Shown piece by piece: positions 1 through 64,000 of a stretch of 64,000 nucleotides of DNA. The stretch's first letter is position 1; every line of letters begins with the position of its first letter. The DNA is taken from the IMG/VR virus record IMGVR_UViG_3300035670_000025. One strand, written 5' to 3'. The notes beneath the pieces are model-generated. The model made no database searches, was not told the DNA's origin, and saw only the letters and a list, made by a program, of their open reading frames with translations. Source of the stretch: a virus. The position numbers and the translations under genes were made by a program.

Positions 1-407
1 CAGGAATGGTATTAAATGGTCCAGAACAACCTAACCCATTCGTCAGAATACCAAAAGCAGGAGATCATATCGATTTTGATGATCTTATGATTAACTATAA
101 AGTTGATGAAGATCTTCAGAACTATCTTGAGTTGTATAATTGGATAAGAGAACTTGGATTTCCAAATAGTTTTGATGAATACAAATCAATATCAGGAAAT
201 CCAGTTTATACTGGACTTGGAATAACTTCTGATATGTCATTGATTATTCTAACATCTTCAAGAAATCCAAATTATGAAGTAGTATTTAAAGATGCTTTTC
301 CTATTTCAATATCATCATTGATTTTCGATTCTACCCCACAAGATGTTCAATATCTTGAAGCATCAGCAACATTTAGATATAGATCATATAGTATCCAAAA
401 AATGTAA
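1..407 (+). CDS. gp3: T4-like tail completion/sheath stabiliser (gp3-like), probably 5'-truncated by the window
   Basis: PFVRIP..GDHIDFDDL..VDEDLQNYLELYNW..AFPISISSLIFD motifs; position upstream of uvsY-uvsW as in T4-like phages. Confidence 0.75.
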   Translation, partial: GMVLNGPEQPNPFVRIPKAGDHIDFDDLMINYKVDEDLQNYLELYNWIRELGFPNSFDEYKSISGNPVYTGLGITSDMSLIILTSSRNPNYEVVFKDAFPISISSLIFDSTPQDVQYLEASATFRYRSYSIQKM

Positions 408-416
408 AGGATAAAA

Positions 417-875
417 ATGTATACATTTAAACAGTTTATCACTGAAAATTATAAAGGACAGCATGAAGCGCCAGATAAGGAAACTGGAGCACCCTTACAT
501 GATGTTACTTCTAATGGAATTTATCCAAAAGATGTTTATTCACATAAAGGATTTGAATATTATGGAAATCAAGGAAATGATTATGATCAATCTAATTTTA
601 ATAAAATACAAAGGATGAAAGATAAACCAGACGAAAAAATTTATATATTTAGAGCAGTTCCGTTATCTGTTCGTAAAGAAGCAATGAAAAAAGAAATACC
701 AATAAGACATATGATTAGACCAGGAGATTGGGTAACAACATCAAAAGAATATGCACACGAGCATGGTAGAAATCATTTAAATGGCGAATATCATGTTGCC
801 GCAATGAGAGTACCAGCAAAACATATATTCACTGATGGCAATTCTCATTTAGAATGGGGGTATGATCCAAAATAA
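417..875 (+). CDS. Putative ADP-ribosyltransferase-fold protein with capsid-targeting-like N-terminus
   Basis: N-term MYTFKQFITE; R-S/T-E pattern (IFRAV, WVTTS, LEWGY). Confidence 0.45.
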   Translation: MYTFKQFITENYKGQHEAPDKETGAPLHDVTSNGIYPKDVYSHKGFEYYGNQGNDYDQSNFNKIQRMKDKPDEKIYIFRAVPLSVRKEAMKKEIPIRHMIRPGDWVTTSKEYAHEHGRNHLNGEYHVAAMRVPAKHIFTDGNSHLEWGYDPK

Positions 876-879
876 TTGC

Positions 880-908
880 TTGACATTACTCAACATATTC
901 AGTAGTCT
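880..908 (+). promoter_or_regulatory. sigma70-type promoter for uvsY-uvsW
   Basis: TTGACA-N17-TAGTCT followed by AGGAG RBS. Confidence 0.6.
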
Positions 909-931
909 CCTTACAAAAAGAGGAGAATATT

Positions 932-1366
932 ATGTATTTTGAAGATATACAAAAATGTTGGGATTCTGACTCTAAGATAGATAGCACCAATATCGGACAA
1001 GAGTCAATAAGAACCCCACAACTACATGCAAAATATATCAAACTATACTTTGCTGAAAAAACAAAATTACTAAAACATCAACACGCATATAAAACTCTAA
1101 GAGCAGAAAAGAAAGAGTTTTTTATTAATCCTACCAAAGAAGTAATGCAAGAAAAACAATGGAAAATTCCAGAAAGAGGAAAGATTCTCAAATCTGAAAT
1201 AGAATTTTTCCTTGATTATGATTCGGAATTGCTCGAAATGGAATTGAAAATTGGTGTGCAACAAGAAAAAGTAGAATATCTCAAAATGATTCTTCAATCA
1301 ATAAATGGAAGAACATTTGTTATAAAAAACTTTATTGAAGAAAGAAAGTGGTTATCTGGAGCATGA
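932..1366 (+). CDS. uvsY: Recombination mediator UvsY
   Basis: W..DSKID..ES.RTPQLHAKY..RTFVIKNFIE; synteny. Confidence 0.9.
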   Translation: MYFEDIQKCWDSDSKIDSTNIGQESIRTPQLHAKYIKLYFAEKTKLLKHQHAYKTLRAEKKEFFINPTKEVMQEKQWKIPERGKILKSEIEFFLDYDSELLEMELKIGVQQEKVEYLKMILQSINGRTFVIKNFIEERKWLSGA

Positions 1367-2793
1367 TAGAAATTTCAAAAATAAATGAAGTATATATTAA
1401 AGTCTCTTCAACCGATAAAGGCATCGAAGAAGAACTTAAAGAATATTTCACGTTCCAAGTTCCTGGATATAAGTTTATGCCCGCATTTAAACGTGGAACA
1501 TGGGATGGGAAATTGAGACTTTATAATCCTAGAAATAAGTCAATTTATCACGGACTTTTTCAAGAAATCGTAAAGTTTGCTGAAGATAGAGAATATAATA
1601 TATCGTATACTAACGAGTTTACGAATACCCCATTTTCACTCACTGAGAGTAGACATTTCTTTGATTCTCTAAACCTTCCTTTAGAACCAAGAGATTATCA
1701 AATAGATGCTTTTGTATCTGCCATAAGAAGCAGTAGAAGAGTATTATTAAGTCCTACTGGAAGTGGCAAATCTTTTATTATATATCTTATATCCAGATAT
1801 TATGCCAAGAAAACTTTATTTATAGTTCCAACAACAGGATTAGTTCATCAATTGGCATCTGATTTTAAATCATATGGTTATAATTTAAATTGTCATCTAA
1901 TTACTTCTGGAAAAGAAAAAGATACTGATTGTCAATATACAATTTCCACATGGCAAAGCATATATCGTATGCCACAAGAATGGTTTAATCAATTTGAAGT
2001 AGTGATATGTGACGAAGTTCATTTAGCAAAAGCAGCATCACTTACTAAAATTATGTGCAACCTTGCAAATTGTAAATATCGTTTTGGATTTACAGGAACT
2101 TTAGATGGAACACAAACAAATAAATTAGTTGTTGAAGGATTGTTTGGTCCTGTGAAAGAAGTAACAACAACTGCTAAGTTAATAGAAGAAAAACATCTTG
2201 CAGATTTTCGTGTCAAATGCATAGTATTTGATTATGCAGATGATGTTAAAAAAGCAGCAAAGAAACTTGATTATCAACAAGAAATTGATTATATTATATC
2301 AAATCAAAAAAGAAATAAGTTCATAGTAAACTTAGCAAATTCTCTTAATGGTAATACTCTAATATTATTTCAATATGTTGAGAAACACGGTGAAGTATTA
2401 CATCGTATGCTTCAATCTATTACTGATAGACCAGTATATTTCATACATGGTGGGGTAGATGGAGAAGAAAGAAATGATATGAGAGAAATTGTTGAATCTC
2501 AAACAAATGCTATAATTGTTGCTTCTGTTCAGACATTTTCTACTGGAATAAATATCAAGAGTCTTGAGAATATAATATTTGCATCACCATCTAAATCGAG
2601 AGTTAGAACGTTGCAATCTATTGGTCGTGTATTGAGAAAAAGTGAAAGTAAAGTAAAATCTACATTATTTGATATTGCAGACGATTTATCATGGAAATCT
2701 AGTAAGAATTATACTATTCTTCATTATATAGAAAGAGTTAAGATTTATAATCAAGAGAAATTTCCATATAAAGTTTATAGAGTTAGTATTTAA
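1363..2793 (+). CDS. uvsW: SF2 DNA helicase UvsW
   Basis: PRDYQ, SPTGSGKS, DEVH, QSIGRVLR; ATG at 1363 overlaps uvsY stop (ATGA). Confidence 0.95.
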   Translation: MIEISKINEVYIKVSSTDKGIEEELKEYFTFQVPGYKFMPAFKRGTWDGKLRLYNPRNKSIYHGLFQEIVKFAEDREYNISYTNEFTNTPFSLTESRHFFDSLNLPLEPRDYQIDAFVSAIRSSRRVLLSPTGSGKSFIIYLISRYYAKKTLFIVPTTGLVHQLASDFKSYGYNLNCHLITSGKEKDTDCQYTISTWQSIYRMPQEWFNQFEVVICDEVHLAKAASLTKIMCNLANCKYRFGFTGTLDGTQTNKLVVEGLFGPVKEVTTTAKLIEEKHLADFRVKCIVFDYADDVKKAAKKLDYQQEIDYIISNQKRNKFIVNLANSLNGNTLILFQYVEKHGEVLHRMLQSITDRPVYFIHGGVDGEERNDMREIVESQTNAIIVASVQTFSTGINIKSLENIIFASPSKSRVRTLQSIGRVLRKSESKVKSTLFDIADDLSWKSSKNYTILHYIERVKIYNQEKFPYKVYRVSI

Positions 2794-2810
2794 TCCTCAT
2801 AGGAGGAAGC

Positions 2811-3203
2811 ATGTCAGAAAACATACAACACATAAGACTTATTAACGGTGAAGAAATTATTGGAGACATAATAGATTATTACGATAATAAACTTCTTATT
2901 TCTTGTCCATTAGTGGTATCTGAAAAGATGACCCCTGGAGGCAAATCAGCAATAGTATTAACAAAATACATGCCTTTTGCAACAACAAATATATGTGAAA
3001 TATCAACCAATCATATTATTACTACAACAGATTTACATGAAGAAATGATAAGATATTATCATCATTCCTTAAGATTTTCTTTTGTACATGAAGAGAATAT
3101 GATTAAAGAAATACAATCAGTGAATATTATGATGGAAGCATCATTGATGGATAGTTATTCTAACAGCATTAAATCAAATGATGGTTCAGGATCATTACAT
3201 TAA
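2811..3203 (+). CDS. Sm-like-fold conserved T4-like protein
   Basis: IRLINGEEIIG N-terminal motif; between uvsW and gp55. Confidence 0.55.
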   Translation: MSENIQHIRLINGEEIIGDIIDYYDNKLLISCPLVVSEKMTPGGKSAIVLTKYMPFATTNICEISTNHIITTTDLHEEMIRYYHHSLRFSFVHEENMIKEIQSVNIMMEASLMDSYSNSIKSNDGSGSLH

Positions 3204-3263
3204 CATTTCACTGACACAGTCATTATACAGGCACCAGAAATCTCGTCAAGGAAAAAATACAGC

Positions 3264-3791
3264 ATGAGAAAAAGAAATTATGTGAATAACAAAAGATTGT
3301 ATGAAGTGATTTGCGAATATAAAATTGAATGCAATCAAAACAAACTTATGAACAAAGAATCTCCTCCAATTCCTTCATATATTGGAGAAGCAATATTATT
3401 GATTGCAACTAATCTGGCAAACAAGTCCAGTTTCTTTGCTTATTCATATAAAGATGAAATGATTTCTGATGGTGTGGAAAATTGTTTGCTATATCTTCAT
3501 AATTTTAATCCAGATAAAACAAACAACCCATTTGCATATTTTACACAAATAATTAAATTTGCCTTTATTAGAAGGATTGACAAAGAGAAGAAACAACAAT
3601 ATATAAAAATTAAAAATATGAAATCGTTGATGCTTGAAGATGTTGGAGATGATTTGTATAATTATGCTCAACAAGATTCTGTATTCAATGAAGTATCGGA
3701 TGAATTTGTCAGACAGTATGAAAATAAGTTGACAGAGAAAAAGAAAATTGCTAAGGTCAGTTCTAATACAATTCAACAATTTTTTGAATGA
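3264..3791 (+). CDS. gp55: Late-transcription sigma factor gp55
   Basis: YVNNK, YSYKDEMISDGVEN, NPFAYFTQI..AF.RRI.KEKKQ. Confidence 0.95.
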   Translation: MRKRNYVNNKRLYEVICEYKIECNQNKLMNKESPPIPSYIGEAILLIATNLANKSSFFAYSYKDEMISDGVENCLLYLHNFNPDKTNNPFAYFTQIIKFAFIRRIDKEKKQQYIKIKNMKSLMLEDVGDDLYNYAQQDSVFNEVSDEFVRQYENKLTEKKKIAKVSSNTIQQFFE

Positions 3792-4003
3792 GGTTAACTA
3801 TGTATATGAAAGAAGAAGCAAAAAACAAACTGCCACCTATCATCGTTGAATACATTGAAAAGTTGTCTGATGATAAGACAAATAAATGGCAAAGAGATAT
3901 GTATTGTGTGATGCTTGAAAGGATTCAACGTGCCTGTCAAGATGCAATTAATACACATAATATGAAAACCTTAAAAGCACCAAAAATTACAACAAAGAAA
4001 TAA
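3788..4003 (+). CDS. Hypothetical protein
   Basis: ORF coupled between gp55 and gp47. Confidence 0.6.
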   Translation: MRLTMYMKEEAKNKLPPIIVEYIEKLSDDKTNKWQRDMYCVMLERIQRACQDAINTHNMKTLKAPKITTKK

Positions 4004-4008
4004 ATATT

Positions 4009-5064
4009 ATGTTAATTGCTATTGTTTGTGACACACACTATGGTGCTAGATCAGATTCTACTATTCTTCTAGATAACCAAAAACAGTTTTTTGATAACAC
4101 CTTTTTCCCAACATTAAAGGAAAAGGGTGTGAATACTGTTATTCATTTGGGAGATTTAGTAGATAGAAGAAAATATATTAATTTTAATACATCAAAAAGA
4201 ATGAGAACAGATTTTCTCAATCCGTTGCAAGAATATACTGTTCATATGATTGTTGGAAATCATGATGTATTTCATAAAAATACGAACGAAGTAAACGCAT
4301 TGCAAGAATTGCTGAATAGTTATTCTTTTGATGTTTATACAAACACAACTAAAATTGTGATTGATGGTTCTCCTATTCTTTTAGTTCCTTGGATAACAAC
4401 ACAAAATGAATCGCATACAATGCAAATGATTGATGATACAAAAGCACAAATTTGTATGGGTCATTTTGAACTTTCAGGATTTGAATTTTATAAAGGTGTT
4501 GTATCAGAACATGGTATGTCTCCTGATACTTTAAGTAAATTTGATTTGGTATTTTCGGGACATTATCATCAGAAATCATCAAAAGGAAATATTCATTATC
4601 TTGGTGCTCCTTATCCAATGACTTGGGCAGATTATGATTGTCCTAGAGGATTTCATTTATTTGATACAAATATAAGAGAACTTACTTTCATTGCAAATCC
4701 TTATTCTATCTTTACACAAATTAATTATGATGATACAAACTGTAAGACATTAGAGGATATTATCCAACAGTTTGTATCATGTAATAATATTACTAACAAT
4801 TATTGTAAAGTTATTGTTAAGAAAAAGTCAAACCCATATTTGTTTGATCTTTTTATTAATGAGTTAGAGAAACAATCTCCAAACGAAATAAAAATCATTG
4901 AACATAGTATATTAGTTACTGAAGAAACGACTTTTGACCAAGCAGAAGATACAATTTCAATCTTAAGAAAAACGATTGATGGTCTTGATGTAGAAGTAAA
5001 TAAACCACAATTACAAGATTTATTTTCTGACTTATATCAGCAAGCAAGCAATATGGAAATTTGA
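4009..5064 (+). CDS. gp47: Recombination endonuclease subunit gp47 (Mre11/SbcD-like)
   Basis: DTHYG, GDLVDRRK, GNHD, GHFE, SGHYH phosphoesterase motifs. Confidence 0.95.
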   Translation: MLIAIVCDTHYGARSDSTILLDNQKQFFDNTFFPTLKEKGVNTVIHLGDLVDRRKYINFNTSKRMRTDFLNPLQEYTVHMIVGNHDVFHKNTNEVNALQELLNSYSFDVYTNTTKIVIDGSPILLVPWITTQNESHTMQMIDDTKAQICMGHFELSGFEFYKGVVSEHGMSPDTLSKFDLVFSGHYHQKSSKGNIHYLGAPYPMTWADYDCPRGFHLFDTNIRELTFIANPYSIFTQINYDDTNCKTLEDIIQQFVSCNNITNNYCKVIVKKKSNPYLFDLFINELEKQSPNEIKIIEHSILVTEETTFDQAEDTISILRKTIDGLDVEVNKPQLQDLFSDLYQQASNMEI

Positions 5065-5065
5065 T

Positions 5066-5287
5066 ATGTTGACTTTTGAAAAAATCCGATGGCAGAAAAG
5101 TATCATAAATACTCATAAAAGAACATTATCTGGGATTGATGGTGGTTATCAATTAGACCACATCATATCGATAAAATTTGGATTTGACAATAACATATCT
5201 CCTGAGGCATTATCAGAAAAAAGTAATTTGAGAATGTTGCCTTGGAAAAAGAACCTAGAAAGAAATTGGGTTAAAAATACCTTTTAA
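5066..5287 (+). pseudogene. Original gp46 N-terminus (MLTFEKIRWQ) fused to an HNH endonuclease remnant
   Basis: First 10 aa align with gp46 start; YQLDHIIS..NLRMLPWKKN is an HNH C-terminal fragment; AAAATCCGATGGCA repeated at 5081 and 5332. Confidence 0.7.
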
Positions 5288-5316
5288 GTTAAAATTATTA
5301 TGTGGAGGATGTGACC

Positions 5317-7023
5317 ATTCTTATATTTTCTAAAATCCGATGGCAAAATTTTCTGTCTACGGGAAACATGTTTACGGAAATCCAACTTAATTCTCATAAT
5401 AATACTTTAATTTGTGGGGTCAATGGTTCTGGAAAAAGTACTTTGATTGATGCGATAACATTTGTTCTTTTTGGAAAATCGTTTCGTAATATAAACAAAC
5501 CACAATTAATCAACAGTACAAATTCTAAAAATATGTTGGTAGAAATAGAATTTTCTATCAATGGAAACAAATACATAGTTCGTCGTGGAATGAAACCAAA
5601 TATATTTGAAATCTATCAAAACGGAACTTTGATAAATCAATCAGCAGACAGTAAAGATTATCAATCAATTTTAGAAAAAACAATTCTTAAAATGAATTAT
5701 AAATCATTTTGTCAGGTTGTTGTTCTTGGTTCTGCAAACTTTACTCCGTTTATGCTATTACCAGCAGCACAAAGAAGAGCATTTGTTGAAGATTTGTTGG
5801 ATATACAAATATTCACAACCATGAATGCTTTGCTTAAAGATAAAACAGCAGAAAACAAGTTTGAGATCACAGATTGTGATACCAAAATCAAGATTGCAGA
5901 AAATACTTTAGAAGTGAATAAAAAGCATAGAGAACGTGCTTCTCGTGATATCATGGAATTAATTTCTCAAAAAGAAACATTGATTAAAGAAACTCAATTA
6001 GAATTAGATACTCACAATTCTGAGTTCTCTTCCTTGGAAATTAAAAGCAATCAATTACAGTCAAAAATAAGCAAGAACAGGCAGAAAAATAAGAATGCAC
6101 TGGATAAGGCATACAATATGAGAACTGCCCTAGAATCTAAATTAAAGGGCAATGAGAAGGGTATTGCATTCTATCAGGGAAATGATTCTTGTCCCACCTG
6201 TGAACAACATATTACTTCTGATTTTAAAGATAAGAAATTGCTTGATATTTCTACAAAGAAAGAAGAAAACGAATCTATTCTCAAAGAATTATCAGAAAAG
6301 ATTTCAAAACTGGAAAAGAATCAAGAGCAAATTATTTCATGGGCAGATGAATTACAACAACTAAACAAAGAACTTATTGAACTTTCTTCTAAAATTAATT
6401 TCTGCATGAAAGTAATTTCTTCATATGAGAAAGATATCAAAGATTTGAACAATAATTCGTTGGTCGAAATTGATGATACAGAAACTATTAATAAATTGAA
6501 TTATTTGAAAAAAACAAAAGAACATCTTTTTGCTCAAAGAGAACTATATAATGTTGGTCTCGTTTTGTTGAAAGATGGTGGAATTAAGGCAAAAATTATC
6601 AAACAATATATTCCAGTTATCAATCAGATGATTAACAAGTATTTGGACGATATGGAATTTTTCTGTCAATTTACTATTGATGAAACCTTTGAAGAAAAGA
6701 TAAAGTCCAGATATAGGGATGCTTTTACCTTTGAATCTTTTTCTGAAGGAGAAAAAATGAGATTGAATCTTGCTATTCTTTTTACATGGAGAGAATTGGC
6801 AAGAATGAGAAATTCAGCAGCAACGAATCTTCTAATACTTGATGAAATCATGGATTCTTCTTTAGATTCATCTGGTACTGAAGAATTCATTAAAATTGTT
6901 CAATCGTTAACAAAACGAAATAATGTATTTGTTATTAGTCATAAGACGGATCAAATACAAGAACGATTTGAAAATATTATTAGATTTGAAAAGAAAAAGA
7001 ACTTTTCAAAGATTGTAGAATAG
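5317..7023 (+). CDS. gp46: Recombination ATPase gp46 (Rad50/SbcC-like); start uncertain (ATT 5317, GTG 5302/5311)
   Basis: GVNGSGKST, CPTC zinc hook, FSEGEK, LLILDEIMD. Confidence 0.95.
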   Translation: MLIFSKIRWQNFLSTGNMFTEIQLNSHNNTLICGVNGSGKSTLIDAITFVLFGKSFRNINKPQLINSTNSKNMLVEIEFSINGNKYIVRRGMKPNIFEIYQNGTLINQSADSKDYQSILEKTILKMNYKSFCQVVVLGSANFTPFMLLPAAQRRAFVEDLLDIQIFTTMNALLKDKTAENKFEITDCDTKIKIAENTLEVNKKHRERASRDIMELISQKETLIKETQLELDTHNSEFSSLEIKSNQLQSKISKNRQKNKNALDKAYNMRTALESKLKGNEKGIAFYQGNDSCPTCEQHITSDFKDKKLLDISTKKEENESILKELSEKISKLEKNQEQIISWADELQQLNKELIELSSKINFCMKVISSYEKDIKDLNNNSLVEIDDTETINKLNYLKKTKEHLFAQRELYNVGLVLLKDGGIKAKIIKQYIPVINQMINKYLDDMEFFCQFTIDETFEEKIKSRYRDAFTFESFSEGEKMRLNLAILFTWRELARMRNSAATNLLILDEIMDSSLDSSGTEEFIKIVQSLTKRNNVFVISHKTDQIQERFENIIRFEKKKNFSKIVE

Positions 7024-7031
7024 GAGACCTA

Positions 7032-7448
7032 ATGATAAGAATAGCATTAGCAATAGTATTAGCATTTTCAACCCCAACAATAGCAGAACCATATAAAGTA
7101 TTACGGGTGTTGGATGGGGATACTGTAGAAATAGAAGCAAAATTTTTACCAAAAGAATTGAAACAAACTTTGCTTCTCAGAATTTCTGGTATTGATAGTC
7201 CAGAAATTGGAGGAAAAGCAAAATGTCCAAATGAAAATAAATTAGCACAAGAAGCAAAATCTTTTGTTATTACAGAAATTAATAAAGCAAAAGTGGTTGA
7301 CATAAAACTTATAAAATGGGATAAGTATGGAGGCAGAATAGTTGGAGATGTTTATGTAGATGGTATTTTGTTGAGTAAGAAATTGATTGCAATGAAACTT
7401 GCAGTTTCATATGATGGAAAGAAAAAACCAGATTGGTGTAACAAATAA
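7032..7448 (+). CDS. Thermonuclease (SNase) family protein with signal peptide
   Basis: VLDGDT, LRISGIDSPE, DKYGGR. Confidence 0.85.
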   Translation: MIRIALAIVLAFSTPTIAEPYKVLRVLDGDTVEIEAKFLPKELKQTLLLRISGIDSPEIGGKAKCPNENKLAQEAKSFVITEINKAKVVDIKLIKWDKYGGRIVGDVYVDGILLSKKLIAMKLAVSYDGKKKPDWCNK

Positions 7449-7459
7449 GGATTAAAAAA

Positions 7460-7948
7460 ATGCATTATCGTATTTTTAGAGACATTTTATTTGCACTAGC
7501 ATTGACATTTTTAGTTTTTGTTATTTTTACAACAAAACCCGCAAGAGCACAAATAGATTGTTTTCCAAATTGTTTTTCTTCTGAAACAAGTCAACAAAAA
7601 CTTGTAAAGGTGAAGCAACAAAAACTTGCAAAAAAGAAAAGAATCAGAACAGTTGCAAGAACAAGAAATGTAGATTCTTCTGGGTTAGCATCCTATTATT
7701 GGCAACCACAAAGAGTTGCTTCAGGAGGATGGTTTAATCCAAATGCATTGACTGCTGCACATAGAACCTTGCCTTTTGGAACAAGAGTTAGAGTTACAAA
7801 TGTAAGAAATAATAAGTCTGTAATTGTAACAATCAATGACCGTGGACCTTTTATTAGAGGAAGAATTATTGACTTATCTCTTGCTGCTGCTAAAGTGATT
7901 GCGATGACAAAATCGGGAGTGGTTCCTGTTAAAATTGAAAGGGTATAA
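7460..7948 (+). CDS. rlpA: RlpA-family lytic transglycosylase (DPBB domain)
   Basis: ASYY, LTAAHRTLPFGTRVRVTN, INDRGPF.RGRIIDLS. Confidence 0.9.
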   Translation: MHYRIFRDILFALALTFLVFVIFTTKPARAQIDCFPNCFSSETSQQKLVKVKQQKLAKKKRIRTVARTRNVDSSGLASYYWQPQRVASGGWFNPNALTAAHRTLPFGTRVRVTNVRNNKSVIVTINDRGPFIRGRIIDLSLAAAKVIAMTKSGVVPVKIERV

Positions 7949-7949
7949 T

Positions 7950-8186
7950 ATGGATTATGAAACAGCAGTGAAAGCAGAAACAATTCTGGAAATGAAAGAT
8001 AGATTTCTCAAAACTGTTATTGATGTCATGAAAATGCATGGAGACGATAAAACAGGATTGCCAATGATTTCTGCTTCAATTGTTATGTTTGTACAAGAAT
8101 TGGATAGATCAATACATCCAGGATTTTCTTTAATTGTTTCTGAACAACTCATTTCTGATGTAAGAAAGAGAAAAGATAATGGATAG
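7950..8186 (+). CDS. Hypothetical protein
   Basis: ORF in operon context. Confidence 0.55.
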   Translation: MDYETAVKAETILEMKDRFLKTVIDVMKMHGDDKTGLPMISASIVMFVQELDRSIHPGFSLIVSEQLISDVRKRKDNG

Positions 8187-8673
8187 TTTGGTAAGACAAT
8201 TAGTTCCTAGTACAGATGAAATCTTATTTAAGAAAACGGAGAGATTTGATTTTTCAAATCCTCCTATTCATCCATCTGAACTGGCACACATTTTAGCACA
8301 AACTATGATTGCTAATAATGGAATAGGATTAGCAGCACCTCAAGTGGGTCTACCTTATAGAGCATTTGTTATGACAGGTAAACCTATCACGTGTTGTTTT
8401 AATCCTATTATTGTTGATATTTCTTCAGAAGAAATATATTTGGAAGAAGGGTGTTTAACTTTTCCAAATTTGATTGTTAAGGTCAAAAGACCTAAGATGA
8501 TTAGAGCAAGATATACTAATCCAGACGGGCAAACTGTAACAAATAAATTTATTGGTATGACTGCAAGAATATTCCAACATGAATTAGATCATTTAAATGG
8601 AATTCTATTTACACAAAGAGCAAACAGTTATCATTTAGAACAAGCAAGAAAAAAGAAAGTGAGGATGAAATAA
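8179..8673 (+). CDS. def: Peptide deformylase
   Basis: GIGLAAPQVG, EGCLT, QHELDHLNG. Confidence 0.95.
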   Translation: MDSLVRQLVPSTDEILFKKTERFDFSNPPIHPSELAHILAQTMIANNGIGLAAPQVGLPYRAFVMTGKPITCCFNPIIVDISSEEIYLEEGCLTFPNLIVKVKRPKMIRARYTNPDGQTVTNKFIGMTARIFQHELDHLNGILFTQRANSYHLEQARKKKVRMK

Positions 8674-8966
8674 TGGTTATGACTACATCATCTCTATACG
8701 TTGATCCGATACAACCACAAGTTCAACAAGAACAACCAAAGGTAAAATCTGATGGTGGATCTACATCATATTATGAATTACCAGATAGTGCAAAAGAACT
8801 GAATGATTTGATTGAATACAAGAATATGAATTTTGCATTGGGAAATATATTCAAGGCATGTTATAGATTTGGTGAAAAGGATGGTGCAGAAAAAATATAT
8901 GACTTGAACAAGATTATATATTTTGCAGAGAGATTGAAGACGATGGTTGAAAAAGGACAAGCATAA
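8673..8966 (+). CDS. DUF3310-like phage protein
   Basis: GGSTSYY..MNFALGNIFKACYR.G.K..YDLNKI. Confidence 0.6.
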   Translation: MVMTTSSLYVDPIQPQVQQEQPKVKSDGGSTSYYELPDSAKELNDLIEYKNMNFALGNIFKACYRFGEKDGAEKIYDLNKIIYFAERLKTMVEKGQA

Positions 8967-9008
8967 ATACTATCGTGATTATATCAATGATTAAGGAGAA
9001 ATAATAAT

Positions 9009-9875
9009 ATGGAAATCAAGATTCCCGTTGCAGAATTAAAGAAGAAAAAGTTATTCCTAGCAGTTCCGATGTACGGAGGAAATTGCAGCGGAATGTTTGC
9101 CAGATCGATTGCTGATTTATCTGCAATGTGTGTGCATTATGGTGTGGCATTGCAGATGTATTTTCTATTCAATGAATCACTAATTCCCCGAGCAAGAAAC
9201 TATTGTTGTGATGAATTTATGCGTTCTGATGCAACCCATATGATGTTTATTGACGCAGATATTGGGTTTAATCCACATGATGTTATTGCTCTGCTTGCAC
9301 TACAATCAGATGAATCCGAATATGATGTTATCGGTGGTCCATATCCCAAGAAGTGCATTGCATGGGAAAAGATTAAGATGGCAGTTGATAAGGGATTTGC
9401 TGATGAAGATCCAGGTAAGTTAGAAGCATTTGTTGGTGATTATGTTTTCAATCCAAAGGGAAATCAAACTTCAATTCCATTAGGACAACCAGTTGAAGTG
9501 CTAGAAATTGGCACTGGATTTATGATGATGCGTAGAAAGACATTCCAGACTTTCGTTGAAAAGTTCCCACAATATTCATATAAACCAGATCATGTTCGTA
9601 CTGAACATTTTGATGGTTCTCGTGAAATTATGATGTTCTTCCAAGCAGAAATCGATCCAGTTTCTAAAAGATATCTATCAGAAGATTATTGGTTCTGTCA
9701 AAAGTTGCAAGAAGCAGGGTTGAAGACTTGGTTATGTCCATGGATGAAACTGCAACACGTTGGTACAATGGTGTTTGGTGGATCATTAGTTGATCTTGCA
9801 GCATTGGGTGCTAGTGCTACTGCTGATGCTGGACAACTTGATGAAATTAAGAAGAGAAAAAAGAAGGCGGGTTGA
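9009..9875 (+). CDS. GT-A-fold glycosyltransferase-like protein
   Basis: NESLIPRARN, FIDADI (DxD), GTGFMM, YLSEDYWFC. Confidence 0.7.
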   Translation: MEIKIPVAELKKKKLFLAVPMYGGNCSGMFARSIADLSAMCVHYGVALQMYFLFNESLIPRARNYCCDEFMRSDATHMMFIDADIGFNPHDVIALLALQSDESEYDVIGGPYPKKCIAWEKIKMAVDKGFADEDPGKLEAFVGDYVFNPKGNQTSIPLGQPVEVLEIGTGFMMMRRKTFQTFVEKFPQYSYKPDHVRTEHFDGSREIMMFFQAEIDPVSKRYLSEDYWFCQKLQEAGLKTWLCPWMKLQHVGTMVFGGSLVDLAALGASATADAGQLDEIKKRKKKAG

Positions 9876-9930
9876 CCGTCTTAATTCCTTCTGATAAGGT
9901 GAGTTCCTTTTGCAATGATGGAGATATATT

Positions 9931-10578
9931 ATGAAATTAAACCAGCAAACCATTGCTGTTCTACAAAACTTTCAAACTTTGAACCCTTCGATTGTACTAA
10001 CTCCAGGAAACATTATTAAAACTATGACAAAAACCTCTGTCGCAAAGGCAGAGGTTTCTGATGTTTTTCCTATGAAAGTTGGTATTTATGATTTGTCTAA
10101 GTTTTTGGGTATTCTATCTTTAGATAGGGAATCTGATATAGATTTTCATGATAATCATATGATTATTAGACAAGGAAGAAGCAAGGTAAAATATAACTAT
10201 TGTGATCCTTCTCTGATTCTTTATCCAGAGAAAGAAATGAAGGATTTGCCTGTATATGTTGTGTTTGATTTGACCCCAGAAATTCTACAAGGGGTTACTA
10301 AAGCAATGTCTATTCTTGGATTTTCAGAAATTGAAATCCGTGGAGAAGATGGAGTTTTATCAATATCAACAGTTAACACAAAGAATAAAGGTTCGGATGT
10401 ATTCTCTACAGAGATTGGAGAAACCGATAAAACCTTTTCTGCTATTATTGAATCTGAAAAACTTAAGTTGATTCCTGCAACATATACTGTATCTTTAAGT
10501 AGTGAGGGAAGAGCACATCTTAAGAGTGATGTGGTTGAATATTGGATTGCACTAAGTGTCAAATCGGTCTTTGAATAA
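9931..10578 (+). CDS. gp45: Sliding clamp gp45
   Basis: MKL...T...L.NF..N, GIYDL..FL, EYWIAL; synteny. Confidence 0.9.
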   Translation: MKLNQQTIAVLQNFQTLNPSIVLTPGNIIKTMTKTSVAKAEVSDVFPMKVGIYDLSKFLGILSLDRESDIDFHDNHMIIRQGRSKVKYNYCDPSLILYPEKEMKDLPVYVVFDLTPEILQGVTKAMSILGFSEIEIRGEDGVLSISTVNTKNKGSDVFSTEIGETDKTFSAIIESEKLKLIPATYTVSLSSEGRAHLKSDVVEYWIALSVKSVFE

Positions 10579-10589
10579 GGATTTATATT

Positions 10590-11519
10590 ATGGAACATTA
10601 TTTGTTTGTAGAAAAGTATCGTCCAAAGACGGTTGCTGAAACCATTCTTCCTGAGAGACTAAAACAGACTTTTCTTGATTTTGTATCTCAGAAAAGCATT
10701 CCAAATCTGATTCTATCAGGTGCTCCTGGAGTTGGTAAAACTACTATTGCCAGAGCAATGCTAGAAGAACTAAATTGTGATTATATGATTATCAATGGAT
10801 CTCTTGATGGAAACATTGATACTCTTAGAACACAAATTAAGGATTTTGCTTCTTCCATGTCTATTTCTGGTGGAAGAAAGTATGTAATCCTTGATGAAGC
10901 AGATTACCTAACAACTGCCACACAACCTGCACTTCGTAATTTTATGGAAGAGTTTTCGGCAAACTGTGGTTTTATTCTTACTTGTAATTTTAAGCATAAG
11001 ATCATTGAACCTTTGCATTCTCGGTGTTCTACTGTTGAATTTATTTACAGTAAGCAGGAAAGATTAGAAATTGCTGCACAGTTCTATAAGAGAATCCGTG
11101 ACATTTTAACAAAAGAAAACATTGAGTTTGATAAGAATGCTGTTGCTGAAGTAATCAGAAAGTTCTTCCCAGATTTCAGAAAGATTCTGAATGAACTACA
11201 GAAGTATTCTGTATCTGGTAAGATTGATTCTGGTATTTTGACAGACTTTGAGACTGTTCAATTAAAGCAACTTGTTGGTATGATAAAGGAGAAGAACTTT
11301 ACGGGCATTCGTAAATGGTCGGTTGAAGCAGAATATGATGATACTACATTATATCGTAAATTGTATGATACTGCATCTACATATTTCACTCCACAATCAA
11401 TACCAACTTTAGTATTAATCTTATCAAAATATATGTATCAGGCAGCCTTTGCCGCAGATAAAGAGATAAATACAATGGCGTGTTTAGTTGAAATTATGTT
11501 GGAATGTGAGATGAAATAA
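10590..11519 (+). CDS. gp44: Clamp loader large subunit gp44
   Basis: VEKYRP, GAPGVGKTT, DEAD, SRC. Confidence 0.95.
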   Translation: MEHYLFVEKYRPKTVAETILPERLKQTFLDFVSQKSIPNLILSGAPGVGKTTIARAMLEELNCDYMIINGSLDGNIDTLRTQIKDFASSMSISGGRKYVILDEADYLTTATQPALRNFMEEFSANCGFILTCNFKHKIIEPLHSRCSTVEFIYSKQERLEIAAQFYKRIRDILTKENIEFDKNAVAEVIRKFFPDFRKILNELQKYSVSGKIDSGILTDFETVQLKQLVGMIKEKNFTGIRKWSVEAEYDDTTLYRKLYDTASTYFTPQSIPTLVLILSKYMYQAAFAADKEINTMACLVEIMLECEMK

Positions 11520-11539
11520 TTATTGTTGGGCAAGAACAC

Positions 11540-11713
11540 ATGTCTAAGATGGACAAATACTTCAAGAGAACTTGTCAACTTTGCGGGAGTGTATATTCTA
11601 AGACATTTCCGAATAAGATTAAAGTTAAAACCTCTGATGGGGTTTTAAAAATGAAGATATGTGATTCTTGTGCCAACACTCTTGAAGAGATAAAGTTGAA
11701 GGATATACAATGA
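11540..11713 (+). CDS. Small zinc-ribbon protein (57 aa, not in ORF track)
   Basis: CQLC...CDSC; stop overlaps gp62 start. Confidence 0.55.
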   Translation: MSKMDKYFKRTCQLCGSVYSKTFPNKIKVKTSDGVLKMKICDSCANTLEEIKLKDIQ

Positions 11714-12084
11714 CCCCTTTTGATTTTGTGAATGATATTATGTTCAAGAAAGAACATATAATGGTTGATGAATACCTAGAATCGTTATATGTGCCCTTTG
11801 TTTGTAATCGGGCACTTTCTCTATATCCAGATACACTATTTCATGCAAACGAGATGAATATCAATCATCATCTGGATAAAAAACTCCAATATGAATACCA
11901 TTATAACTCTATTCGTAAAAAGAAAAGGTTTGAAAAATGGCCTTGGAAAAAGACATCTGCCTCTGATGTTGATCTAATTTGTGATGTTTATAAATATAAT
12001 CGTGTCAAAGCAAGAGAAGTTCTTTCTATTTTGACCGATGAACAATTATCCGAATTGAAAAAACAACAAGAAAAGGGCGGATAG
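11710..12084 (+). CDS. gp62: Clamp loader small subunit gp62
   Basis: PFDFVN, YVPFVCNRALS..DT...ANEMN, RKKKRF.KW. Confidence 0.9.
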   Translation: MTPFDFVNDIMFKKEHIMVDEYLESLYVPFVCNRALSLYPDTLFHANEMNINHHLDKKLQYEYHYNSIRKKKRFEKWPWKKTSASDVDLICDVYKYNRVKAREVLSILTDEQLSELKKQQEKGG

Positions 12085-12480
12085 ATGATTGATAAGTTAG
12101 TTGAAGTGAAACTAGAAAAGGAACAAGATTTTCTTAAAATAAAAGAAACTCTAACACGAATCGGTGTTGCATCCAGAAAAGAAAATAAGTTATATCAATC
12201 TTGTCATATTTTACATAAACAAGGTAGATATTTTATAGTTCATTTTAAAGAATTGTTTGCATTAGATGGAAAACAAACCGATTTCTCTGATGATGATAAA
12301 GGTAGAAGAAATACAATTGCTGCTCTTTTAGAAGAATGGGGATTGTTGAAACTAATTTCTCCTGATAAAATTAAAGAACCTAGATCACCATTATCTCAAA
12401 TCAAAATTCTTTCTTTTAAAGAAAAACCAAATTGGGAATGCGTTGCTAAGTATACAATAGGTCGTAAAGGCAACTCATAG
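12085..12480 (+). CDS. regA: Translational repressor RegA
   Basis: DFLKIKETLTRIGVAS, LYQSCHILHKQGRYFIVHFKELF. Confidence 0.97.
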   Translation: MIDKLVEVKLEKEQDFLKIKETLTRIGVASRKENKLYQSCHILHKQGRYFIVHFKELFALDGKQTDFSDDDKGRRNTIAALLEEWGLLKLISPDKIKEPRSPLSQIKILSFKEKPNWECVAKYTIGRKGNS

Positions 12481-12558
12481 TAATCTGTATACATGTGGTA
12501 ATTGTGTTAAGTATTAAAGACAACTCATAGTAATCTGTATACATGTGGTAATTGTGTT
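12471..12558. repeat. Perfect 38-bp direct repeat x2 (50-bp period)
   Basis: CAACTCATAGTAATCTGTATACATGTGGTAATTGTGTT at 12471-12508 and 12521-12558. Confidence 0.95.
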
Positions 12559-12664
12559 GGGTTGTATCTAAATAATTGAGTTTAGTCCACCATATACAAC
12601 CTATATATACAACAAATCATATACAACCTATGCTTTTTTGCATACCTTTTATGCAAAAAAGTGC

Positions 12665-12693
12665 TTGACATTAGGTGTAGGGTTTGGTATTAT
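12665..12693 (+). promoter_or_regulatory. sigma70-type early promoter
   Basis: TTGACA-N17-TATTAT. Confidence 0.65.
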
Positions 12694-12699
12694 ACTTGT

Positions 12700-13041
12700 A
12701 TGAATAACGGACGCAAACGCAAAGGTCGAACAGACCGCACCCACATCATCTACGAGCTTAACGTAGAAGGTGATACCTATATCGGCATTACCTTCTTGAG
12801 GGATAAATCCGTTCGTAAGTCGATGCATAAACGCATCGGTCAGCATTGGTATAATGCTCATACGAGAGGATACTCCTGGAAGCTGTCTAAGGCTTTGCTA
12901 AGTCTTGAGACGGTAGAGGATGTTGGATACCGTGTACTGGCAAAGGTTCGTGGTAAAGATGCTGCTCATTTGATGGAGCGTGAACTTATCGCAGAACTGG
13001 AACCCACTCTCAACACGGATATACGAGAAATCGCAGAGTGA
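12700..13041 (+). CDS. GIY-YIG-like nuclease
   Basis: IIYEL...TYIGIT, conserved R..H, E..LI...PTLN. Confidence 0.65.
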   Translation: MNNGRKRKGRTDRTHIIYELNVEGDTYIGITFLRDKSVRKSMHKRIGQHWYNAHTRGYSWKLSKALLSLETVEDVGYRVLAKVRGKDAAHLMERELIAELEPTLNTDIREIAE

Positions 13042-13065
13042 GGGATTCGTTCCTCACTCTTTTTT
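13036..13065 (+). terminator. Intrinsic terminator
   Basis: GAGTGAGGGA-ttcgt-TCCTCACTC + T-tract. Confidence 0.7.
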
Positions 13066-13080
13066 CATATAGAGGAAACA

Positions 13081-13254
13081 ATGCAAAGTCCATGTATTAA
13101 GGTGTGTAAGATTGATCCACACACAGAGATGTGTGTTGGATGTAAACGATATGTTGAAGAAATTGAAGTTTGGTCTATCTTGACAGACGAGAATCGTTCT
13201 TCTATAATGGAAGAACTAAAGGAGAGATCAGATGAGAAAACAAAAGAAACCTAG
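13081..13254 (+). CDS. DUF1289/YdhL-like small Cys-rich protein (57 aa, not in ORF track)
   Basis: MQSPCIKVCKID...CVGCKR..EEI..W. Confidence 0.8.
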   Translation: MQSPCIKVCKIDPHTEMCVGCKRYVEEIEVWSILTDENRSSIMEELKERSDEKTKET

Positions 13255-13360
13255 AACAGCATATGTTCTTTTTGCTAAAGACACTCCTTTCAAACCAAAG
13301 GTAGTGCGAGACAAAACGAAATATACTAGAAAGGTAAAGCATAAAAATGAACGATATTGA
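13232..13360 (+). CDS. ArfA-like basic peptide (42 aa, not in ORF track)
   Basis: LFAKDTPFKPKVVRDKTKYTRKVKHK; AGGAG RBS upstream. Confidence 0.5.
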   Translation: MRKQKKPRTAYVLFAKDTPFKPKVVRDKTKYTRKVKHKNERY

Positions 13361-13805
13361 TCGACCGAGACGGCCACTGAAAGATAAGTCTTTCGGTGGC
13401 AGACACGATAAGTATATGAACATCCTGTCTAAGATGGCAAGTGCAGTTGAACCTGTTAGGCAAGCACGAATTGCTGCTTGTCTTGTTCTTAAAAATGAGA
13501 TCGTTTCGTTTGGTATAAATCAAATGAAAACACATCCGTTTCAAGCAATGTATGGTAAGAATAAAGAGTCTATTTTCTTACATGCTGAAACAGATTGTAT
13601 CAAAAATGCATTGAGAGAAATAAGTATTGACGATCTAACACGATGCACGTTATATGTATGTAGAATGAAGTACGAGACAAATGAAAAGAAAAAGTTTGTT
13701 TATGGTCTTGCGAAACCGTGTCCAGGATGTGCAAGAGCAATTGCAACTTTTGATATCAAAAATGTGTTCTATAGTTTAGACAATAATGGTTATGTGCAAT
13801 TGTGA
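13347..13805 (+). CDS. Cytidine/dCMP deaminase-fold protein
   Basis: HAE and PCPGC zinc motifs. Confidence 0.8.
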   Translation: MNDIDRPRRPLKDKSFGGRHDKYMNILSKMASAVEPVRQARIAACLVLKNEIVSFGINQMKTHPFQAMYGKNKESIFLHAETDCIKNALREISIDDLTRCTLYVCRMKYETNEKKKFVYGLAKPCPGCARAIATFDIKNVFYSLDNNGYVQL

Positions 13806-13811
13806 GGCAAA

Positions 13812-14093
13812 ATGAAAATTCAAATTGAATTAGATGAAACGCAGATGATCCCGTATCTAACAGAAATGGCAAGAGATCAAATCTGGCATATCAATTATAC
13901 AATTAAAATGCTACGGAATAATTATACAGATTCTGCATCTCCAATTCATTTGTTTAAAGATTTGCAAGACTTTTTTGCAACACTTGATGCGACAAATAAG
14001 TTACTTGTATATCACGGAGGAGAACCAGTAGAACTGGTGTGTGCTAATGTTGAAGTGGGATATGATTTAGACGGAGAACCCTTCAACAAATAG
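13812..14093 (+). CDS. Hypothetical protein
   Basis: ORF with GAGG RBS. Confidence 0.55.
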   Translation: MKIQIELDETQMIPYLTEMARDQIWHINYTIKMLRNNYTDSASPIHLFKDLQDFFATLDATNKLLVYHGGEPVELVCANVEVGYDLDGEPFNK

Positions 14094-14096
14094 GCC

Positions 14097-14125
14097 TTGA
14101 CATCTGTATTTGTGTGTGCTATATT
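14097..14125 (+). promoter_or_regulatory. sigma70-type early promoter
   Basis: TTGACA-N17-TATATT. Confidence 0.65.
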
Positions 14126-14149
14126 AGTATCACAATTAGGAGAGACGAG

Positions 14150-14419
14150 ATGAAAACCCAGGTTAAGATTGTTCCGATCTCTTACCGTTCTGTTATGCAT
14201 TCCAAGCATTTCAATCTTGGTGTGGATGATGTTGTGAAGAATAAAGGATGGAATATTCTTTATGATACTTGGACTGCAAACAAACAGTGGAACTATGAAC
14301 GTGGTCGTCTTTTTGCAGTTTATACTAAGGGCGGTGTGCCTGTAAAGGGAAACAAAAAAGTAACAAGTGAAGCAATTCGTGCAATGTTTGACGGATTTAT
14401 AGAGAAAGCAATTCTATAA
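14150..14419 (+). CDS. Hypothetical protein
   Basis: AGGAG RBS, ATG 14150; followed by hairpin 14421-14453. Confidence 0.65.
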   Translation: MKTQVKIVPISYRSVMHSKHFNLGVDDVVKNKGWNILYDTWTANKQWNYERGRLFAVYTKGGVPVKGNKKVTSEAIRAMFDGFIEKAIL

Positions 14420-14548
14420 TAATTACCCTCGGAATTTTATTCCGGGGGTAATTTTGTATATTGACAATGATTCTGAAGTTGCCTATATATATGTTGTGCT
14501 GCCTAATGGAGCACATAATTCAAACCTTGCTTAAATAGGAGGAATAAC

Positions 14549-15001
14549 ATGGGTTACAATTCTTTTCCAGACGTTTATCGTGCATTATCTGTTGGTTTTG
14601 AAGATACTGTAAAGCAACTTGATTCAATTGCACGAAATACCGCAAAGTCTTTTGGATATCCACCTTACAATATTGTGAAGGTTGATGAGAATAAGTATGT
14701 AATTGAAGTTGCCGTTGCTGGATTTTCCAAACAAGATTTGACTGTTGAACTAAAGGAAAACTCGTTGGTGGTTTCTGGTAACATTACAGCAAACACTCCT
14801 GCGGAAAATTATCTCTACAAGGGTATTGCAGATCGTGCCTTTACCCGTGCTTTCAATATTGCAGATACGGTAGAGATTCAAAACACACAACTTATGAATG
14901 GAATGCTTAAGATATTCCTAGAGAATATTATTCCAGAACATAAGAAATCACGAAAGTTTGATATTGAAGATGTACAGGATACCACAAAAACAAAAAAGTA
15001 A
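14549..15001 (+). CDS. Small heat-shock protein Hsp20 (IbpA-like)
   Basis: YPPYNI, IEVAVAGF, YKGIA.RAFTRAF, NGML.I. Confidence 0.95.
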   Translation: MGYNSFPDVYRALSVGFEDTVKQLDSIARNTAKSFGYPPYNIVKVDENKYVIEVAVAGFSKQDLTVELKENSLVVSGNITANTPAENYLYKGIADRAFTRAFNIADTVEIQNTQLMNGMLKIFLENIIPEHKKSRKFDIEDVQDTTKTKK

Positions 15002-15023
15002 CTTTTTTTGAAAAAGTATTTGG

Positions 15024-15055
15024 AAAGAGAAGGGGGTAACTCCTTCTCTTTTTTT
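15024..15055 (+). terminator. Intrinsic terminator
   Basis: AAAGAGAAGGGG-gtaa-CTCCTTCTCTTT + T-tract. Confidence 0.75.
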
Positions 15056-15126
15056 GTTATTGACGATTATTCATAAATGGATCATGCTAGTGCCATATGA
15101 CCTGTTTATAGATCAAGAGAGGTATA

Positions 15127-17619
15127 ATGAACTTCTATACAAATGTTGCACAATACAAGAGTCAAATTCTTGTACGTGGATACGATAATGGGAAAAGATT
15201 CAAGGAAGAAGTTCCTTACTGCCCGTATTTGTTTGTATCTTCAAGAAAAGATAGTAAGTATCGAACAATCGATGGTTCTCCTGTTATGAAAAAACAGTTT
15301 GAATCAATCTACGAAGCACATCAGTATTATAAAACACATAACAATGTTGATGGGTTCAATATCTATGGACTCAATCAATATGCATATACTTATATCCATG
15401 ATACCTTTCCAAATATCAAATATGATACAAATCTAATCAAAACTGTAGTGCTCGATATCGAAGTAAGCACTGATGAAAAATTCCCAAATATTCAAGAAGC
15501 AGATTGTAAAATTACTGCTATTACACTGTTGTATAATGACATCATCTTTGCTCTTGGGTATGGTGATTTTGCAACGAAAGATAATAAAGTGAAGTATATT
15601 CGTTGTAAGAACGAGCATGATTTGCTTCATAAGTTCATTAAGATCTGGTCATCAGAATTATATAGTCCTGATGTTGTTACAGGTTGGAACGTAGAACTAT
15701 TCGATATTCCATATTGCGTTAATCGTATTTCTAGGGTGCTAGGACGAGAATTTGCGGACATGCTGTCCCCATGGGGCATACTAGAAGAAAGAACTGTAGT
15801 ATCTCACGGGAAAGAGAATACGGCATTTACTCCTATTGGTGTGAATGTTCTTGATTATTTTCAGTTATATAAAAAGTTCACATATACACAACAGGAATCA
15901 TATAAGTTAGATAACATTTGTTATGTTGAACTTGGAGAGAAGAAATTAGATTATTCTGAATATGAATCGTTGGCAGGATTGTATCGAAACGATCATCAAA
16001 AGTTCATGGAATATAATATTCGTGATTGTTTGCTAGTAAAGAAACTAGACGACAAGATGAAATTGCTCGATCTTGTTTATACCTTTGCATACGATTCTGG
16101 AATTAATTTTGTTGACGCATTAACTACGGTGAGAACCTGGGATGTAATTATTCATAATTATTTGTTGGATAGAAATATCGTAATTCCACAAAAGAAAGAT
16201 AATAAAGCAGATCGTATTCCAGTTGGTGGATATGTAAAAGATCCGCAAACGGGAATGCACGATTGGATCGTATCTTTTGATTTGACGAGTCTATATCCAC
16301 ATTTGATTATGGGTTATAACATCTCACCAGATACTTATCGTGGTAAACTGGATAAGATTTATTCTACAGAAGAATTGTTGGAAGGAGTTAATCCTGACGT
16401 TCAACAATACTGCATAGATAAAAACTTATCCTTCACTGCAAATTCTTGTTTTTATACCCGAGAGTTTCAAGGGTTTCTTCCTGCATTGATGGAAGAACTC
16501 TTTAATAAAAGAAAAGAGTATAAGAATAAGATGCTTGATTTGAAGAAAGAATACGAGAAAACCAAGAATCTGGAATTGCAGAATGAGATTGCTAAGTATG
16601 AGAATCTACAGATGGCAGCAAAGATCAAACTCAATTCTGCCTATGGTGCTCTTGCAAATACTTATTTCAGATGGTTTGATTTTAATTATGCAGAATCTAT
16701 TACTATGTCCGGACAATTAACAATTCGTTGGGCAGAAAAGTATTTGAATGCATACTTAAATAAAATACTCAAGACAGATGGAATAGATTACTGCATTGCA
16801 AGTGATACCGATTCTGTTTATCTTAATTTTGGTCCTGTTGTTTCTAAATTTGGAACGACGGATAAGATAGAGATTATCAAAACGATTGATAATTTGTGTG
16901 AAAAGAAAATCCAACCGATCTTAGATAAGATCTATACCGATTTGTCAAACCAGATGAATGCTTATAAACAGGCAATGTTTATGAAACGAGAAGGCATATC
17001 AGATCGTGCAATTTTCATTGCAAAGAAACGATATATTACCAATCTTTGGAACAATGAAGGCATTCAATATGAAAAACCAAAGTTGAAAATGATGGGCATC
17101 GAAGCAGTTCGATCTTCAACTCCTGCTTCCTGTAGACTTGCAATTAAGAATGCCATACAAGTTATCTTGACTGGAACTGAGGATGATGCTATTAAATTCA
17201 TCAATGAGTTTAGAGACTCATTTGTAACTCTTCCGTTTGAAGATGTTGCTTTTCCTCGTGGAGTAAATGGCATGGATAAGTATTTTGATAGAGAAAACAT
17301 TTATAAAAAGAGTACACCAATCCATGTTCGTGGTGCATTACTTTACAACAAACTAATCAAAGATAGAAAATTGACTGACAGGTTTTCTGAAATCTTTGAT
17401 AAGGAAAAGGTAAAGTTCTGTTATTTAAAAATGCCAAATCCATTACAAGAAAATGTAATATCTGTGCCTACTGTTTTGCCCAAACAACTTGAATTAGATA
17501 AATATATAGATTACGAACTTCAATTCGAGAAAGCATTTCTTGAACCAATTAAAACCATCTTGGATGTTATTGGTTGGCAAACAGAAAAGAAAACCACAAT
17601 ATCTACATTTTTTGCATAA
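15127..17619 (+). CDS. gp43: Family B DNA polymerase gp43
   Basis: DIEV, GWN..FD, SFDLTSLYP, K..LNSAYG, SDTDS. Confidence 0.97.
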   Translation: MNFYTNVAQYKSQILVRGYDNGKRFKEEVPYCPYLFVSSRKDSKYRTIDGSPVMKKQFESIYEAHQYYKTHNNVDGFNIYGLNQYAYTYIHDTFPNIKYDTNLIKTVVLDIEVSTDEKFPNIQEADCKITAITLLYNDIIFALGYGDFATKDNKVKYIRCKNEHDLLHKFIKIWSSELYSPDVVTGWNVELFDIPYCVNRISRVLGREFADMLSPWGILEERTVVSHGKENTAFTPIGVNVLDYFQLYKKFTYTQQESYKLDNICYVELGEKKLDYSEYESLAGLYRNDHQKFMEYNIRDCLLVKKLDDKMKLLDLVYTFAYDSGINFVDALTTVRTWDVIIHNYLLDRNIVIPQKKDNKADRIPVGGYVKDPQTGMHDWIVSFDLTSLYPHLIMGYNISPDTYRGKLDKIYSTEELLEGVNPDVQQYCIDKNLSFTANSCFYTREFQGFLPALMEELFNKRKEYKNKMLDLKKEYEKTKNLELQNEIAKYENLQMAAKIKLNSAYGALANTYFRWFDFNYAESITMSGQLTIRWAEKYLNAYLNKILKTDGIDYCIASDTDSVYLNFGPVVSKFGTTDKIEIIKTIDNLCEKKIQPILDKIYTDLSNQMNAYKQAMFMKREGISDRAIFIAKKRYITNLWNNEGIQYEKPKLKMMGIEAVRSSTPASCRLAIKNAIQVILTGTEDDAIKFINEFRDSFVTLPFEDVAFPRGVNGMDKYFDRENIYKKSTPIHVRGALLYNKLIKDRKLTDRFSEIFDKEKVKFCYLKMPNPLQENVISVPTVLPKQLELDKYIDYELQFEKAFLEPIKTILDVIGWQTEKKTTISTFFA

Positions 17620-17628
17620 AGGTAACAA

Positions 17629-18570
17629 ATGAAATCTTTTAAAGAGTTTAGAGAACAATATCAAAATCTTCCTCTACTTACAGAGGAAGAGTTTCAAATC
17701 TTTCTTCAAATTTTACAAGAATCAGAAAATCCTGAAGATTATTATGAACAAACAAAAAAACAAATGGGTCCAAAGATGGGTCCATTATTGGGTAAAGGTT
17801 CTTCAAGAGCAGCACATGCTGGAGTAACTATTCCAATTAAATTGAGACAATATAGTAAGGATGGTGGTTCATATACTGTGGTGGACCATCATGTTCCTGT
17901 TGTTTATAAGTTTGCTATAAAACATTATAGCAGTTATGATTCTGTGCGTGAACCACATCAAAAAATGTTGGGTCAATTGCAAAATTTGAATGAAGTACAT
18001 CCTGTTTTTGATCCTCTGAGAACATATCACAAACATGAAGATGGTACATATTCTGCAAATCCACATGGTATTATACCAACGGTATTTCATGCACATCCAG
18101 AAGGATTATATTTAATATCAGAAAGAATTCGTCCTATTAAAACAGCAGATTTCCATAAGATTCATGGAATACATATGGATGATATGGGAGATTATTTAAA
18201 TGCTTTGCGTAATCATGCGATAAGGGGTCTTGGCAGTACAACTACTGGTATGGATATACAACAACACCAAGAATATGGTAAACATAATATAACAGAAGAT
18301 CATCCATTGGTAAAATCATGGAGGTCCGCTGTAACAGAAGCAGGACTTCATGGTGGAGACTTCAACGAAGATAATACTGGGATGAGCATAAATCATCCAC
18401 ACGGAGAAAGAGTATTGATGGCAGATTCTGGATTTCTTACACCACCTGGGCATGTAGAAGGATTACATAATACTGTTAAAGAATATGCTAAACGTAGTGA
18501 TAAAAAATATCAAGCTGATCGTAAAAAAATAAGAATGGGGATTCCATTAACTAATTATTCGAGAGAGTAA
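17629..18570 (+). CDS. Protein-kinase-like-fold protein with capsid-targeting-like N-terminus
   Basis: MKSFKEF; LGKGSSRAA loop, VYKFA, DFNEDN, MADSG. Confidence 0.55.
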   Translation: MKSFKEFREQYQNLPLLTEEEFQIFLQILQESENPEDYYEQTKKQMGPKMGPLLGKGSSRAAHAGVTIPIKLRQYSKDGGSYTVVDHHVPVVYKFAIKHYSSYDSVREPHQKMLGQLQNLNEVHPVFDPLRTYHKHEDGTYSANPHGIIPTVFHAHPEGLYLISERIRPIKTADFHKIHGIHMDDMGDYLNALRNHAIRGLGSTTTGMDIQQHQEYGKHNITEDHPLVKSWRSAVTEAGLHGGDFNEDNTGMSINHPHGERVLMADSGFLTPPGHVEGLHNTVKEYAKRSDKKYQADRKKIRMGIPLTNYSRE

Positions 18571-18572
18571 AA

Positions 18573-18839
18573 ATGATAAAAAATGATGATGATGATTTCG
18601 GTTTTACTATTGTTACTGAAGAAGAATTAAAAGAATATGAACGATTGCTTGAAAAGCAATTAGTTGAAGTTCAAACTTCTGCACAACAAAAAATGGAAGG
18701 ACTGAAAACACTATTTATGCCTTTACTTATTAATCTGATGAAAGATGAAGGCAAAACTTATATTTATTGGCCAAATCGAGTAGAAAAGATTAAAGCATTT
18801 ATACAGAAAATAGATAAGTATATACAAGACAACAAATAA
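18573..18839 (+). CDS. Conserved T4-like hypothetical protein
   Basis: DDFGFT..PLL.NL...YIYWPNR. Confidence 0.7.
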   Translation: MIKNDDDDFGFTIVTEEELKEYERLLEKQLVEVQTSAQQKMEGLKTLFMPLLINLMKDEGKTYIYWPNRVEKIKAFIQKIDKYIQDNK

Positions 18840-18909
18840 AAAAGACCTTGACTTTTGGTTTTGATTATGGTAATCTACACATACTGAAATCAGACCAAAA
18901 GGAGGACTT

Positions 18910-19866
18910 ATGGTTCTGAATCACGTCGCACGATTAGTTGCGATTATTATATCCATTGCTGCTGGAACGATCTCTGTGATCGGACTAGCATCAATGTTCT
19001 CTGGTGCCTTTTGGCCTGTCGTTATTGTTGCTTCATTACTTGAGGTTGCCAAAGTAGTAACTGCTGCTTGGCTGGAGCAACATTGGAAAACACTTGGGTA
19101 TAAACTCAAGAGTTATCTAGTTTCTGCTGTTATCGTGCTGATGTTAATTACATCACTCGGCATTTATGGGTTCTTCGCAAGAGCACATATTGAACAGCAG
19201 ATTCAAATGACAACCGGGGAAACTTCTCGATTGCCTTTGATTGAGAGTAAAATCAAGATCGAACGGCAAAAGCTTGCTGACCTTGACAAGCAAATTGCCC
19301 AGATAGATACTGCGGTATCTACTATGACAGAGAAGAGTAGGGCAACGAAAGACGCCAGATCGGCACTTGCTGCTGCACAACAGCAACGCAAGACACGTGA
19401 TGGGTTGGTCGCCAACAAAGATAAACTCTTTGTTGTTATTACAGAACTAGAAACGGAGAAATCACGACTAGAAAATGTAATAAAAAAGAATGAGGTTGAA
19501 GTAGGACCGTTGAAGTATCTTGCTAAACTCTATTATGGAGAGGCAAATGCTTCTAATCTTGAGCAAGCGGTTCAAATGCTCATCCTCACGCTAGTGTTTG
19601 TGTTCGATCCACTTGCAATTGCTCTATTGCTAGCATCGAATCATACAGCAAGCATTAGAAAACAAGAAACGCAATCTGTTAAACAGACCGTTTCTGCACC
19701 GGTAAATCGGCAATCCCGAGTTATACCGATGCCCGCAAAAGCGGCAAAATTGGCGAGTGTAAAAGCTCCTAAATTGCGCCGTGATAAGCGACCAACTTCC
19801 ACGCCGATTCTTAAGCGTCCTAGAAAAAAAAGAAAAGCACTAGATATGACTAATGCTAAATTCTGA
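18910..19866 (+). CDS. Membrane protein with coiled coil
   Basis: 3 N-terminal TM segments, coiled coil, EVGPLKY..VFDPLAI TM. Confidence 0.7.
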   Translation: MVLNHVARLVAIIISIAAGTISVIGLASMFSGAFWPVVIVASLLEVAKVVTAAWLEQHWKTLGYKLKSYLVSAVIVLMLITSLGIYGFFARAHIEQQIQMTTGETSRLPLIESKIKIERQKLADLDKQIAQIDTAVSTMTEKSRATKDARSALAAAQQQRKTRDGLVANKDKLFVVITELETEKSRLENVIKKNEVEVGPLKYLAKLYYGEANASNLEQAVQMLILTLVFVFDPLAIALLLASNHTASIRKQETQSVKQTVSAPVNRQSRVIPMPAKAAKLASVKAPKLRRDKRPTSTPILKRPRKKRKALDMTNAKF

Positions 19867-19874
19867 TTTTTCGG

Positions 19875-19906
19875 TCCCCATGGATTAGTTTCCATGGGGA
19901 TTTTTT
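19875..19906 (+). terminator. Intrinsic terminator
   Basis: TCCCCATGGA-ttagtt-TCCATGGGGA + T-tract. Confidence 0.75.
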
Positions 19907-19970
19907 ATTGACCTATACTTCAATTTGTATTATGATAATCCTATTATCCAAATAACATAGGAGACATTAT

Positions 19971-20978
19971 ATGTCATTAATGAAAAAACTAATGAGCAAT
20001 TCAAAGATAAAGAAAACATCAATCCTCACCGAAAGTGAAGTTTTCACAGATAAGGATGTAATTCAAACAGATGTTCCAATGATCAATGTTGCATTGTCGG
20101 GTAAACTTGACGGTGGATTATCTCCAGGTCTACTAGTAATTGCAGCAGAAAGCAAACATTTCAAAAGTTCATTTGCTCTAGTATTAGGCAGTGCATTTCA
20201 AAAGAAATATGCTGATGGTATTATTCTGTTTTATGATACAGAATTTGGAATGCCACAACAATATTTCAAACAGTTTGGAATTGATACGGATAGAGTAGTT
20301 CATGTTCCAATTACAGATGTTGAAGAACTAAAACACGATATTGTTAATCAATTAGATAATATTAATCGAGGAGAAAAGGTTTTCATTATCCTTGATTCTC
20401 TCGGCAATCTTGCTTCAAAGAAAGAAGTTGAAGATGCTATGGAAGGAAAAAGTGTTGCTGATATGTCTCGTGCCAAGCAATTCAAATCCTTGTTTAGAAT
20501 GGTTACTCCGCATCTTACACTAAAGGATATTCCTATGGTTGTTATCAATCATGTGTATAAGGAAATCGGAACTATGTTTCCAAAAACTATTCCAGGTGGT
20601 GGAACAGGTGCTTATTATTCAGCAAGTGATATTTGGATCATTGGTAGGCAACAAGAGAAAGAAAAGGGGTCTTCTGAAGTTGCCGGGTTTAACTTTATTA
20701 TCAACATTGAGAAGTCTAGAACAGTGAAAGAGAAATCAAAGATACCAATTACTGTAATGCTAGAATCTGGTATAGAAAAATGGTCAGGATTGTTTGAAGT
20801 TGCTTTGGCAGGAGAATATATTAAAGAAATGTCTTCTGGATGGTTTTCTACAGATGGTGAAAAGAAACGAAGAAGGGCAGACATTGAAAATGACAATGAG
20901 TTCTGGCATAATCTATTACAAGACGATAAGTTCAAAACATTCGTTCAACAAAAGTATTCTTTGGTAAAAGGAGAATAA
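19971..20978 (+). CDS. uvsX: RecA-like recombinase UvsX
   Basis: NVALSG, SKHFKS, FYDTEFG, DSLGNLASKKE, ADMSRAK. Confidence 0.95.
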   Translation: MSLMKKLMSNSKIKKTSILTESEVFTDKDVIQTDVPMINVALSGKLDGGLSPGLLVIAAESKHFKSSFALVLGSAFQKKYADGIILFYDTEFGMPQQYFKQFGIDTDRVVHVPITDVEELKHDIVNQLDNINRGEKVFIILDSLGNLASKKEVEDAMEGKSVADMSRAKQFKSLFRMVTPHLTLKDIPMVVINHVYKEIGTMFPKTIPGGGTGAYYSASDIWIIGRQQEKEKGSSEVAGFNFIINIEKSRTVKEKSKIPITVMLESGIEKWSGLFEVALAGEYIKEMSSGWFSTDGEKKRRRADIENDNEFWHNLLQDDKFKTFVQQKYSLVKGE

Positions 20979-20979
20979 C

Positions 20980-21222
20980 ATGAGTGATATGTATGAAATT
21001 ATCTTCAAAGAAGATGAAATTCAATTAAATCTGACATCATGCAAACAACCTTGGGCATGTTCATGTAAAACAAAAGTAGACGGTGAACCAAAGTGTGGAT
21101 ATAGTCCAGATGAAGCAAAGCAAAGATTTATTCAATATTTCCAAAGAAGAATAAATCATCTGAATACAATATCTACTGCACAGTTTATGAGAGAACTCGG
21201 TTATTATTCATACGAGGAATAA
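20980..21222 (+). CDS. Hypothetical protein
   Basis: ORF with GGAG RBS. Confidence 0.55.
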   Translation: MSDMYEIIFKEDEIQLNLTSCKQPWACSCKTKVDGEPKCGYSPDEAKQRFIQYFQRRINHLNTISTAQFMRELGYYSYEE

Positions 21223-21230
21223 CACAATTC

Positions 21231-22625
21231 ATGGAACAACTAATACTATCGCATCTAATTGAAAACGAAAGTTATGGAAGAAAGGTTCTTCCATTTCTTA
21301 AACTAGAATATTTCCAGTCAGAAACCGATAAGACGGTTTTTGACCTAATCGATTCTTATGCAAAGAAGTATAATCAATTTCCTACAAAAGAAGCTTTGTT
21401 CATTGATTTGGAAAACAAAACAAATCTTAACGAACAGTCTTTCAAAGATGTGAGAGATTTGATTTCAAGACTATCAATCGATAAAACAACAAACCTTGAT
21501 TGGTTGTTAGATAAAACTGAAGAGTTTTGTCAGGAAAAAGCATTATTCAATGCTCTAAGACAATCAATCAAAGTTATGGATAAGGATTCAAAGACACCAA
21601 AGGGAACTATTCCTAAACTATTACAAGATGCTTTGCAGGTATCCTTTGATTCTCATGTTGGACACGATTTCGTTGAAGATGCATCAGATCGATTTGATGT
21701 ATATCATAAAAAAGAAATCAAACTCGATTTTGATATCGAATATCTAAACAAAATTACAGGTGGTGGTGTACCACAAAAAACACTATGTTGTCTTATTGCA
21801 ACAACAGGTGGTGGTAAATCATTAGCAATGTGTCATATGGCATCACATAATTTGATGTGTAATAGGAATGTATTATACATCACACTAGAAATGGCAGAAG
21901 AACGCATTGCCCAACGAATAGATGCGAATCTATTAGATGTTGGCATTCAAGATTTGATGCAACTATCAAAACTTGAATATCAGAAGAAGATGGATAAGAT
22001 TAAGAGAACAACGAAAGGCAAATTGATTATCAAAGAGTATCCAACAGCATCTGCTGGTTCTGCACATTTCAGACATCTTCTAAACGAATTGAAGATTAAG
22101 AAGAATTTTGTTCCTGATGTCATATACATAGATTACTTGAATCTTTGTATATCTTCAAGAATCAAACCGGGTTCTCAAGTGAATACTTATTCATATGTTA
22201 AAGCAGTTGCAGAAGAATTGAGAGGATTGGCAGTAGAGTTCAAGGTTCCAATTTGGACTGCAACACAAGCAAACCGTGGAGCATTTAATGCATCTGATGT
22301 TGGTCTTGAGAATACTTCTGATAGTATTGGATTGCCAATGACGGTTGATTTGATGCTGGCATTAATTGCAACAGAAGAACTTGACGATCTTGGACAGATT
22401 ATGGTAAAACAATTGAAGAATAGATTTGGAGATCCAAATATCAACAAGAGATTTGTTGTTGGGGTTGACAGATCTAAAATGCGATTGTACAATGTAGAAA
22501 ATGCTGCACAGGATGATGTCCTGGATGGTCCAGTATTTGATGGAAGTAAATTTGGTGAGGAGGAAGAAGAGAGAAAGAAACCAAAAAAGAAATTCAACAA
22601 AAATAAATTCAAAGGATTTGTATGA
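21231..22625 (+). CDS. gp41: Replicative helicase gp41
   Basis: TGGGKS, LEMAEERI, IDYLN, TATQANR, QLKNRF. Confidence 0.95.
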   Translation: MEQLILSHLIENESYGRKVLPFLKLEYFQSETDKTVFDLIDSYAKKYNQFPTKEALFIDLENKTNLNEQSFKDVRDLISRLSIDKTTNLDWLLDKTEEFCQEKALFNALRQSIKVMDKDSKTPKGTIPKLLQDALQVSFDSHVGHDFVEDASDRFDVYHKKEIKLDFDIEYLNKITGGGVPQKTLCCLIATTGGGKSLAMCHMASHNLMCNRNVLYITLEMAEERIAQRIDANLLDVGIQDLMQLSKLEYQKKMDKIKRTTKGKLIIKEYPTASAGSAHFRHLLNELKIKKNFVPDVIYIDYLNLCISSRIKPGSQVNTYSYVKAVAEELRGLAVEFKVPIWTATQANRGAFNASDVGLENTSDSIGLPMTVDLMLALIATEELDDLGQIMVKQLKNRFGDPNINKRFVVGVDRSKMRLYNVENAAQDDVLDGPVFDGSKFGEEEEERKKPKKKFNKNKFKGFV

Positions 22626-22837
22626 TGGTATCATTTAGTCGTTCTATTAATTCAACCATTATCAGGTTGCAAAATTTGCATTCTGCTCTTGCATTTGTAA
22701 CTGAATCTACAAAGTATGATATTGATATTAGAGATTATATGTGTGAATCTTTAATGAAAGAAATTAAAGATATTGAAAATGAGATTGGGTTAGTTATGTC
22801 TGAAGAAGCATGGGAAAATTATAGAGGGGTGATCTAA
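22622..22837 (+). CDS. Hypothetical protein
   Basis: Coupled to gp41 stop. Confidence 0.5.
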   Translation: MMVSFSRSINSTIIRLQNLHSALAFVTESTKYDIDIRDYMCESLMKEIKDIENEIGLVMSEEAWENYRGVI

Positions 22838-23031
22838 TGAATTATGATATTTCTCGCACAAACAAAATTTTTAATGTAATTGAAAAGCAAACAGGACATT
22901 GTATTAAATCTTTTGAAACTCAAAAGAAAGCATTTGAATATTGTTGTTTTCTTAATGCGGGAGGTGGATTTGATGGATTTACACCAGAATTTTTTATCAA
23001 AAATGTAAAAATTATAAATAGTGAACAATGA
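22837..23031 (+). CDS. Conserved T4-like small protein
   Basis: LNAGGGFDGFTP.F motif. Confidence 0.65.
   Translation: MNYDISRTNKIFNVIEKQTGHCIKSFETQKKAFEYCCFLNAGGGFDGFTPEFFIKNVKIINSEQ
23013..23020 (+). promoter_or_regulatory. T4-type late promoter
   Basis: TATAAATA upstream of structured intergenic region. Confidence 0.6.
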
Positions 23032-23126
23032 GTCGTGTTTATGGTTTTCCATAAGAGGCAAGTGTTTATTTAGTTTAGACGCAAGGAAGTGACGAGACCA
23101 CAGGTGGGGTTCCTCTCGTTCACGAC
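23032..23126 (+). ncRNA. Candidate structured non-coding RNA
   Basis: GTCGTG/CACGAC closing helix with internal hairpins, between late promoter and terminator, no ORF. Confidence 0.45.
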
Positions 23127-23159
23127 ATTTTTGTTTTTAATAGGCATCGTATTGCCGAT

Positions 23160-23196
23160 AAGGGAAGTAGAGGCAACTTTACTTCCCTATTTTTTT
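23160..23196 (+). terminator. Intrinsic terminator
   Basis: AGGGAAGTAGAG-gcaa-CTTTACTTCCCT + T-tract. Confidence 0.8.
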
Positions 23197-23230
23197 ATGC
23201 TATGATCCTTCATCAACAAGGAGATTGACC

Positions 23231-23323
23231 GTGAACATCTTTTATATTTCGACCGATCCAATCATTGCTGCTCAAATGATGGTAGATCGTCATGTAGTAA
23301 AAATAATTTTGTGTAATTTCTAA
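23231..23323 (+). pseudogene. Orphaned 5' fragment of the denV-like gene
   Basis: AGGAG RBS; (V)NIFYISTDPIIAAQMMVDRHVVK then stop; paralogous to start at 23912. Confidence 0.8.
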
Positions 23324-23366
23324 ATTTACTAAATAATAAAACAGAAATTGCACAAAGGAAAATTTT

Positions 23367-23915
23367 ATGACAATTCAAACCCCCCCACCAAGAAAAATGC
23401 CACAGATGGCAAGATCAGGCAAAAATAAGTATGGGAATCCAAAACCAAAAATACAATGCCAAAAATGTAAAGAATATTTGCGTGAAAATAAATTTTCTTT
23501 AATAGACAAAACAGACAGCAAAAAAGGTCGGAGGTCAAATTGCAAATCTTGTTCTGCAAAAAAAGCAAAAATAGAACGAGATAGAAGAAAAAACGATTGG
23601 AAATATAAACCGACCTTATCTATGCTGAATAACTCAAAGCAAAGAGCAAAAAATAGTAATTTGGAACATACTTTAGTTATTGAAGATATAGTTATACCGG
23701 ATTATTGTCCGGTGTTCGGCATTAAGTTAGAAACAGGAAATAGAAAAAATCATATAAACGCACCCAGTATTGATAGAATTGACAACACTAAAGGTTATAT
23801 TAAAGACAATATTTTAATTATGTCAGTAAAAGCAAATATATTAAAAAAAGATGCAACGTTAGATGAATTGATTATGCTTGGAAAATGGGCAGAAAAAATG
23901 AAAGACAAACTATGA
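23367..23915 (+). mobile_element. Free-standing HNH-type homing endonuclease
   Basis: CxxC pairs; CPVFG..PSIDRIDNTKGY..N....S..AN..K. Confidence 0.85.
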
Positions 23916-24448
23916 ATATTTTTTATCTATCACCAAATGCAAAACTATCAGCACAAACGTTGGTCAATAGACATGTTGTTTCTCAAACAAAAGAAACAGC
24001 ACAACTATTATCTACAGCACACAGAGTATTAGATGGTAATATGGTAGTTGTTCCAAATGAAAATGGAAGGAAAATGAAACGGTGGGTATTACGAGATGAT
24101 AGAGAAACCAAGTTATATCTTGCTTCTCACACAAATCATCCAAGTGCAATTTGGTGTAGAGAAACATCTGCTAACTATCAGTGGTTGTATTGGCATTTTG
24201 TTGGATTGTTGGATGAATATACTCACAGATATGGCAAAGTTCACAAATGTGCATCTATGAAAGATGTATTATCGGAGTTGCCAAAGAGCATTAAGTTTGG
24301 TGGATTTAGTGAACCAACTCCTGCTATGGATGAGCAGTATATTGTGAAAGGTAACAGTTTGAAGTCGTATATGAATTATTATAAATATGGTAAAGTGCAT
24401 TTGCACGCATGGACCAACAGATCACCACCGGACTGGATTAAGGAATGA
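23912..24448 (+). CDS. Pyrimidine-dimer DNA glycosylase (DenV-like) family
   Basis: MNIFYL..HVV..E.AQLLSTAHR, H.NHPS..W, EYTHRYGKVH, PAM. Confidence 0.75.
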   Translation: MNIFYLSPNAKLSAQTLVNRHVVSQTKETAQLLSTAHRVLDGNMVVVPNENGRKMKRWVLRDDRETKLYLASHTNHPSAIWCRETSANYQWLYWHFVGLLDEYTHRYGKVHKCASMKDVLSELPKSIKFGGFSEPTPAMDEQYIVKGNSLKSYMNYYKYGKVHLHAWTNRSPPDWIKE

Positions 24449-25479
24449 TGAGATTTAAAACCTTTATAAATGAGTCTTATGGAAGATACTTTCGCAGAGA
24501 AAAAGCAAGAAAAAAAGGAAGCAGAGTAAACAAAACTGTTTCCGATTATTTTGAAATGGCCACGGTTGTGCACACTCACAATTCATTAAGTCATCCAAAT
24601 CAACATCCAGAATATTTAGATCACATTGAAGATTTAAAAACAAAATTGGACACGATCAGAGCAAACAATCCTCATTTAAAAGACAGGTTGGATTCTCAAG
24701 ATTCTTTAGCAAAAAAATCTTCAAAATTATTAATAGATAAATTGTCTGAAAAAAGGTCTAAGGAAAAAGATTTTACTTTACAAGATGTATCTGAAGTAAG
24801 GCATGTAAAAAATGCTAGACATTTATTTAGTTTAATAGGAAGAACCCCTGACAGTTCTTTTAGTGCTAGAAGATATCCACACGATTTAATGTTTAAACTA
24901 AGAACCGGTTCTTTTCATGGAGCATCGTTGAAAGGATCAGAAAAAGATTTTGGAACATACAACAATCTTGGGGCTCGCAGGCATTCATCAGAGGACACGA
25001 CTGGAATAGCATCTCATGCGTATGCTGATTATAATTCTGCAAGAACCAGAGAACTTGGTTCAAACAAGACAAAAGAAAATAAAGAAAGCAAAAGATCTTC
25101 TTATTTAGAAACAAGAAAAGGCATTGTTGATAAAATAACAAAGAATTTCAATGGTGCAAATTCAATAGATCAACAAAGAAAATATCTTCATTCTTTATTA
25201 AAACCAGAATCGGATATACCATATTATACTGTTTTGCCACATAGAAATCAAGGACAGGGTGAAGCAATTCTTCATGGCAGAGGAACAATGAGAAAAAGGA
25301 TCAATTCTGCTACAAGATTGTCTGCTACCCAACATGGAAACGGAGTTATACAATATCATACGCATCATGAAGATGGACGAAAAATACCTCTATTTTATGT
25401 AGAACACCGGTCTACAAAAGGTCCATGGGGTTCATTACAATTTAATGTAAAACTGGGACAATTTAAGAAAGAAGAATAA
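24445..25479 (+). CDS. PD-(D/E)xK-like nuclease candidate with capsid-targeting-like N-terminus
   Basis: MMRFKTFINE; YFEM...PHDLMF...GASLK. Confidence 0.45.
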   Translation: MMRFKTFINESYGRYFRREKARKKGSRVNKTVSDYFEMATVVHTHNSLSHPNQHPEYLDHIEDLKTKLDTIRANNPHLKDRLDSQDSLAKKSSKLLIDKLSEKRSKEKDFTLQDVSEVRHVKNARHLFSLIGRTPDSSFSARRYPHDLMFKLRTGSFHGASLKGSEKDFGTYNNLGARRHSSEDTTGIASHAYADYNSARTRELGSNKTKENKESKRSSYLETRKGIVDKITKNFNGANSIDQQRKYLHSLLKPESDIPYYTVLPHRNQGQGEAILHGRGTMRKRINSATRLSATQHGNGVIQYHTHHEDGRKIPLFYVEHRSTKGPWGSLQFNVKLGQFKKEE

Positions 25480-26186
25480 TGTTACCATTTAAATCATTCA
25501 TTCAATTAGACGAACAACTACTAAAATCCATAATGAAAAAACTGTATGGAGGAAAAAAATTTGTAAGTTGGTTTGATCTGGACGACACACTGGTCAAACA
25601 TGACCCAGAAAAAGGAGCAAAGGTTCATGTAAATGATGAAAAAGGAAACAGAGTGGAAACTCTATCCACCTCTGAATTTAATACTCATGTCAAGGGAGAC
25701 AATCTAAAACCAGGACATAGTTATGACTTCAAAGAATTTAAAGATCCAAAGGTGTTTGCTAACTCTGCACACCCAATCAGAAAAATGATTAACCACGCAC
25801 AAAGATTATTAGATAACGGACATCATGTTCATATCATCACCGCAAGAAGTGATTTAGAAAATCCAGAAATTCTATTGGGATCTTTGAAACAAATGGGATT
25901 GGATACTTCACATCCTAATTTCCATTTACACAGAGCAGGAAATTACGGCAAAAACCCAACACACATTAATAAAGCAAGAATGTTGCATCGCATATTGACA
26001 GAACCAAAGTTTGGTTTATCTGGAGTTAAAAAAATCGTTGGATACGATGACCATAAAGCAAATGTTGATGATATTCACACAACCCCCCTTGAAGAGTTGG
26101 GCGGAAAATCTCTTAGAGATCATCACACAGATAAAGAATTTGTTGGTATACACTTCACCAAAGGAAAAGTTAAGAGAGTATCATAA
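25479..26186 (+). CDS. HAD-superfamily hydrolase with capsid-targeting-like N-terminus
   Basis: FDLDDTL, IITARS, K, YDDHKAN. Confidence 0.75.
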   Translation: MLPFKSFIQLDEQLLKSIMKKLYGGKKFVSWFDLDDTLVKHDPEKGAKVHVNDEKGNRVETLSTSEFNTHVKGDNLKPGHSYDFKEFKDPKVFANSAHPIRKMINHAQRLLDNGHHVHIITARSDLENPEILLGSLKQMGLDTSHPNFHLHRAGNYGKNPTHINKARMLHRILTEPKFGLSGVKKIVGYDDHKANVDDIHTTPLEELGGKSLRDHHTDKEFVGIHFTKGKVKRVS

Positions 26187-27487
26187 TGGCACAATTTAGA
26201 AAAGATACCCACCAATACTTAAATGATGGAAAAACAGTATTTGAAGTAGTAATGCTTGCAGACCAATATGGTAATCTTGTTGGTGCTGCTAATCCAACAG
26301 GAACAACAGTAGATGCTTTTGGTAGAGCAAGAGTATCTACACCATTAACACTATTTGATTCATATCATAGATATGATCCAAATGGTAAATTTGATACTGC
26401 AAATACTGCTGGTGGTACATATACATTTAATGCAAATACTGCTGCATTTTCTATGACTGTAGATACTGCTAATAATGCACAAGTTGTTCGTGAGTCAAAA
26501 AGAGTTTTTGCATATCAACCTGGAAAAAGTTTACAAGTTCTTCAAACATTCGTTATGAATCCTGCACAAGACGGATTGAGACAGAGAACAGGTTATTTTG
26601 ATGATAGAAATGGTATTTTTCTTGAATTAGAAAATTCAACATTATCTTTTGTTAAAAGAAGCAATTCAACTAATACTCCTACTGATAATAAAGCATCACA
26701 GTCAGAATGGAATTATGATAAATTAGACGGCACAGGACCATCTGGGTTGACTTTAGATATTACCAAAGGTCAAATCATGTTTATAGATATTGAATGGTTG
26801 GGTCTTGGATCAGTTAGATGTGGTTTTATCATAAATGGTCAATTAATTCATTGTCATTCATTTCATCATGCTAATATTTCTGATGGACCATATATGACAA
26901 CAGCATGTTTGCCCGTTAGATTTGAAATAAAAAATATTGCAAATACAACAACTTCATCAACATTGAAACAAGTTTGTTCTTCAGTTATTTCTGAAGGTGG
27001 TTATGAATTGAAGGGCAGACCTAGATCAATAGGCACCCCAGCAAATAGCAATTTTAATATGGCAACAGCAGGAATATGGTATCCTATCGTATCTATTAGA
27101 TTAAAATCATCCCAAATTGATTCAATTGTTATTCCAACAAATATATCTTTCTTAGGAGAAGGAAATACCGGAAGAATAAAATTTGGATTAATTTCAGGTG
27201 GCACTTTAGGTGGTAATACTGATTTTACATCTGCTGCTAATGATTCTCCTGTAGAATATAATATGGTAGCAAATACAATAACTGGTGGTGATGTTATTCA
27301 ACAAGGATTTGTGGGAGTAACAAATCAATCATCATCTATTATTCAACTTGGTAAAGATGATTTATTTAAATTTCAATTACGAAGAAATGGTTTGACAAAT
27401 ACCCCTGAGATATTGACTCTTGCTGGCATGGCAGGAACTGCTGGAGATGATGCATCAGGTGCTATAGATTGGGAAGAAATAACTTAA
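26186..27487 (+). CDS. Putative virion structural protein
   Basis: DAFGRARVS, YQPGKS, EWLGLGSVR; beta-rich, late region. Confidence 0.6.
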   Translation: MAQFRKDTHQYLNDGKTVFEVVMLADQYGNLVGAANPTGTTVDAFGRARVSTPLTLFDSYHRYDPNGKFDTANTAGGTYTFNANTAAFSMTVDTANNAQVVRESKRVFAYQPGKSLQVLQTFVMNPAQDGLRQRTGYFDDRNGIFLELENSTLSFVKRSNSTNTPTDNKASQSEWNYDKLDGTGPSGLTLDITKGQIMFIDIEWLGLGSVRCGFIINGQLIHCHSFHHANISDGPYMTTACLPVRFEIKNIANTTTSSTLKQVCSSVISEGGYELKGRPRSIGTPANSNFNMATAGIWYPIVSIRLKSSQIDSIVIPTNISFLGEGNTGRIKFGLISGGTLGGNTDFTSAANDSPVEYNMVANTITGGDVIQQGFVGVTNQSSSIIQLGKDDLFKFQLRRNGLTNTPEILTLAGMAGTAGDDASGAIDWEEIT

Positions 27488-27495
27488 TATAAATA
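27488..27495 (+). promoter_or_regulatory. T4-type late promoter
   Basis: TATAAATA before 27515 ORF. Confidence 0.65.
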
Positions 27496-27514
27496 ATAAA
27501 TAAAAGGCATTTTC

Positions 27515-28681
27515 ATGAAAGATTTAGTTGTAGAAAAGGTTATGTCTATTGCTCAACGCAGAAAAAGAGCACAGCAATTAAGACGCATTGAACCTAAATT
27601 AGTAAGACAAAGAGCAATCAAAAGAAAACGTCTTGCTGATGAAAATGTAATATATGCCAGAGCACAAAAATTGGCAAGAAAAATGTTTCGCATTAAGTTT
27701 GCTGGACAACAAGGTGCTCACTATCAATCACTTTCTCCCACACAAAAAATTCAAATTGATAAACTAATCGATGAAAAAGGCAAAGCAATTAAAAGACTTG
27801 CTATGCGATTGGTTCCTGTAGTTCGTATGGCAGAATATAAAAGATTTCAAGCATTAAAAGGCAAACATGGAGAACCAACAGTTCCACATTTACAAAATGA
27901 AGAAAAGGTACACAATAACAATGGTGACCACGTTGGTGATATTATGAAAATATCAGGGACCCATGCTAAAATACCAACGAGAACCGTAACCAAGTATCGG
28001 GCAGAACGCAAAGCAGACGGCGAAACATTAATCACGACAAACAAGAAAACTGCGATCGATTTTTTAATTAATGAGCAAACAGAACAATTGGATGAAATAT
28101 CCAGATTAGAGCTATTAAGAAGAAAAGCACAATCTGAAAGAAATATTCATAAAAGAAAAAGAGGACAATATTCCAGACAACAAAGATTTGCTTCGCCAGA
28201 AGCAGAAGCAAGAACTGCTTGGAGAAATGTTCGCAAATCAAAAAAACATCTTAAAGGATTTGATGCAGCGGATGCAGATAATTGGACAATTGCCCAAATG
28301 ATTCGTGGTGTTTCCGGAAAATCTGCTAAGAAATCTGTTAGAAGAGGAAGAACAGCAACCGGACCAGAATCAATAACTGGAGCTGATACTCAAGTTGGAT
28401 ATAGAAATAAACTTATGACAGATGAAGTTGAAATCCTTACATTTGCAGAAGTAATCCTTGAAGATGATATGTCCAAATTCAATAAACTAATGGCAGTTGG
28501 TCTTGTAGATAAAAATAAGTATCTACAATATAAAAAAGCAATGTCTGACATTAGAAAGAATTCTAAAATTGCTGCCTATAGAGAAATGATTATGGATGTA
28601 TTAGATGAACTTATGGATGTTGTAACAAAAGATTCTTCCATTTATCAAAGAGTCAAAATGGCAGTTGAGAAAAATGACTGA
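27515..28681 (+). CDS. Basic putative internal head protein
   Basis: Late promoter; K/R-rich; several I/L/V-x-E motifs. Confidence 0.55.
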   Translation: MKDLVVEKVMSIAQRRKRAQQLRRIEPKLVRQRAIKRKRLADENVIYARAQKLARKMFRIKFAGQQGAHYQSLSPTQKIQIDKLIDEKGKAIKRLAMRLVPVVRMAEYKRFQALKGKHGEPTVPHLQNEEKVHNNNGDHVGDIMKISGTHAKIPTRTVTKYRAERKADGETLITTNKKTAIDFLINEQTEQLDEISRLELLRRKAQSERNIHKRKRGQYSRQQRFASPEAEARTAWRNVRKSKKHLKGFDAADADNWTIAQMIRGVSGKSAKKSVRRGRTATGPESITGADTQVGYRNKLMTDEVEILTFAEVILEDDMSKFNKLMAVGLVDKNKYLQYKKAMSDIRKNSKIAAYREMIMDVLDELMDVVTKDSSIYQRVKMAVEKND

Positions 28682-31085
28682 CATAAACGAAGACTTAAGA
28701 AAATGGTTTAAGGAAAAATGGGTTCGTTTTGACACCAAAGGGAAGATTAAAGGTGATTGTGCCAAAGAACCAGGAGAAGGCAAACCAAAATGTTTGCCTA
28801 GGGCAGAAGCACATGCTTTAGGTGAAAAAAGAAGAGCATCAGCAGCAAGAAGAAAAAGAAGAGAAGATCCAAATGCTGAAAGAAAAGGAAAGGCAAAATT
28901 CGTGAAAACTCATAACGAAGAAGTTCTTTTGGAAAAGAATGTACCCACAAATCCTAAACTATGGGCACAAGCAAAAGCACAAGCAAAGAAAAAGTTTAAG
29001 ATATATCCTTGTGTGCCAATGGACAGTCAAGCAATTACTAGAGAAGGATTGAAATCTTTTGATGAACTTTCTATAGGAGAAGAAATACTTACATACAATA
29101 TTAATAAAGATGTGTTGGAATGGGGTCCAATAACAAATCTACATTTTTATGAAAATGCTCCTTTGAAAAAAATATATAAATCAACCGGATTTTGTATTAA
29201 AGCAACAGAAAATCATAAATGGGTTGTCAAGACCGGAACTGCTTATGATCAAGTATCTTTGGTAGAAACTAAAGATATACATAAAAGAATGAGAATTGTC
29301 ACAGGAGCAGTTTTAGAGAACGAAGAAAATAAATTTTTAGAGGAAAATTGGTCTAAAAAGGATAATTGGGTATCTAAAGTTTTATCTTGGTCTAAAGAAA
29401 CGAGAGAAGTTTTCTTGGCATCTTCTATTATATATGATGGGCATGATGTTGGGGGATCATCAAAAATCAAAGATAGACATACTTTTGGATTTACTCAAAA
29501 AAACGATGATCATTTTTGGTCTGCGTTGTTTGCTGCGTATCTTAACGGTTATCATATCAGTTTTTATGAAAAAACAGAAAGTATATCTGGAGCATCTATA
29601 ATTAGAAATAAAAAATACCATAACACACAAAACCTAATTATAGAAGATGCGGGGTCTGAAGATGTTTGGTGCCCAACAACAGAAAATCAAACTTGGGTAA
29701 TGGTACAAAATGGATTTATAACCATTACAGGAAATTCTGCCTATGCGAATGGTTGGGCAGCAAAATGGTATAAATCTAAAGGTGGTGGATGGAAATCCTT
29801 GAATGAAGATTATGAACATGAAATGGCCAGAAACGAATTGCGAACAGCAATGAGAGGCATTGAAAGACTGATGAAGCATCTTGATGGTGAGGGAGAATTA
29901 GAAGCATGGGTACAGTCTAAACTGACTAAAGCAGCAGACTATATTGATACTCTTGCTGACTATATGGATTCAAGGGACGAAACAGTTAAAGAAGCATATG
30001 AACTAATAGAAGAAGCAAAAAAGAAAATGGATAAAAAAACAATTCCACAAACAGTTCAAATGATGACACCTGGATCAAATCCTTATGCTGATGATAGCAC
30101 ATCTCCTTCTTATGTTTCTACACCAGGACAAGCAATAACAGAAGCAAGAAGATCATTAAAGGGTGAATATAAAAGATTGAGTTCTGTAAAAGGACCAAAG
30201 GCAGCACGTGAAAGAGAACTTTTAAGAACTTTAGCAGCAGCAAGAAAAAGAAAAGCATCTGAAAAAAAAGCAGAAAAACAACCAGATCCACCTATGAAAC
30301 CAAAAGAAGATACTCCAAGAGAAAGAATTGCATCTGCTTTTAATAGACCAGGATACACTTCAAAACCAGAAGAAACTAAAAAAGAAACTGGACCAACTTC
30401 TCCTTTTTGGGCATATGTAAAAGATATTAAAAAATCAGGCGAACAATACAACCCAAAAAAAGGAAAACAACTGATTAAAGCAGAATATAAAGAAGCAAAA
30501 TCAAACATTCAACCAAACGATCAATTTGGTTGGTTGAAAAGACACAGTGCCGAAGAATCATATTTAAAACAAATGCAACACCACAGAGATTTAAAAAATT
30601 CTATAGTTCACAGATTATTGAAAGGAATTGGGTTGAGAGAAGAAGGGGGAGCAGGAGATATGGGAACCACAGAACTCACTAAGAACTATATTGAACATAC
30701 TCCAGGACAATTACCAATTGATGACAAGAAAAAGAAAATTACTGATACTATCAAACAAACAATAAAAGAAGAAGTATTGTGTGAGGCAGTTCCAAGAATA
30801 GGTGCTGGACAAACTACAAGAAGAACAGTTAGATTTCAAGAAAAGAAAAGATCTGCACCTCCTGGAAGAAAAGTTACTATAAAAAGACCAACAGCAAAAC
30901 ACAATGTTGCAACACGTGGACCAGGACCAATAAGAAAACCAAGACCAGGATCAACTGTTGCTGGTGGTATTCGTAATACAGCAAAATTTGTGAAAGCAGC
31001 AACAAAGAGCAGAAGAATGTCTCAAGTATCCATGAGAAATCGTCAAAATGCAAGACGAACATTAACAATGTCAGCAAGAGGATAA
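28674..31085 (+). CDS. Multi-module putative virion protein (DUF5872-like motifs) containing an intein
   Basis: LRKWFKEKWV..KPKCLP; exteins rejoin as KFKIYP-SAYANGWAAKWYK.KGGGW. Confidence 0.65.
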   Translation: MTDINEDLRKWFKEKWVRFDTKGKIKGDCAKEPGEGKPKCLPRAEAHALGEKRRASAARRKRREDPNAERKGKAKFVKTHNEEVLLEKNVPTNPKLWAQAKAQAKKKFKIYPCVPMDSQAITREGLKSFDELSIGEEILTYNINKDVLEWGPITNLHFYENAPLKKIYKSTGFCIKATENHKWVVKTGTAYDQVSLVETKDIHKRMRIVTGAVLENEENKFLEENWSKKDNWVSKVLSWSKETREVFLASSIIYDGHDVGGSSKIKDRHTFGFTQKNDDHFWSALFAAYLNGYHISFYEKTESISGASIIRNKKYHNTQNLIIEDAGSEDVWCPTTENQTWVMVQNGFITITGNSAYANGWAAKWYKSKGGGWKSLNEDYEHEMARNELRTAMRGIERLMKHLDGEGELEAWVQSKLTKAADYIDTLADYMDSRDETVKEAYELIEEAKKKMDKKTIPQTVQMMTPGSNPYADDSTSPSYVSTPGQAITEARRSLKGEYKRLSSVKGPKAARERELLRTLAAARKRKASEKKAEKQPDPPMKPKEDTPRERIASAFNRPGYTSKPEETKKETGPTSPFWAYVKDIKKSGEQYNPKKGKQLIKAEYKEAKSNIQPNDQFGWLKRHSAEESYLKQMQHHRDLKNSIVHRLLKGIGLREEGGAGDMGTTELTKNYIEHTPGQLPIDDKKKKITDTIKQTIKEEVLCEAVPRIGAGQTTRRTVRFQEKKRSAPPGRKVTIKRPTAKHNVATRGPGPIRKPRPGSTVAGGIRNTAKFVKAATKSRRMSQVSMRNRQNARRTLTMSARG
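29010..29735 (+). mobile_element. Intein (242 aa) with degenerate LAGLIDADG-like remnant
   Basis: Cys1 CVPMDS (block A), ATENHKW (block B), DVWCPTT...ITGN/S (blocks F/G, Ser+1). Confidence 0.9.
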
Positions 31086-31086
31086 T

Positions 31087-31524
31087 ATGGAAGAATTAAT
31101 CAATAAAATGAAAGTTGTGCTTGCTTCTTCATTTGCTTTTTATCTTAAAGCACAAAATTATCATTGGAATGTTGAAGGAGTAAATTTTCCTCAATACCAC
31201 GAATTCTTTGGTAATTTGTATGAAGAAGTTCACGGTTCGATTGATGTAATTGCGGAACAAATTCGTGCATTAGATTCATATGCTCCAGGTTCATTGAAAA
31301 GATTCTCTGAATTGTCAACAATCATGGACGAAACATCAGTTCCATCTGCTGTTATCATGTGTCAAAGATTGGCAAAAGATAACGAATCTTTATTGATAGA
31401 TTTAGAACTTGCTTATACAGAAGCAGAAAGAACAAAGCAACTCGGATTAGCAAACTTTCTACAAGATAGAATAGATGCACATAAAAAACATGCTTGGATG
31501 TTAAAAGCAGTACAAAAGGGATAA
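31087..31524 (+). CDS. dps: Dps ferritin-like protein
   Basis: HWNVEG..F...HEFF..LY..D.IAEQIR, H.KHAWML. Confidence 0.93.
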   Translation: MEELINKMKVVLASSFAFYLKAQNYHWNVEGVNFPQYHEFFGNLYEEVHGSIDVIAEQIRALDSYAPGSLKRFSELSTIMDETSVPSAVIMCQRLAKDNESLLIDLELAYTEAERTKQLGLANFLQDRIDAHKKHAWMLKAVQKG

Positions 31525-31525
31525 A

Positions 31526-32335
31526 ATGTCAAAGTATCGTTCATTAGAAAACACAATTCGTTTTGGTTCTATTAATGAGTTATCATCAACTCATGATCCA
31601 AGACACGGCAAAAAAGAAAAAGATATGAACGATCAAGTATATGCTGGTTCATATAGAAGTCAACATTTTGAAGTATCACCAGATGCACAAAGAATATATT
31701 CAGATATATCAAAAGACATTTCAGGAGATAAAGTAGAACGTTCTGTAAAAACACAGGATGAACTATTTGGTATAATGAAAAAAGTAATTGCTTCTGGTTA
31801 TTCAACAAAACAAGATATTGATACAGCAGAACAATTAGCAAATAAAATTTTTGATGTGACTGGAAGATTTGAAGTAAAAATTGACCATTCACACGTGGAT
31901 AAGATTGTCAATGAAATAAAATCTAAATATAAAGATATGCCACAAGTTGTAGATTCTATTACTCCAGAAGAATTAAGAAAAAGATTTTTGAATCCTGAAA
32001 AAGAATATATTACACAAGAACCAAATTCTGATTCTGATATGGATAATAAGAAGAAATTTCATATAACCAGAGCAAAAGCAGTTGCTAAGAAAAGATATTT
32101 AAATTTAGGAGTAGACGAACAGATGTCAATCAAAGATCTTCCTTCAGGATTAGTTGAAAGTGTTAAAAGTTTTCTTGAAGAAAAAAAACATGAAAGAGAA
32201 AAAGAAACAACCATTAAAATAGGTAAAACTGAGTTTAAAGTTGAAGTGGAAGAACCAGAAAGTCACAAGAAGAAATCAAAAGAAAAACACCCTCACATTG
32301 AGACAAGTAAGAAAAAAAAACAAGAAAAAGAATAA
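31526..32335 (+). CDS. Hypothetical (putative head) protein
   Basis: Long ORF in late cluster. Confidence 0.6.
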   Translation: MSKYRSLENTIRFGSINELSSTHDPRHGKKEKDMNDQVYAGSYRSQHFEVSPDAQRIYSDISKDISGDKVERSVKTQDELFGIMKKVIASGYSTKQDIDTAEQLANKIFDVTGRFEVKIDHSHVDKIVNEIKSKYKDMPQVVDSITPEELRKRFLNPEKEYITQEPNSDSDMDNKKKFHITRAKAVAKKRYLNLGVDEQMSIKDLPSGLVESVKSFLEEKKHEREKETTIKIGKTEFKVEVEEPESHKKKSKEKHPHIETSKKKKQEKE

Positions 32336-32553
32336 TGCCAATAATTTTGAAAAACAAAAATGAGTCTACTATAAATATACAAGATAACAAAGTAGATATA
32401 ATTGATGATAGAAACAAATCATCAGTAACTGCTATTTCAAAAAATGGAGATAGAGTAACTGACGATAAATTAAAGTTGTTTATTAATGGTGAAAGAGTAG
32501 TTCTTAATGATATATTAAGAAAAAAATTAATAGAACTTTTAATGGAAGTATAA
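32335..32553 (+). CDS. Hypothetical protein
   Basis: Coupled ORF. Confidence 0.5.
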   Translation: MPIILKNKNESTINIQDNKVDIIDDRNKSSVTAISKNGDRVTDDKLKLFINGERVVLNDILRKKLIELLMEV

Positions 32554-32783
32554 TGGAAAACTTAGAAGAAATTTCAAATTTAGATAAAAACAAACTTGCT
32601 TCTTTTCTTGGAATGCTTGCAACTCTGCAATCAGGAGACATTTCTTCTAAATTACATAAAATGGCAAAAGAGTCAAAATATCAATCAATAATATCAAATA
32701 AATCTAGTGGAAAATATGGCAAAGTGCCAGATAAATGGGGTACTCTTTTTAAGACAGCAATTAAAAATAAAAAAGGGAAGTAA
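32553..32783 (+). CDS. Hypothetical protein
   Basis: Coupled ORF. Confidence 0.5.
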   Translation: MENLEEISNLDKNKLASFLGMLATLQSGDISSKLHKMAKESKYQSIISNKSSGKYGKVPDKWGTLFKTAIKNKKGK

Positions 32784-32789
32784 AGAACA

Positions 32790-33650
32790 ATGTCTCAATG
32801 GAAAAACGACGATTCGGCAGCAAACTCTGTTCTATGGGGCGTTGCTCAATATAACAAGACTGCCAATACTACAAATCAAACAAACTTTTATAACAATACA
32901 ACATCAGGAGCATTTGTCTCTGGTGTTAGTGTAGGACAATTTGGTGTTGATACAGCAGAAATGGCAATTTCTGCTGGCAATCTAGCATTTGCATATGTCA
33001 CATCAGGTGGTTCTGGTTATTCAGCAAATGCTGTTGTTACTTTAACATTTGCCAACGGTTCAACAAATGCTACAGCAGTAAATGCTTTTGCTAATGTCAG
33101 TGCTGGTGTAGGTGGTTCTATCACATCACTATTAATTGAAGAAGCGGGTAACAATTATACAGTTGCTCCAGCAGTATCTATTGCTGCACCATCTGCAATC
33201 AATATCACTGCAAATACCACTGGATTTTCAAATACAGACAATGTAATTTTAGTTTCTACTGCCAATTCATTATTCCAGGCAGGAGATAGACTATTCTATA
33301 CTGTACCCACTGGAAACACTCCTATTGCCCCTCTAACAGGTAATGCATTTTACTATGTATCATTTGCTAATACTACTGCACTTGCTTTATCAGCAACATC
33401 AGGCGGAGCAAACATTGATATTACAGATGATAGAACAGACGATCCAGGAGAAACACACACATTTACTGGTGATACTGCTACAGGATATGTTGTTGTAGGT
33501 GGTGCAAAGAATACGGGTGTTACTCATGCTGGATGGGTTGTAAGAACAGAAGGAACTGGTGGCAGAGCAGGAAGAGTTTCTTATGAAACACTTGTTGCTA
33601 TGGGTTCAATGACATCTGATGCTTCAGATGATACTGTTCTTCCTGAATAA
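32790..33650 (+). CDS. Virion structural/decoration protein
   Basis: A/N/T/G-rich; C-term HAGWVVRTEGTGGRAGRV.YETLVAM. Confidence 0.7.
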   Translation: MSQWKNDDSAANSVLWGVAQYNKTANTTNQTNFYNNTTSGAFVSGVSVGQFGVDTAEMAISAGNLAFAYVTSGGSGYSANAVVTLTFANGSTNATAVNAFANVSAGVGGSITSLLIEEAGNNYTVAPAVSIAAPSAINITANTTGFSNTDNVILVSTANSLFQAGDRLFYTVPTGNTPIAPLTGNAFYYVSFANTTALALSATSGGANIDITDDRTDDPGETHTFTGDTATGYVVVGGAKNTGVTHAGWVVRTEGTGGRAGRVSYETLVAMGSMTSDASDDTVLPE

Positions 33651-33669
33651 TTAAAGGTTATAATATAAC

Positions 33670-33996
33670 ATGGCAGATAATGCAGTAACAATATCAGATT
33701 TACCAACACTTGCAGCACCTAATGCAAACACAGTGTTGGTAGTCAATCATACAGTTGGTAGTGTAGTTAATACCTACCAACTTTCTACAAATAATTTGTA
33801 TAGCAATGTTGCTGCTAATGTTACTTTAGTAAACACTGCCGTACTATCAGCAAATACTATTATTGTGAGAAATAAACAAACTCCAGCAAACTCAACCATT
33901 ACAGTTACTAGAGGCACAATTTTATTTGATGATAATTTCATCTATATTGCAATTGCAAACAATAGTTTGAAGAGAGTTGCTTTAAGTAGTTTCTAA
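33670..33996 (+). CDS. Small virion structural protein
   Basis: ISDLP N-term; G...DDNFIYIA...KRVALSSF C-term. Confidence 0.6.
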   Translation: MADNAVTISDLPTLAAPNANTVLVVNHTVGSVVNTYQLSTNNLYSNVAANVTLVNTAVLSANTIIVRNKQTPANSTITVTRGTILFDDNFIYIAIANNSLKRVALSSF

Positions 33997-34386
33997 ATGG
34001 ATGAAATACTTACTGAAAATAATTTCATTTTATATTGTGCGAAACATTATGATGGCAGACATTGTTCTTCTACAGAAGATTTTTATGAAGATTTGAAAAG
34101 AATTGCATATATTAAAAAATTAATAACCCGATATACAATATCTGGAGATTTGAAAGAAAGATTGATATTAAATCACATTATTACATTAAACAATGTTTTT
34201 GGTCCTACAGTAACATGTAGGATTTTGTATTTTAAGTTAAAAGATTATATGAAATACATCAAACCTTTCTTGATTTTGTTGAACATATTGCCAGAAAAAA
34301 TTTACAACATTGAAAAAATTAATAGCATAAATACCGATTGTATAGATATGGACCAAAATATAATAGAGGCACTACGAAGAATATGA
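33997..34386 (+). CDS. Conserved T4-like hypothetical protein
   Basis: NF..Y..KHY..EDF.EDLKR..YIKKL..ERLILNH..NVFG. Confidence 0.75.
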   Translation: MDEILTENNFILYCAKHYDGRHCSSTEDFYEDLKRIAYIKKLITRYTISGDLKERLILNHIITLNNVFGPTVTCRILYFKLKDYMKYIKPFLILLNILPEKIYNIEKINSINTDCIDMDQNIIEALRRI

Positions 34387-34547
34387 AGAAAGTAAATGAA
34401 GATCAAGTTCCTGTCAATGCTACAGGAAGTGGTGTTTCTGGTACAGACGGAGATAATTCTTTTTCTCCAAGATTGTTAGGTGTATTGAAGCGGGTATTGG
34501 AGAGAGCAATTCCGGAGAAGAAGAAAAAGAAAAATGGCAGAAAATAA
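34383..34547 (+). CDS. Small hypothetical protein
   Basis: VNEDQVPVNATG; coupled at both ends. Confidence 0.55.
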   Translation: MKKVNEDQVPVNATGSGVSGTDGDNSFSPRLLGVLKRVLERAIPEKKKKKNGRK

Positions 34548-34986
34548 TATAAACGAACTATACAAAGATGTGTATCAATTAAAAGCAGATATGCAACATG
34601 TCAATTCATTAATTGACAGATTAGATATCGCAATAAGTCAATTATCTAATGTTTCAAAAAATATTTCTGAATTATTGGCAGTTCAAGGAACTCGTCTACA
34701 ATATCAAGAAAAAATGTCTGAACAGTTATCACAACTTATTCAAAATACAGACAAAGAATCTGAAAAAAGCAATAATGAAATTGAAAGAAATTTCAATCGT
34801 AAAATTGATGACCTAGAATCTGAATTGCTTTCAGAAATCAAATCTTTAAAAGAAGAAAATAAAAAACAGCACGAAGAAATGAAAACCAAATTAGCACTTG
34901 TTGAAAAATGGATATGGGTTGTTACAGGTGGTGCTGCTGTTATTGGATTTCTTATCTCAAAAGCATCTTCATACATAAAATTCTAA
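34534..34986 (+). CDS. Coiled-coil protein with C-terminal TM helix
   Basis: Heptads then EKWIWVVTGGAAVIGFLI. Confidence 0.65.
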   Translation: MAENNINELYKDVYQLKADMQHVNSLIDRLDIAISQLSNVSKNISELLAVQGTRLQYQEKMSEQLSQLIQNTDKESEKSNNEIERNFNRKIDDLESELLSEIKSLKEENKKQHEEMKTKLALVEKWIWVVTGGAAVIGFLISKASSYIKF

Positions 34987-35067
34987 AATCTTACATTTTT
35001 CACTTGACAAGGTTTTTTTTGCCTGTATAATGACTATGTCAATGAAATGTAATGTAGGATTTATATT

Positions 35068-36111
35068 ATGATGTGGTTAGATAAAAAGTATATTCTATTA
35101 CTATCAAGTCAATTACCTCACTTTAAACAAAAATCAGAAAACTTGTTTAACTTTCGTTGTATCTTATGTGGTGATTCAAAAACCAATAAGAACAAAACAA
35201 GAGGTTATATCTATTTCAAATCTGGTAAATATGTTTACCATTGTCATAATTGCAATGCTTCACATCATTTTGTGACAATACTAAAGAAAATTAATTCAAC
35301 CCTGTATGATCAATATCTACAAGAAAAACTATCAAGTTCTAATGAACAACCAACGGTTGAACAAAAGAAAACTGTAGTAAAAAATTCTAATTCATACTTA
35401 TCACAACTTAAAAAAGTATCTCAATTAAATGCAGATCACCTATGCAAAAAGTATGTAGTATCTAGGCAAATTCCCACTACAATCCATTATAAATTATACT
35501 ACTGTTCCAAGTTCAAGGAATGGACAAATAATATACTCCCAGGAAAATTTAATGATCTGAAGATAGATTATCCAAGACTTATTATTCCAATGTTTTGGAC
35601 TGATGGATCTTTGATAGGATATCAAGGTAGAGCATTACATCCTAATGATTCTATCAGATATATTACTATTATGCTTGATGAAACGAAACCTAGAGTATAT
35701 GGCATAGATACAACCGATTTTAACTATAAGTATTACATATTTGAAGGACCAATAGATTCAATGTTTATTTCTAATTCTATTGCTACTTGTGGTGGTCAAC
35801 TTACACGAGAGATGGATTTGTTGAATAAAAATGTCTCAAATGCTGTTGTGGTTTATGATAATGAACCAAGAAATAAAGACATTGTGAAGAACATATTGAC
35901 TGCAATTCAAAAGGGATATAAGGTTTGCCTGTGGCCACCATCTATGGAGCAGAAAGATATAAATGATATGATATTGAAGAAAGTCTCTGGTACTTATTGT
36001 AAGACTGAAGTTATACAAAGAGCAGCAGAAAAAATCAAATCAATCATTGATGATAATACATATCAAGGATTGGAAGCAGAACTTAAATTTTCGTCATGGA
36101 GAAAAGTATGA
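35068..36111 (+). CDS. gp61: DNA primase gp61
   Basis: RCILCGDS..CHNC, GYQGRAL, EGPIDSMF, DNEPRN, KDINDM. Confidence 0.95.
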   Translation: MMWLDKKYILLLSSQLPHFKQKSENLFNFRCILCGDSKTNKNKTRGYIYFKSGKYVYHCHNCNASHHFVTILKKINSTLYDQYLQEKLSSSNEQPTVEQKKTVVKNSNSYLSQLKKVSQLNADHLCKKYVVSRQIPTTIHYKLYYCSKFKEWTNNILPGKFNDLKIDYPRLIIPMFWTDGSLIGYQGRALHPNDSIRYITIMLDETKPRVYGIDTTDFNYKYYIFEGPIDSMFISNSIATCGGQLTREMDLLNKNVSNAVVVYDNEPRNKDIVKNILTAIQKGYKVCLWPPSMEQKDINDMILKKVSGTYCKTEVIQRAAEKIKSIIDDNTYQGLEAELKFSSWRKV

Positions 36112-36166
36112 CATATAAAGTTTAATTTTAATTGGTCTTTAAAATATTCAAATGGAGACTAATGTT

Positions 36167-36721
36167 ATGCATTACAGGAAAATATGGGAATCATATCACA
36201 ACGAATCTATACCAGAAAAATATGAAATACATCATGTTGATGGTAATAGAAATAACAACCACCCAGATAATCTTTTATGTGTTTCTATCGAAGAACATTT
36301 AAAAATACATAAAACACAAGAAGATTGGGGGGCAGTACAAGCAATTCTTGCTAGAATGGAAAATAGAGATGGTATAATTGAAGCAGCAAGAAATTTTCAA
36401 TTGCAAAAATTGCAAGAAAATACTCACAATTTTCAACGCATGAGTAAAAAGAGACGAACTGAAATAAGTAAAAAAACTATGAAAAAAAGATTGAAAATAG
36501 AAGGGGTTGCTTTTTTAGGTATAGATGATGTTAAATTGAATAGTAAAAAAGCAGGGTTGGTTGCAGCACAAAAAAAATCAGGATTTTTAAACCCTGATAC
36601 TGATAAACACGGAAGCAATTATGTTAAAGATACTTTTTGGTGGACGAATGTTGAAACCGGAGTAAGAATTAGAAGTAAATTTGCTCCAAATGAAAAATGG
36701 AAAAAAGGAATGAAGTTATGA
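36167..36721 (+). mobile_element. Free-standing HNH homing endonuclease
   Basis: YEIHHVDGNRNNN.PDNL...EEH..IH. Confidence 0.85.
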
Positions 36722-37404
36722 CATATGATTGGCAAAAAGTAAAACTCGTAGCAATAACTCAACCAGATATTGATAATGAACAAGGAATAAAAATTAATGC
36801 AGAAGAATTTATTGCATATTGCGCCAGAGTTTCAAATAAATCAAATCAGATGAATGTTCAAACAGCAAACAAATTGTTGAAATATTGCATAACAAATAAT
36901 CATTGGAGCATTTTTGAAATGGTATCTTTAACCATGGAAATTGAGACTACCCGAGATATTGGTAGACAGATTCTACGACATCGTTCATTTAGTTTTCAGG
37001 AGTTTAGTCAACGATATGCAGAATCTGGTGAAGAATTTCCTGATAAGGATATGAGAGAATGCAGACTACAAGATATGAAGAATCGTCAGAATTCTCTTGA
37101 AACTGATAATGATATGCTGCGGATGAATTGGTTGCTTGCACAAACGAGAGTGCAAGAAATTGCATTGCGTGAATATAATTGGGCAATTAAAGCAGGTATT
37201 GCTAAAGAGGTAGCAAGATCAATTCTTGCAGAAGGTCTTACTATGTCCAGAATCTATATGAGTGGGACACTTAGGTCTTGGATTCATTATTGCCAATTGA
37301 GAATGGAAAATGGAACACAAAAAGAACATCAGGATATTGCTGACAAGTGTTGGAATATTCTGCTTGAAAAGTTTAAGTTTCTGAAGGATTTGAAAAATGA
37401 ATAG
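36718..37404 (+). CDS. thyX: Flavin-dependent thymidylate synthase
   Basis: HWSIFE, RQILRHRSFSFQEFSQRY, AKEVAR, TQKEH. Confidence 0.95.
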   Translation: MTYDWQKVKLVAITQPDIDNEQGIKINAEEFIAYCARVSNKSNQMNVQTANKLLKYCITNNHWSIFEMVSLTMEIETTRDIGRQILRHRSFSFQEFSQRYAESGEEFPDKDMRECRLQDMKNRQNSLETDNDMLRMNWLLAQTRVQEIALREYNWAIKAGIAKEVARSILAEGLTMSRIYMSGTLRSWIHYCQLRMENGTQKEHQDIADKCWNILLEKFKFLKDLKNE

Positions 37405-37915
37405 TATAGAAAGAATGAGAGAAAAAGAAAAACTTCTCACATATGAAGAAGTAAAAGAAATGTTTGATTACGATTCAGAGAAAGGAATATTGATTTGGAA
37501 AACACGCCCGATTAACTCAAAATATCTCATTGGAACTGTTGCTGGTAGTTTACACTCAACAGGATATGTAACTATAAGAATAAAAAAAATAGAATATAAA
37601 TCTCATAGAATTATATGGTTGTTGATGACGGGTAAATGGCCAGAAAACCAAATAGATCACATAAACGGCATTAGAAATGATAATCGTTTTTGTAATTTGA
37701 GAGAAGCAACCGGTTCTCAGAATAATGCCAACACTCCGAGAAGAATCAACGTTTCTGGATATAAAGGAGTTTCTAAAGAGCGCAAAAAATGGAGAGCAAG
37801 AATAAGTTTAAATAATAAACCGATGTCTATAGGATATTATGATACTCCAGAAGAAGCACATGCGGCATATGTTGCCAAAGCAAAAGAACTATTTGGAGAC
37901 TACGCAAAAGTTTGA
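37397..37915 (+). mobile_element. HNH endonuclease with C-terminal AP2 domain
   Basis: HRIIW, IDHINGIRNDNR..NLR, SGYKGV..KWRARI..GYY.TPEEAH.AY. Confidence 0.9.
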
Positions 37916-37958
37916 TATTATGAAGGTTTGAACTAACAATAAAACAAAGAGGTAAAAA

Positions 37959-39851
37959 ATGGATTTGTACCAGCAGTACATACACAAGAGCAGATACGCA
38001 AGATATCTTTCTAATGAAAATCGTAGAGAACATTGGCAAGAAACTGTGTCACGATATGTAGACTTTATGCAAGAACATATTAAGACACAATGTAATTATA
38101 CATTATCAAATTCTCTCAAAATAGAAATTTATGAAGCAATTTTGAACATGGAAGTAATGCCTTCTATGCGAGCAATGATGACTGCTGGAAAGGCACTAGC
38201 AAGAGATAATACTGCTGGATACAATTGCTCATACCTTCCTGTAGATGATCCTAAAGCATTTGATGAATGTATGCATATTCTGATGAATGGTACAGGTGTT
38301 GGATTTTCTGTAGAAAGACAATATATCAATAAATTGCCAGAAATCCCAGAACAAATGTTTGATTCTGATACAACAATTGTTGTTAAAGATTCAAAAGAAG
38401 GTTGGGCAAAAGCATTGAGAATGCTTGTAGCACTTCTATATTCTGGAGAAATTCCAAAGTGGGATTTGTCAAAGGTTCGTCCAGCAGGAGCACCACTCAA
38501 AACATTTGGTGGAAGATCATCTGGTCCAGCACCGATGAATGAACTATTTAAGTTTGTTATTCGTATCTTTACAAATGCAAGAGGACGAAAACTAACATCA
38601 CTTGAATGTCATGATATCATGTGTAAGATTGCTGAAGTGGTTGTTGTAGGTGGAGTTCGTCGTTCTGCAATGATTTCACTATCAAATCTATCAGATGATA
38701 GAATGAGAAATGCAAAGTCAGGAGCATGGTGGGAAGCAAATGTTCAACGAGCACTATCGAATAATTCTGCTGTCTATACAGAGAAACCCGAAGTCGGAAT
38801 GTTTCTTGAAGAATGGTTATCACTATATCAGTCGAAAAGCGGAGAACGTGGTATCTTTTCTAGAGAAGCTTCACAAAAAGTAGCAAAGAAAAATGGTCGT
38901 AGAGATGCAAATCAAGAATTTGGAACAAATCCATGTTCAGAAATTATTCTTCGTCCATATCAATTTTGCAATCTAACTGAAGTGATTGTTCGTGTTGATG
39001 ACACTGAAGAATCATTAGCAAGAAAAGTACGTTTAGCAACTATTCTTGGTACGTTCCAATCTACTCTTACATATTTTCCATATCTAAGAAAGATTTGGCA
39101 AAAGAATACAGAAGAAGAAAGATTGCTTGGTGTTTCACTAACTGGAATTTATGATTCTGCATTGACAAATAATTATAAAGATCCAGAACTACCACACAGG
39201 TTAGAAATGCTAAGACAGATTGCAGTTGATACAAATCAACAGTTTGCAGAAGAATTAGGAGTTCCTGTTTCTGCTGCTATTACTGCTGTCAAACCTTCTG
39301 GCACTGTTTCGCAATTGGTTGATGCTGCTTCTGGTATTCATCCAAGACACGATCCATATTATTTCAGAAGAGTTCGTTCTGATAATAAAGATCCGTTGAC
39401 TAAGCATATGATTGATGCTGGAATTCCACATGAACCAGATGTTACTAAACCAGATTCAACAACAGTTTTCACATTTCCAAAGAAAGCACCAGATAATGCT
39501 ACAATGAGAAGTGATGTTTCTGCCATCGATCACCTAGAACTATGGTTGAAGTATCAGCGTCATTGGTGTGAACATAAACCTTCTGTAACAATTTCTGTTA
39601 AGGAAGAAGAATGGCCAACTGTTGGTGCATGGGTATGGGAACACTTTGATGAAATGTCTGGTGTATCATTCTTACCGCATGATGGAGGAACATATCGTCA
39701 AGCACCATATGAAACTGTTTCAAAGGAACAGTATGAAGAACTATTGTCTATGATGCCAACTAACATTGATTGGACACAATTGGTTGAAAAGGAAGACAAT
39801 GTTGAAGGTGTACAGACATTAGCATGTGTTGCTGGTGGTTGTGAGATTTAA
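37959..39851 (+). CDS. nrdJ: Class II (B12-dependent) ribonucleotide reductase
   Basis: VMPSMR, YNCSY, GGVRRSA, TNPCSEI, KPSGTVSQL, C-term CVAGGCEI; no nrdB adjacent. Confidence 0.93.
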   Translation: MDLYQQYIHKSRYARYLSNENRREHWQETVSRYVDFMQEHIKTQCNYTLSNSLKIEIYEAILNMEVMPSMRAMMTAGKALARDNTAGYNCSYLPVDDPKAFDECMHILMNGTGVGFSVERQYINKLPEIPEQMFDSDTTIVVKDSKEGWAKALRMLVALLYSGEIPKWDLSKVRPAGAPLKTFGGRSSGPAPMNELFKFVIRIFTNARGRKLTSLECHDIMCKIAEVVVVGGVRRSAMISLSNLSDDRMRNAKSGAWWEANVQRALSNNSAVYTEKPEVGMFLEEWLSLYQSKSGERGIFSREASQKVAKKNGRRDANQEFGTNPCSEIILRPYQFCNLTEVIVRVDDTEESLARKVRLATILGTFQSTLTYFPYLRKIWQKNTEEERLLGVSLTGIYDSALTNNYKDPELPHRLEMLRQIAVDTNQQFAEELGVPVSAAITAVKPSGTVSQLVDAASGIHPRHDPYYFRRVRSDNKDPLTKHMIDAGIPHEPDVTKPDSTTVFTFPKKAPDNATMRSDVSAIDHLELWLKYQRHWCEHKPSVTISVKEEEWPTVGAWVWEHFDEMSGVSFLPHDGGTYRQAPYETVSKEQYEELLSMMPTNIDWTQLVEKEDNVEGVQTLACVAGGCEI

Positions 39852-40483
39852 TGCCATATTTAAATCATAACCTGCCGACATTTACTTGTTTCATCAGAAA
39901 TGAATATTTGTTCAATCACGAAAAAGGACACGGGGAATTTACCCCGTGTGATGTTCATTCTGTTGCATCTATAGAAAAGAGAGTTCCATTATTTGAGGCA
40001 TTTTTAGAAAATGGGGTCAATTGGACTCGTAGACCTATAATTGCTTTTTGTTGGAAAAAATCTGCACCAGTCGTTGCATTGGAAAATGCAATGTATTGGG
40101 ATTGTTTTTCTCCATATATAGATGTTCAAATTAGATCAAGATTATCAGGACTTAAAGCAGAACTTATAACCCCACAAAACACAAAAGAATTTGGTACATA
40201 TATGTTTACTTTGGATTGGTCTTGGGAAAATAAATCTACATTAGATACTAATTTTTCAGAGAGTCCTGAACACAAATGTGGACATTTTTTCAAAATGGAT
40301 AATGGTAATTTTTATTGCTATCCAAATAATAGAATCATTTGGTTTGATGATGCTTGGGTAGAAAATAGAATAACTCAAAATCCAGGATATATCATAGATC
40401 AAACTGTCTATAGTGTTGAAAATAAAAGACAAATTGAAACAAATAACAATTATATATATGGAATAAAATCAGATGTTAAATAA
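39851..40483 (+). CDS. Conserved hypothetical protein
   Basis: WDCFS, Y.FTLDW, EHKC.H, GN...YPNNR. Confidence 0.7.
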   Translation: MPYLNHNLPTFTCFIRNEYLFNHEKGHGEFTPCDVHSVASIEKRVPLFEAFLENGVNWTRRPIIAFCWKKSAPVVALENAMYWDCFSPYIDVQIRSRLSGLKAELITPQNTKEFGTYMFTLDWSWENKSTLDTNFSESPEHKCGHFFKMDNGNFYCYPNNRIIWFDDAWVENRITQNPGYIIDQTVYSVENKRQIETNNNYIYGIKSDVK

Positions 40484-40769
40484 AACATTGATTGTTGTTT
40501 TTTTATTATATCTGTTTTCTCCAGCATCTTTATTTTTTATATTAAGAGAAAATGTTTTTTCTGGTATTGAATATCATGATACAGAAATTACGCAATTGGA
40601 AGAAATCAAAATAGTTGTTGAAGAAAAATTTATTCCGCAATCATTACTTCGTGGTGAAGATATGACAATGTTTTATTTTAGAAATATTAGACCAACTTTG
40701 CCAGATTATAATAAAAATTATAGACCTGTTGTTGTTAAACCAAAACAAAAAAGCATACGAACTAATTAA
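40473..40769 (+). CDS. Hypothetical membrane-anchored protein
   Basis: N-terminal hydrophobic segment. Confidence 0.5.
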   Translation: MLNKTLIVVFLLYLFSPASLFFILRENVFSGIEYHDTEITQLEEIKIVVEEKFIPQSLLRGEDMTMFYFRNIRPTLPDYNKNYRPVVVKPKQKSIRTN

Positions 40770-40780
40770 GGAGAATTTAA

Positions 40781-41026
40781 ATGGGATGGGCATCTGGATC
40801 AAGTTTGTTTTCTGATATCATTGAAGCATTTAATGATTGTGATGTTGATGTTGAAACAAAAAAAGCATTATATGAAAAGTTGATTCCAATTTTTGAAGAT
40901 GAAGATTGTGATACATTGCAAGAATGTTTGGGTGAAGATTCTGTTTTCGATCAAGTATATTATGCGTTATATCCAAAAGATGAAGATGATGATTTCTTAG
41001 ATTTTGAAAATGAAGATGGATGCTAA
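40781..41026 (+). CDS. Acidic hypothetical protein
   Basis: MGWASGS..D.DCDT..EC; GGAG RBS. Confidence 0.65.
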   Translation: MGWASGSSLFSDIIEAFNDCDVDVETKKALYEKLIPIFEDEDCDTLQECLGEDSVFDQVYYALYPKDEDDDFLDFENEDGC

Positions 41027-41028
41027 TT

Positions 41029-41775
41029 ATGTTAAAAACAAAATATAAGACTTTATTTGTTTCGGATATTCATCTAGGAACAAAGGCAAGCCAGACTACA
41101 CAATTTTTAGAATTTTTAAAAACCATTGATTGTGACAAAATATATCTGGTTGGTGATATAATTGATGGTTGGTCTATGTCTAGAACCAAATATTGGTCTC
41201 AACAACATAATGATACTATTCAGAAATTGTTAAGACAAGCAAGAAAAGGCACCGAAATTGTTTATATACCAGGAAATCATGATGAATTTTTAAGACATTT
41301 TTGTGATAAAAGTTTTCGGTTTGGTAATATTAGACTTGTTGATGATGATATACACATCACTTCTTCAGGCAAAAAATATTTGATAATACATGGTGATCAA
41401 TTTGATACTATTATCAGAAATGCCAAATGGGTAACAAAACTTGGTTCTTGGGCATATGAAATGTCAATCAATCTTAATATTGCTGTAAATTTTATTAGAA
41501 AAATTTTTGGATTGCCATTTTGGTCCCTTAGTTCTTGGGTTAAATATAAAGTTAAAAAAGCAGTCAATTTTATAGGTGCATATGAAGAAACTTTGAGCAA
41601 TTACGCAAAATATAGAGGTGTTGATGGTGTGATATGTGGTCATATTCATCATCCAAATATAACCATGATAAATGGTGTTGAATATTTAAATTGTGGAGAT
41701 TGGGTAGAAAGTTGCTCAGCAATAGTAGAAACACTAGACGGAAATTTTGAGTTAATCAAATGGAAACAATCTTAA
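41029..41775 (+). CDS. LpxH-like metallophosphoesterase, likely PlcP-type phospholipase C
   Basis: SDIHLG, LVGDIIDGW, PGNHDE, HGDQFD, CGHIH, NCGDWVES; overlaps GT4 gene. Confidence 0.75.
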   Translation: MLKTKYKTLFVSDIHLGTKASQTTQFLEFLKTIDCDKIYLVGDIIDGWSMSRTKYWSQQHNDTIQKLLRQARKGTEIVYIPGNHDEFLRHFCDKSFRFGNIRLVDDDIHITSSGKKYLIIHGDQFDTIIRNAKWVTKLGSWAYEMSINLNIAVNFIRKIFGLPFWSLSSWVKYKVKKAVNFIGAYEETLSNYAKYRGVDGVICGHIHHPNITMINGVEYLNCGDWVESCSAIVETLDGNFELIKWKQS

Positions 41776-42743
41776 TAGCAACAGATGCTTGGGAACCTCA
41801 AGTAAATGGTGTGGTAACCACACTAAAACAGATACAGAAAAATGCAATCAATCATAGATTGGTTTTTATTACACCTAATGATTTCACAACATTACCAAAT
41901 CCTTTTTATTCAGAAATTAGATTATCTGTCCCATCAAATAAAAAAATAAATGATCTGATTAAAAACATAAACCCTGATTACATACACATTTCTACAGAAG
42001 GTCCTATTGGATTCTATGTGAGAAAATGGTGTTTAAAAAACAATAAGAAATTTACTACCAGTTATCATACTAAGTTTCCAGAGTTGCTTCAAAAACAATT
42101 AAATATACCAACATGGATAACACGGTGGTATTTCAAACAGTTTCATGGTTCAGGTGCAGGCATGTTTTGTGCTACATCGTCGTTAAAAAAAGAATTAATT
42201 GCACAAGGATATAAAAATATTATTGATTGGTCTCGTGGGGTAGACACAGATAAATTTAAACCATCTTATAAGTCAAAAAAAACTCTACCAACTTTTCTGT
42301 ATGTTGGTAGAGTTTCTAAAGAAAAGAATTTGGAAGCATTTCTTGATTTAGATTTACCAGGAAAAAAAATAGTCGTTGGTGATGGTCCAGAATTAAATAA
42401 TTATAAGAAAAAATATCAAAATGTTAATTTCGTGGGCATAAAACAAAATTTAGAATTAATTGAATATTATCAAATGTCTGATGTATTTTGTTTTCCATCC
42501 AAATCAGATACTTTTGGTTTAGTTATATTAGAAGCATTGGCATGTGGTTTGCCTGTTGCTGCTTATCCTGTTACTGGTCCTAAAGACATTATTACAAGTA
42601 AAACCGGTGTTCTTTCTGATGATTTATATCAAGCATGTATAGATTGTTTGGAATTAAAATCAGACGATTGTGTTGCATTAGCAAAAAATTATGATTGGAC
42701 AGAAGTAACAAAAGATTTTATATCTTCATTGGTCAATATTTAA
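41760..42743 (+). CDS. GT4 glycosyltransferase, Agt-like glycolipid synthase
   Basis: IATDAWEPQVNGVV, HISTEGP.G, YHTKFPE, RGVD, VGRVSKEKN, DTFGLVILEA. Confidence 0.8.
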   Translation: METILIATDAWEPQVNGVVTTLKQIQKNAINHRLVFITPNDFTTLPNPFYSEIRLSVPSNKKINDLIKNINPDYIHISTEGPIGFYVRKWCLKNNKKFTTSYHTKFPELLQKQLNIPTWITRWYFKQFHGSGAGMFCATSSLKKELIAQGYKNIIDWSRGVDTDKFKPSYKSKKTLPTFLYVGRVSKEKNLEAFLDLDLPGKKIVVGDGPELNNYKKKYQNVNFVGIKQNLELIEYYQMSDVFCFPSKSDTFGLVILEALACGLPVAAYPVTGPKDIITSKTGVLSDDLYQACIDCLELKSDDCVALAKNYDWTEVTKDFISSLVNI

Positions 42744-42779
42744 GTACATAAATACCTTCATTAAAACAATGGAGGTATT

Positions 42780-43166
42780 ATGTGGTTATATAATGAAACA
42801 GAATTTACTGAAGATATGATTGGTGATAATGTTGGATTTGTTTATATAATAACAAATTTAACCAATGATAAAATGTATGTTGGCAAAAAATCCTTCACAA
42901 AATCAAAAACTTATCAGAAAAATAAAAAGAAGAAAAAAACTAGAGTATCATCTGATTGGATAACATATACGGGATCTAATGATCAATTAAATGAAGATAT
43001 TAAAAATGGAGATCAAATAAAAAAAGAGATCATTCATTTATGTAAGTCAAAGGGGTGGATGTCTTATATGGAAACGAAAGAAATTCTTGTTCGTGATTGT
43101 TTAATAGATGATATGTATTATAATACATGGTTGTCAGCAAGAATAAGAAGAACACATTTAAAATAA
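42780..43166 (+). CDS. GIY-YIG nuclease
   Basis: GFVYIITN...YVGKK, DW..Y.GS, YYN. Confidence 0.8.
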   Translation: MWLYNETEFTEDMIGDNVGFVYIITNLTNDKMYVGKKSFTKSKTYQKNKKKKKTRVSSDWITYTGSNDQLNEDIKNGDQIKKEIIHLCKSKGWMSYMETKEILVRDCLIDDMYYNTWLSARIRRTHLK

Positions 43167-43170
43167 GGAT

Positions 43171-43413
43171 ATGAATATGACACATGAAGCATATTGTGAA
43201 GATTTCTTTAAACCTGCAAATGAAAATGTTGTTAAAATAGTTGAACAAATATCTATGTGGAGTAGAAAATCTTATGTGTTATATCCCACTGATGTTTTGA
43301 ATATGTTAATTGAACACAATTTGATATCTCAAGTTGAAGTAGAAAAAATTGTTAATGATACTCGACAAAAACCACTTGACTTAACTCTCCCACAGAGATA
43401 TATTGGTGAATAG
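43171..43413 (+). CDS. Hypothetical protein
   Basis: ORF. Confidence 0.45.
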   Translation: MNMTHEAYCEDFFKPANENVVKIVEQISMWSRKSYVLYPTDVLNMLIEHNLISQVEVEKIVNDTRQKPLDLTLPQRYIGE

Positions 43414-43450
43414 AACGGGTTGAGGTTTTGCGTACTCGTTCAACTAATAT

Positions 43451-43528
43451 GTGGATGTAGTCCAATAGGTAGGAGACACGAAACTTAAAATTTTGACAGT
43501 GTGGGTTCGAATCCCACCATCCACACCA
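43451..43528 (+). tRNA. tRNA-Leu(TAA), short variable region
   Basis: GTGGATG/CATCCAC acceptor, loop CTTAAAA, TTCGAAT, CCA. Confidence 0.85.
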
Positions 43529-43554
43529 GTTTTTATATATAAGGAGATTTTATT

Positions 43555-43785
43555 ATGAAGAAAAATATGATTGAGCACGTTTTTGTTTTAAAAGTTTATG
43601 CTGAAAGTTTCATGGAAGAATTTGGTGAAAATGAAGGAAGAATGCACGATGCGCAATATCTTGATTATACACTTAATGGTATAAAAGAATGTTTGCTAGA
43701 AGAATTTGATAATGCTAAAGATATGTTTAATATTAATTTAGTTAAATCTACTTATTTAAAACATAATGACAGTGAATTGGTATAA
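43555..43785 (+). CDS. Hypothetical protein
   Basis: GGAG RBS. Confidence 0.55.
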   Translation: MKKNMIEHVFVLKVYAESFMEEFGENEGRMHDAQYLDYTLNGIKECLLEEFDNAKDMFNINLVKSTYLKHNDSELV

Positions 43786-43799
43786 TCTTTTTTAAACAT

Positions 43800-43883
43800 G
43801 GTAGATATGGCAAATGAGGTGCCCTGCGGCTCATAACCGTATGTCGAAAGACCGAGTTGGTTTGATTCCAACATCTACCACCA
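43800..43883 (+). tRNA. tRNA with CAT anticodon (Met or Ile2), long variable arm
   Basis: GGTAGAT/ATCTACC, loop CTCATAA, V-arm GTC-GAAA-GAC, T-loop TTTGATT, CCA. Confidence 0.75.
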
Positions 43884-43888
43884 TTTAT

Positions 43889-43979
43889 AGACCTATAGCA
43901 TAACGGTAATGCACCGGTTTTATAAGCCGTAACTCCAGATTAGAGGGTTATTCAGGTTCGAATCCTGATAGGTCTACCA
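43889..43979 (+). tRNA. tRNA-Ile(TAT), long variable arm
   Basis: AGACCTA/TAGGTCT, loop TTTATAA, 21-nt variable region, TTCGAAT, CCA. Confidence 0.75.
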
Positions 43980-44003
43980 GTATCAACAACAAATGGAGTT
44001 ATT

Positions 44004-44231
44004 ATGAGCGAACAAGTCAAATCCAAAGAAAAGACATACACACAAGAAGAACTAAAAAAACTTCTGACCGAGCAACTAAATGAGTATCGAGCAAAACATC
44101 CATTTGTCGAATATCGATATGGAGTCGATCACACAGGCAGATACGACATTCACATCAAGATTGTTCTTGGTGATGTATCCAAAGGAGAAGAAATGGTCAG
44201 GAAGTTTCAACAGATTATCGGAGAACTATGA
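44004..44231 (+). CDS. Hypothetical protein
   Basis: GGAG RBS; coupled to pstS. Confidence 0.6.
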   Translation: MSEQVKSKEKTYTQEELKKLLTEQLNEYRAKHPFVEYRYGVDHTGRYDIHIKIVLGDVSKGEEMVRKFQQIIGEL

Positions 44232-45265
44232 TGAAGTATAAATTTTTGTTGCCGTTGGCATTAATCTTGATATATATTCCACAATCAGAAGCACGTGATC
44301 AAATTCGTGTTGTTGGTTCATCAACTGTATATCCATTTACAACAACCGTTGCTGAAAACTTTGGACGAAATACACGTACAAAGACACCAATTGTAGAATC
44401 TACAGGCACAGGTGGTGGATTTAAACTTTTTTGTGCAGGTGTTGGAACATCACATCCTGATGTTTCAAATGCTTCTCGTGCAATCAAGAAGTCAGAATTC
44501 GAAATGTGTGTGAAGAATGGTGTAACAGAGATTGTTGAAATCAAAGTTGGTTTTGATGGTCTTACTATCACACAATCAAAGAATGGACCAAATATCAAAC
44601 TATCACTAGCACAAGTATTTCTTGCGCTAGCAGAAAAGGTTCCTGATAAGTCTGGTAATCTGATTCCAAATCCATATAAGAACTGGTCAGATATTGATCC
44701 GCAACTACCAAATGTAAGAATTGAGGTTCTTGGTCCACCTCCAACTTCTGGTACTCGTGATTCATTTCATGAACTATTCATGGAACCAGGAGCAGAAATA
44801 GTTCTCAAGGATCTAAAAAAGTCTAATCGCAAGGCATTTGAAACAGCATGGAAGTCTATTCGTCAAGATGGTGCATATGTAGAAGCAGGTGAAAATGATA
44901 ACGTAATAGTTCAAAAGTTACAAGCAAATCGTAATGCTTTTGGAATCTTTGGTTATTCATTCCTTGAAGAGAACATCTCAACCCTTCGTGGTGTAGCAAT
45001 TGACGGAGTTGTTCCTGATTTTGACAATATTTCAAGTGGTAGATATAAGGGTGCTAGACCACTATTTGTTTACATCAAGAAGCAACATATTGGTGTAATT
45101 CCTGGACTAAAGGAATTCGCAGAAGAATATGTATCTAATCGTGCAATTTCTCAAGATGGTTATCTTGCACGAAAGGGTCTAGTAGCACTTCCAAAGAAGG
45201 AACTTGATAAAGTTGTGAATAATGTTAAGAATATGATTTCCTTAACCACAAAAGATGTGAAATAA
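44228..45265 (+). CDS. pstS: Phosphate-binding protein PstS
   Basis: Signal peptide; RDQIRVVGSSTVYPF, ESTGTGGG..FC, GPPPTSGTRD. Confidence 0.93.
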   Translation: MMKYKFLLPLALILIYIPQSEARDQIRVVGSSTVYPFTTTVAENFGRNTRTKTPIVESTGTGGGFKLFCAGVGTSHPDVSNASRAIKKSEFEMCVKNGVTEIVEIKVGFDGLTITQSKNGPNIKLSLAQVFLALAEKVPDKSGNLIPNPYKNWSDIDPQLPNVRIEVLGPPPTSGTRDSFHELFMEPGAEIVLKDLKKSNRKAFETAWKSIRQDGAYVEAGENDNVIVQKLQANRNAFGIFGYSFLEENISTLRGVAIDGVVPDFDNISSGRYKGARPLFVYIKKQHIGVIPGLKEFAEEYVSNRAISQDGYLARKGLVALPKKELDKVVNNVKNMISLTTKDVK

Positions 45266-45377
45266 TAGTGAACTAAATAACCCTACACCAAAAAGGTGTA
45301 GGGAATACCATCAAACAGAACAGTTTAACAAATATCAATCACATCAACTGTTCAAAAATAATAAAAAAGGAGCAACT

Positions 45378-45893
45378 ATGAAAAGTTATGTAACAATAAC
45401 TCTAATAGGTCTTTTTGTATTTTTTTCAGGAGTAAATACATCACAAGCAAGACCACATCCAACAACAATTGAAACCCAAGAAACTCGTAAGGTTATCAAA
45501 AAGAAAAAAAAGAAAAGAAGAATTTTACCACCAAAAACATCACAAATTGTGGCAGATTCTGGTTCTCCTATTGATAAAGCAAGAGCATATATAGGAATGA
45601 ATGCTAGACAACTTGGGTTGCCACTACGGTTATGGTGTGCAGATTTTATGAATATGTTGTTTGGAGGAAGAGATAGAAGAGCAATTTCATATGCTAGAAG
45701 AGGTTCACCCGCATCTCATGGATGCACAAATTGCATAGCAGTTACAAAAAGAAAAGGTGGACACCACGTTGGAATTGTGAAAGGATATGATGCTAAAGGA
45801 AATCCAATATTGATTTCTGGAAATCACGGAAGAAGAGTTGGTATTGGAACTTATTCTAAAAAAGTAGTTATAGCATATAGATATATGAGGTAA
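45378..45893 (+). CDS. Secreted CHAP/NlpC-like peptidoglycan peptidase
   Basis: Signal peptide; LWCADFMN, HVGIV, ISGNH. Confidence 0.7.
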   Translation: MKSYVTITLIGLFVFFSGVNTSQARPHPTTIETQETRKVIKKKKKKRRILPPKTSQIVADSGSPIDKARAYIGMNARQLGLPLRLWCADFMNMLFGGRDRRAISYARRGSPASHGCTNCIAVTKRKGGHHVGIVKGYDAKGNPILISGNHGRRVGIGTYSKKVVIAYRYMR

Positions 45894-45895
45894 TA

Positions 45896-46294
45896 ATGAA
45901 AACTAATTTTGAGATGGTAAAGGAGTTTCATAAATCATTCCTTAAGAATGATCCTGAATCTCCTATTGATATTACCAAAGAAACTCCTGAACTTTTAAAT
46001 ATGGTTAAGTTGCGTAAAACTTTGATTGAAGAAGAATATAATGAAGTTATGTATGAGTTAACAGAAGTAGAATCAATTGAACATCTAGCAAAAGAACTTG
46101 TGGATCTGTTATATGTAGTGTATGGTACTGGTTCGGAATTTGGCATTGATCTTGATGCATGTTTTGCCGAAGTCCATCGTTCAAATATGTCAAAATTAGG
46201 AGATGATGGCAAACCAATCATCAGAGATGATGGCAAATTCCTAAAGTCTGAAAAGTATGAAAAACCAAATTTGAAAAGGATTCTAAATGTATAA
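45896..46294 (+). CDS. MazG-like NTP pyrophosphohydrolase
   Basis: LIEEEY.E..KELVDLLYVVYG..EVHRSNMSK. Confidence 0.85.
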   Translation: MKTNFEMVKEFHKSFLKNDPESPIDITKETPELLNMVKLRKTLIEEEYNEVMYELTEVESIEHLAKELVDLLYVVYGTGSEFGIDLDACFAEVHRSNMSKLGDDGKPIIRDDGKFLKSEKYEKPNLKRILNV

Positions 46295-46667
46295 GATCGT
46301 TGTTACTACTCTAGCAGCAATTGTTCTTGCTGGATGTTCTACAACAATTGTAAAGCGTGAAATTAGAACTACACCAGAACATGAACACAACCAAGTCATT
46401 GAAAAACGTGTGACTTTTATGAGACTTGTAGAATTTATTCGTGTGAATCAGCATGTAAAACCAACTGAAGAACTCAAGAAGGAATTACATGCAATGATTA
46501 CATTGACAGGTTTGCGGTATTCTTGTTATTCTGGAAATCGTTGCTTTCTTCATAAGGAAGATATGAAGATTCAAATTCATCCGGAATATGTATATATTGA
46601 GTATCCAGATAAGTCTTATCGTAAAATTTACGATCCAAATGATGCAATTAGAGTAATTTATTCATAG
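46287..46667 (+). CDS. Putative lipoprotein
   Basis: LAGC lipobox. Confidence 0.6.
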   Translation: MYKIVVTTLAAIVLAGCSTTIVKREIRTTPEHEHNQVIEKRVTFMRLVEFIRVNQHVKPTEELKKELHAMITLTGLRYSCYSGNRCFLHKEDMKIQIHPEYVYIEYPDKSYRKIYDPNDAIRVIYS

Positions 46668-46676
46668 GAGTACAAA

Positions 46677-46766
46677 ATGTCGCATCCGCATAAAAATAGG
46701 CCACGTAAAGGTCGTAGAAAGTTAGGTAGTAAGAAACGGAAAGCAAGAGCAAACAGAAAGAAGTAA
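46677..46766 (+). CDS. 29-aa very basic peptide (not in ORF track)
   Basis: AGGAG RBS; MSHPHKNRPRKGRRKLGSKKRKARANRKK. Confidence 0.55.
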   Translation: MSHPHKNRPRKGRRKLGSKKRKARANRKK

Positions 46767-46815
46767 TTATTTGCCATACAGAATCAACACTGTATGGCAT
46801 TTTTATTGGTGTGCT

Positions 46816-47271
46816 ATGAATATAAAAGAAGTAAGACATTTCATACAAAATCAATCTCTTGAATCAAAAATCTATATTGGATGTGATTCGGAAGTATTTA
46901 AAAGAAATGATAAATGGTTAATCAATTATTATGCTGTTGTTGTTATTCATAAGAATAAACACAGTGGATGTAAAGTTTTTGGACAAAAGACTACAGAAGT
47001 TGATTATACCAAAGATAAGAGAAAACCACTTTACAGATTGATGCAAGAGGTATATAAAGCATCAGAATTATATTTGTTGTTGGAAGAATCTATTGGAGAA
47101 AGAGAAGTAGAAGTTCATTTAGATTTAAATCCATCAAAAAAACATATTTCAAATCAAATTGTAGATCAAGCAATAAGTTATATTAAAAGTACATGTAATG
47201 TTGTTCCGATGATAAAACCCAATGCTTGGTGTTCGTCTTCAGTTGCTGATAGGTTACTTAAAATATCATAA
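46816..47271 (+). CDS. RNase H-like YkuK family protein
   Basis: IYIGCDS, RL.QEV, EVHLD.N, KP.AW..S.VAD. Confidence 0.8.
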   Translation: MNIKEVRHFIQNQSLESKIYIGCDSEVFKRNDKWLINYYAVVVIHKNKHSGCKVFGQKTTEVDYTKDKRKPLYRLMQEVYKASELYLLLEESIGEREVEVHLDLNPSKKHISNQIVDQAISYIKSTCNVVPMIKPNAWCSSSVADRLLKIS

Positions 47272-47282
47272 AGGAGGATTAT

Positions 47283-47510
47283 ATGTCTGTAGTAAATAAA
47301 CTTAAAACTAAGGCAGAAAGAGAACGATATTTGATGTATAAACTTCCAGATTATAAACTTCTGGAAGAACAAGCGGTTGAAGAGATTCAAAATTTACAAA
47401 ATGTACTTGAAGAAATCAAAAAGTGGTATCATATACAAATGATGAATCATCATAGTTTTGATTCAAAAAATGCAGACTTACAAGGATTGGCAAGAATTCT
47501 CAAAATTTAA
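47283..47510 (+). CDS. Hypothetical protein
   Basis: AGGAGG RBS. Confidence 0.6.
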   Translation: MSVVNKLKTKAERERYLMYKLPDYKLLEEQAVEEIQNLQNVLEEIKKWYHIQMMNHHSFDSKNADLQGLARILKI

Positions 47511-47520
47511 GGAGATAAAA

Positions 47521-48216
47521 ATGGTTAGTGTACCAATCAATACTGGTGTTCAAGATGTCGGACTACGCAATTACTTTGTTAGTATTTACAACAATATGAC
47601 AATGGGTCTTATTTTCAGTGGTGGTATTGCATACTGGATGTCTACAAATCCTGCTCTTATGGCAACAATTTGGAAGACTCCACCATTAGCATATGCAGTA
47701 ATCTTTGCACCTCTTGTTCTATCACTAGGATTTATGTTTCTCATTGAAAGAATCTCTGCGGCAGCAGCACGAGTTTTCTTTTATGTTTTTGCTGCTGCTA
47801 TGGGGGTTAGTTTATCATCTATCTTTATGATTTATCAACTTGGTAGTATCTTTCAGGTATTCTTTATTACATCAGCAACTTTTCTTACAATGTCAGTATA
47901 TGGTTATACAACCAAAAAGGATTTGACATCATTGGGGTCATTTCTTATGATGGGTGTTATTGGTATCATTCTTGCAGGTATTGTAAATCTATTTCTACAA
48001 AGTTCAGCACTAGCATTTGCAATTAGTTGCATTTCTGTTATTGTATTTACTTTGCTTGTAGCATTTGATACTCAGCAATTGAAGGATACATATTATACAA
48101 CATATGGTGAGGAAAGAGAGAAGTTAGGTGTTGTTGGTGCTCTGAGTTTGTATATTAACTTTATTAATATCTTTATTAGTTTGTTACAATTGCTTGGTGA
48201 GAAAAATAGTGATTGA
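47521..48216 (+). CDS. Bax inhibitor-1/YccA membrane protein
   Basis: DVGLR.Y...YN.M, YGYTTKKDL, AFDTQ.LK, GALSLY.NFIN.F. Confidence 0.9.
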   Translation: MVSVPINTGVQDVGLRNYFVSIYNNMTMGLIFSGGIAYWMSTNPALMATIWKTPPLAYAVIFAPLVLSLGFMFLIERISAAAARVFFYVFAAAMGVSLSSIFMIYQLGSIFQVFFITSATFLTMSVYGYTTKKDLTSLGSFLMMGVIGIILAGIVNLFLQSSALAFAISCISVIVFTLLVAFDTQQLKDTYYTTYGEEREKLGVVGALSLYINFINIFISLLQLLGEKNSD

Positions 48217-48250
48217 CAAGAATTAGAAGGGTTGATATATATAATGAATT

Positions 48251-48325
48251 GCTCCATTAGTTTAGTGGTCAGAACACTGGGCTTTCAATCCGGTAGCGAG
48301 AGTTCGATTCTCTCATGGAGCGCCA
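48251..48325 (+). tRNA. tRNA-Glu(TTC)
   Basis: GCTCCAT/ATGGAGC, loop CTTTCAA, CCA. Confidence 0.9.
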
Positions 48326-48330
48326 AATAA

Positions 48331-48404
48331 GCAGAGTTGGCATATTGGTTGTGTCCCAGACTTCCAATCTGGCTAAATGAGTTCGATTCTCATACTCTGC
48401 TCCA
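48331..48404 (+). tRNA. tRNA-Gly(TCC)
   Basis: GCAGAGT/ACTCTGC, loop CTTCCAA, U73, CCA. Confidence 0.9.
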
Positions 48405-48499
48405 ACTAAATAAGTATAGTCTCGTGTACCATGAGTACAAGGAGCATTCGGTGTTGTTGATGGAACCTCGGCAACACCAGCATTAACAGAGGACCAATA

Positions 48500-48934
48500 A
48501 TGAAAAGTAATAAAAACATTGATTACTATTTGTCAGAAATGGTAAATGGTAATACAGTAGAAGTATTTGCCGAAAAACTATCATCTAATGATGATTTGAT
48601 TGAGAAATATGAATTTACATTCAAGATTAATCAATCAACATCTAAACAAGTATCTTTATACATTCCTGATTTGTATAAAATATTTGTGATTGTGCAAAAA
48701 TCATTGCTAGAATACATAAATGAAAATGTATTAAATAAAATAAATGATAACAAAATTGTACAATTGATGGTTGAAGCAGAAGGTAAAAATAAAACAGAAG
48801 TAGATTACAAAGATAAGTTATATGATTACCATTTCGACCGATTAGCAAGAAAATATACTGAAATGGATAATGATGTGTGTTGTGAACATACTAGAAATAA
48901 TTTATCACATTTTTTGACCTTCTCAAAGATTTGA
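48500..48934 (+). CDS. Hypothetical protein
   Basis: GAGG RBS. Confidence 0.6.
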   Translation: MKSNKNIDYYLSEMVNGNTVEVFAEKLSSNDDLIEKYEFTFKINQSTSKQVSLYIPDLYKIFVIVQKSLLEYINENVLNKINDNKIVQLMVEAEGKNKTEVDYKDKLYDYHFDRLARKYTEMDNDVCCEHTRNNLSHFLTFSKI

Positions 48935-48998
48935 TTCTTTGGGAAGGCATTTTTTTATATAAATATATGAACAAGCATTTTTAACAAAGGAGAATACA

Positions 48999-49232
48999 AT
49001 GTTACAAGGATATAAAACATATGTAGCAGCAGCATTGGTTGCAGCATTTGGTATTTTAGCACAGACAAATTGGGTAGAATTTCTCAACAATCCACAAGCA
49101 GGTCTTGTTGCATTAGGTTCAGCAATTCTTTTTGCTGTTCTTAGAGCAATTACAACAACTCCTGGTGCTATTCAAGTAGTAGTTAATAAACCAGAACAAA
49201 AAGTTGTTGAGAATAATACAGAGCAAAAATAA
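48999..49232 (+). CDS. Holin-like two-TM protein
   Basis: GYKTY..TM..TM..LRAITTTP; late promoter TATAAATA at 48958. Confidence 0.6.
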   Translation: MLQGYKTYVAAALVAAFGILAQTNWVEFLNNPQAGLVALGSAILFAVLRAITTTPGAIQVVVNKPEQKVVENNTEQK

Positions 49233-49465
49233 TGTTTGCTTCAATTACAGGATCAATCGTTTCTGCGGTTTCCTATTTTTTTAAATTTCTAAGTGGAATA
49301 ACTGAATATTTCAGAACAAAGTCTGCTGTTGATTCTGGTAAAGTTCAACAGCAGGCAGATAATATAGTTGCAAATCAAAAAATACAAGATGAACAAAATC
49401 AAATATTAATTCAAGATAGACCAAAAACTGAAGTTATAGATAAATTAGAAAAAGGTACATTTTAA
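49232..49465 (+). CDS. Possible inner-spanin-like protein
   Basis: Hydrophobic N-term plus helical tail between holin-like and lipoprotein genes. Confidence 0.35.
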   Translation: MFASITGSIVSAVSYFFKFLSGITEYFRTKSAVDSGKVQQQADNIVANQKIQDEQNQILIQDRPKTEVIDKLEKGTF

Positions 49466-49723
49466 ATGAAAAAACTATTATCTATATCTATTTTATCACT
49501 AATGTTAACAGGTTGTGCTAGTGTTACTAAAGAAAGAATTACTATTGCCTTAAATCGTTGTCCTGCGCTCAAACAATATACAAAAGAACAAATGATTCAA
49601 GCAGCAAATGAATTGAGATCTTTGCCTTCAGAATCACAAGTTGCATCAATGTTTTCAGATTATAGTAAATTAAGAGATGCTTGTAGAGTAGCAGAAAGAA
49701 AATTAAAAGAATTAAATAAGTAG
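49466..49723 (+). CDS. Lipoprotein, possible outer spanin
   Basis: LTGC lipobox; CP.L..Y...DY..LRDACR. Confidence 0.5.
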   Translation: MKKLLSISILSLMLTGCASVTKERITIALNRCPALKQYTKEQMIQAANELRSLPSESQVASMFSDYSKLRDACRVAERKLKELNK

Positions 49724-49731
49724 GAGATACA

Positions 49732-49896
49732 ATGAAAGTTCAAGATTTGCTAGATAAAGTTGGTGAAGCAGAAGTTGGATTGTGGGATATGCCACGATAC
49801 AAAATTATAATTCAAGATTCAAATCGTAAAACCGTTAATGTTGAAAACATTAAAGTTGATTCTGAAAAAGAAACTATCACTATACGACTTAAATAG
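49732..49896 (+). CDS. Hypothetical protein (54 aa)
   Basis: AGGAG RBS. Confidence 0.5.
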   Translation: MKVQDLLDKVGEAEVGLWDMPRYKIIIQDSNRKTVNVENIKVDSEKETITIRLK

Positions 49897-49899
49897 TGC

Positions 49900-49928
49900 T
49901 TGACATCACCCGAACACTATGCTACTTT
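49900..49928 (+). promoter_or_regulatory. sigma70-type early promoter
   Basis: TTGACA-N17-TACTTT with GC upstream of -10. Confidence 0.6.
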
Positions 49929-49970
49929 GTGGATGCTCAATGAAGAGCATGTAAAACAAAGGAGAATAGT

Positions 49971-50213
49971 ATGACAGGTGTTGATCGTGTTTATAATGCT
50001 CTGCTCTCTGGTGAAGCACTGACTGCAAAGCAAATTACTGCTCGTTATGGTCTTGCTAATCCTCGTGATGCTGTATATTCTATTCGTCAGAATGGTTATG
50101 CTGTTGCTCTGGTAGAGCATGTAGATACTAAGGGACGAGTTAAGCGTAAGTATACTCTTGATTCTACTGTTCCTTCTGTCACTTCTTATACTGTCAAGGG
50201 GATTGGTGTTTAA
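49971..50213 (+). CDS. Winged-HTH DNA-binding protein
   Basis: G..LTAKQI..RYG.ANP...V..IR..GY. Confidence 0.75.
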   Translation: MTGVDRVYNALLSGEALTAKQITARYGLANPRDAVYSIRQNGYAVALVEHVDTKGRVKRKYTLDSTVPSVTSYTVKGIGV

Positions 50214-50247
50214 ACACCAATCTCTTTTTTTATTATGGAGAACGATA

Positions 50248-50568
50248 ATGCCTTTTGTACCACTTACTGCCGATACCGATATTGAATTGATTCTTAATGA
50301 ACTTTGGATGTTTAATCCAAATGCAAACGGATCATATGCAACCAAACTTAAAAACCATTTTGTTAAATTGCATAAAGAAGGTACAATTAGAATTATTACT
50401 GATAATCTGCTTGAGGAAAATCGTTGGGATGCAACTTTAAATATTGACATTAAAGATATGTCAGCATATGGTGTAATTAAGCAAGTTATACAACCTTTAA
50501 TGGAAAATGCAAGATTTGATACAGTTCGTATGCTAAACAATAATGTTGTTGAGTTCTGGTGGGATTGA
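50248..50568 (+). CDS. Hypothetical protein
   Basis: GGAG RBS; ends FWWD. Confidence 0.55.
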   Translation: MPFVPLTADTDIELILNELWMFNPNANGSYATKLKNHFVKLHKEGTIRIITDNLLEENRWDATLNIDIKDMSAYGVIKQVIQPLMENARFDTVRMLNNNVVEFWWD

Positions 50569-50586
50569 TATGCAACTATAATGTGC

Positions 50587-50615
50587 TTGACATCCCGATT
50601 TGCCTGTGCTATAGT
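50587..50615 (+). promoter_or_regulatory. sigma70-type early promoter
   Basis: TTGACA-N17-TATAGT. Confidence 0.75.
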
Positions 50616-50645
50616 ATGTGCATAATCAAACAAAGGAGAAATGTT

Positions 50646-51005
50646 ATGGACATCCATAACGGTCTTGACATTATTGATTCTCGTGATATCGTTCATCGAT
50701 ATAATGAGATTGTTGGTGATCCTGAGTTTCTTGATGAGGCAACTCGTCTTGAAAAACTAATCCGTCAAGGTGAAACATCATCTGAATGGGATGATGGAAT
50801 TCCAATGATTCATGAGGATTTCTTTGTAGAATATGTAAAAGATCTGATTGATGATTGTTGGGATATCGCAGCAGATATAAATAAGTTCAGTTCTCAGTGG
50901 CCTTATCGTCATCTTAAGATTGATTATGATGCTGCTGCTGAAGAACTGAGGAGTGATTATACCAACATTGACTTTGATGGTGTAACCTATTACATCAGGG
51001 CATAG
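50646..51005 (+). CDS. Acidic ArdA-like protein
   Basis: D/E-rich; C-term IDYDAAAEELRSDY...FDG.TY. Confidence 0.45.
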   Translation: MDIHNGLDIIDSRDIVHRYNEIVGDPEFLDEATRLEKLIRQGETSSEWDDGIPMIHEDFFVEYVKDLIDDCWDIAADINKFSSQWPYRHLKIDYDAAAEELRSDYTNIDFDGVTYYIRA

Positions 51006-51019
51006 TCCCTGATGACTTT

Positions 51020-51043
51020 TCTAGTGTAGCTCAATGGTAGAGC
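51020..51043 (+). pseudogene. Truncated tRNA 5' half
   Basis: TCTAGTG-TA-GCTC-AATGGTA-GAGC: acceptor strand plus complete D-arm, then breaks off. Confidence 0.7.
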
Positions 51044-51062
51044 TTTTACTTGATTGTAATGC

Positions 51063-51136
51063 TCTGGAGAGCCGAACAAGGTGGACGGGACTGTCTGTTA
51101 AACAGTATACGGTAGGTTCGATCCCTACCTCCAGAG
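51063..51136 (+). tRNA. Divergent tRNA-Asn(GTT), no encoded CCA
   Basis: TCTGGAG/CTCCAGA, ACTGT-CTGTTAA-ACAGT, GTAGG-TTCGATC-CCTAC. Confidence 0.8.
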
Positions 51137-51194
51137 CATTACAATCAAAGTTATATAAATACTTTCAGTTCGAGATAAATTGGGAGTATTTACT

Positions 51195-51713
51195 TTGAAT
51201 AAAGGTTCAGAACGAGTCATAAAATGGAGAAGACGCACCAAACATAAAATGGTTGAAGCTATGGGAGGTTGTTGTAAATTATGTGGATATGATAGATGTC
51301 AAGATGCAATGGATTTTCATCACATTGATCCAAATGAAAAAGAGTTTAGTTTTTCATCTGTCAGAGCATCACCCAAATCGTTATTATCATTAATTAATGA
51401 ACTAAAAAAGTGTGTTTTATTATGTTCACGATGTCATAGGGAAGTTCATGCCGGGATGGTTAAAGTTGAAATGCCATCTGTTTTGGATGAAAGCAAATTA
51501 ATAAGTGAAGTTGAATTAAAAAGAAAATTAAAACAACAATACACAGTTGTTACTCAAAAACAAGATAGACGAAAGATATTTTTGACTGATGAACAATTGT
51601 TAGAGTTGTTGAAAGAATATGATGGTAATAAATCTGCTCTTGCCAGATACCTAAATGTTAGTGAAACTGCTATTAGAAAAAAGTTGAGTTCAATCCCTAG
51701 ATCTATTTTTTAA
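51195..51713 (+). mobile_element. HNH endonuclease with C-terminal HTH (start approximate, TTG)
   Basis: GGCCKLCGY..DFHHIDP..K..ELKKCVLLCSRCHREVH; NKSALARYLNVSETAIRK. Confidence 0.85.
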
Positions 51714-51735
51714 TTTGTTTTATTCGGAGATTTAT

Positions 51736-52041
51736 ATGTTCAAACTTTTCACACCAATCATTGCTTGTGCAGCATTGTTTCTATCAATTGCTCCCGCCGA
51801 AGCACAACATAGAAGGCATGGTTATGGTGGGCATTATTGGAACCATCATTCGCATTATTATAGATCACATAGACCCTACAGGCATTATCGGAGAAATAAC
51901 ATTGCTCCGTATGTTGCTGGTGCTATTGGTGCTGCAATCATTGGTGGGATCATCTATGATCAATATGGTCGTAGGTGTTTTCGTGAAGTTGTGGGATATG
52001 ACCGATTTGGTGATCCTATAACAAGAAGAGTTTGTGAATAA
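51736..52041 (+). CDS. Secreted His/Arg/Tyr-rich protein
   Basis: Signal peptide, GAIGAAIIGG glycine zipper, two Cys. Confidence 0.65.
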   Translation: MFKLFTPIIACAALFLSIAPAEAQHRRHGYGGHYWNHHSHYYRSHRPYRHYRRNNIAPYVAGAIGAAIIGGIIYDQYGRRCFREVVGYDRFGDPITRRVCE

Positions 52042-52048
52042 ACAAATA

Positions 52049-52124
52049 GCACATGTAGCTCAATGGATAGAGCCACCGGTTTCTACCCGGTAGGTTGTGG
52101 GTTCGAGTCCTTCCATGTGCGCCA
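52049..52124 (+). tRNA. tRNA-Arg(TCT)
   Basis: GCACATG/CATGTGC, loop TTTCTAC, CCA. Confidence 0.9.
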
Positions 52125-52154
52125 ATTCAATTCTCTAAAATAGGATTATTTAAT

Positions 52155-52244
52155 ATGCCAAAAGAAACAGCATTTGGTCGATTTGTTGCTCTCGTTTTAT
52201 TGTTCGTAATTGTCATGAGCATGTCAGGACTTTTCTATTGGTAA
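52155..52244 (+). CDS. 29-aa TM micropeptide
   Basis: AGGA RBS; single hydrophobic helix. Confidence 0.4.
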   Translation: MPKETAFGRFVALVLLFVIVMSMSGLFYW

Positions 52245-52248
52245 ATTA

Positions 52249-52323
52249 AGGGAAATGGTGTAATGGTTAGCACAGAAGGCTTTGAACCTTCTGGTCTGGG
52301 TTCAAGTCCTGGTTTCCCTACCA
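52249..52323 (+). tRNA. tRNA-Gln(TTG)
   Basis: AGGGAAA/TTTCCCT, loop CTTTGAA, CCA. Confidence 0.88.
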
Positions 52324-52421
52324 CAAATAAATGTAAAAACAGAATTGCTAATTACAAATTATCCTATTGACAGAATATCTATTTTGTAGTATGATACCAA
52401 ATATAAACAAGGATATATAAT

Positions 52422-52676
52422 ATGCTTGAAAAGATTCTTGATGCTTTTTTTCTTACTATGTTTTTTTTAGTTACGGGTATCTTAATACTTATGTTGTTAG
52501 CAGGTTTTATTCAGGCTTATCATAGCATTGTTTACAAAGTTTATAAAGAAGCAAATGATAAATGTTATGTGATGCATGGTAGACTTTTGACAACTGATAG
52601 TAAGTATATCTGTTATGGTGCGCCTGTGAATGGTCAACCCGTAGTTTATTTTGAAATGAATAAGCCATACAAGTAG
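52422..52676 (+). CDS. Hypothetical membrane protein
   Basis: N-terminal TM; upstream promoter and RBS. Confidence 0.55.
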   Translation: MLEKILDAFFLTMFFLVTGILILMLLAGFIQAYHSIVYKVYKEANDKCYVMHGRLLTTDSKYICYGAPVNGQPVVYFEMNKPYK

Positions 52677-52709
52677 AATAAGTGGGTTCGATTCCCACAC
52701 GGGTTTCCA
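52636..52709 (+). ncRNA. tRNA-like element (acceptor stem + T-arm + CCA; no D or anticodon arm)
   Basis: AACCCGT/ACGGGTT, GTGGG-TTCGATT-CCCAC, T-CCA. Confidence 0.55.
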
Positions 52710-52869
52710 AAATATTACTTGACAAGGAATCAAAAATGTGGTATCTTGCTCATACTCGTGAATACAAGTTCATATCTTGTAACTCTTATGAACAAGCAGT
52801 GAATGAGTACTACAGACAATATCGTGATGATGATGGTTCACTCCCTTGGACCATTGAATATAAAGTTTA

Positions 52870-52946
52870 GGACCCTTAGCTCAATCGGTTAGAGCAACTG
52901 ACTTTTAATCAGTTGGTTCTCGGTTCAAGTCCGAGAGGGTTCTCCA
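52870..52946 (+). tRNA. tRNA-Lys(TTT)
   Basis: GGACCCT/AGGGTTC, loop CTTTTAA, CCA. Confidence 0.9.
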
Positions 52947-52968
52947 CTCTTTTTCTATGGAAAACAAT

Positions 52969-53148
52969 ATGAAAATCTTTGTTGTTATGTCTACTGTAGA
53001 CTATGAAACTTATCAAACTTTTGAAGGTGCTTTTACTACTAAAGAAAAAGCAGAAGAATTTGTAGACAAGATGTTTGGAAATGATACATATAAGAATAAA
53101 ATTGAAATTCAAGAAGTTGAACTAGATTCAATGAAACGACGGATGTAG
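52969..53148 (+). CDS. Small hypothetical phage protein
   Basis: MKIFVV...GAFTTKEKAE...EI.E.ELD. Confidence 0.6.
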   Translation: MKIFVVMSTVDYETYQTFEGAFTTKEKAEEFVDKMFGNDTYKNKIEIQEVELDSMKRRM

Positions 53149-53206
53149 CAATTGATGATAAATATATCGTAATCCCTACCAATTATCTTTTACGATGGAG
53201 ATAGAA

Positions 53207-53746
53207 ATGAATATTAAGTCATTGTTAATTGCCACAACCGTCTGTTTGTTTTCTACAGTAGCACTAGCACAATCTGCGTTTTTTTCAACCCAAAATAAAG
53301 GTTGGGAAGTTGTCGGATATCCGCAAAGAAACGAATTGCATCCGGTTTGTCGTGGTGAAAGAAACTATAATGATGGATCGCAGTTTGCTTTAATCAAAGA
53401 TTTGGCAGATGAAGAACTTTATATTGTTCTTATGAATGCAACTTGGAATATTTCTGATGCCCCTGGAAATTATACCGCAAGGATTAATTTCTATTCTGGA
53501 AATCGAGTAACAGGTTCACACATTCAATATGAACTCTTGAATAAAAATACAATTAGAATTAGAAATATAACTGCTGAGAAATTCCTGCCAGACTTTATGG
53601 GATTTTCTAGAATGGTTATTCTAATGCCAGGGACAATTCAAAATGCAGAAATCAATTTGAATGGTTCTACAGACTTGATTGCTATTATGTCTGACTGCAT
53701 TCGAGTATTTAAATTGGGTAAAGGAAAACCTGGAACAAACCTTTAA
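53207..53746 (+). CDS. Secreted hypothetical protein
   Basis: Signal peptide ending ALA; two Cys. Confidence 0.65.
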   Translation: MNIKSLLIATTVCLFSTVALAQSAFFSTQNKGWEVVGYPQRNELHPVCRGERNYNDGSQFALIKDLADEELYIVLMNATWNISDAPGNYTARINFYSGNRVTGSHIQYELLNKNTIRIRNITAEKFLPDFMGFSRMVILMPGTIQNAEINLNGSTDLIAIMSDCIRVFKLGKGKPGTNL

Positions 53747-53858
53747 TTAGTATTTATATAAAATCTAAAAAGAGGTATGCGTTAAAAGCATGCCTCTTTT
53801 GTTTTTGCAGTGCATCATTTTTTGATAAATACTTATGTTATTAACAGAGGAGATAAAG

Positions 53859-53996
53859 ATGTTTGAATTTTTCAGTGCGGTAATATTGCTTGTTTGGTTT
53901 TCCGCATATTTTTTTGTAACAACGAGTAAAAGTGAAGTTCTGAAACTAATTAAAGAATGTGAAAAGAAAACTGGACGCAAGGTTGAGTTTTACTAA
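53859..53996 (+). CDS. Small membrane protein (45 aa)
   Basis: GAGGAG RBS; TM helix. Confidence 0.45.
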   Translation: MFEFFSAVILLVWFSAYFFVTTSKSEVLKLIKECEKKTGRKVEFY

Positions 53997-54008
53997 CAAC
54001 ATATGTAC

Positions 54009-54037
54009 TTGACATCTCCTGAAAGGTATGCTATAGT
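54009..54037 (+). promoter_or_regulatory. sigma70-type early promoter
   Basis: TTGACA-N17-TATAGT. Confidence 0.75.
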
Positions 54038-54064
54038 AAGGCATAATGAACAAAGGAGATGTAG

Positions 54065-54352
54065 ATGCCTAGACCAAAGGGTTCTAAAAACAAACCCAAA
54101 ACTACTGCAACTACAACTGTAAAACGAACAAGAAAACCACGTGAAAAGAAAGTAGCAAATACACTGCATGTAGGTAAATCAACTTGGGTTCGTCCTACAC
54201 ATTATTACGCAATCATACATCAGGTTGGAAAAGAAATGAACTTTTTCACCTATACAGAAAAAGAATCAGGTGCATATGATTTGTGTAGTAAATTAAATGC
54301 AGAAACAAATAAAGGCAAATATGTAGTTCATAAACTTGCCTACAACAATTGA
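54065..54352 (+). CDS. Basic protein with AT-hook-like N-terminus
   Basis: MPRPKGSKNKPK. Confidence 0.6.
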   Translation: MPRPKGSKNKPKTTATTTVKRTRKPREKKVANTLHVGKSTWVRPTHYYAIIHQVGKEMNFFTYTEKESGAYDLCSKLNAETNKGKYVVHKLAYNN

Positions 54353-54407
54353 CAATCAGGTGCTTGCATGTTAAAGTGCAAGCACCTTTTGTTTATGGAG
54401 AATTAAA

Positions 54408-55253
54408 ATGAAAATATCATATGTGTCCGATCTCCATCTTGAGTTCTTAGACTGGCCTGATTTCTCTAATGAACCTGGTGGAGATGTTCTATTGCTGGCT
54501 GGTGATATTACTACGGCAGCAATGCTTAGACCACATAGAACAGATAAGGATGCTAGAAAGCATTCAAAGTATATGAAGAAGTTCAAGAAGGACTTGATTG
54601 ATAAGTATGATGCTGTTTATATGGTCATGGGAAATCATGAACATTATAACTCTATCTTTGGCAATACTAAGCAAGAACTGATTGATGGTTTTGCTAATCT
54701 TGAACTAACAAAGATTCGGATTCTTGATAATGATACAGTCAAGATTCACGATTGGACATTGGTTGGTGCTACTCTATGGACAGACTTCTTCAAAGGCAAT
54801 TCGTTTGCTATGTGGGATGTTGAAAGAAAGATGAACGATTATAAGTTGATTGGCAAAGAAGATGTCAAGGACATGAACTATTTCAATCGTACATCTAACA
54901 GGAAGATTGATGCTGAGTTTATTTTGAATCAGCATAATATCTCAAGGGCATACATTGAGGAAGTTATCAAAAATAATGATAAAGTGATTGTTATGACACA
55001 TCATGCACCAACACATCTATCATTGAACCAAGAACATTCTGGTAACAGTTTAGACTTTGCTTATTTCTCAAACTTATCGGATTTGATTTTGGACAATCCA
55101 TCTATCAAGTACTGGATTCATGGACACACTCATATGAATGTTGATTATGTTGTTGGTGATTCGGAGTGCCGAGTTTTATCAAATCAACGTGGTTATCATT
55201 TTGAGAAGTGTGCTTATAACTTCACTGGTTTGAGGGACATTGAATTGCCATGA
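54408..55253 (+). CDS. Calcineurin-like metallophosphoesterase
   Basis: SDLHLE, AGDI, GNHEHY, THHAP, HGHTH. Confidence 0.9.
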   Translation: MKISYVSDLHLEFLDWPDFSNEPGGDVLLLAGDITTAAMLRPHRTDKDARKHSKYMKKFKKDLIDKYDAVYMVMGNHEHYNSIFGNTKQELIDGFANLELTKIRILDNDTVKIHDWTLVGATLWTDFFKGNSFAMWDVERKMNDYKLIGKEDVKDMNYFNRTSNRKIDAEFILNQHNISRAYIEEVIKNNDKVIVMTHHAPTHLSLNQEHSGNSLDFAYFSNLSDLILDNPSIKYWIHGHTHMNVDYVVGDSECRVLSNQRGYHFEKCAYNFTGLRDIELP

Positions 55254-55438
55254 AAAGAGATTGGATACATAGAAGAACACAAGATAAGACAACATTTATG
55301 TTGAATGATTATGTTATATGTTCTGCTATTGAATTTAGTATTGACCAGTATATCTTTGGTTATGTCTACAAAGATAGAATTATTGAAAGAGGAACTCTTG
55401 TTCTTGCTATTGATAGGATAATGATAGATGTCAAATAA
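55250..55438 (+). CDS. Hypothetical protein ending in a degenerate array junction
   Basis: Coupled; 3' end ATTGATAGG...ATGTCAAATAA. Confidence 0.5.
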   Translation: MKRDWIHRRTQDKTTFMLNDYVICSAIEFSIDQYIFGYVYKDRIIERGTLVLAIDRIMIDVK

Positions 55439-55622
55439 AACAAAAGATACAATTGATAATGCCACTTATAATGCCACTTGGGATGCCACTTGGGATGTCA
55501 CTGATAATGACACTTTGAATGCCACTAGAACTGCCACAATTGCATCTTGGACTGCCACTGGAAATGTCACTTTTAATGATACTAAAGATGCTATCAGGCG
55601 AGAACTAGAACATGTCAAATAA
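55428..55622 (+). CDS. Tetrapeptide-repeat mini-protein, unit 1
   Basis: MSNKTKD...NATY NATW DATW...RELEHVK. Confidence 0.75.
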   Translation: MSNKTKDTIDNATYNATWDATWDVTDNDTLNATRTATIASWTATGNVTFNDTKDAIRRELEHVK

Positions 55623-55797
55623 AACAAAAGATGTCACTTATAATGTCACTTATAATGCCACTATAAATGCCATTGATAATGTCACTTATGATGCCACTTG
55701 GGATGCCACTTGGGATGTCACTGATAATGACACTTTGAATGCCACTTATAATGCTACTTGGGATGCTATTGAAATGGAATTGAAAAATATCTCTTGA
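55612..55797 (+). CDS. Tetrapeptide-repeat mini-protein, unit 2
   Basis: Same architecture. Confidence 0.75.
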   Translation: MSNKTKDVTYNVTYNATINAIDNVTYDATWDATWDVTDNDTLNATYNATWDAIEMELKNIS

Positions 55798-55822
55798 CTT
55801 CCATCCTTCCATATGCTATAGT
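55794..55822 (+). promoter_or_regulatory. sigma70-type promoter for DUF6745-like gene
   Basis: TTGACT-N17-TATAGT. Confidence 0.7.
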
Positions 55823-55851
55823 TACATCCTAATCAACAAAGGAACTGATCA

Positions 55852-56889
55852 ATGACTAACAATATCGTTCGTACTCCTACTAAGGCTTCTGGTGGTATCA
55901 CTGAAGAGGAGAAGATACTGCTCAAGGAGCATACCGATAAGTGGATCAAGATGATTCTACGCACAACTCCTACGGACTTTACTAAACTAAAGCCTGCTAT
56001 TGAAGGTCTATATGCTGCTGCTGATCTAGCAAAGCCTATTGTTGTTCTTGCTAAGTCACCAATCCAGATGGTATTCATGTATGGTGCTGCTTCTGCCCTT
56101 CTTTCAAAGAAGAACGCACAGGATGCACAAACTGTAATGGATACTGTTACAGAAGCATTCAATGCCGTTGATACTTCTTCAGGTGGTGTTGTTTCAAAGT
56201 ATGTTGAAGTATGTAAGAAACTCGCAGGCAAGAAGGGTATTTCAGAAGCAAAGCAGTGGTCAAATGTGTATCAGGGTGGTGCATATTGGGCACAGTATGA
56301 TGTTTATCTTACTGCTATGCGGGATGTGATTGGTCTTCAACTTCCTGAGTATGAGAAGTATAAGTATTGGGAAGAAGCAGCCATTCATGGTACATTCCGT
56401 GTTATGCATGAGAAGTTCTGTATTGTTTCGGACTTTCCACAAGTGCTGAAGATTGATGACCAGAATCGTGCTCATTTACAGAATGGTCCTTCACATCGTT
56501 GGTCTGATGGTTGGTCACTATATCATTGGCATGGTGTATCTGTTCCTGAGCATTGGATTATGGATACCAAGTCATTGAGTGCCAAGGAAGCAATTACATG
56601 GCAGAATATTGAGCAACGCCGTGCGGCATGTGAGATTCTTGGTTGGGCAAAGATCCTGGCAGAACTTGATGCTAAGGTAATTGATACTGATGGTGATCCA
56701 GAGATTGGTGAACTATTGGAGGTTACATTGCCTGACATTGGAACTGAGAAGTTTCTTCGTGTAAAGTGTGGAACAGGTCGAGAGTTTGCTTTGCCAGTTC
56801 CACCTGATATGAAGACTGCTTTACAGGCCAATGCTTGGACTTTTGGAATGGATACGAATGAGTTTGTGGTTCCGGAAGTTCGTACATAA
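55852..56889 (+). CDS. DUF6745-like protein
   Basis: CIVSDFP..L.ID..NRAH...GP..RW.DG..LY.WHGV.VP, N.EQRRA..EI.GW, C.TGR.FAL.VPP...TA..A.AWTFG. Confidence 0.7.
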   Translation: MTNNIVRTPTKASGGITEEEKILLKEHTDKWIKMILRTTPTDFTKLKPAIEGLYAAADLAKPIVVLAKSPIQMVFMYGAASALLSKKNAQDAQTVMDTVTEAFNAVDTSSGGVVSKYVEVCKKLAGKKGISEAKQWSNVYQGGAYWAQYDVYLTAMRDVIGLQLPEYEKYKYWEEAAIHGTFRVMHEKFCIVSDFPQVLKIDDQNRAHLQNGPSHRWSDGWSLYHWHGVSVPEHWIMDTKSLSAKEAITWQNIEQRRAACEILGWAKILAELDAKVIDTDGDPEIGELLEVTLPDIGTEKFLRVKCGTGREFALPVPPDMKTALQANAWTFGMDTNEFVVPEVRT

Positions 56890-56896
56890 CTGAAAA

Positions 56897-56927
56897 GAGA
56901 ACGGGAGCAAAAATGTTCCCGTTTCTC
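56897..56927 (+). terminator. Hairpin after DUF6745-like gene
   Basis: GAGAACGGGAGCA-aaaa-TGTTCCCGTTTCTC. Confidence 0.55.
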
Positions 56928-56938
56928 ATATGGAGTGA

Positions 56939-57163
56939 ATGATGATTGATAAAACAAAAGATGCCACTAAGAATGCCACTAGGGTTGCCACTTATAATGC
57001 CACTAGGGTTGCCACTGAAAATGCCACTTGGGATGCCACTTGGAATGCCACTTGGAATGCCACTAGTAATGTCACTTATAATGCCACTTGTAATGCCACT
57101 TGGGATGCCACTAGGAATGCCACTTATAATGCTATTGATAGGGAACTAGAACATGTTGAATAA
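56939..57163 (+). CDS. Tetrapeptide-repeat mini-protein, unit 3
   Basis: GGAG RBS; about 14 tetrads. Confidence 0.75.
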   Translation: MMIDKTKDATKNATRVATYNATRVATENATWDATWNATWNATSNVTYNATCNATWDATRNATYNAIDRELEHVE

Positions 57164-57350
57164 AACAAAAGATGCCACTTATAATGCCACTTGGAATGCC
57201 ACTTGGAATGCCACTTATAATGCCACTGAAAATGCCACTAGTAATGTCACTTATAATGCCACTTGTAATGCCACTTGGGATGCCACTAGGAATGCCACTT
57301 ATAATGCCACTAAGAATGCTATTGTCAGAGAACTAGAACATGTTGAATAA
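57153..57350 (+). CDS. Tetrapeptide-repeat mini-protein, unit 4
   Basis: Coupled; 187-bp unit. Confidence 0.75.
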   Translation: MLNKTKDATYNATWNATWNATYNATENATSNVTYNATCNATWDATRNATYNATKNAIVRELEHVE

Positions 57351-57537
57351 AACAAAAGATGCCACTTATAATGCCACTTATAATGCCACTAGGGTTGCCA
57401 CTGAAAATGCCACTGAAAATGCCACTAGTAATGTCACTTATAATGCCACTTGTAATGCCACTTGGGATGCCACTTGGGATGTCGCTGATAATGACACTTT
57501 GAATGCTATTGTCAGAGAACTAGAACATGTTGAATAA
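57340..57537 (+). CDS. Tetrapeptide-repeat mini-protein, unit 5
   Basis: Coupled; 187-bp unit. Confidence 0.75.
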   Translation: MLNKTKDATYNATYNATRVATENATENATSNVTYNATCNATWDATWDVADNDTLNAIVRELEHVE

Positions 57538-57727
57538 AACAAACAAAATGACAAATCATATATCACATTTAGTAGATGAAAGAATTTATCACATATTGGA
57601 TTTTCGTTCATATATGGAAATTGATTCTCATACATGTGGAAAGATAAATAGAATATCTTTTCCAACAGATTTTATCATAAAACAAGAACTTCACAGAGTA
57701 TTATTTTCACTTGACAACATCACATAA
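57527..57727 (+). CDS. Divergent array member, unit 6
   Basis: Shares MLNKT start and IKQEL end, no repeats. Confidence 0.6.
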   Translation: MLNKTNKMTNHISHLVDERIYHILDFRSYMEIDSHTCGKINRISFPTDFIIKQELHRVLFSLDNIT

Positions 57728-57739
57728 GTAGTGTATAGT
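57711..57739 (+). promoter_or_regulatory. sigma70-type promoter
   Basis: TTGACA-N17-TATAGT. Confidence 0.75.
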
Positions 57740-57772
57740 TATACCATCATCAATAAAAGATAAATGTAATAA

Positions 57773-58384
57773 ATGATAAAATGTTCTGTAAACACATGTA
57801 AAAATAATGTTAAATCCAGAGGATTGTGTAAAAAACATTATCTATATTATAGTCGTCATAATATGTTACCTGAAAAACAACCATATAAAAGACCTAAAAG
57901 ACAAAAAGAAGAATCGGTTAGGTTCTGGGAAAAAGTTGATAAAAGTAATGAAAATGGATGTTGGGTTTGGTTAGGTAATAAAAATAAACAGGGTTATGGC
58001 GAATTTATATTGGACAACAAAAAGTCTGTTAGGGCACATAGATATTCTTTTTTGCTAAGTAATGGATATATTGACAACGATAAATTTGTGTGTCATACAT
58101 GTGATAATTCTAGTTGTGTAAATCCTAATCATCTTTGGCTAGGAACAGCAGCAGAAAATAATGCTGATTGTAGAAATAAAAACAGAGCAGTTTTACCTCC
58201 AGAACAAAAAGGAGAAAATCACAGTCAGCATATATTGAAAGAAAAAGATGTCTTAGACATAAGAAAGAGGTTTAACAATGGTGTAAAACAAGCAGACTTG
58301 ATGAGAGAATATAAAGTAAGCAGAAATACTATATATAAAATATGTCGTAACTTAACATGGAAAAACTTAGGAGAAATAAAATGA
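57773..58384 (+). mobile_element. HNH homing endonuclease
   Basis: RFWEKV..CWVW.G..GYG, AHRYS, VCHTCDN..CVNP.HL..GT...NN.D. Confidence 0.9.
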
Positions 58385-58728
58385 ATATTCGTCGATTTGT
58401 TAATTGTGCGGCTCAAGGTGATATTTACATCCGTCGCATTGATACACCAATTCCTGCAAATGCTGTTGAAGTGCCGCCAGTTGGTAAGTATGTAGTTGTT
58501 ACCCACTCCGAGACTGGTCATAATCATGTGATGGAGAAGGAGAAGGTAAAGATGTATCAACTTCCTGACTCTATCATGGATTGTCTACTTGTTGTAAATG
58601 ATCCTGTTGCTCTAGAGCATCTCCGTGATTATGATACACATGAACCCATTCTATTTGAGAAGGGAACATATCATGTTCGCCGTCAGAGGGAGTATGTACC
58701 AGAAGGATATAGAAGAGTTGAAGATTGA
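58381..58728 (+). CDS. Small His-rich beta protein of the type found next to DUF6745 genes
   Basis: QGDI, HSETGHNH, H..H.PI....G.Y.VRRQREY.P...RRVED. Confidence 0.7.
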   Translation: MNIRRFVNCAAQGDIYIRRIDTPIPANAVEVPPVGKYVVVTHSETGHNHVMEKEKVKMYQLPDSIMDCLLVVNDPVALEHLRDYDTHEPILFEKGTYHVRRQREYVPEGYRRVED

Positions 58729-58775
58729 TACTGAGAGAGTCCCGTAACTGGGACTCTTTTCATATGGAGAATTTG

Positions 58776-58961
58776 ATGATAGGTAAAATCAATGATGTAA
58801 CGGTCAATGCTATTTATGTTGCTACTAAGAATGTCACATGTGATGTTACTTTGGATGTCACTAGAAATATCACAATTAATGTCATTTTGAATGCCACAAG
58901 TGATTCTACTTTTAACGCAATTAGGAATGCTATTGATAGGGAACTAGAACATGTCAAATAA
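58776..58961 (+). CDS. Tetrapeptide-repeat mini-protein, unit 7
   Basis: GGAG RBS after hairpin; ends AIDRELEHVK. Confidence 0.7.
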   Translation: MIGKINDVTVNAIYVATKNVTCDVTLDVTRNITINVILNATSDSTFNAIRNAIDRELEHVK

Positions 58962-59181
58962 AACAAAGAATGCCATTTGGTATGTCACTAGAAATGCAAC
59001 TTGGATTGCCACTGATAATGCCACTAGAACTGTCACTGATAATGCCACTAGAACTGTCACTTATAATGCTACTTATAATGTCACTTATAATGTTACTTGG
59101 AATGCCACTGATAATGCCATTTGGAATGTCACTTTTAATGCTACTGGGAATGCTATCAAAAGAGAACTAGAACATGTCTAA
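58951..59181 (+). CDS. Tetrapeptide-repeat mini-protein, unit 8
   Basis: Coupled; repeats. Confidence 0.75.
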   Translation: MSNKTKNAIWYVTRNATWIATDNATRTVTDNATRTVTYNATYNVTYNVTWNATDNAIWNVTFNATGNAIKRELEHV

Positions 59182-59380
59182 ACCAGTGAACTTTGTGAAA
59201 ATCAAAACACATAAAGTAGGCACACATTATTTCGGAACTTCAACAATGACCTTTTTGGATGATTTGACACGTGATTATTTACAAGATATAGTACTTGATA
59301 ATGTAAGAGAACGAATGACAGAAGCAACATTTGATTCTCTTCGTCTTCAAATAAAAGAGACTCTGTATAATGTCAGATAA
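59174..59380 (+). CDS. Divergent array member, unit 9
   Basis: Starts in junction motif. Confidence 0.6.
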   Translation: MSKPVNFVKIKTHKVGTHYFGTSTMTFLDDLTRDYLQDIVLDNVRERMTEATFDSLRLQIKETLYNVR

Positions 59381-59561
59381 AACATGGAATGAAATTAGGA
59401 ATATAACAAATAACATCGGCAGAACTGTTACTGCTGCCACTTCAAATGATACATGGAAACCTGTTTATTATTCTACTTCATATGTTATTTTACATAAAAC
59501 AGATACATCAATATCTTGTATTTTGACTGCTATCAAAAGAGAACTAGAACATGTCAAATAA
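59370..59561 (+). CDS. Divergent array member, unit 10
   Basis: MSDKT...AIKRELEHVK. Confidence 0.7.
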   Translation: MSDKTWNEIRNITNNIGRTVTAATSNDTWKPVYYSTSYVILHKTDTSISCILTAIKRELEHVK

Positions 59562-59739
59562 AATCGTAGATGATATTAATACATATAATAGATTAATTCT
59601 TGATGTATCAATTTACCGTGCTACAAAAGAAGCAACATGGTCAGTTTTATATTTTACTGATTATTTTCATTTCACACGCAGTATTCTTGATAATGTTATA
59701 TTCAATGAAATTGAAAAGGAACTAGAACATGTTGAATAA
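59551..59739 (+). CDS. Divergent array member, unit 11
   Basis: MSNK...KELEHVE. Confidence 0.7.
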   Translation: MSNKIVDDINTYNRLILDVSIYRATKEATWSVLYFTDYFHFTRSILDNVIFNEIEKELEHVE

Positions 59740-59923
59740 AATCAAAGATGCCATTAGAATTTCGACTTGGAATTCGACTGATATTGCCACCCATCATGCT
59801 GCTTATCATATCATTGATAATTCCACTAAAAATGTTACTTTGTTTCCAGCTTATGAGGTCACTTATAATATCACTTGGAATATCACTAATAATGCCATTT
59901 ATAAGGAACTAGAAAATGTCTGA
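59729..59923 (+). CDS. Degenerate-repeat array member, unit 12
   Basis: MLNKIKD..NSTD..NITW NITN NAIYKELENV. Confidence 0.7.
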   Translation: MLNKIKDAIRISTWNSTDIATHHAAYHIIDNSTKNVTLFPAYEVTYNITWNITNNAIYKELENV

Positions 59924-60182
59924 ATTTACTGAATTAGATGAATTAGTCAAGAACTGTGATTATAGAACTAAATTAGCAATCACTGCTTGGGTAATGGAAA
60001 ATATTGTAGATAATGCTATTGAAGGTGGAACCTTTAGATATCTCATTTATAATAAGATGGGATTTGGTGGTGATGCCTATATGCCATTATATCTAGCAGG
60101 CGGTATGACTATTACTAATGAACTAGATTTGAAGGAGAAATCTAATGTCCAGATCCAGAAAGAAGACACCAATATCCGGTAA
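59916..60182 (+). CDS. Hypothetical protein
   Basis: GGTFRYLIY...GF..AY...Y.AGGM.I.N. Confidence 0.65.
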   Translation: MSEFTELDELVKNCDYRTKLAITAWVMENIVDNAIEGGTFRYLIYNKMGFGGDAYMPLYLAGGMTITNELDLKEKSNVQIQKEDTNIR

Positions 60183-60387
60183 CACAAAATCTCCATCCGA
60201 TAAACCATTTAAAATTCAAGAGCATAAGAGAGAACGGAGAGTTGTCAAACACAGATTGACAAGTGCTGTGGACTATGATAATATGGTTCTACCTGATAAA
60301 GAGAATTTTGGAAACGCATGGAATTCACCTAAAGATGGAAAGCATTGGTTACGTAGATCAATCAAAGATAAGTGGATGAGGAAATAA
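60145..60387 (+). CDS. Basic hypothetical protein
   Basis: MSRSRKKTPI..S.K..K....R..R..W...KDGK. Confidence 0.65.
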   Translation: MSRSRKKTPISGNTKSPSDKPFKIQEHKRERRVVKHRLTSAVDYDNMVLPDKENFGNAWNSPKDGKHWLRRSIKDKWMRK

Positions 60388-63366
60388 TGAAAAAATATAA
60401 TTGGGTCAATTATCCTGAAAATATCCCATCTGTTTCTGGTTATTACATGTGTGTATATTTTAATTTAGAACAAAAATGTGATTTGTTTAAAGCAATTTAT
60501 TGGAACAAAAAATGGATTCAATGGAATCCTAAAATTCAAATTGAAAATCAAGTAAAATCTTTTTTGCCTGATAGTATGGCAAAGTATTATACGACGTGTC
60601 TTTTTTGGTGGAAAGATAATTATGACAACGGATTGGTAGAGAAATATAAGGATGACTGATATTATTGAACTACTGAATAATATGAATATCAAGGATGATT
60701 TTGGATTTCCAAGAGATGATGTCAGGCAACAAGTAATTGGTGAAATCGTTAGATTGAGACTTTCTTTAGAGAGAATTTTGCTTGATGTGAAGTTCATGGT
60801 TGAAAATGATACGATACCTTATGTGCTAGATGATTTTATTTATCAACAAGCATTAGAACTAATGACACCAGAATTCATGAAAGAGTTTAATAATGACTGA
60901 CATTGTAGAGAAACTAGAAAAGTATGGTACTAAAGGTGATAAATGAAACCGGATAGGAAAATAAGAAATGTTTATAATTGTGTAGTTTTTAGTACATCAG
61001 ACTCAATTCAAGATGAAAAATTGTATAGTAGTGTATATTATTTAACAGATGTAATTTCTTCACAAAAAGTTTTATCTATAGCAACTATAAATTTGCAAAA
61101 CATTGTTAAAGATATGTTTAAGAGCATTTCAAATGACTGATATAGATTCTCTTATCAAGAAATTGATTAATATAGCAACACACAATTCAGTAGTAAATTC
61201 AACCGATTCAGTCACATATAATATGATTATGACTATTACACATCAAGCAAGTTATCTTGGTACACATAATCCTATAAGAGATGCTATTTATAGTGAGATT
61301 TGGAATGATCTTGAAAGGAATGCGAAATGAAAGACATAACAATGTCAGGTTGGATTTTCTTTATTATGTTGTTTGTGTTGTTTGTCTTATTGATCAAGGA
61401 TGTATTATGAATAGAGAAATGTGTAATAACTGTAAATTCTGGGAACAAGACTTGGATAGGGGTAAGTGTAGACGGTTTCCACCCCTACACTGGTTTGTGG
61501 GTGGAAAATGGGAACAACCAACAACAAACTTTAATCAATGGTGTGGAGAATATAAGCAAAATGAATCTTCAAGAAAAAGTTGATCTTGCGTATGAAGAAG
61601 GCAAGAACGCATATTATGATGGTAAGAAACCAGAAGATAATCCATATACTGGCATAGACCAAGATTATGAATTTGATGCCTGGAAAGAAGGATATTACAA
61701 TGCCGCATGGGACGATTGAAGGTTGAACAAAATGAAAATTCATAAGTTTGAAGTTTATGTTCTGGACTTTGAAGATTATGGTCCAAATGAATATAAGAAC
61801 ATCATTGAAAATAAAATTGATTTTGTCAAAGTGTTCGTTCAAGGTTCATCAAAAAAAATTAAATGGACAGATGAACATGAATTAAATAAGAATACTGCTA
61901 CAATTGAAACTTGGAGGAAGTATGTGATATGAATGATTATCAAAAAGAATATTGCTCTATGATTACATATAAAGTAATTCCCAGAGATTCATATGTTCAA
62001 TTGACAGGTAAAGTGATAGATGTCGAAATTATCATTTATCATATTGACGAAGAAGAAAGTCCTATTCTAACAGGTAGACTTGATTGGCAAGATGGTCTAC
62101 ATATCTGGCAGTCAGAATGTATTGATCCTTTCACATGGTCAACAGTTGCCAATCAAATGCTTTTAGCAATGAAAGCAGCAAAAGAACTGATAGATCCTGT
62201 GACATATTGTGCTGGTGAACCAGAATGAGTTATCATATCTTTGATGAAACAACATCTAAAATAAACAAAATATTTCATGATGTTTTAGATAAAACAGAAA
62301 TAAATTATGAATTAGAAAGATTGATGGGTTTAAGAGCATCACAATTTGTTGGTAATCTTATTGACAACAATGTTTATAATGCTATTAATAAGGAATTAAA
62401 CAATGTATCTTAGTTTCAATATTTCTTTTCCATATAAGAAACATACGAAACATATTGATTATGTAGTTAAAACATGGTCAATTAGTAAAAACAAATCACT
62501 AGAACTACAAATATCTAAATGGGGCAATTCATGGACTTTGTTTGGTATTATAATCAGTCCTTCTTGGTATAGATCACATTCTGGATTTCTATTTGATATT
62601 ACATTATTCAACTATTGTATGATTATTAACTTCTATGATAACAGACACTGGAATTATGAAGAAGGTAGATGGTGCAGAGATGACGAATACGACTAATAAT
62701 CAAATAGAACTATTCAAAGTTGTTTGTGATGAAACAAATAATACTAAAGAATCTCTTGAACAAGGATATCTAAAAGTTGATATTTTTGTTCCTCAATATT
62801 ATTATGAATTAAAATTTATAGTGAACAAAGATGGAAAAATAGAATATGAAGAATAGAACATGGATTTATGAATATCCTGGTGGTGAACGAGGTGAAATAT
62901 ACTGTTCTGAAACTATAACAGATAAAGAAATTCTAGAAGAACGTTGGGATTGGTGGAAAGAACTAATGATCAAAAAGCATGGTGCTAATTCAAAACTAAT
63001 TACAAAAGAAAACTGTATTCGTGATTGGGTTGTTGATAATTATGCTTGGGAATTGAAAGATGAGTAACTGATTGATTTTATAACAAAATTAGGTGCTTGA
63101 CATTCATGTTCCAGTATGATAGTATTGGAACATAATCGTTGCTATGGAGACTGGAAATGAACTATCAGCAATATTGGGAACAGTTTCTTCCACTTTTTCC
63201 AAAAGGATGGACACTGATTGATTATGATATTGATGCTGAAGCACTATACGGTGATGATAAATTAGTAGGAAAGACATTGACACTGACACATTTACATGCT
63301 AATCTTATCAAGAATGCTGTTGTGGCAGGTCGTATGGACTCTAAATTTATGGAAAATTTACTATGA
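60387..63366 (+). CDS. Run of short coupled hypothetical ORFs (about 12 genes)
   Basis: Overlapping start/stop ORFs of 60-105 aa; some resemble degenerate array members. Confidence 0.5.
63097..63125 (+). promoter_or_regulatory. sigma70-type early promoter
   Basis: TTGACA-N17-TAGTAT. Confidence 0.6.
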
Positions 63367-64000
63367 GAAAACTAGCATCCATCCGTCGTATTGCAGAAAT
63401 CAAGTCTATTGAAGGTGCTGATGCTATTGAGGCAGTCCGTGTAGACGGATGGTGGTGTGTATCTAAGAAAGATGAATTTCAAGTAAACGATCTATGTGTA
63501 TATTTTGAGGTGGATTCTTTTCTACCCGTTCGTCCTGAATTTGAGTTTCTAAGAAAGGCATGTTTTAAGTCAACAAAGCATCTTGGTGATGGTTTCCGTC
63601 TCAAGACTATTAAACTTCGTGGTCAGGTTTCACAAGGACTTGCTTTGCCTTGTCATATTTTTCCTTGGTTTATGCATGTCAACCCTAAAGAAGGTTATGA
63701 TTTAACTGAAGACCTTGATATAAAGAAGTGGGAAGTACCACTTTCACCACAACTTTCTGGCACTGCAAAGGGTAACTTCCCATCATTCATTCGTAAGACT
63801 GATCAAGAACGAATTCAAAACTGTTATAATGATCTTGTTAATACACACAAGAATACTTTGTTTGAAGCAACACTAAAACTTGATGGTTCATCCATGACTG
63901 TTTATTTCAATGATGGACAGTTTGGTGTATGTTCTCGTAATCTTGAACTAAAAGAAACAGAAGATAACACCTTCTGGAAGGTTGCTAGAAAGTTGAAGTT
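63363..64000 (+). CDS. RNA ligase (DRB0094-type), runs off the window
   Basis: MRKLASIRRI..IEGADAIE, LRGQVSQGL, FP.FI.KTDQERIQN, motif I KLDGSS, CSRN. Confidence 0.9.
   Translation, partial: MRKLASIRRIAEIKSIEGADAIEAVRVDGWWCVSKKDEFQVNDLCVYFEVDSFLPVRPEFEFLRKACFKSTKHLGDGFRLKTIKLRGQVSQGLALPCHIFPWFMHVNPKEGYDLTEDLDIKKWEVPLSPQLSGTAKGNFPSFIRKTDQERIQNCYNDLVNTHKNTLFEATLKLDGSSMTVYFNDGQFGVCSRNLELKETEDNTFWKVARKLK

What the first reader, a model, noticed from the sequence alone, without database searches (positions are those of the whole stretch)
55602..59920. Conserved cassette junction GAACTAGAACATGT(C/T)(A/G)AATAAAA links divergent ORFs
The 14-mer GAACTAGAACATGT occurs exactly at 55602, 57143, 57330, 57517, 58941, 59164, 59541 and 59719, with degenerate versions near 55418, 59360 and 59906. 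Spacing is about 178-223 bp and exactly 187 bp three times. Each junction holds the upstream C-terminus (ELEHV), the next ATG and the upstream stop, so any cassette swapped at the junction stays translationally coupled. The junction is conserved even where cassette bodies are unrecognisable (units 6, 9, 10, 11). It contains the palindrome ACATGT. Inference: a recombination or coupling site for integron-like cassette gain, loss and shuffling.
Basis: partly seen in the sequence, partly recalled or inferred. Interest (0 to 1): 0.78.

Follow-up and report, generated by a model that had tools for sequence, protein, structure and literature searches.

The report
Overlapping joint chaining phage mini-gene cassettes
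The repeated 14-mer is the 11-base stop/start overlap that chains about 13 tiny helical-protein genes in a T4-like phage. Related phages differ in which of these genes they carry exactly at this joint, so it acts as a swap point for ordinary homologous recombination, not as an integron site.

Summary
GAACTAGAACATGT occurs 8 times exactly and once with 1 mismatch, against 0.9 expected by chance. Every copy sits where one 62-76 aa gene ends (..RELEHV[K/E]*) and the next starts (M[S/L]NK..) 11 nt earlier.

The window is an uncultured T4-like phage. The genes are single-helix mini-proteins built on a four-residue x-N-A-T repeat. Homologous DUF6745 proteins carry that repeat inside one chain. This phage's DUF6745 protein lacks it and is predicted, not shown, to bind a mini-protein.

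Four things together explain the junction's conservation:
- a conserved protein end;
- dual coding across the overlap;
- start-site features: an SD-like RE codon pair, an unstructured spacer and an in-frame stop two codons before each ATG;
- homogenisation by recombination.

The synonymous sites of GAA-CTA-GAA never vary, while the neighbouring codons do.

Cassette polymorphism is real. Close relatives at 92-99% identity carry 1, 2, 4 or 6 units where the window has 4 or 6, and identity starts or stops within about 20 nt of the joint. A second lineage has a different, internally identical joint and a 1.65-kb unit-to-unit deletion variant.

No integrase or attC-like hairpin exists. UvsX and gp46/47-like genes are present. 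The closest known mechanism is PeSL-mediated modular shuffling. This scan has reported the same mini-gene class on other phage DNA.

The parts
55250..55438 (+). Degenerate first unit of array 1 (62 aa, ends ..AIDRIMIDVK*); its start overlaps the stop of the metallophosphatase gene 54408-55253
   Evidence: degenerate joint at 55418 with 11-nt overlap
55428..55622 (+). Unit (64 aa, x-N-A-T repeats, ends RELEHVK*); 14-mer at 55602
55612..55797 (+). Terminal unit of array 1 (61 aa, ends ELKNIS*); its TGA stop lies inside the -35 box of the next promoter
55794..55822 (+). Sigma-70-like early promoter TTGACT-17-TATAGT in front of the DUF6745 gene
   Evidence: 10 of 12 matches, TG extension; consensus match only
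55852..56889 (+). DUF6745 protein (345 aa) that lacks the internal tetrapeptide tract found in homologues
   Evidence: Pfam PF20530 E 1.2e-21; phrog_31813; homologues with 0-250 aa x-N-A-T tracts; model pLDDT 91
56900..56923 (+). GC-rich hairpin, then CATATGGAG (SD), in front of array 2
   Evidence: I12; sequence; the same layout recurs at 58737-58775
56939..57163 (+). Unit (74 aa), first of array 2; 14-mer at 57143
57153..57350 (+). Unit (65 aa); 14-mer at 57330; predicted as one helix, residues 2-64
   Evidence: AF2 pLDDT 88.6; docking prediction
57340..57537 (+). Unit (65 aa); 14-mer at 57517
   Evidence: 187-nt tandem period at 87% identity
57527..57727 (+). Last unit of array 2 (66 aa); keeps the MLNKTN start, body unrelated
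57711..57739 (+). Sigma-70-like promoter TTGACA-17-TATAGT
   Evidence: 11 of 12 matches; consensus match only
57773..58384 (+). HNH_3 homing-type endonuclease with C-terminal HTH, inserted at an array border
   Evidence: Pfam PF13392 E 6.7e-9; relatives carry other HNH genes at other array borders
58381..58728 (+). Conserved 115-aa partner gene (phrog_27831, function unknown); the longest ORF starts at 58357
   Evidence: homologues sit inside or beside arrays in L002 and L020 (sequence); genes of similar size at the same place in the P0027 and P0039 contigs, no DNA read
58737..58760 (+). GC-rich hairpin, then CATATGGAG (SD), in front of array 3
   Evidence: sequence; conserved in L002
58764..58961 (+). 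Unit (65 aa), first of array 3; 14-mer at 58941
58951..59181 (+). Unit (76 aa); 14-mer at 59164; variant joint with 8-nt overlap (..HV*)
59174..59380 (+). Non-repeat cassette (68 aa); degenerate joint at 59360; a homologue is the first unit after DUF6745 in L018
59370..59561 (+). Unit (63 aa, degenerate repeats); 14-mer at 59541, which is the right breakpoint of the window/L002 cassette replacement
59551..59739 (+). Unit (62 aa); 14-mer at 59719; orthologue in L002 and L003
   Evidence: pN/pS 0.46
59729..59923 (+). Last unit of array 3 (64 aa, ends KELENV*); 1-mismatch 14-mer at 59906, which is the breakpoint against L014
59916..60182 (+). First non-family gene (88 aa), started from the last joint
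   Evidence: 95-96% identical in L002 and L014
62225..62413 (+). Distant family member (62 aa, ends ..AINKELNNVS*) with an 11-nt overlap onto the next gene
19971..20978 (+). UvsX/RecA-like recombinase, part of the phage's general recombination machinery
   Evidence: Pfam RecA E 1.9e-16
4009..7023 (+). gp47/gp46-like (SbcD/SbcC-like) recombination nuclease pair
   Evidence: Metallophos; phrog_77 E 1.3e-163

Best explanation
The 14-mer is the core of a roughly 50-nt joint that chains tandem early mini-genes of an uncultured T4-like phage. Each gene encodes one long helix built on an x-N-A-T four-residue repeat. This is a free-standing copy of the variable tract that homologous DUF6745 proteins carry internally. 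Each gene ends ..NAI-x-RELEHV[K/E] and overlaps the next start (M[S/L]NKTK) by 11 nt.

The joint stays constant for stacked reasons:
(i) The C-terminal motif is a protein feature. In the model, the NAI residues touch the DUF6745 core.
(ii) Two reading frames fix CATGT and the following 9 nt.
(iii) The R/K-E codons supply a weak SD (GAG, AGG or AGGA) 8-10 nt upstream of the ATG. The spacer is unstructured. Leu-CTA plus the next G makes an in-frame stop two codons before the ATG, which closes the next gene's frame.
(iv) Copies are homogenised by recombination.

Because the joint is the only sequence shared by otherwise unrelated units, the phage's general homologous recombination (UvsX, gp46/47-like) crosses over there. 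It also crosses over, in register, within the 12-nt repeats. These events delete, duplicate, replace and move whole units while keeping every survivor in a coupled chain.

Shown here: the anatomy, the polymorphism with breakpoints at the joint, the lineage-specific joints and the absence of a dedicated recombinase. Inferred: translational coupling, the role of the in-frame stop, which enzymes act, and binding to DUF6745.
For: Anatomy. Nine of the window's twelve 11-nt overlaps lie in these arrays.

Phage type: DNA polymerase 49% identical to cyanophage gp43, nine tRNAs, clamp, clamp loader and UvsX.

Family: metagenomic mini-proteins with the same ends. DUF6745 homologues carry internal x-N-A-T tracts followed by NAI-x-x-Q/E-h. 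Unit model: one helix, pLDDT 88.6. Docking: ipSAE 0.87 against a best control of 0.00, runs agreeing in at least 95% of contacts, partner pLDDT 90. The mark was reached by 58 of 80 solved complexes and 2 of 110 mismatched pairs. My own alignments were used, and this is a split-protein case that may pass by likeness.

Polymorphism:
- Array 3 has 6 units in the window, 4 in L002 and at least 2 in L014 (cut at its 5' end). Flanks are 95-98% identical, and identity begins about 20 nt before the 14-mer at 59541 and at the joint 59906.
- Array 2 has 4 units in the window, 1 in L019 and 2 in L018, next to a DUF6745 gene 93% identical in DNA.
- The 59174-type cassette is in another array in L018. The 77-aa cassette is internal in L014 but first in L002.
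- The P0027 contig has 8 units after DUF6745.

Second lineage: L020 has five identical copies of a different joint (..AGGATTCTAAGTAATGTCAACTTATAA, 14-nt overlap). L021 and L022, 99.4% identical in the flanks, lack 1.65 kb through exchange between the first and last unit.

Synonymous sites: in the 14 distinct ELEH-type joints listed, E-L-E is always GAA CTA GAA. CTA is 16% of Leu codons here. The adjacent codons vary: Ala (GCT/GCC), Ile (ATT 7, ATC 7) and Arg (AGA, AGG, CGA).

In-frame stop at codon -2: present in five sequence-different joint types (TAG, TAA, TGA), against 6% of all ATGs and 8 of 63 large ORFs.

Joint RNA is less structured than shuffles, z +0.3 to +1.8. Units are coding: pN/pS is 0.36-0.46 for non-repeat units against 0-0.19 for the flanks.
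Against: Ongoing exchange, circles and expression are therefore untested. The joints are homologous, so invariance of CTA and of the -2 stop may partly reflect shared descent or conversion rather than selection. The degenerate joints at 59360 and at L018 1555 lack the -2 stop. The SD-like element is only 3-4 nt. Breakpoints can only be placed to about 20 nt, because the joint is the only shared sequence. The docking score may reflect memory of the fused DUF6745 forms. The function of DUF6745 is unknown; no PDB fold match was found.
Confidence: 0.75

Rival explanations
1. Integron-like site-specific system: the joint is an attC/attI-type site cut and rejoined by a dedicated recombinase that excises about 187-bp circles and inserts them.
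For: Cassette-like polymorphism with breakpoints at a short conserved site. Arrays lie downstream of promoters.
Against: No tyrosine or serine recombinase was found among 49 ORFs scanned: 45 of the window's 46 ORFs of 150 aa or more, plus four smaller ones. None was found on the related contigs either. The joint has no inverted repeat or hairpin and folds worse than shuffles. The joint sequence differs between lineages while staying uniform within each. Exchanges also occur inside the 12-nt repeats, which fits homology-driven events.
Confidence: 0.03
2. Purely passive conservation: the joint is conserved only by protein-end and overlap/coupling constraints. Recombination there is an incidental by-product with no bearing on how the arrays evolve.
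For: About 10 of the 14 bases are fixed by dual coding and GAA is the preferred Glu codon at 85%. The C-terminal motif is predicted to contact the DUF6745 core. The same motif follows the tract in fused DUF6745 proteins.
Against: Every unit-content difference found between near-identical relatives maps to the joints or to the in-register repeats. Joints are uniform within a lineage but different between lineages. An orthologous joint differs by the paired K/MSN versus E/MLN switch inside a patch of clustered mismatches, which suggests conversion.
Confidence: 0.12
3. Homing-endonuclease-driven mosaicism: the HNH genes at array borders cut nearby, and double-strand-break repair, not the joint itself, drives unit replacement.
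For: HNH genes sit at array borders in the window (57773-58384), in L002 (a different HNH at a different border) and on the P0010 contig. Such endonucleases are known to cause co-conversion of flanking markers in T4-type phages (general knowledge).
Against: L020, L021 and L022 show a unit-to-unit deletion with no HNH gene nearby. Breakpoints lie at joints up to 1.5 kb from the HNH gene. No cleavage site is known. At most this supplies breaks that the joint homology then resolves.
Confidence: 0.07
4. RNA-level element: the joint is an RNA processing or ribosome-recoding signal (endonuclease site, frameshift or read-through site) that yields fused or cleaved products.
For: Nucleotide-level invariance of GAA-CTA-GAA. 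Successive units rotate through the three frames, and an open MPLG-type frame runs in phase with the next gene.
Against: No structure, with z above 0. No Rfam family. No suppressor tRNA among the nine phage tRNAs. The conserved in-frame stop blocks fusion rather than promoting it. There is no slippery heptamer in the overlap (sequence).
Confidence: 0.03

Closest known systems
PeSL (promoter-early stem-loop) cassettes of T4-type phages (Arbiol et al. 2010, PMC2839356; Comeau et al. 2014, PMC4122927)
   Same: A short repeated motif of about 50-100 bp flanks small non-essential early genes in the hyperplastic regions of T4-like phages. Homologous recombination between copies explains insertions, deletions and replacements between close relatives and keeps the moved gene expressible.
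   Different: A PeSL is intergenic and transcriptional: a sigma-70 promoter plus a terminator hairpin. This joint is coding and translational. It holds the C-terminus, a weak SD, the start and the stop in an 11-nt overlap, with no promoter or hairpin. It links members of one protein family rather than unrelated ORFans. Mini-circles were shown for PeSLs and were not tested here.
Integron attC/IntI gene cassettes
   Same: Arrays of small, mostly promoterless units that vary in number and order, bounded by a recurring site.
   Different: There is no integrase, no attC hairpin and no attI. The site lies inside overlapping coding sequence and is lineage-specific.
Internal tetrapeptide tract of DUF6745 (PF20530 / phrog_31813) proteins, and the (AAxx)n tract of mycobacteriophage Tweety gp54, Che8 gp57 and PMC gp51 (Pham et al. 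2007, PMC2884959)
   Same: A four-residue, 12-nt repeat with two constant and two variable positions, and a copy number that differs widely between relatives: 0 to about 60 repeats in DUF6745 homologues and 48, 26 and 15 in the Tweety group. Function is unknown.
   Different: Here the tract is detached into many separate chained genes beside a tract-less DUF6745 gene. Tweety gp54 was not recovered as a DUF6745 homologue by tblastn, so that link is by analogy only.
Translationally coupled overlapping genes (ATGA or TAATG type) in phage operons
   Same: The downstream start lies within or next to the upstream stop, and the SD sits inside the upstream coding sequence.
   Different: The overlap is a long 11 nt. 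It encodes conserved residues in both frames and is reused as a repeat about a dozen times. Elsewhere in the window most overlaps are 1, 4 or 8 nt.

Membership tests
Integron | Adjacent IntI-type tyrosine recombinase gene | tested here: not met
   Pfam or PHROG scans of 49 ORFs (45 of the window's 46 ORFs of 150 aa or more, plus four smaller) found none. The rest of the 151-kb contig was not available.
Integron | attC site: imperfect inverted repeat that folds into a hairpin on one strand | tested here: not met
   Six joints fold less well than shuffles, z +0.34 to +1.79. No inverted repeat is centred on a joint.
Integron | Excised circular cassette intermediates | not testable with these tools
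PeSL modular-shuffling elements | Sigma-70-like early promoter combined with a stem-loop in an intergenic motif | tested here: not met
   The joints are coding, unstructured and hold no strong promoter. Promoters and hairpins occur only at array borders (55794, 56900, 57711, 58737).
PeSL modular-shuffling elements | Located in variable early regions of a T4-like phage, and recombination between copies accounts for indels between close relatives | tested here: met
   T4-like core genes. Unit gain, loss and replacement with breakpoints at joints.
Detached DUF6745 tetrapeptide-repeat mini-genes | 12-nt / four-residue periodic repeat predicted as one long helix | tested here: met
   TRF period 12. 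AF2 helix over residues 2-64, pLDDT 88.6.
Detached DUF6745 tetrapeptide-repeat mini-genes | The same tract occurs inside DUF6745 proteins of relatives, and the local DUF6745 lacks it | tested here: met
   P0070-P0072, P0075, P0097, P0105 and P0133 carry x-N-A-T or x-A-A-T tracts of about 40-250 aa between the N-domain and DUF6745. The window protein (345 aa) has none. Many of the longer profile hits are 400-650 aa with the match inside the chain; the one scanned (P0147) carries DUF6745.
Detached DUF6745 tetrapeptide-repeat mini-genes | Mini-protein binds the DUF6745 core | tested here: inconclusive
   Prediction only: ipSAE 0.87 against a best control of 0.00, reached by 58 of 80 solved complexes and 2 of 110 mismatched pairs, with my own alignments. 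A split-protein case may pass by likeness.
Translationally coupled overlapping genes | Start codon inside the upstream ORF, with an SD-like element upstream in an accessible region | tested here: met
   11-nt overlaps. GAG, AGG or AGGA lies 8-10 nt upstream. The RNA is unstructured. Actual coupling was not measured.

The most novel reading that the evidence does not exclude
The arrays are a recombination-fed library of interchangeable helical inserts for one core protein. A tract-less DUF6745 core docks any one of about 13 mini-helices, so it can present many alternative surfaces. The dual-coding joint has been shaped by selection (invariant synonymous sites, an in-frame insulating stop, a weak SD) so that any crossover between joints yields a correctly expressed new combination. 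This would be a coding-level, homology-driven counterpart of an integron, used in a phage-host arms race.
Probability: 0.3. Interest if true: 0.8.

Novelty: new variant of a known kind. Interest (0 to 1): 0.55.

Why it matters
PeSL-type modular shuffling in T4-like phages, described so far for intergenic promoter/terminator motifs, appears to have a coding counterpart. A stop/start overlap is reused as the homology patch, so whole genes can be swapped without breaking translation. The finding also places a widespread but unstudied phage protein family (DUF6745, about 2000 metagenomic homologues) next to a fast-changing library of detachable helical modules. That gives a concrete, testable handle on its function: co-expression, pull-down and array-length polymorphism in natural populations.

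Tried and rejected
1. Exact 23-mer and a degenerate protein-preserving 22-mer searched in IMG/VR: no hits.
2. The degenerate pattern in JGI metagenome contigs: 10 single hits, all chance, none encoding a family member.
3. megablast of 7 kb and tblastn of one unit against GenBank phages: nothing. The low-complexity filter may hide repeat units.
4. Pfam on units: only sub-threshold noise, Gp5_trimer_C at E 0.068 and DUF5672 at E 0.006.
5. The longest hits of the profile search (1100-2300 aa) are unrelated low-complexity proteins with PT repeats or glycine zippers.
6. Fold searches of the DUF6745 model: no PDB match by Foldseek (best E 0.11). VIA-align wide gave a best Z of 5.9 on a 70-residue helical sub-part, below the noise level for helical proteins. 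BFVD returned only other DUF6745 proteins.
7. Rfam on 53-63 kb: only a sub-threshold snoRNA match.
9. pN/pS for repeat-type units exceeded 1 but is unreliable, because repeat register cannot be aligned with confidence.
10. Frameshift or read-through fusion of successive units: rejected. The next gene's frame is closed by a stop two codons before each ATG, and no suppressor tRNA is present.
11. No whole genome is held for this window.

Full report
OBSERVATION

The 14-mer GAACTAGAACATGT is present exactly at the eight stated positions and with one mismatch at 59906, all on the + strand. Dinucleotide-preserving shuffles give 0.9 matches on average at up to two mismatches, and none of 100 shuffles reaches nine. 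The degenerate joints at 55418 and 59360 are visible in the sequence and in the alignment of 13 joints. Spacings are 178-223 nt, and 187 nt three times. Tandem Repeats Finder reports the 187-nt period (3 copies, 87% identity) and a 12-nt period inside the units.

WHAT THE COPIES ARE

ORF listing shows a chain of small + strand genes of 61-76 aa. Each ends ..NAI-x-RELEHV[K/E]* and is overlapped by the next start M[S/L]NKTK... The overlap is 11 nt, either ATGTCAAATAA or ATGTTGAATAA.

The units form three arrays:
- Array 1: 55250, 55428 and 55612, followed by a promoter-like site and the DUF6745 gene (55852-56889), then a hairpin and an SD.
- Array 2: 56939, 57153, 57340 and 57527, followed by a promoter-like site, an HNH gene (57773-58384), a 115-aa gene (58381-58728), then a hairpin and an SD.
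- Array 3: 58764, 58951, 59174, 59370, 59551 and 59729, followed by the 88-aa gene at 59916.

More diverged members lie at 61133 and 62225. Nine of the twelve 11-nt overlaps in the whole window are in these arrays.

CONTEXT

The window is an uncultured T4-like myophage. Its DNA polymerase is 49% identical to cyanophage gp43. It also encodes a sliding clamp, a clamp loader, a UvsX/RecA-like protein, a gp46/47-like nuclease pair, ribonucleotide reductase and nine tRNAs, with nearly all genes on one strand. No GenBank phage is close in DNA.

THE PROTEINS

A profile of ten units finds stand-alone mini-proteins in metagenomes, many with the same MSNK.. start and ..RELEHVK end. Many of the longer hits are 400-650 aa proteins with the match inside the chain.

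Homologues of the window's DUF6745 protein (2023 at E<1e-5) include forms of 380-560 aa. In these, an x-N-A-T (or x-A-A-T) tract of about 40-250 aa is inserted between the N-terminal domain and the DUF6745 domain. The tract is followed by NAI-x-x-Q/E-h-x-x-h, the same motif that ends the mini-proteins. The window's 345-aa copy has no tract. The mini-genes are therefore free-standing copies of that module.

AlphaFold2 predicts a unit as one helix over residues 2-64, pLDDT 88.6, and the DUF6745 protein with pLDDT 91. The DUF6745 model has no convincing PDB fold match. Only other DUF6745 proteins, such as that of Microcystis phage LMM01, match in BFVD.

A complex prediction of DUF6745 plus unit 57153 supports binding but does not show it:
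- Score 0.87 against a best control of 0.00.
- The runs agree in at least 95% of contacts, and the partner's pLDDT is 90.
- The mark was reached by 58 of 80 solved complexes and 2 of 110 mismatched pairs.
- My own alignments were used, so these counts hold only roughly.
- As a split-protein case, the pass may come from likeness to the fused forms.

The Ala/Thr face of the repeats and A56/I57 of the NAI motif make the low-error contacts.

IS THE JOINT MORE CONSERVED THAN CODING EXPLAINS?

CATGT and the following nine bases are fixed by the two frames: His must be CAT, Asn must be AAT, and so on. The free sites are the third positions of Glu-Leu-Glu and the first position of Leu.

In the 14 distinct ELEH-type joints listed from six contigs, these codons are always GAA CTA GAA. 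CTA is only 16% of Leu codons in this phage. The three codons just upstream vary freely: Ala GCT/GCC, Ile ATT 7 and ATC 7, Arg AGA, AGG or CGA. So there is extra nucleotide-level constancy. Three features may account for it:
(a) The R/K-E codons give GAG, AGG or AGGA 8-10 nt before the ATG.
(b) The joint RNA is less structured than shuffles, z +0.3 to +1.8.
(c) CTA plus the next G forms TAG two codons before the ATG, in the frame of the next gene.

A stop at that position recurs in five sequence-different joint types: CTA-G, CTA-A, TTA-A, ATG-A, and TAG in the L018 joint. The background is 6% of all ATGs and 8 of 63 large ORFs. This stop ends the open MPLG-type frame that runs through repeat units in phase with the next gene. 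Two degenerate joints lack it. Shared descent and conversion could also produce much of this pattern.

CASSETTE POLYMORPHISM

L002 (JGI 3300005805) is 95-98% identical to the window in the flanking genes. It carries a different HNH gene at a different place and four units instead of six. A novel 78-aa unit and a 61-aa repeat unit replace four window units. Identity starts about 20 nt before the 14-mer at 59541 and is then nearly perfect.

L014 (Logan SRR30952023) has the same 77-aa cassette behind a joint, so it is internal there rather than first. It is followed by a 52-aa chimera made by an in-register exchange between two repeat units. Identity to the window starts at the joint at 59906.

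L018 and L019 have a DUF6745 protein 96% identical to the window's. They carry two units and one unit where the window has four. The first unit in L018 is a homologue of window unit 59174, which sits in another array in the window.

A contig whose DUF6745 protein is 81% identical has eight chained units after it and several before, mostly with 11-nt overlaps.

At the orthologous joint 59719, the window has the E/MLN form and L002 the K/MSN form. This lies inside a patch of clustered mismatches, 21 in 135 nt against about 1% further on, which suggests a conversion tract.

A SECOND LINEAGE

L020, L021 and L022 share an identical DUF6745 protein that is 64% identical to the window's. They carry x-N-A-T mini-genes that start MSTYN.. 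and end ..NAINRILSNVNL*, chained by a different joint with a 14-nt overlap. The joint is identical in five copies. L021 and L022, 99.4% identical in the flanks, lack 1.65 kb (five units plus the partner-gene homologue) through exchange between the first and last unit.

Joints that are uniform within a lineage but different between lineages fit concerted evolution by homology-driven exchange. They do not fit a fixed recombinase site.

INTEGRON TEST

No integrase or other site-specific recombinase was found among 49 ORFs scanned: 45 of the window's 46 ORFs of 150 aa or more, plus four smaller ones. None was found on the related contigs either. There is no hairpin or inverted repeat at the joint and no Rfam family. 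The integron reading fails on its defining features. The cassette-shuffling idea itself stands.

COMPARISON WITH KNOWN SYSTEMS

The closest known mechanism is PeSL-mediated modular shuffling in T4-type phages. There, intergenic promoter/stem-loop motifs of about 100 bp recombine to delete, insert or replace small early genes and can give mini-circles (PMC2839356; PMC4122927). Here the repeated patch is a coding stop/start overlap without promoter or hairpin, and it links members of one protein family.

The repeat itself resembles the variable tetrapeptide tracts described in mycobacteriophage Tweety gp54, Che8 gp57 and PMC gp51, which also have no known function (PMC2884959). A homology link to DUF6745 was not recovered. 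No paper in the held library mentions DUF6745.

EARLIER NOTES OF THIS SCAN

After I had reached the DUF6745 link and submitted the docking job, a look-up showed that follow-up reports on other phage genomes describe the same class ('detached DUF6745 repeat mini-gene arrays'), including one with an 11-base overlap. First-reader notes on this window mention the mosaic 12-bp blocks and the promoter-gene-hairpin-array module. These agree with my results and are not independent evidence.

VERDICT

The joint is a dual-coding, probably translationally coupling overlap of a tandem mini-gene family. It is also the place where ordinary homologous recombination reshuffles the family. It is not integron-like in mechanism.

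NOT DONE

Noticed in passing
window 58381-58728; L020 5566-5907; L002 3-203: A 113-123 aa protein (phrog_27831, no Pfam family) travels with the mini-gene arrays and DUF6745 in at least three lineages. It is part of the 1.65-kb block that is present or absent among L020, L021 and L022. It may be a third component of the system.
   Followed up: partly
window 57172-57336, 57359-57502, 58970-59170, 59748-59912: Repeat units carry a fully open second frame (MPLG/MPLI repeats, 47-66 aa) in phase with the next gene. It is closed only by the TAG inside the joint. It is probably a by-product of the AATGCCACT repeat, but it may explain the conserved stop.
   Followed up: partly
window 55787-55822; L018 and L019 3' ends: Terminal units end ..ELKNIS* or ..ELQNNS*, with the TGA stop embedded in the -35 hexamer (TTGACT) of the next sigma-70-like promoter. 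This is a second, PeSL-like kind of conserved unit end.
   Followed up: partly
window 36152-36721, 37397-37915, 57773-58384; L002 203-652: The window holds at least three HNH_3 homing-type endonuclease genes. Close relatives carry different HNH genes at different array borders, so the endonuclease insertions are themselves polymorphic.
   Followed up: no
window 60386-60651 vs L014 856-969: L014 lacks the 95-aa gene at 60372-60659. Its 80-aa gene runs straight into the homologue of 60652-60900. This is another small-gene indel in the same variable region, away from the family joints.
   Followed up: no
window 55852-56889: The confidently modelled DUF6745 protein (pLDDT 91, pTM 0.84) has no recognisable fold match in the PDB by Foldseek or VIA-align. 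About 2000 homologues exist in metagenomes but only 11 GenBank phage records, mostly Microcystis phages.
   Followed up: partly
window 43451-52946, 44228-45265, 47458-48216: Nine tRNA genes are interspersed with a PstS-like phosphate-binding protein gene and a Bax1-I family membrane protein gene. These are auxiliary genes typical of aquatic T4-like phages.
   Followed up: no
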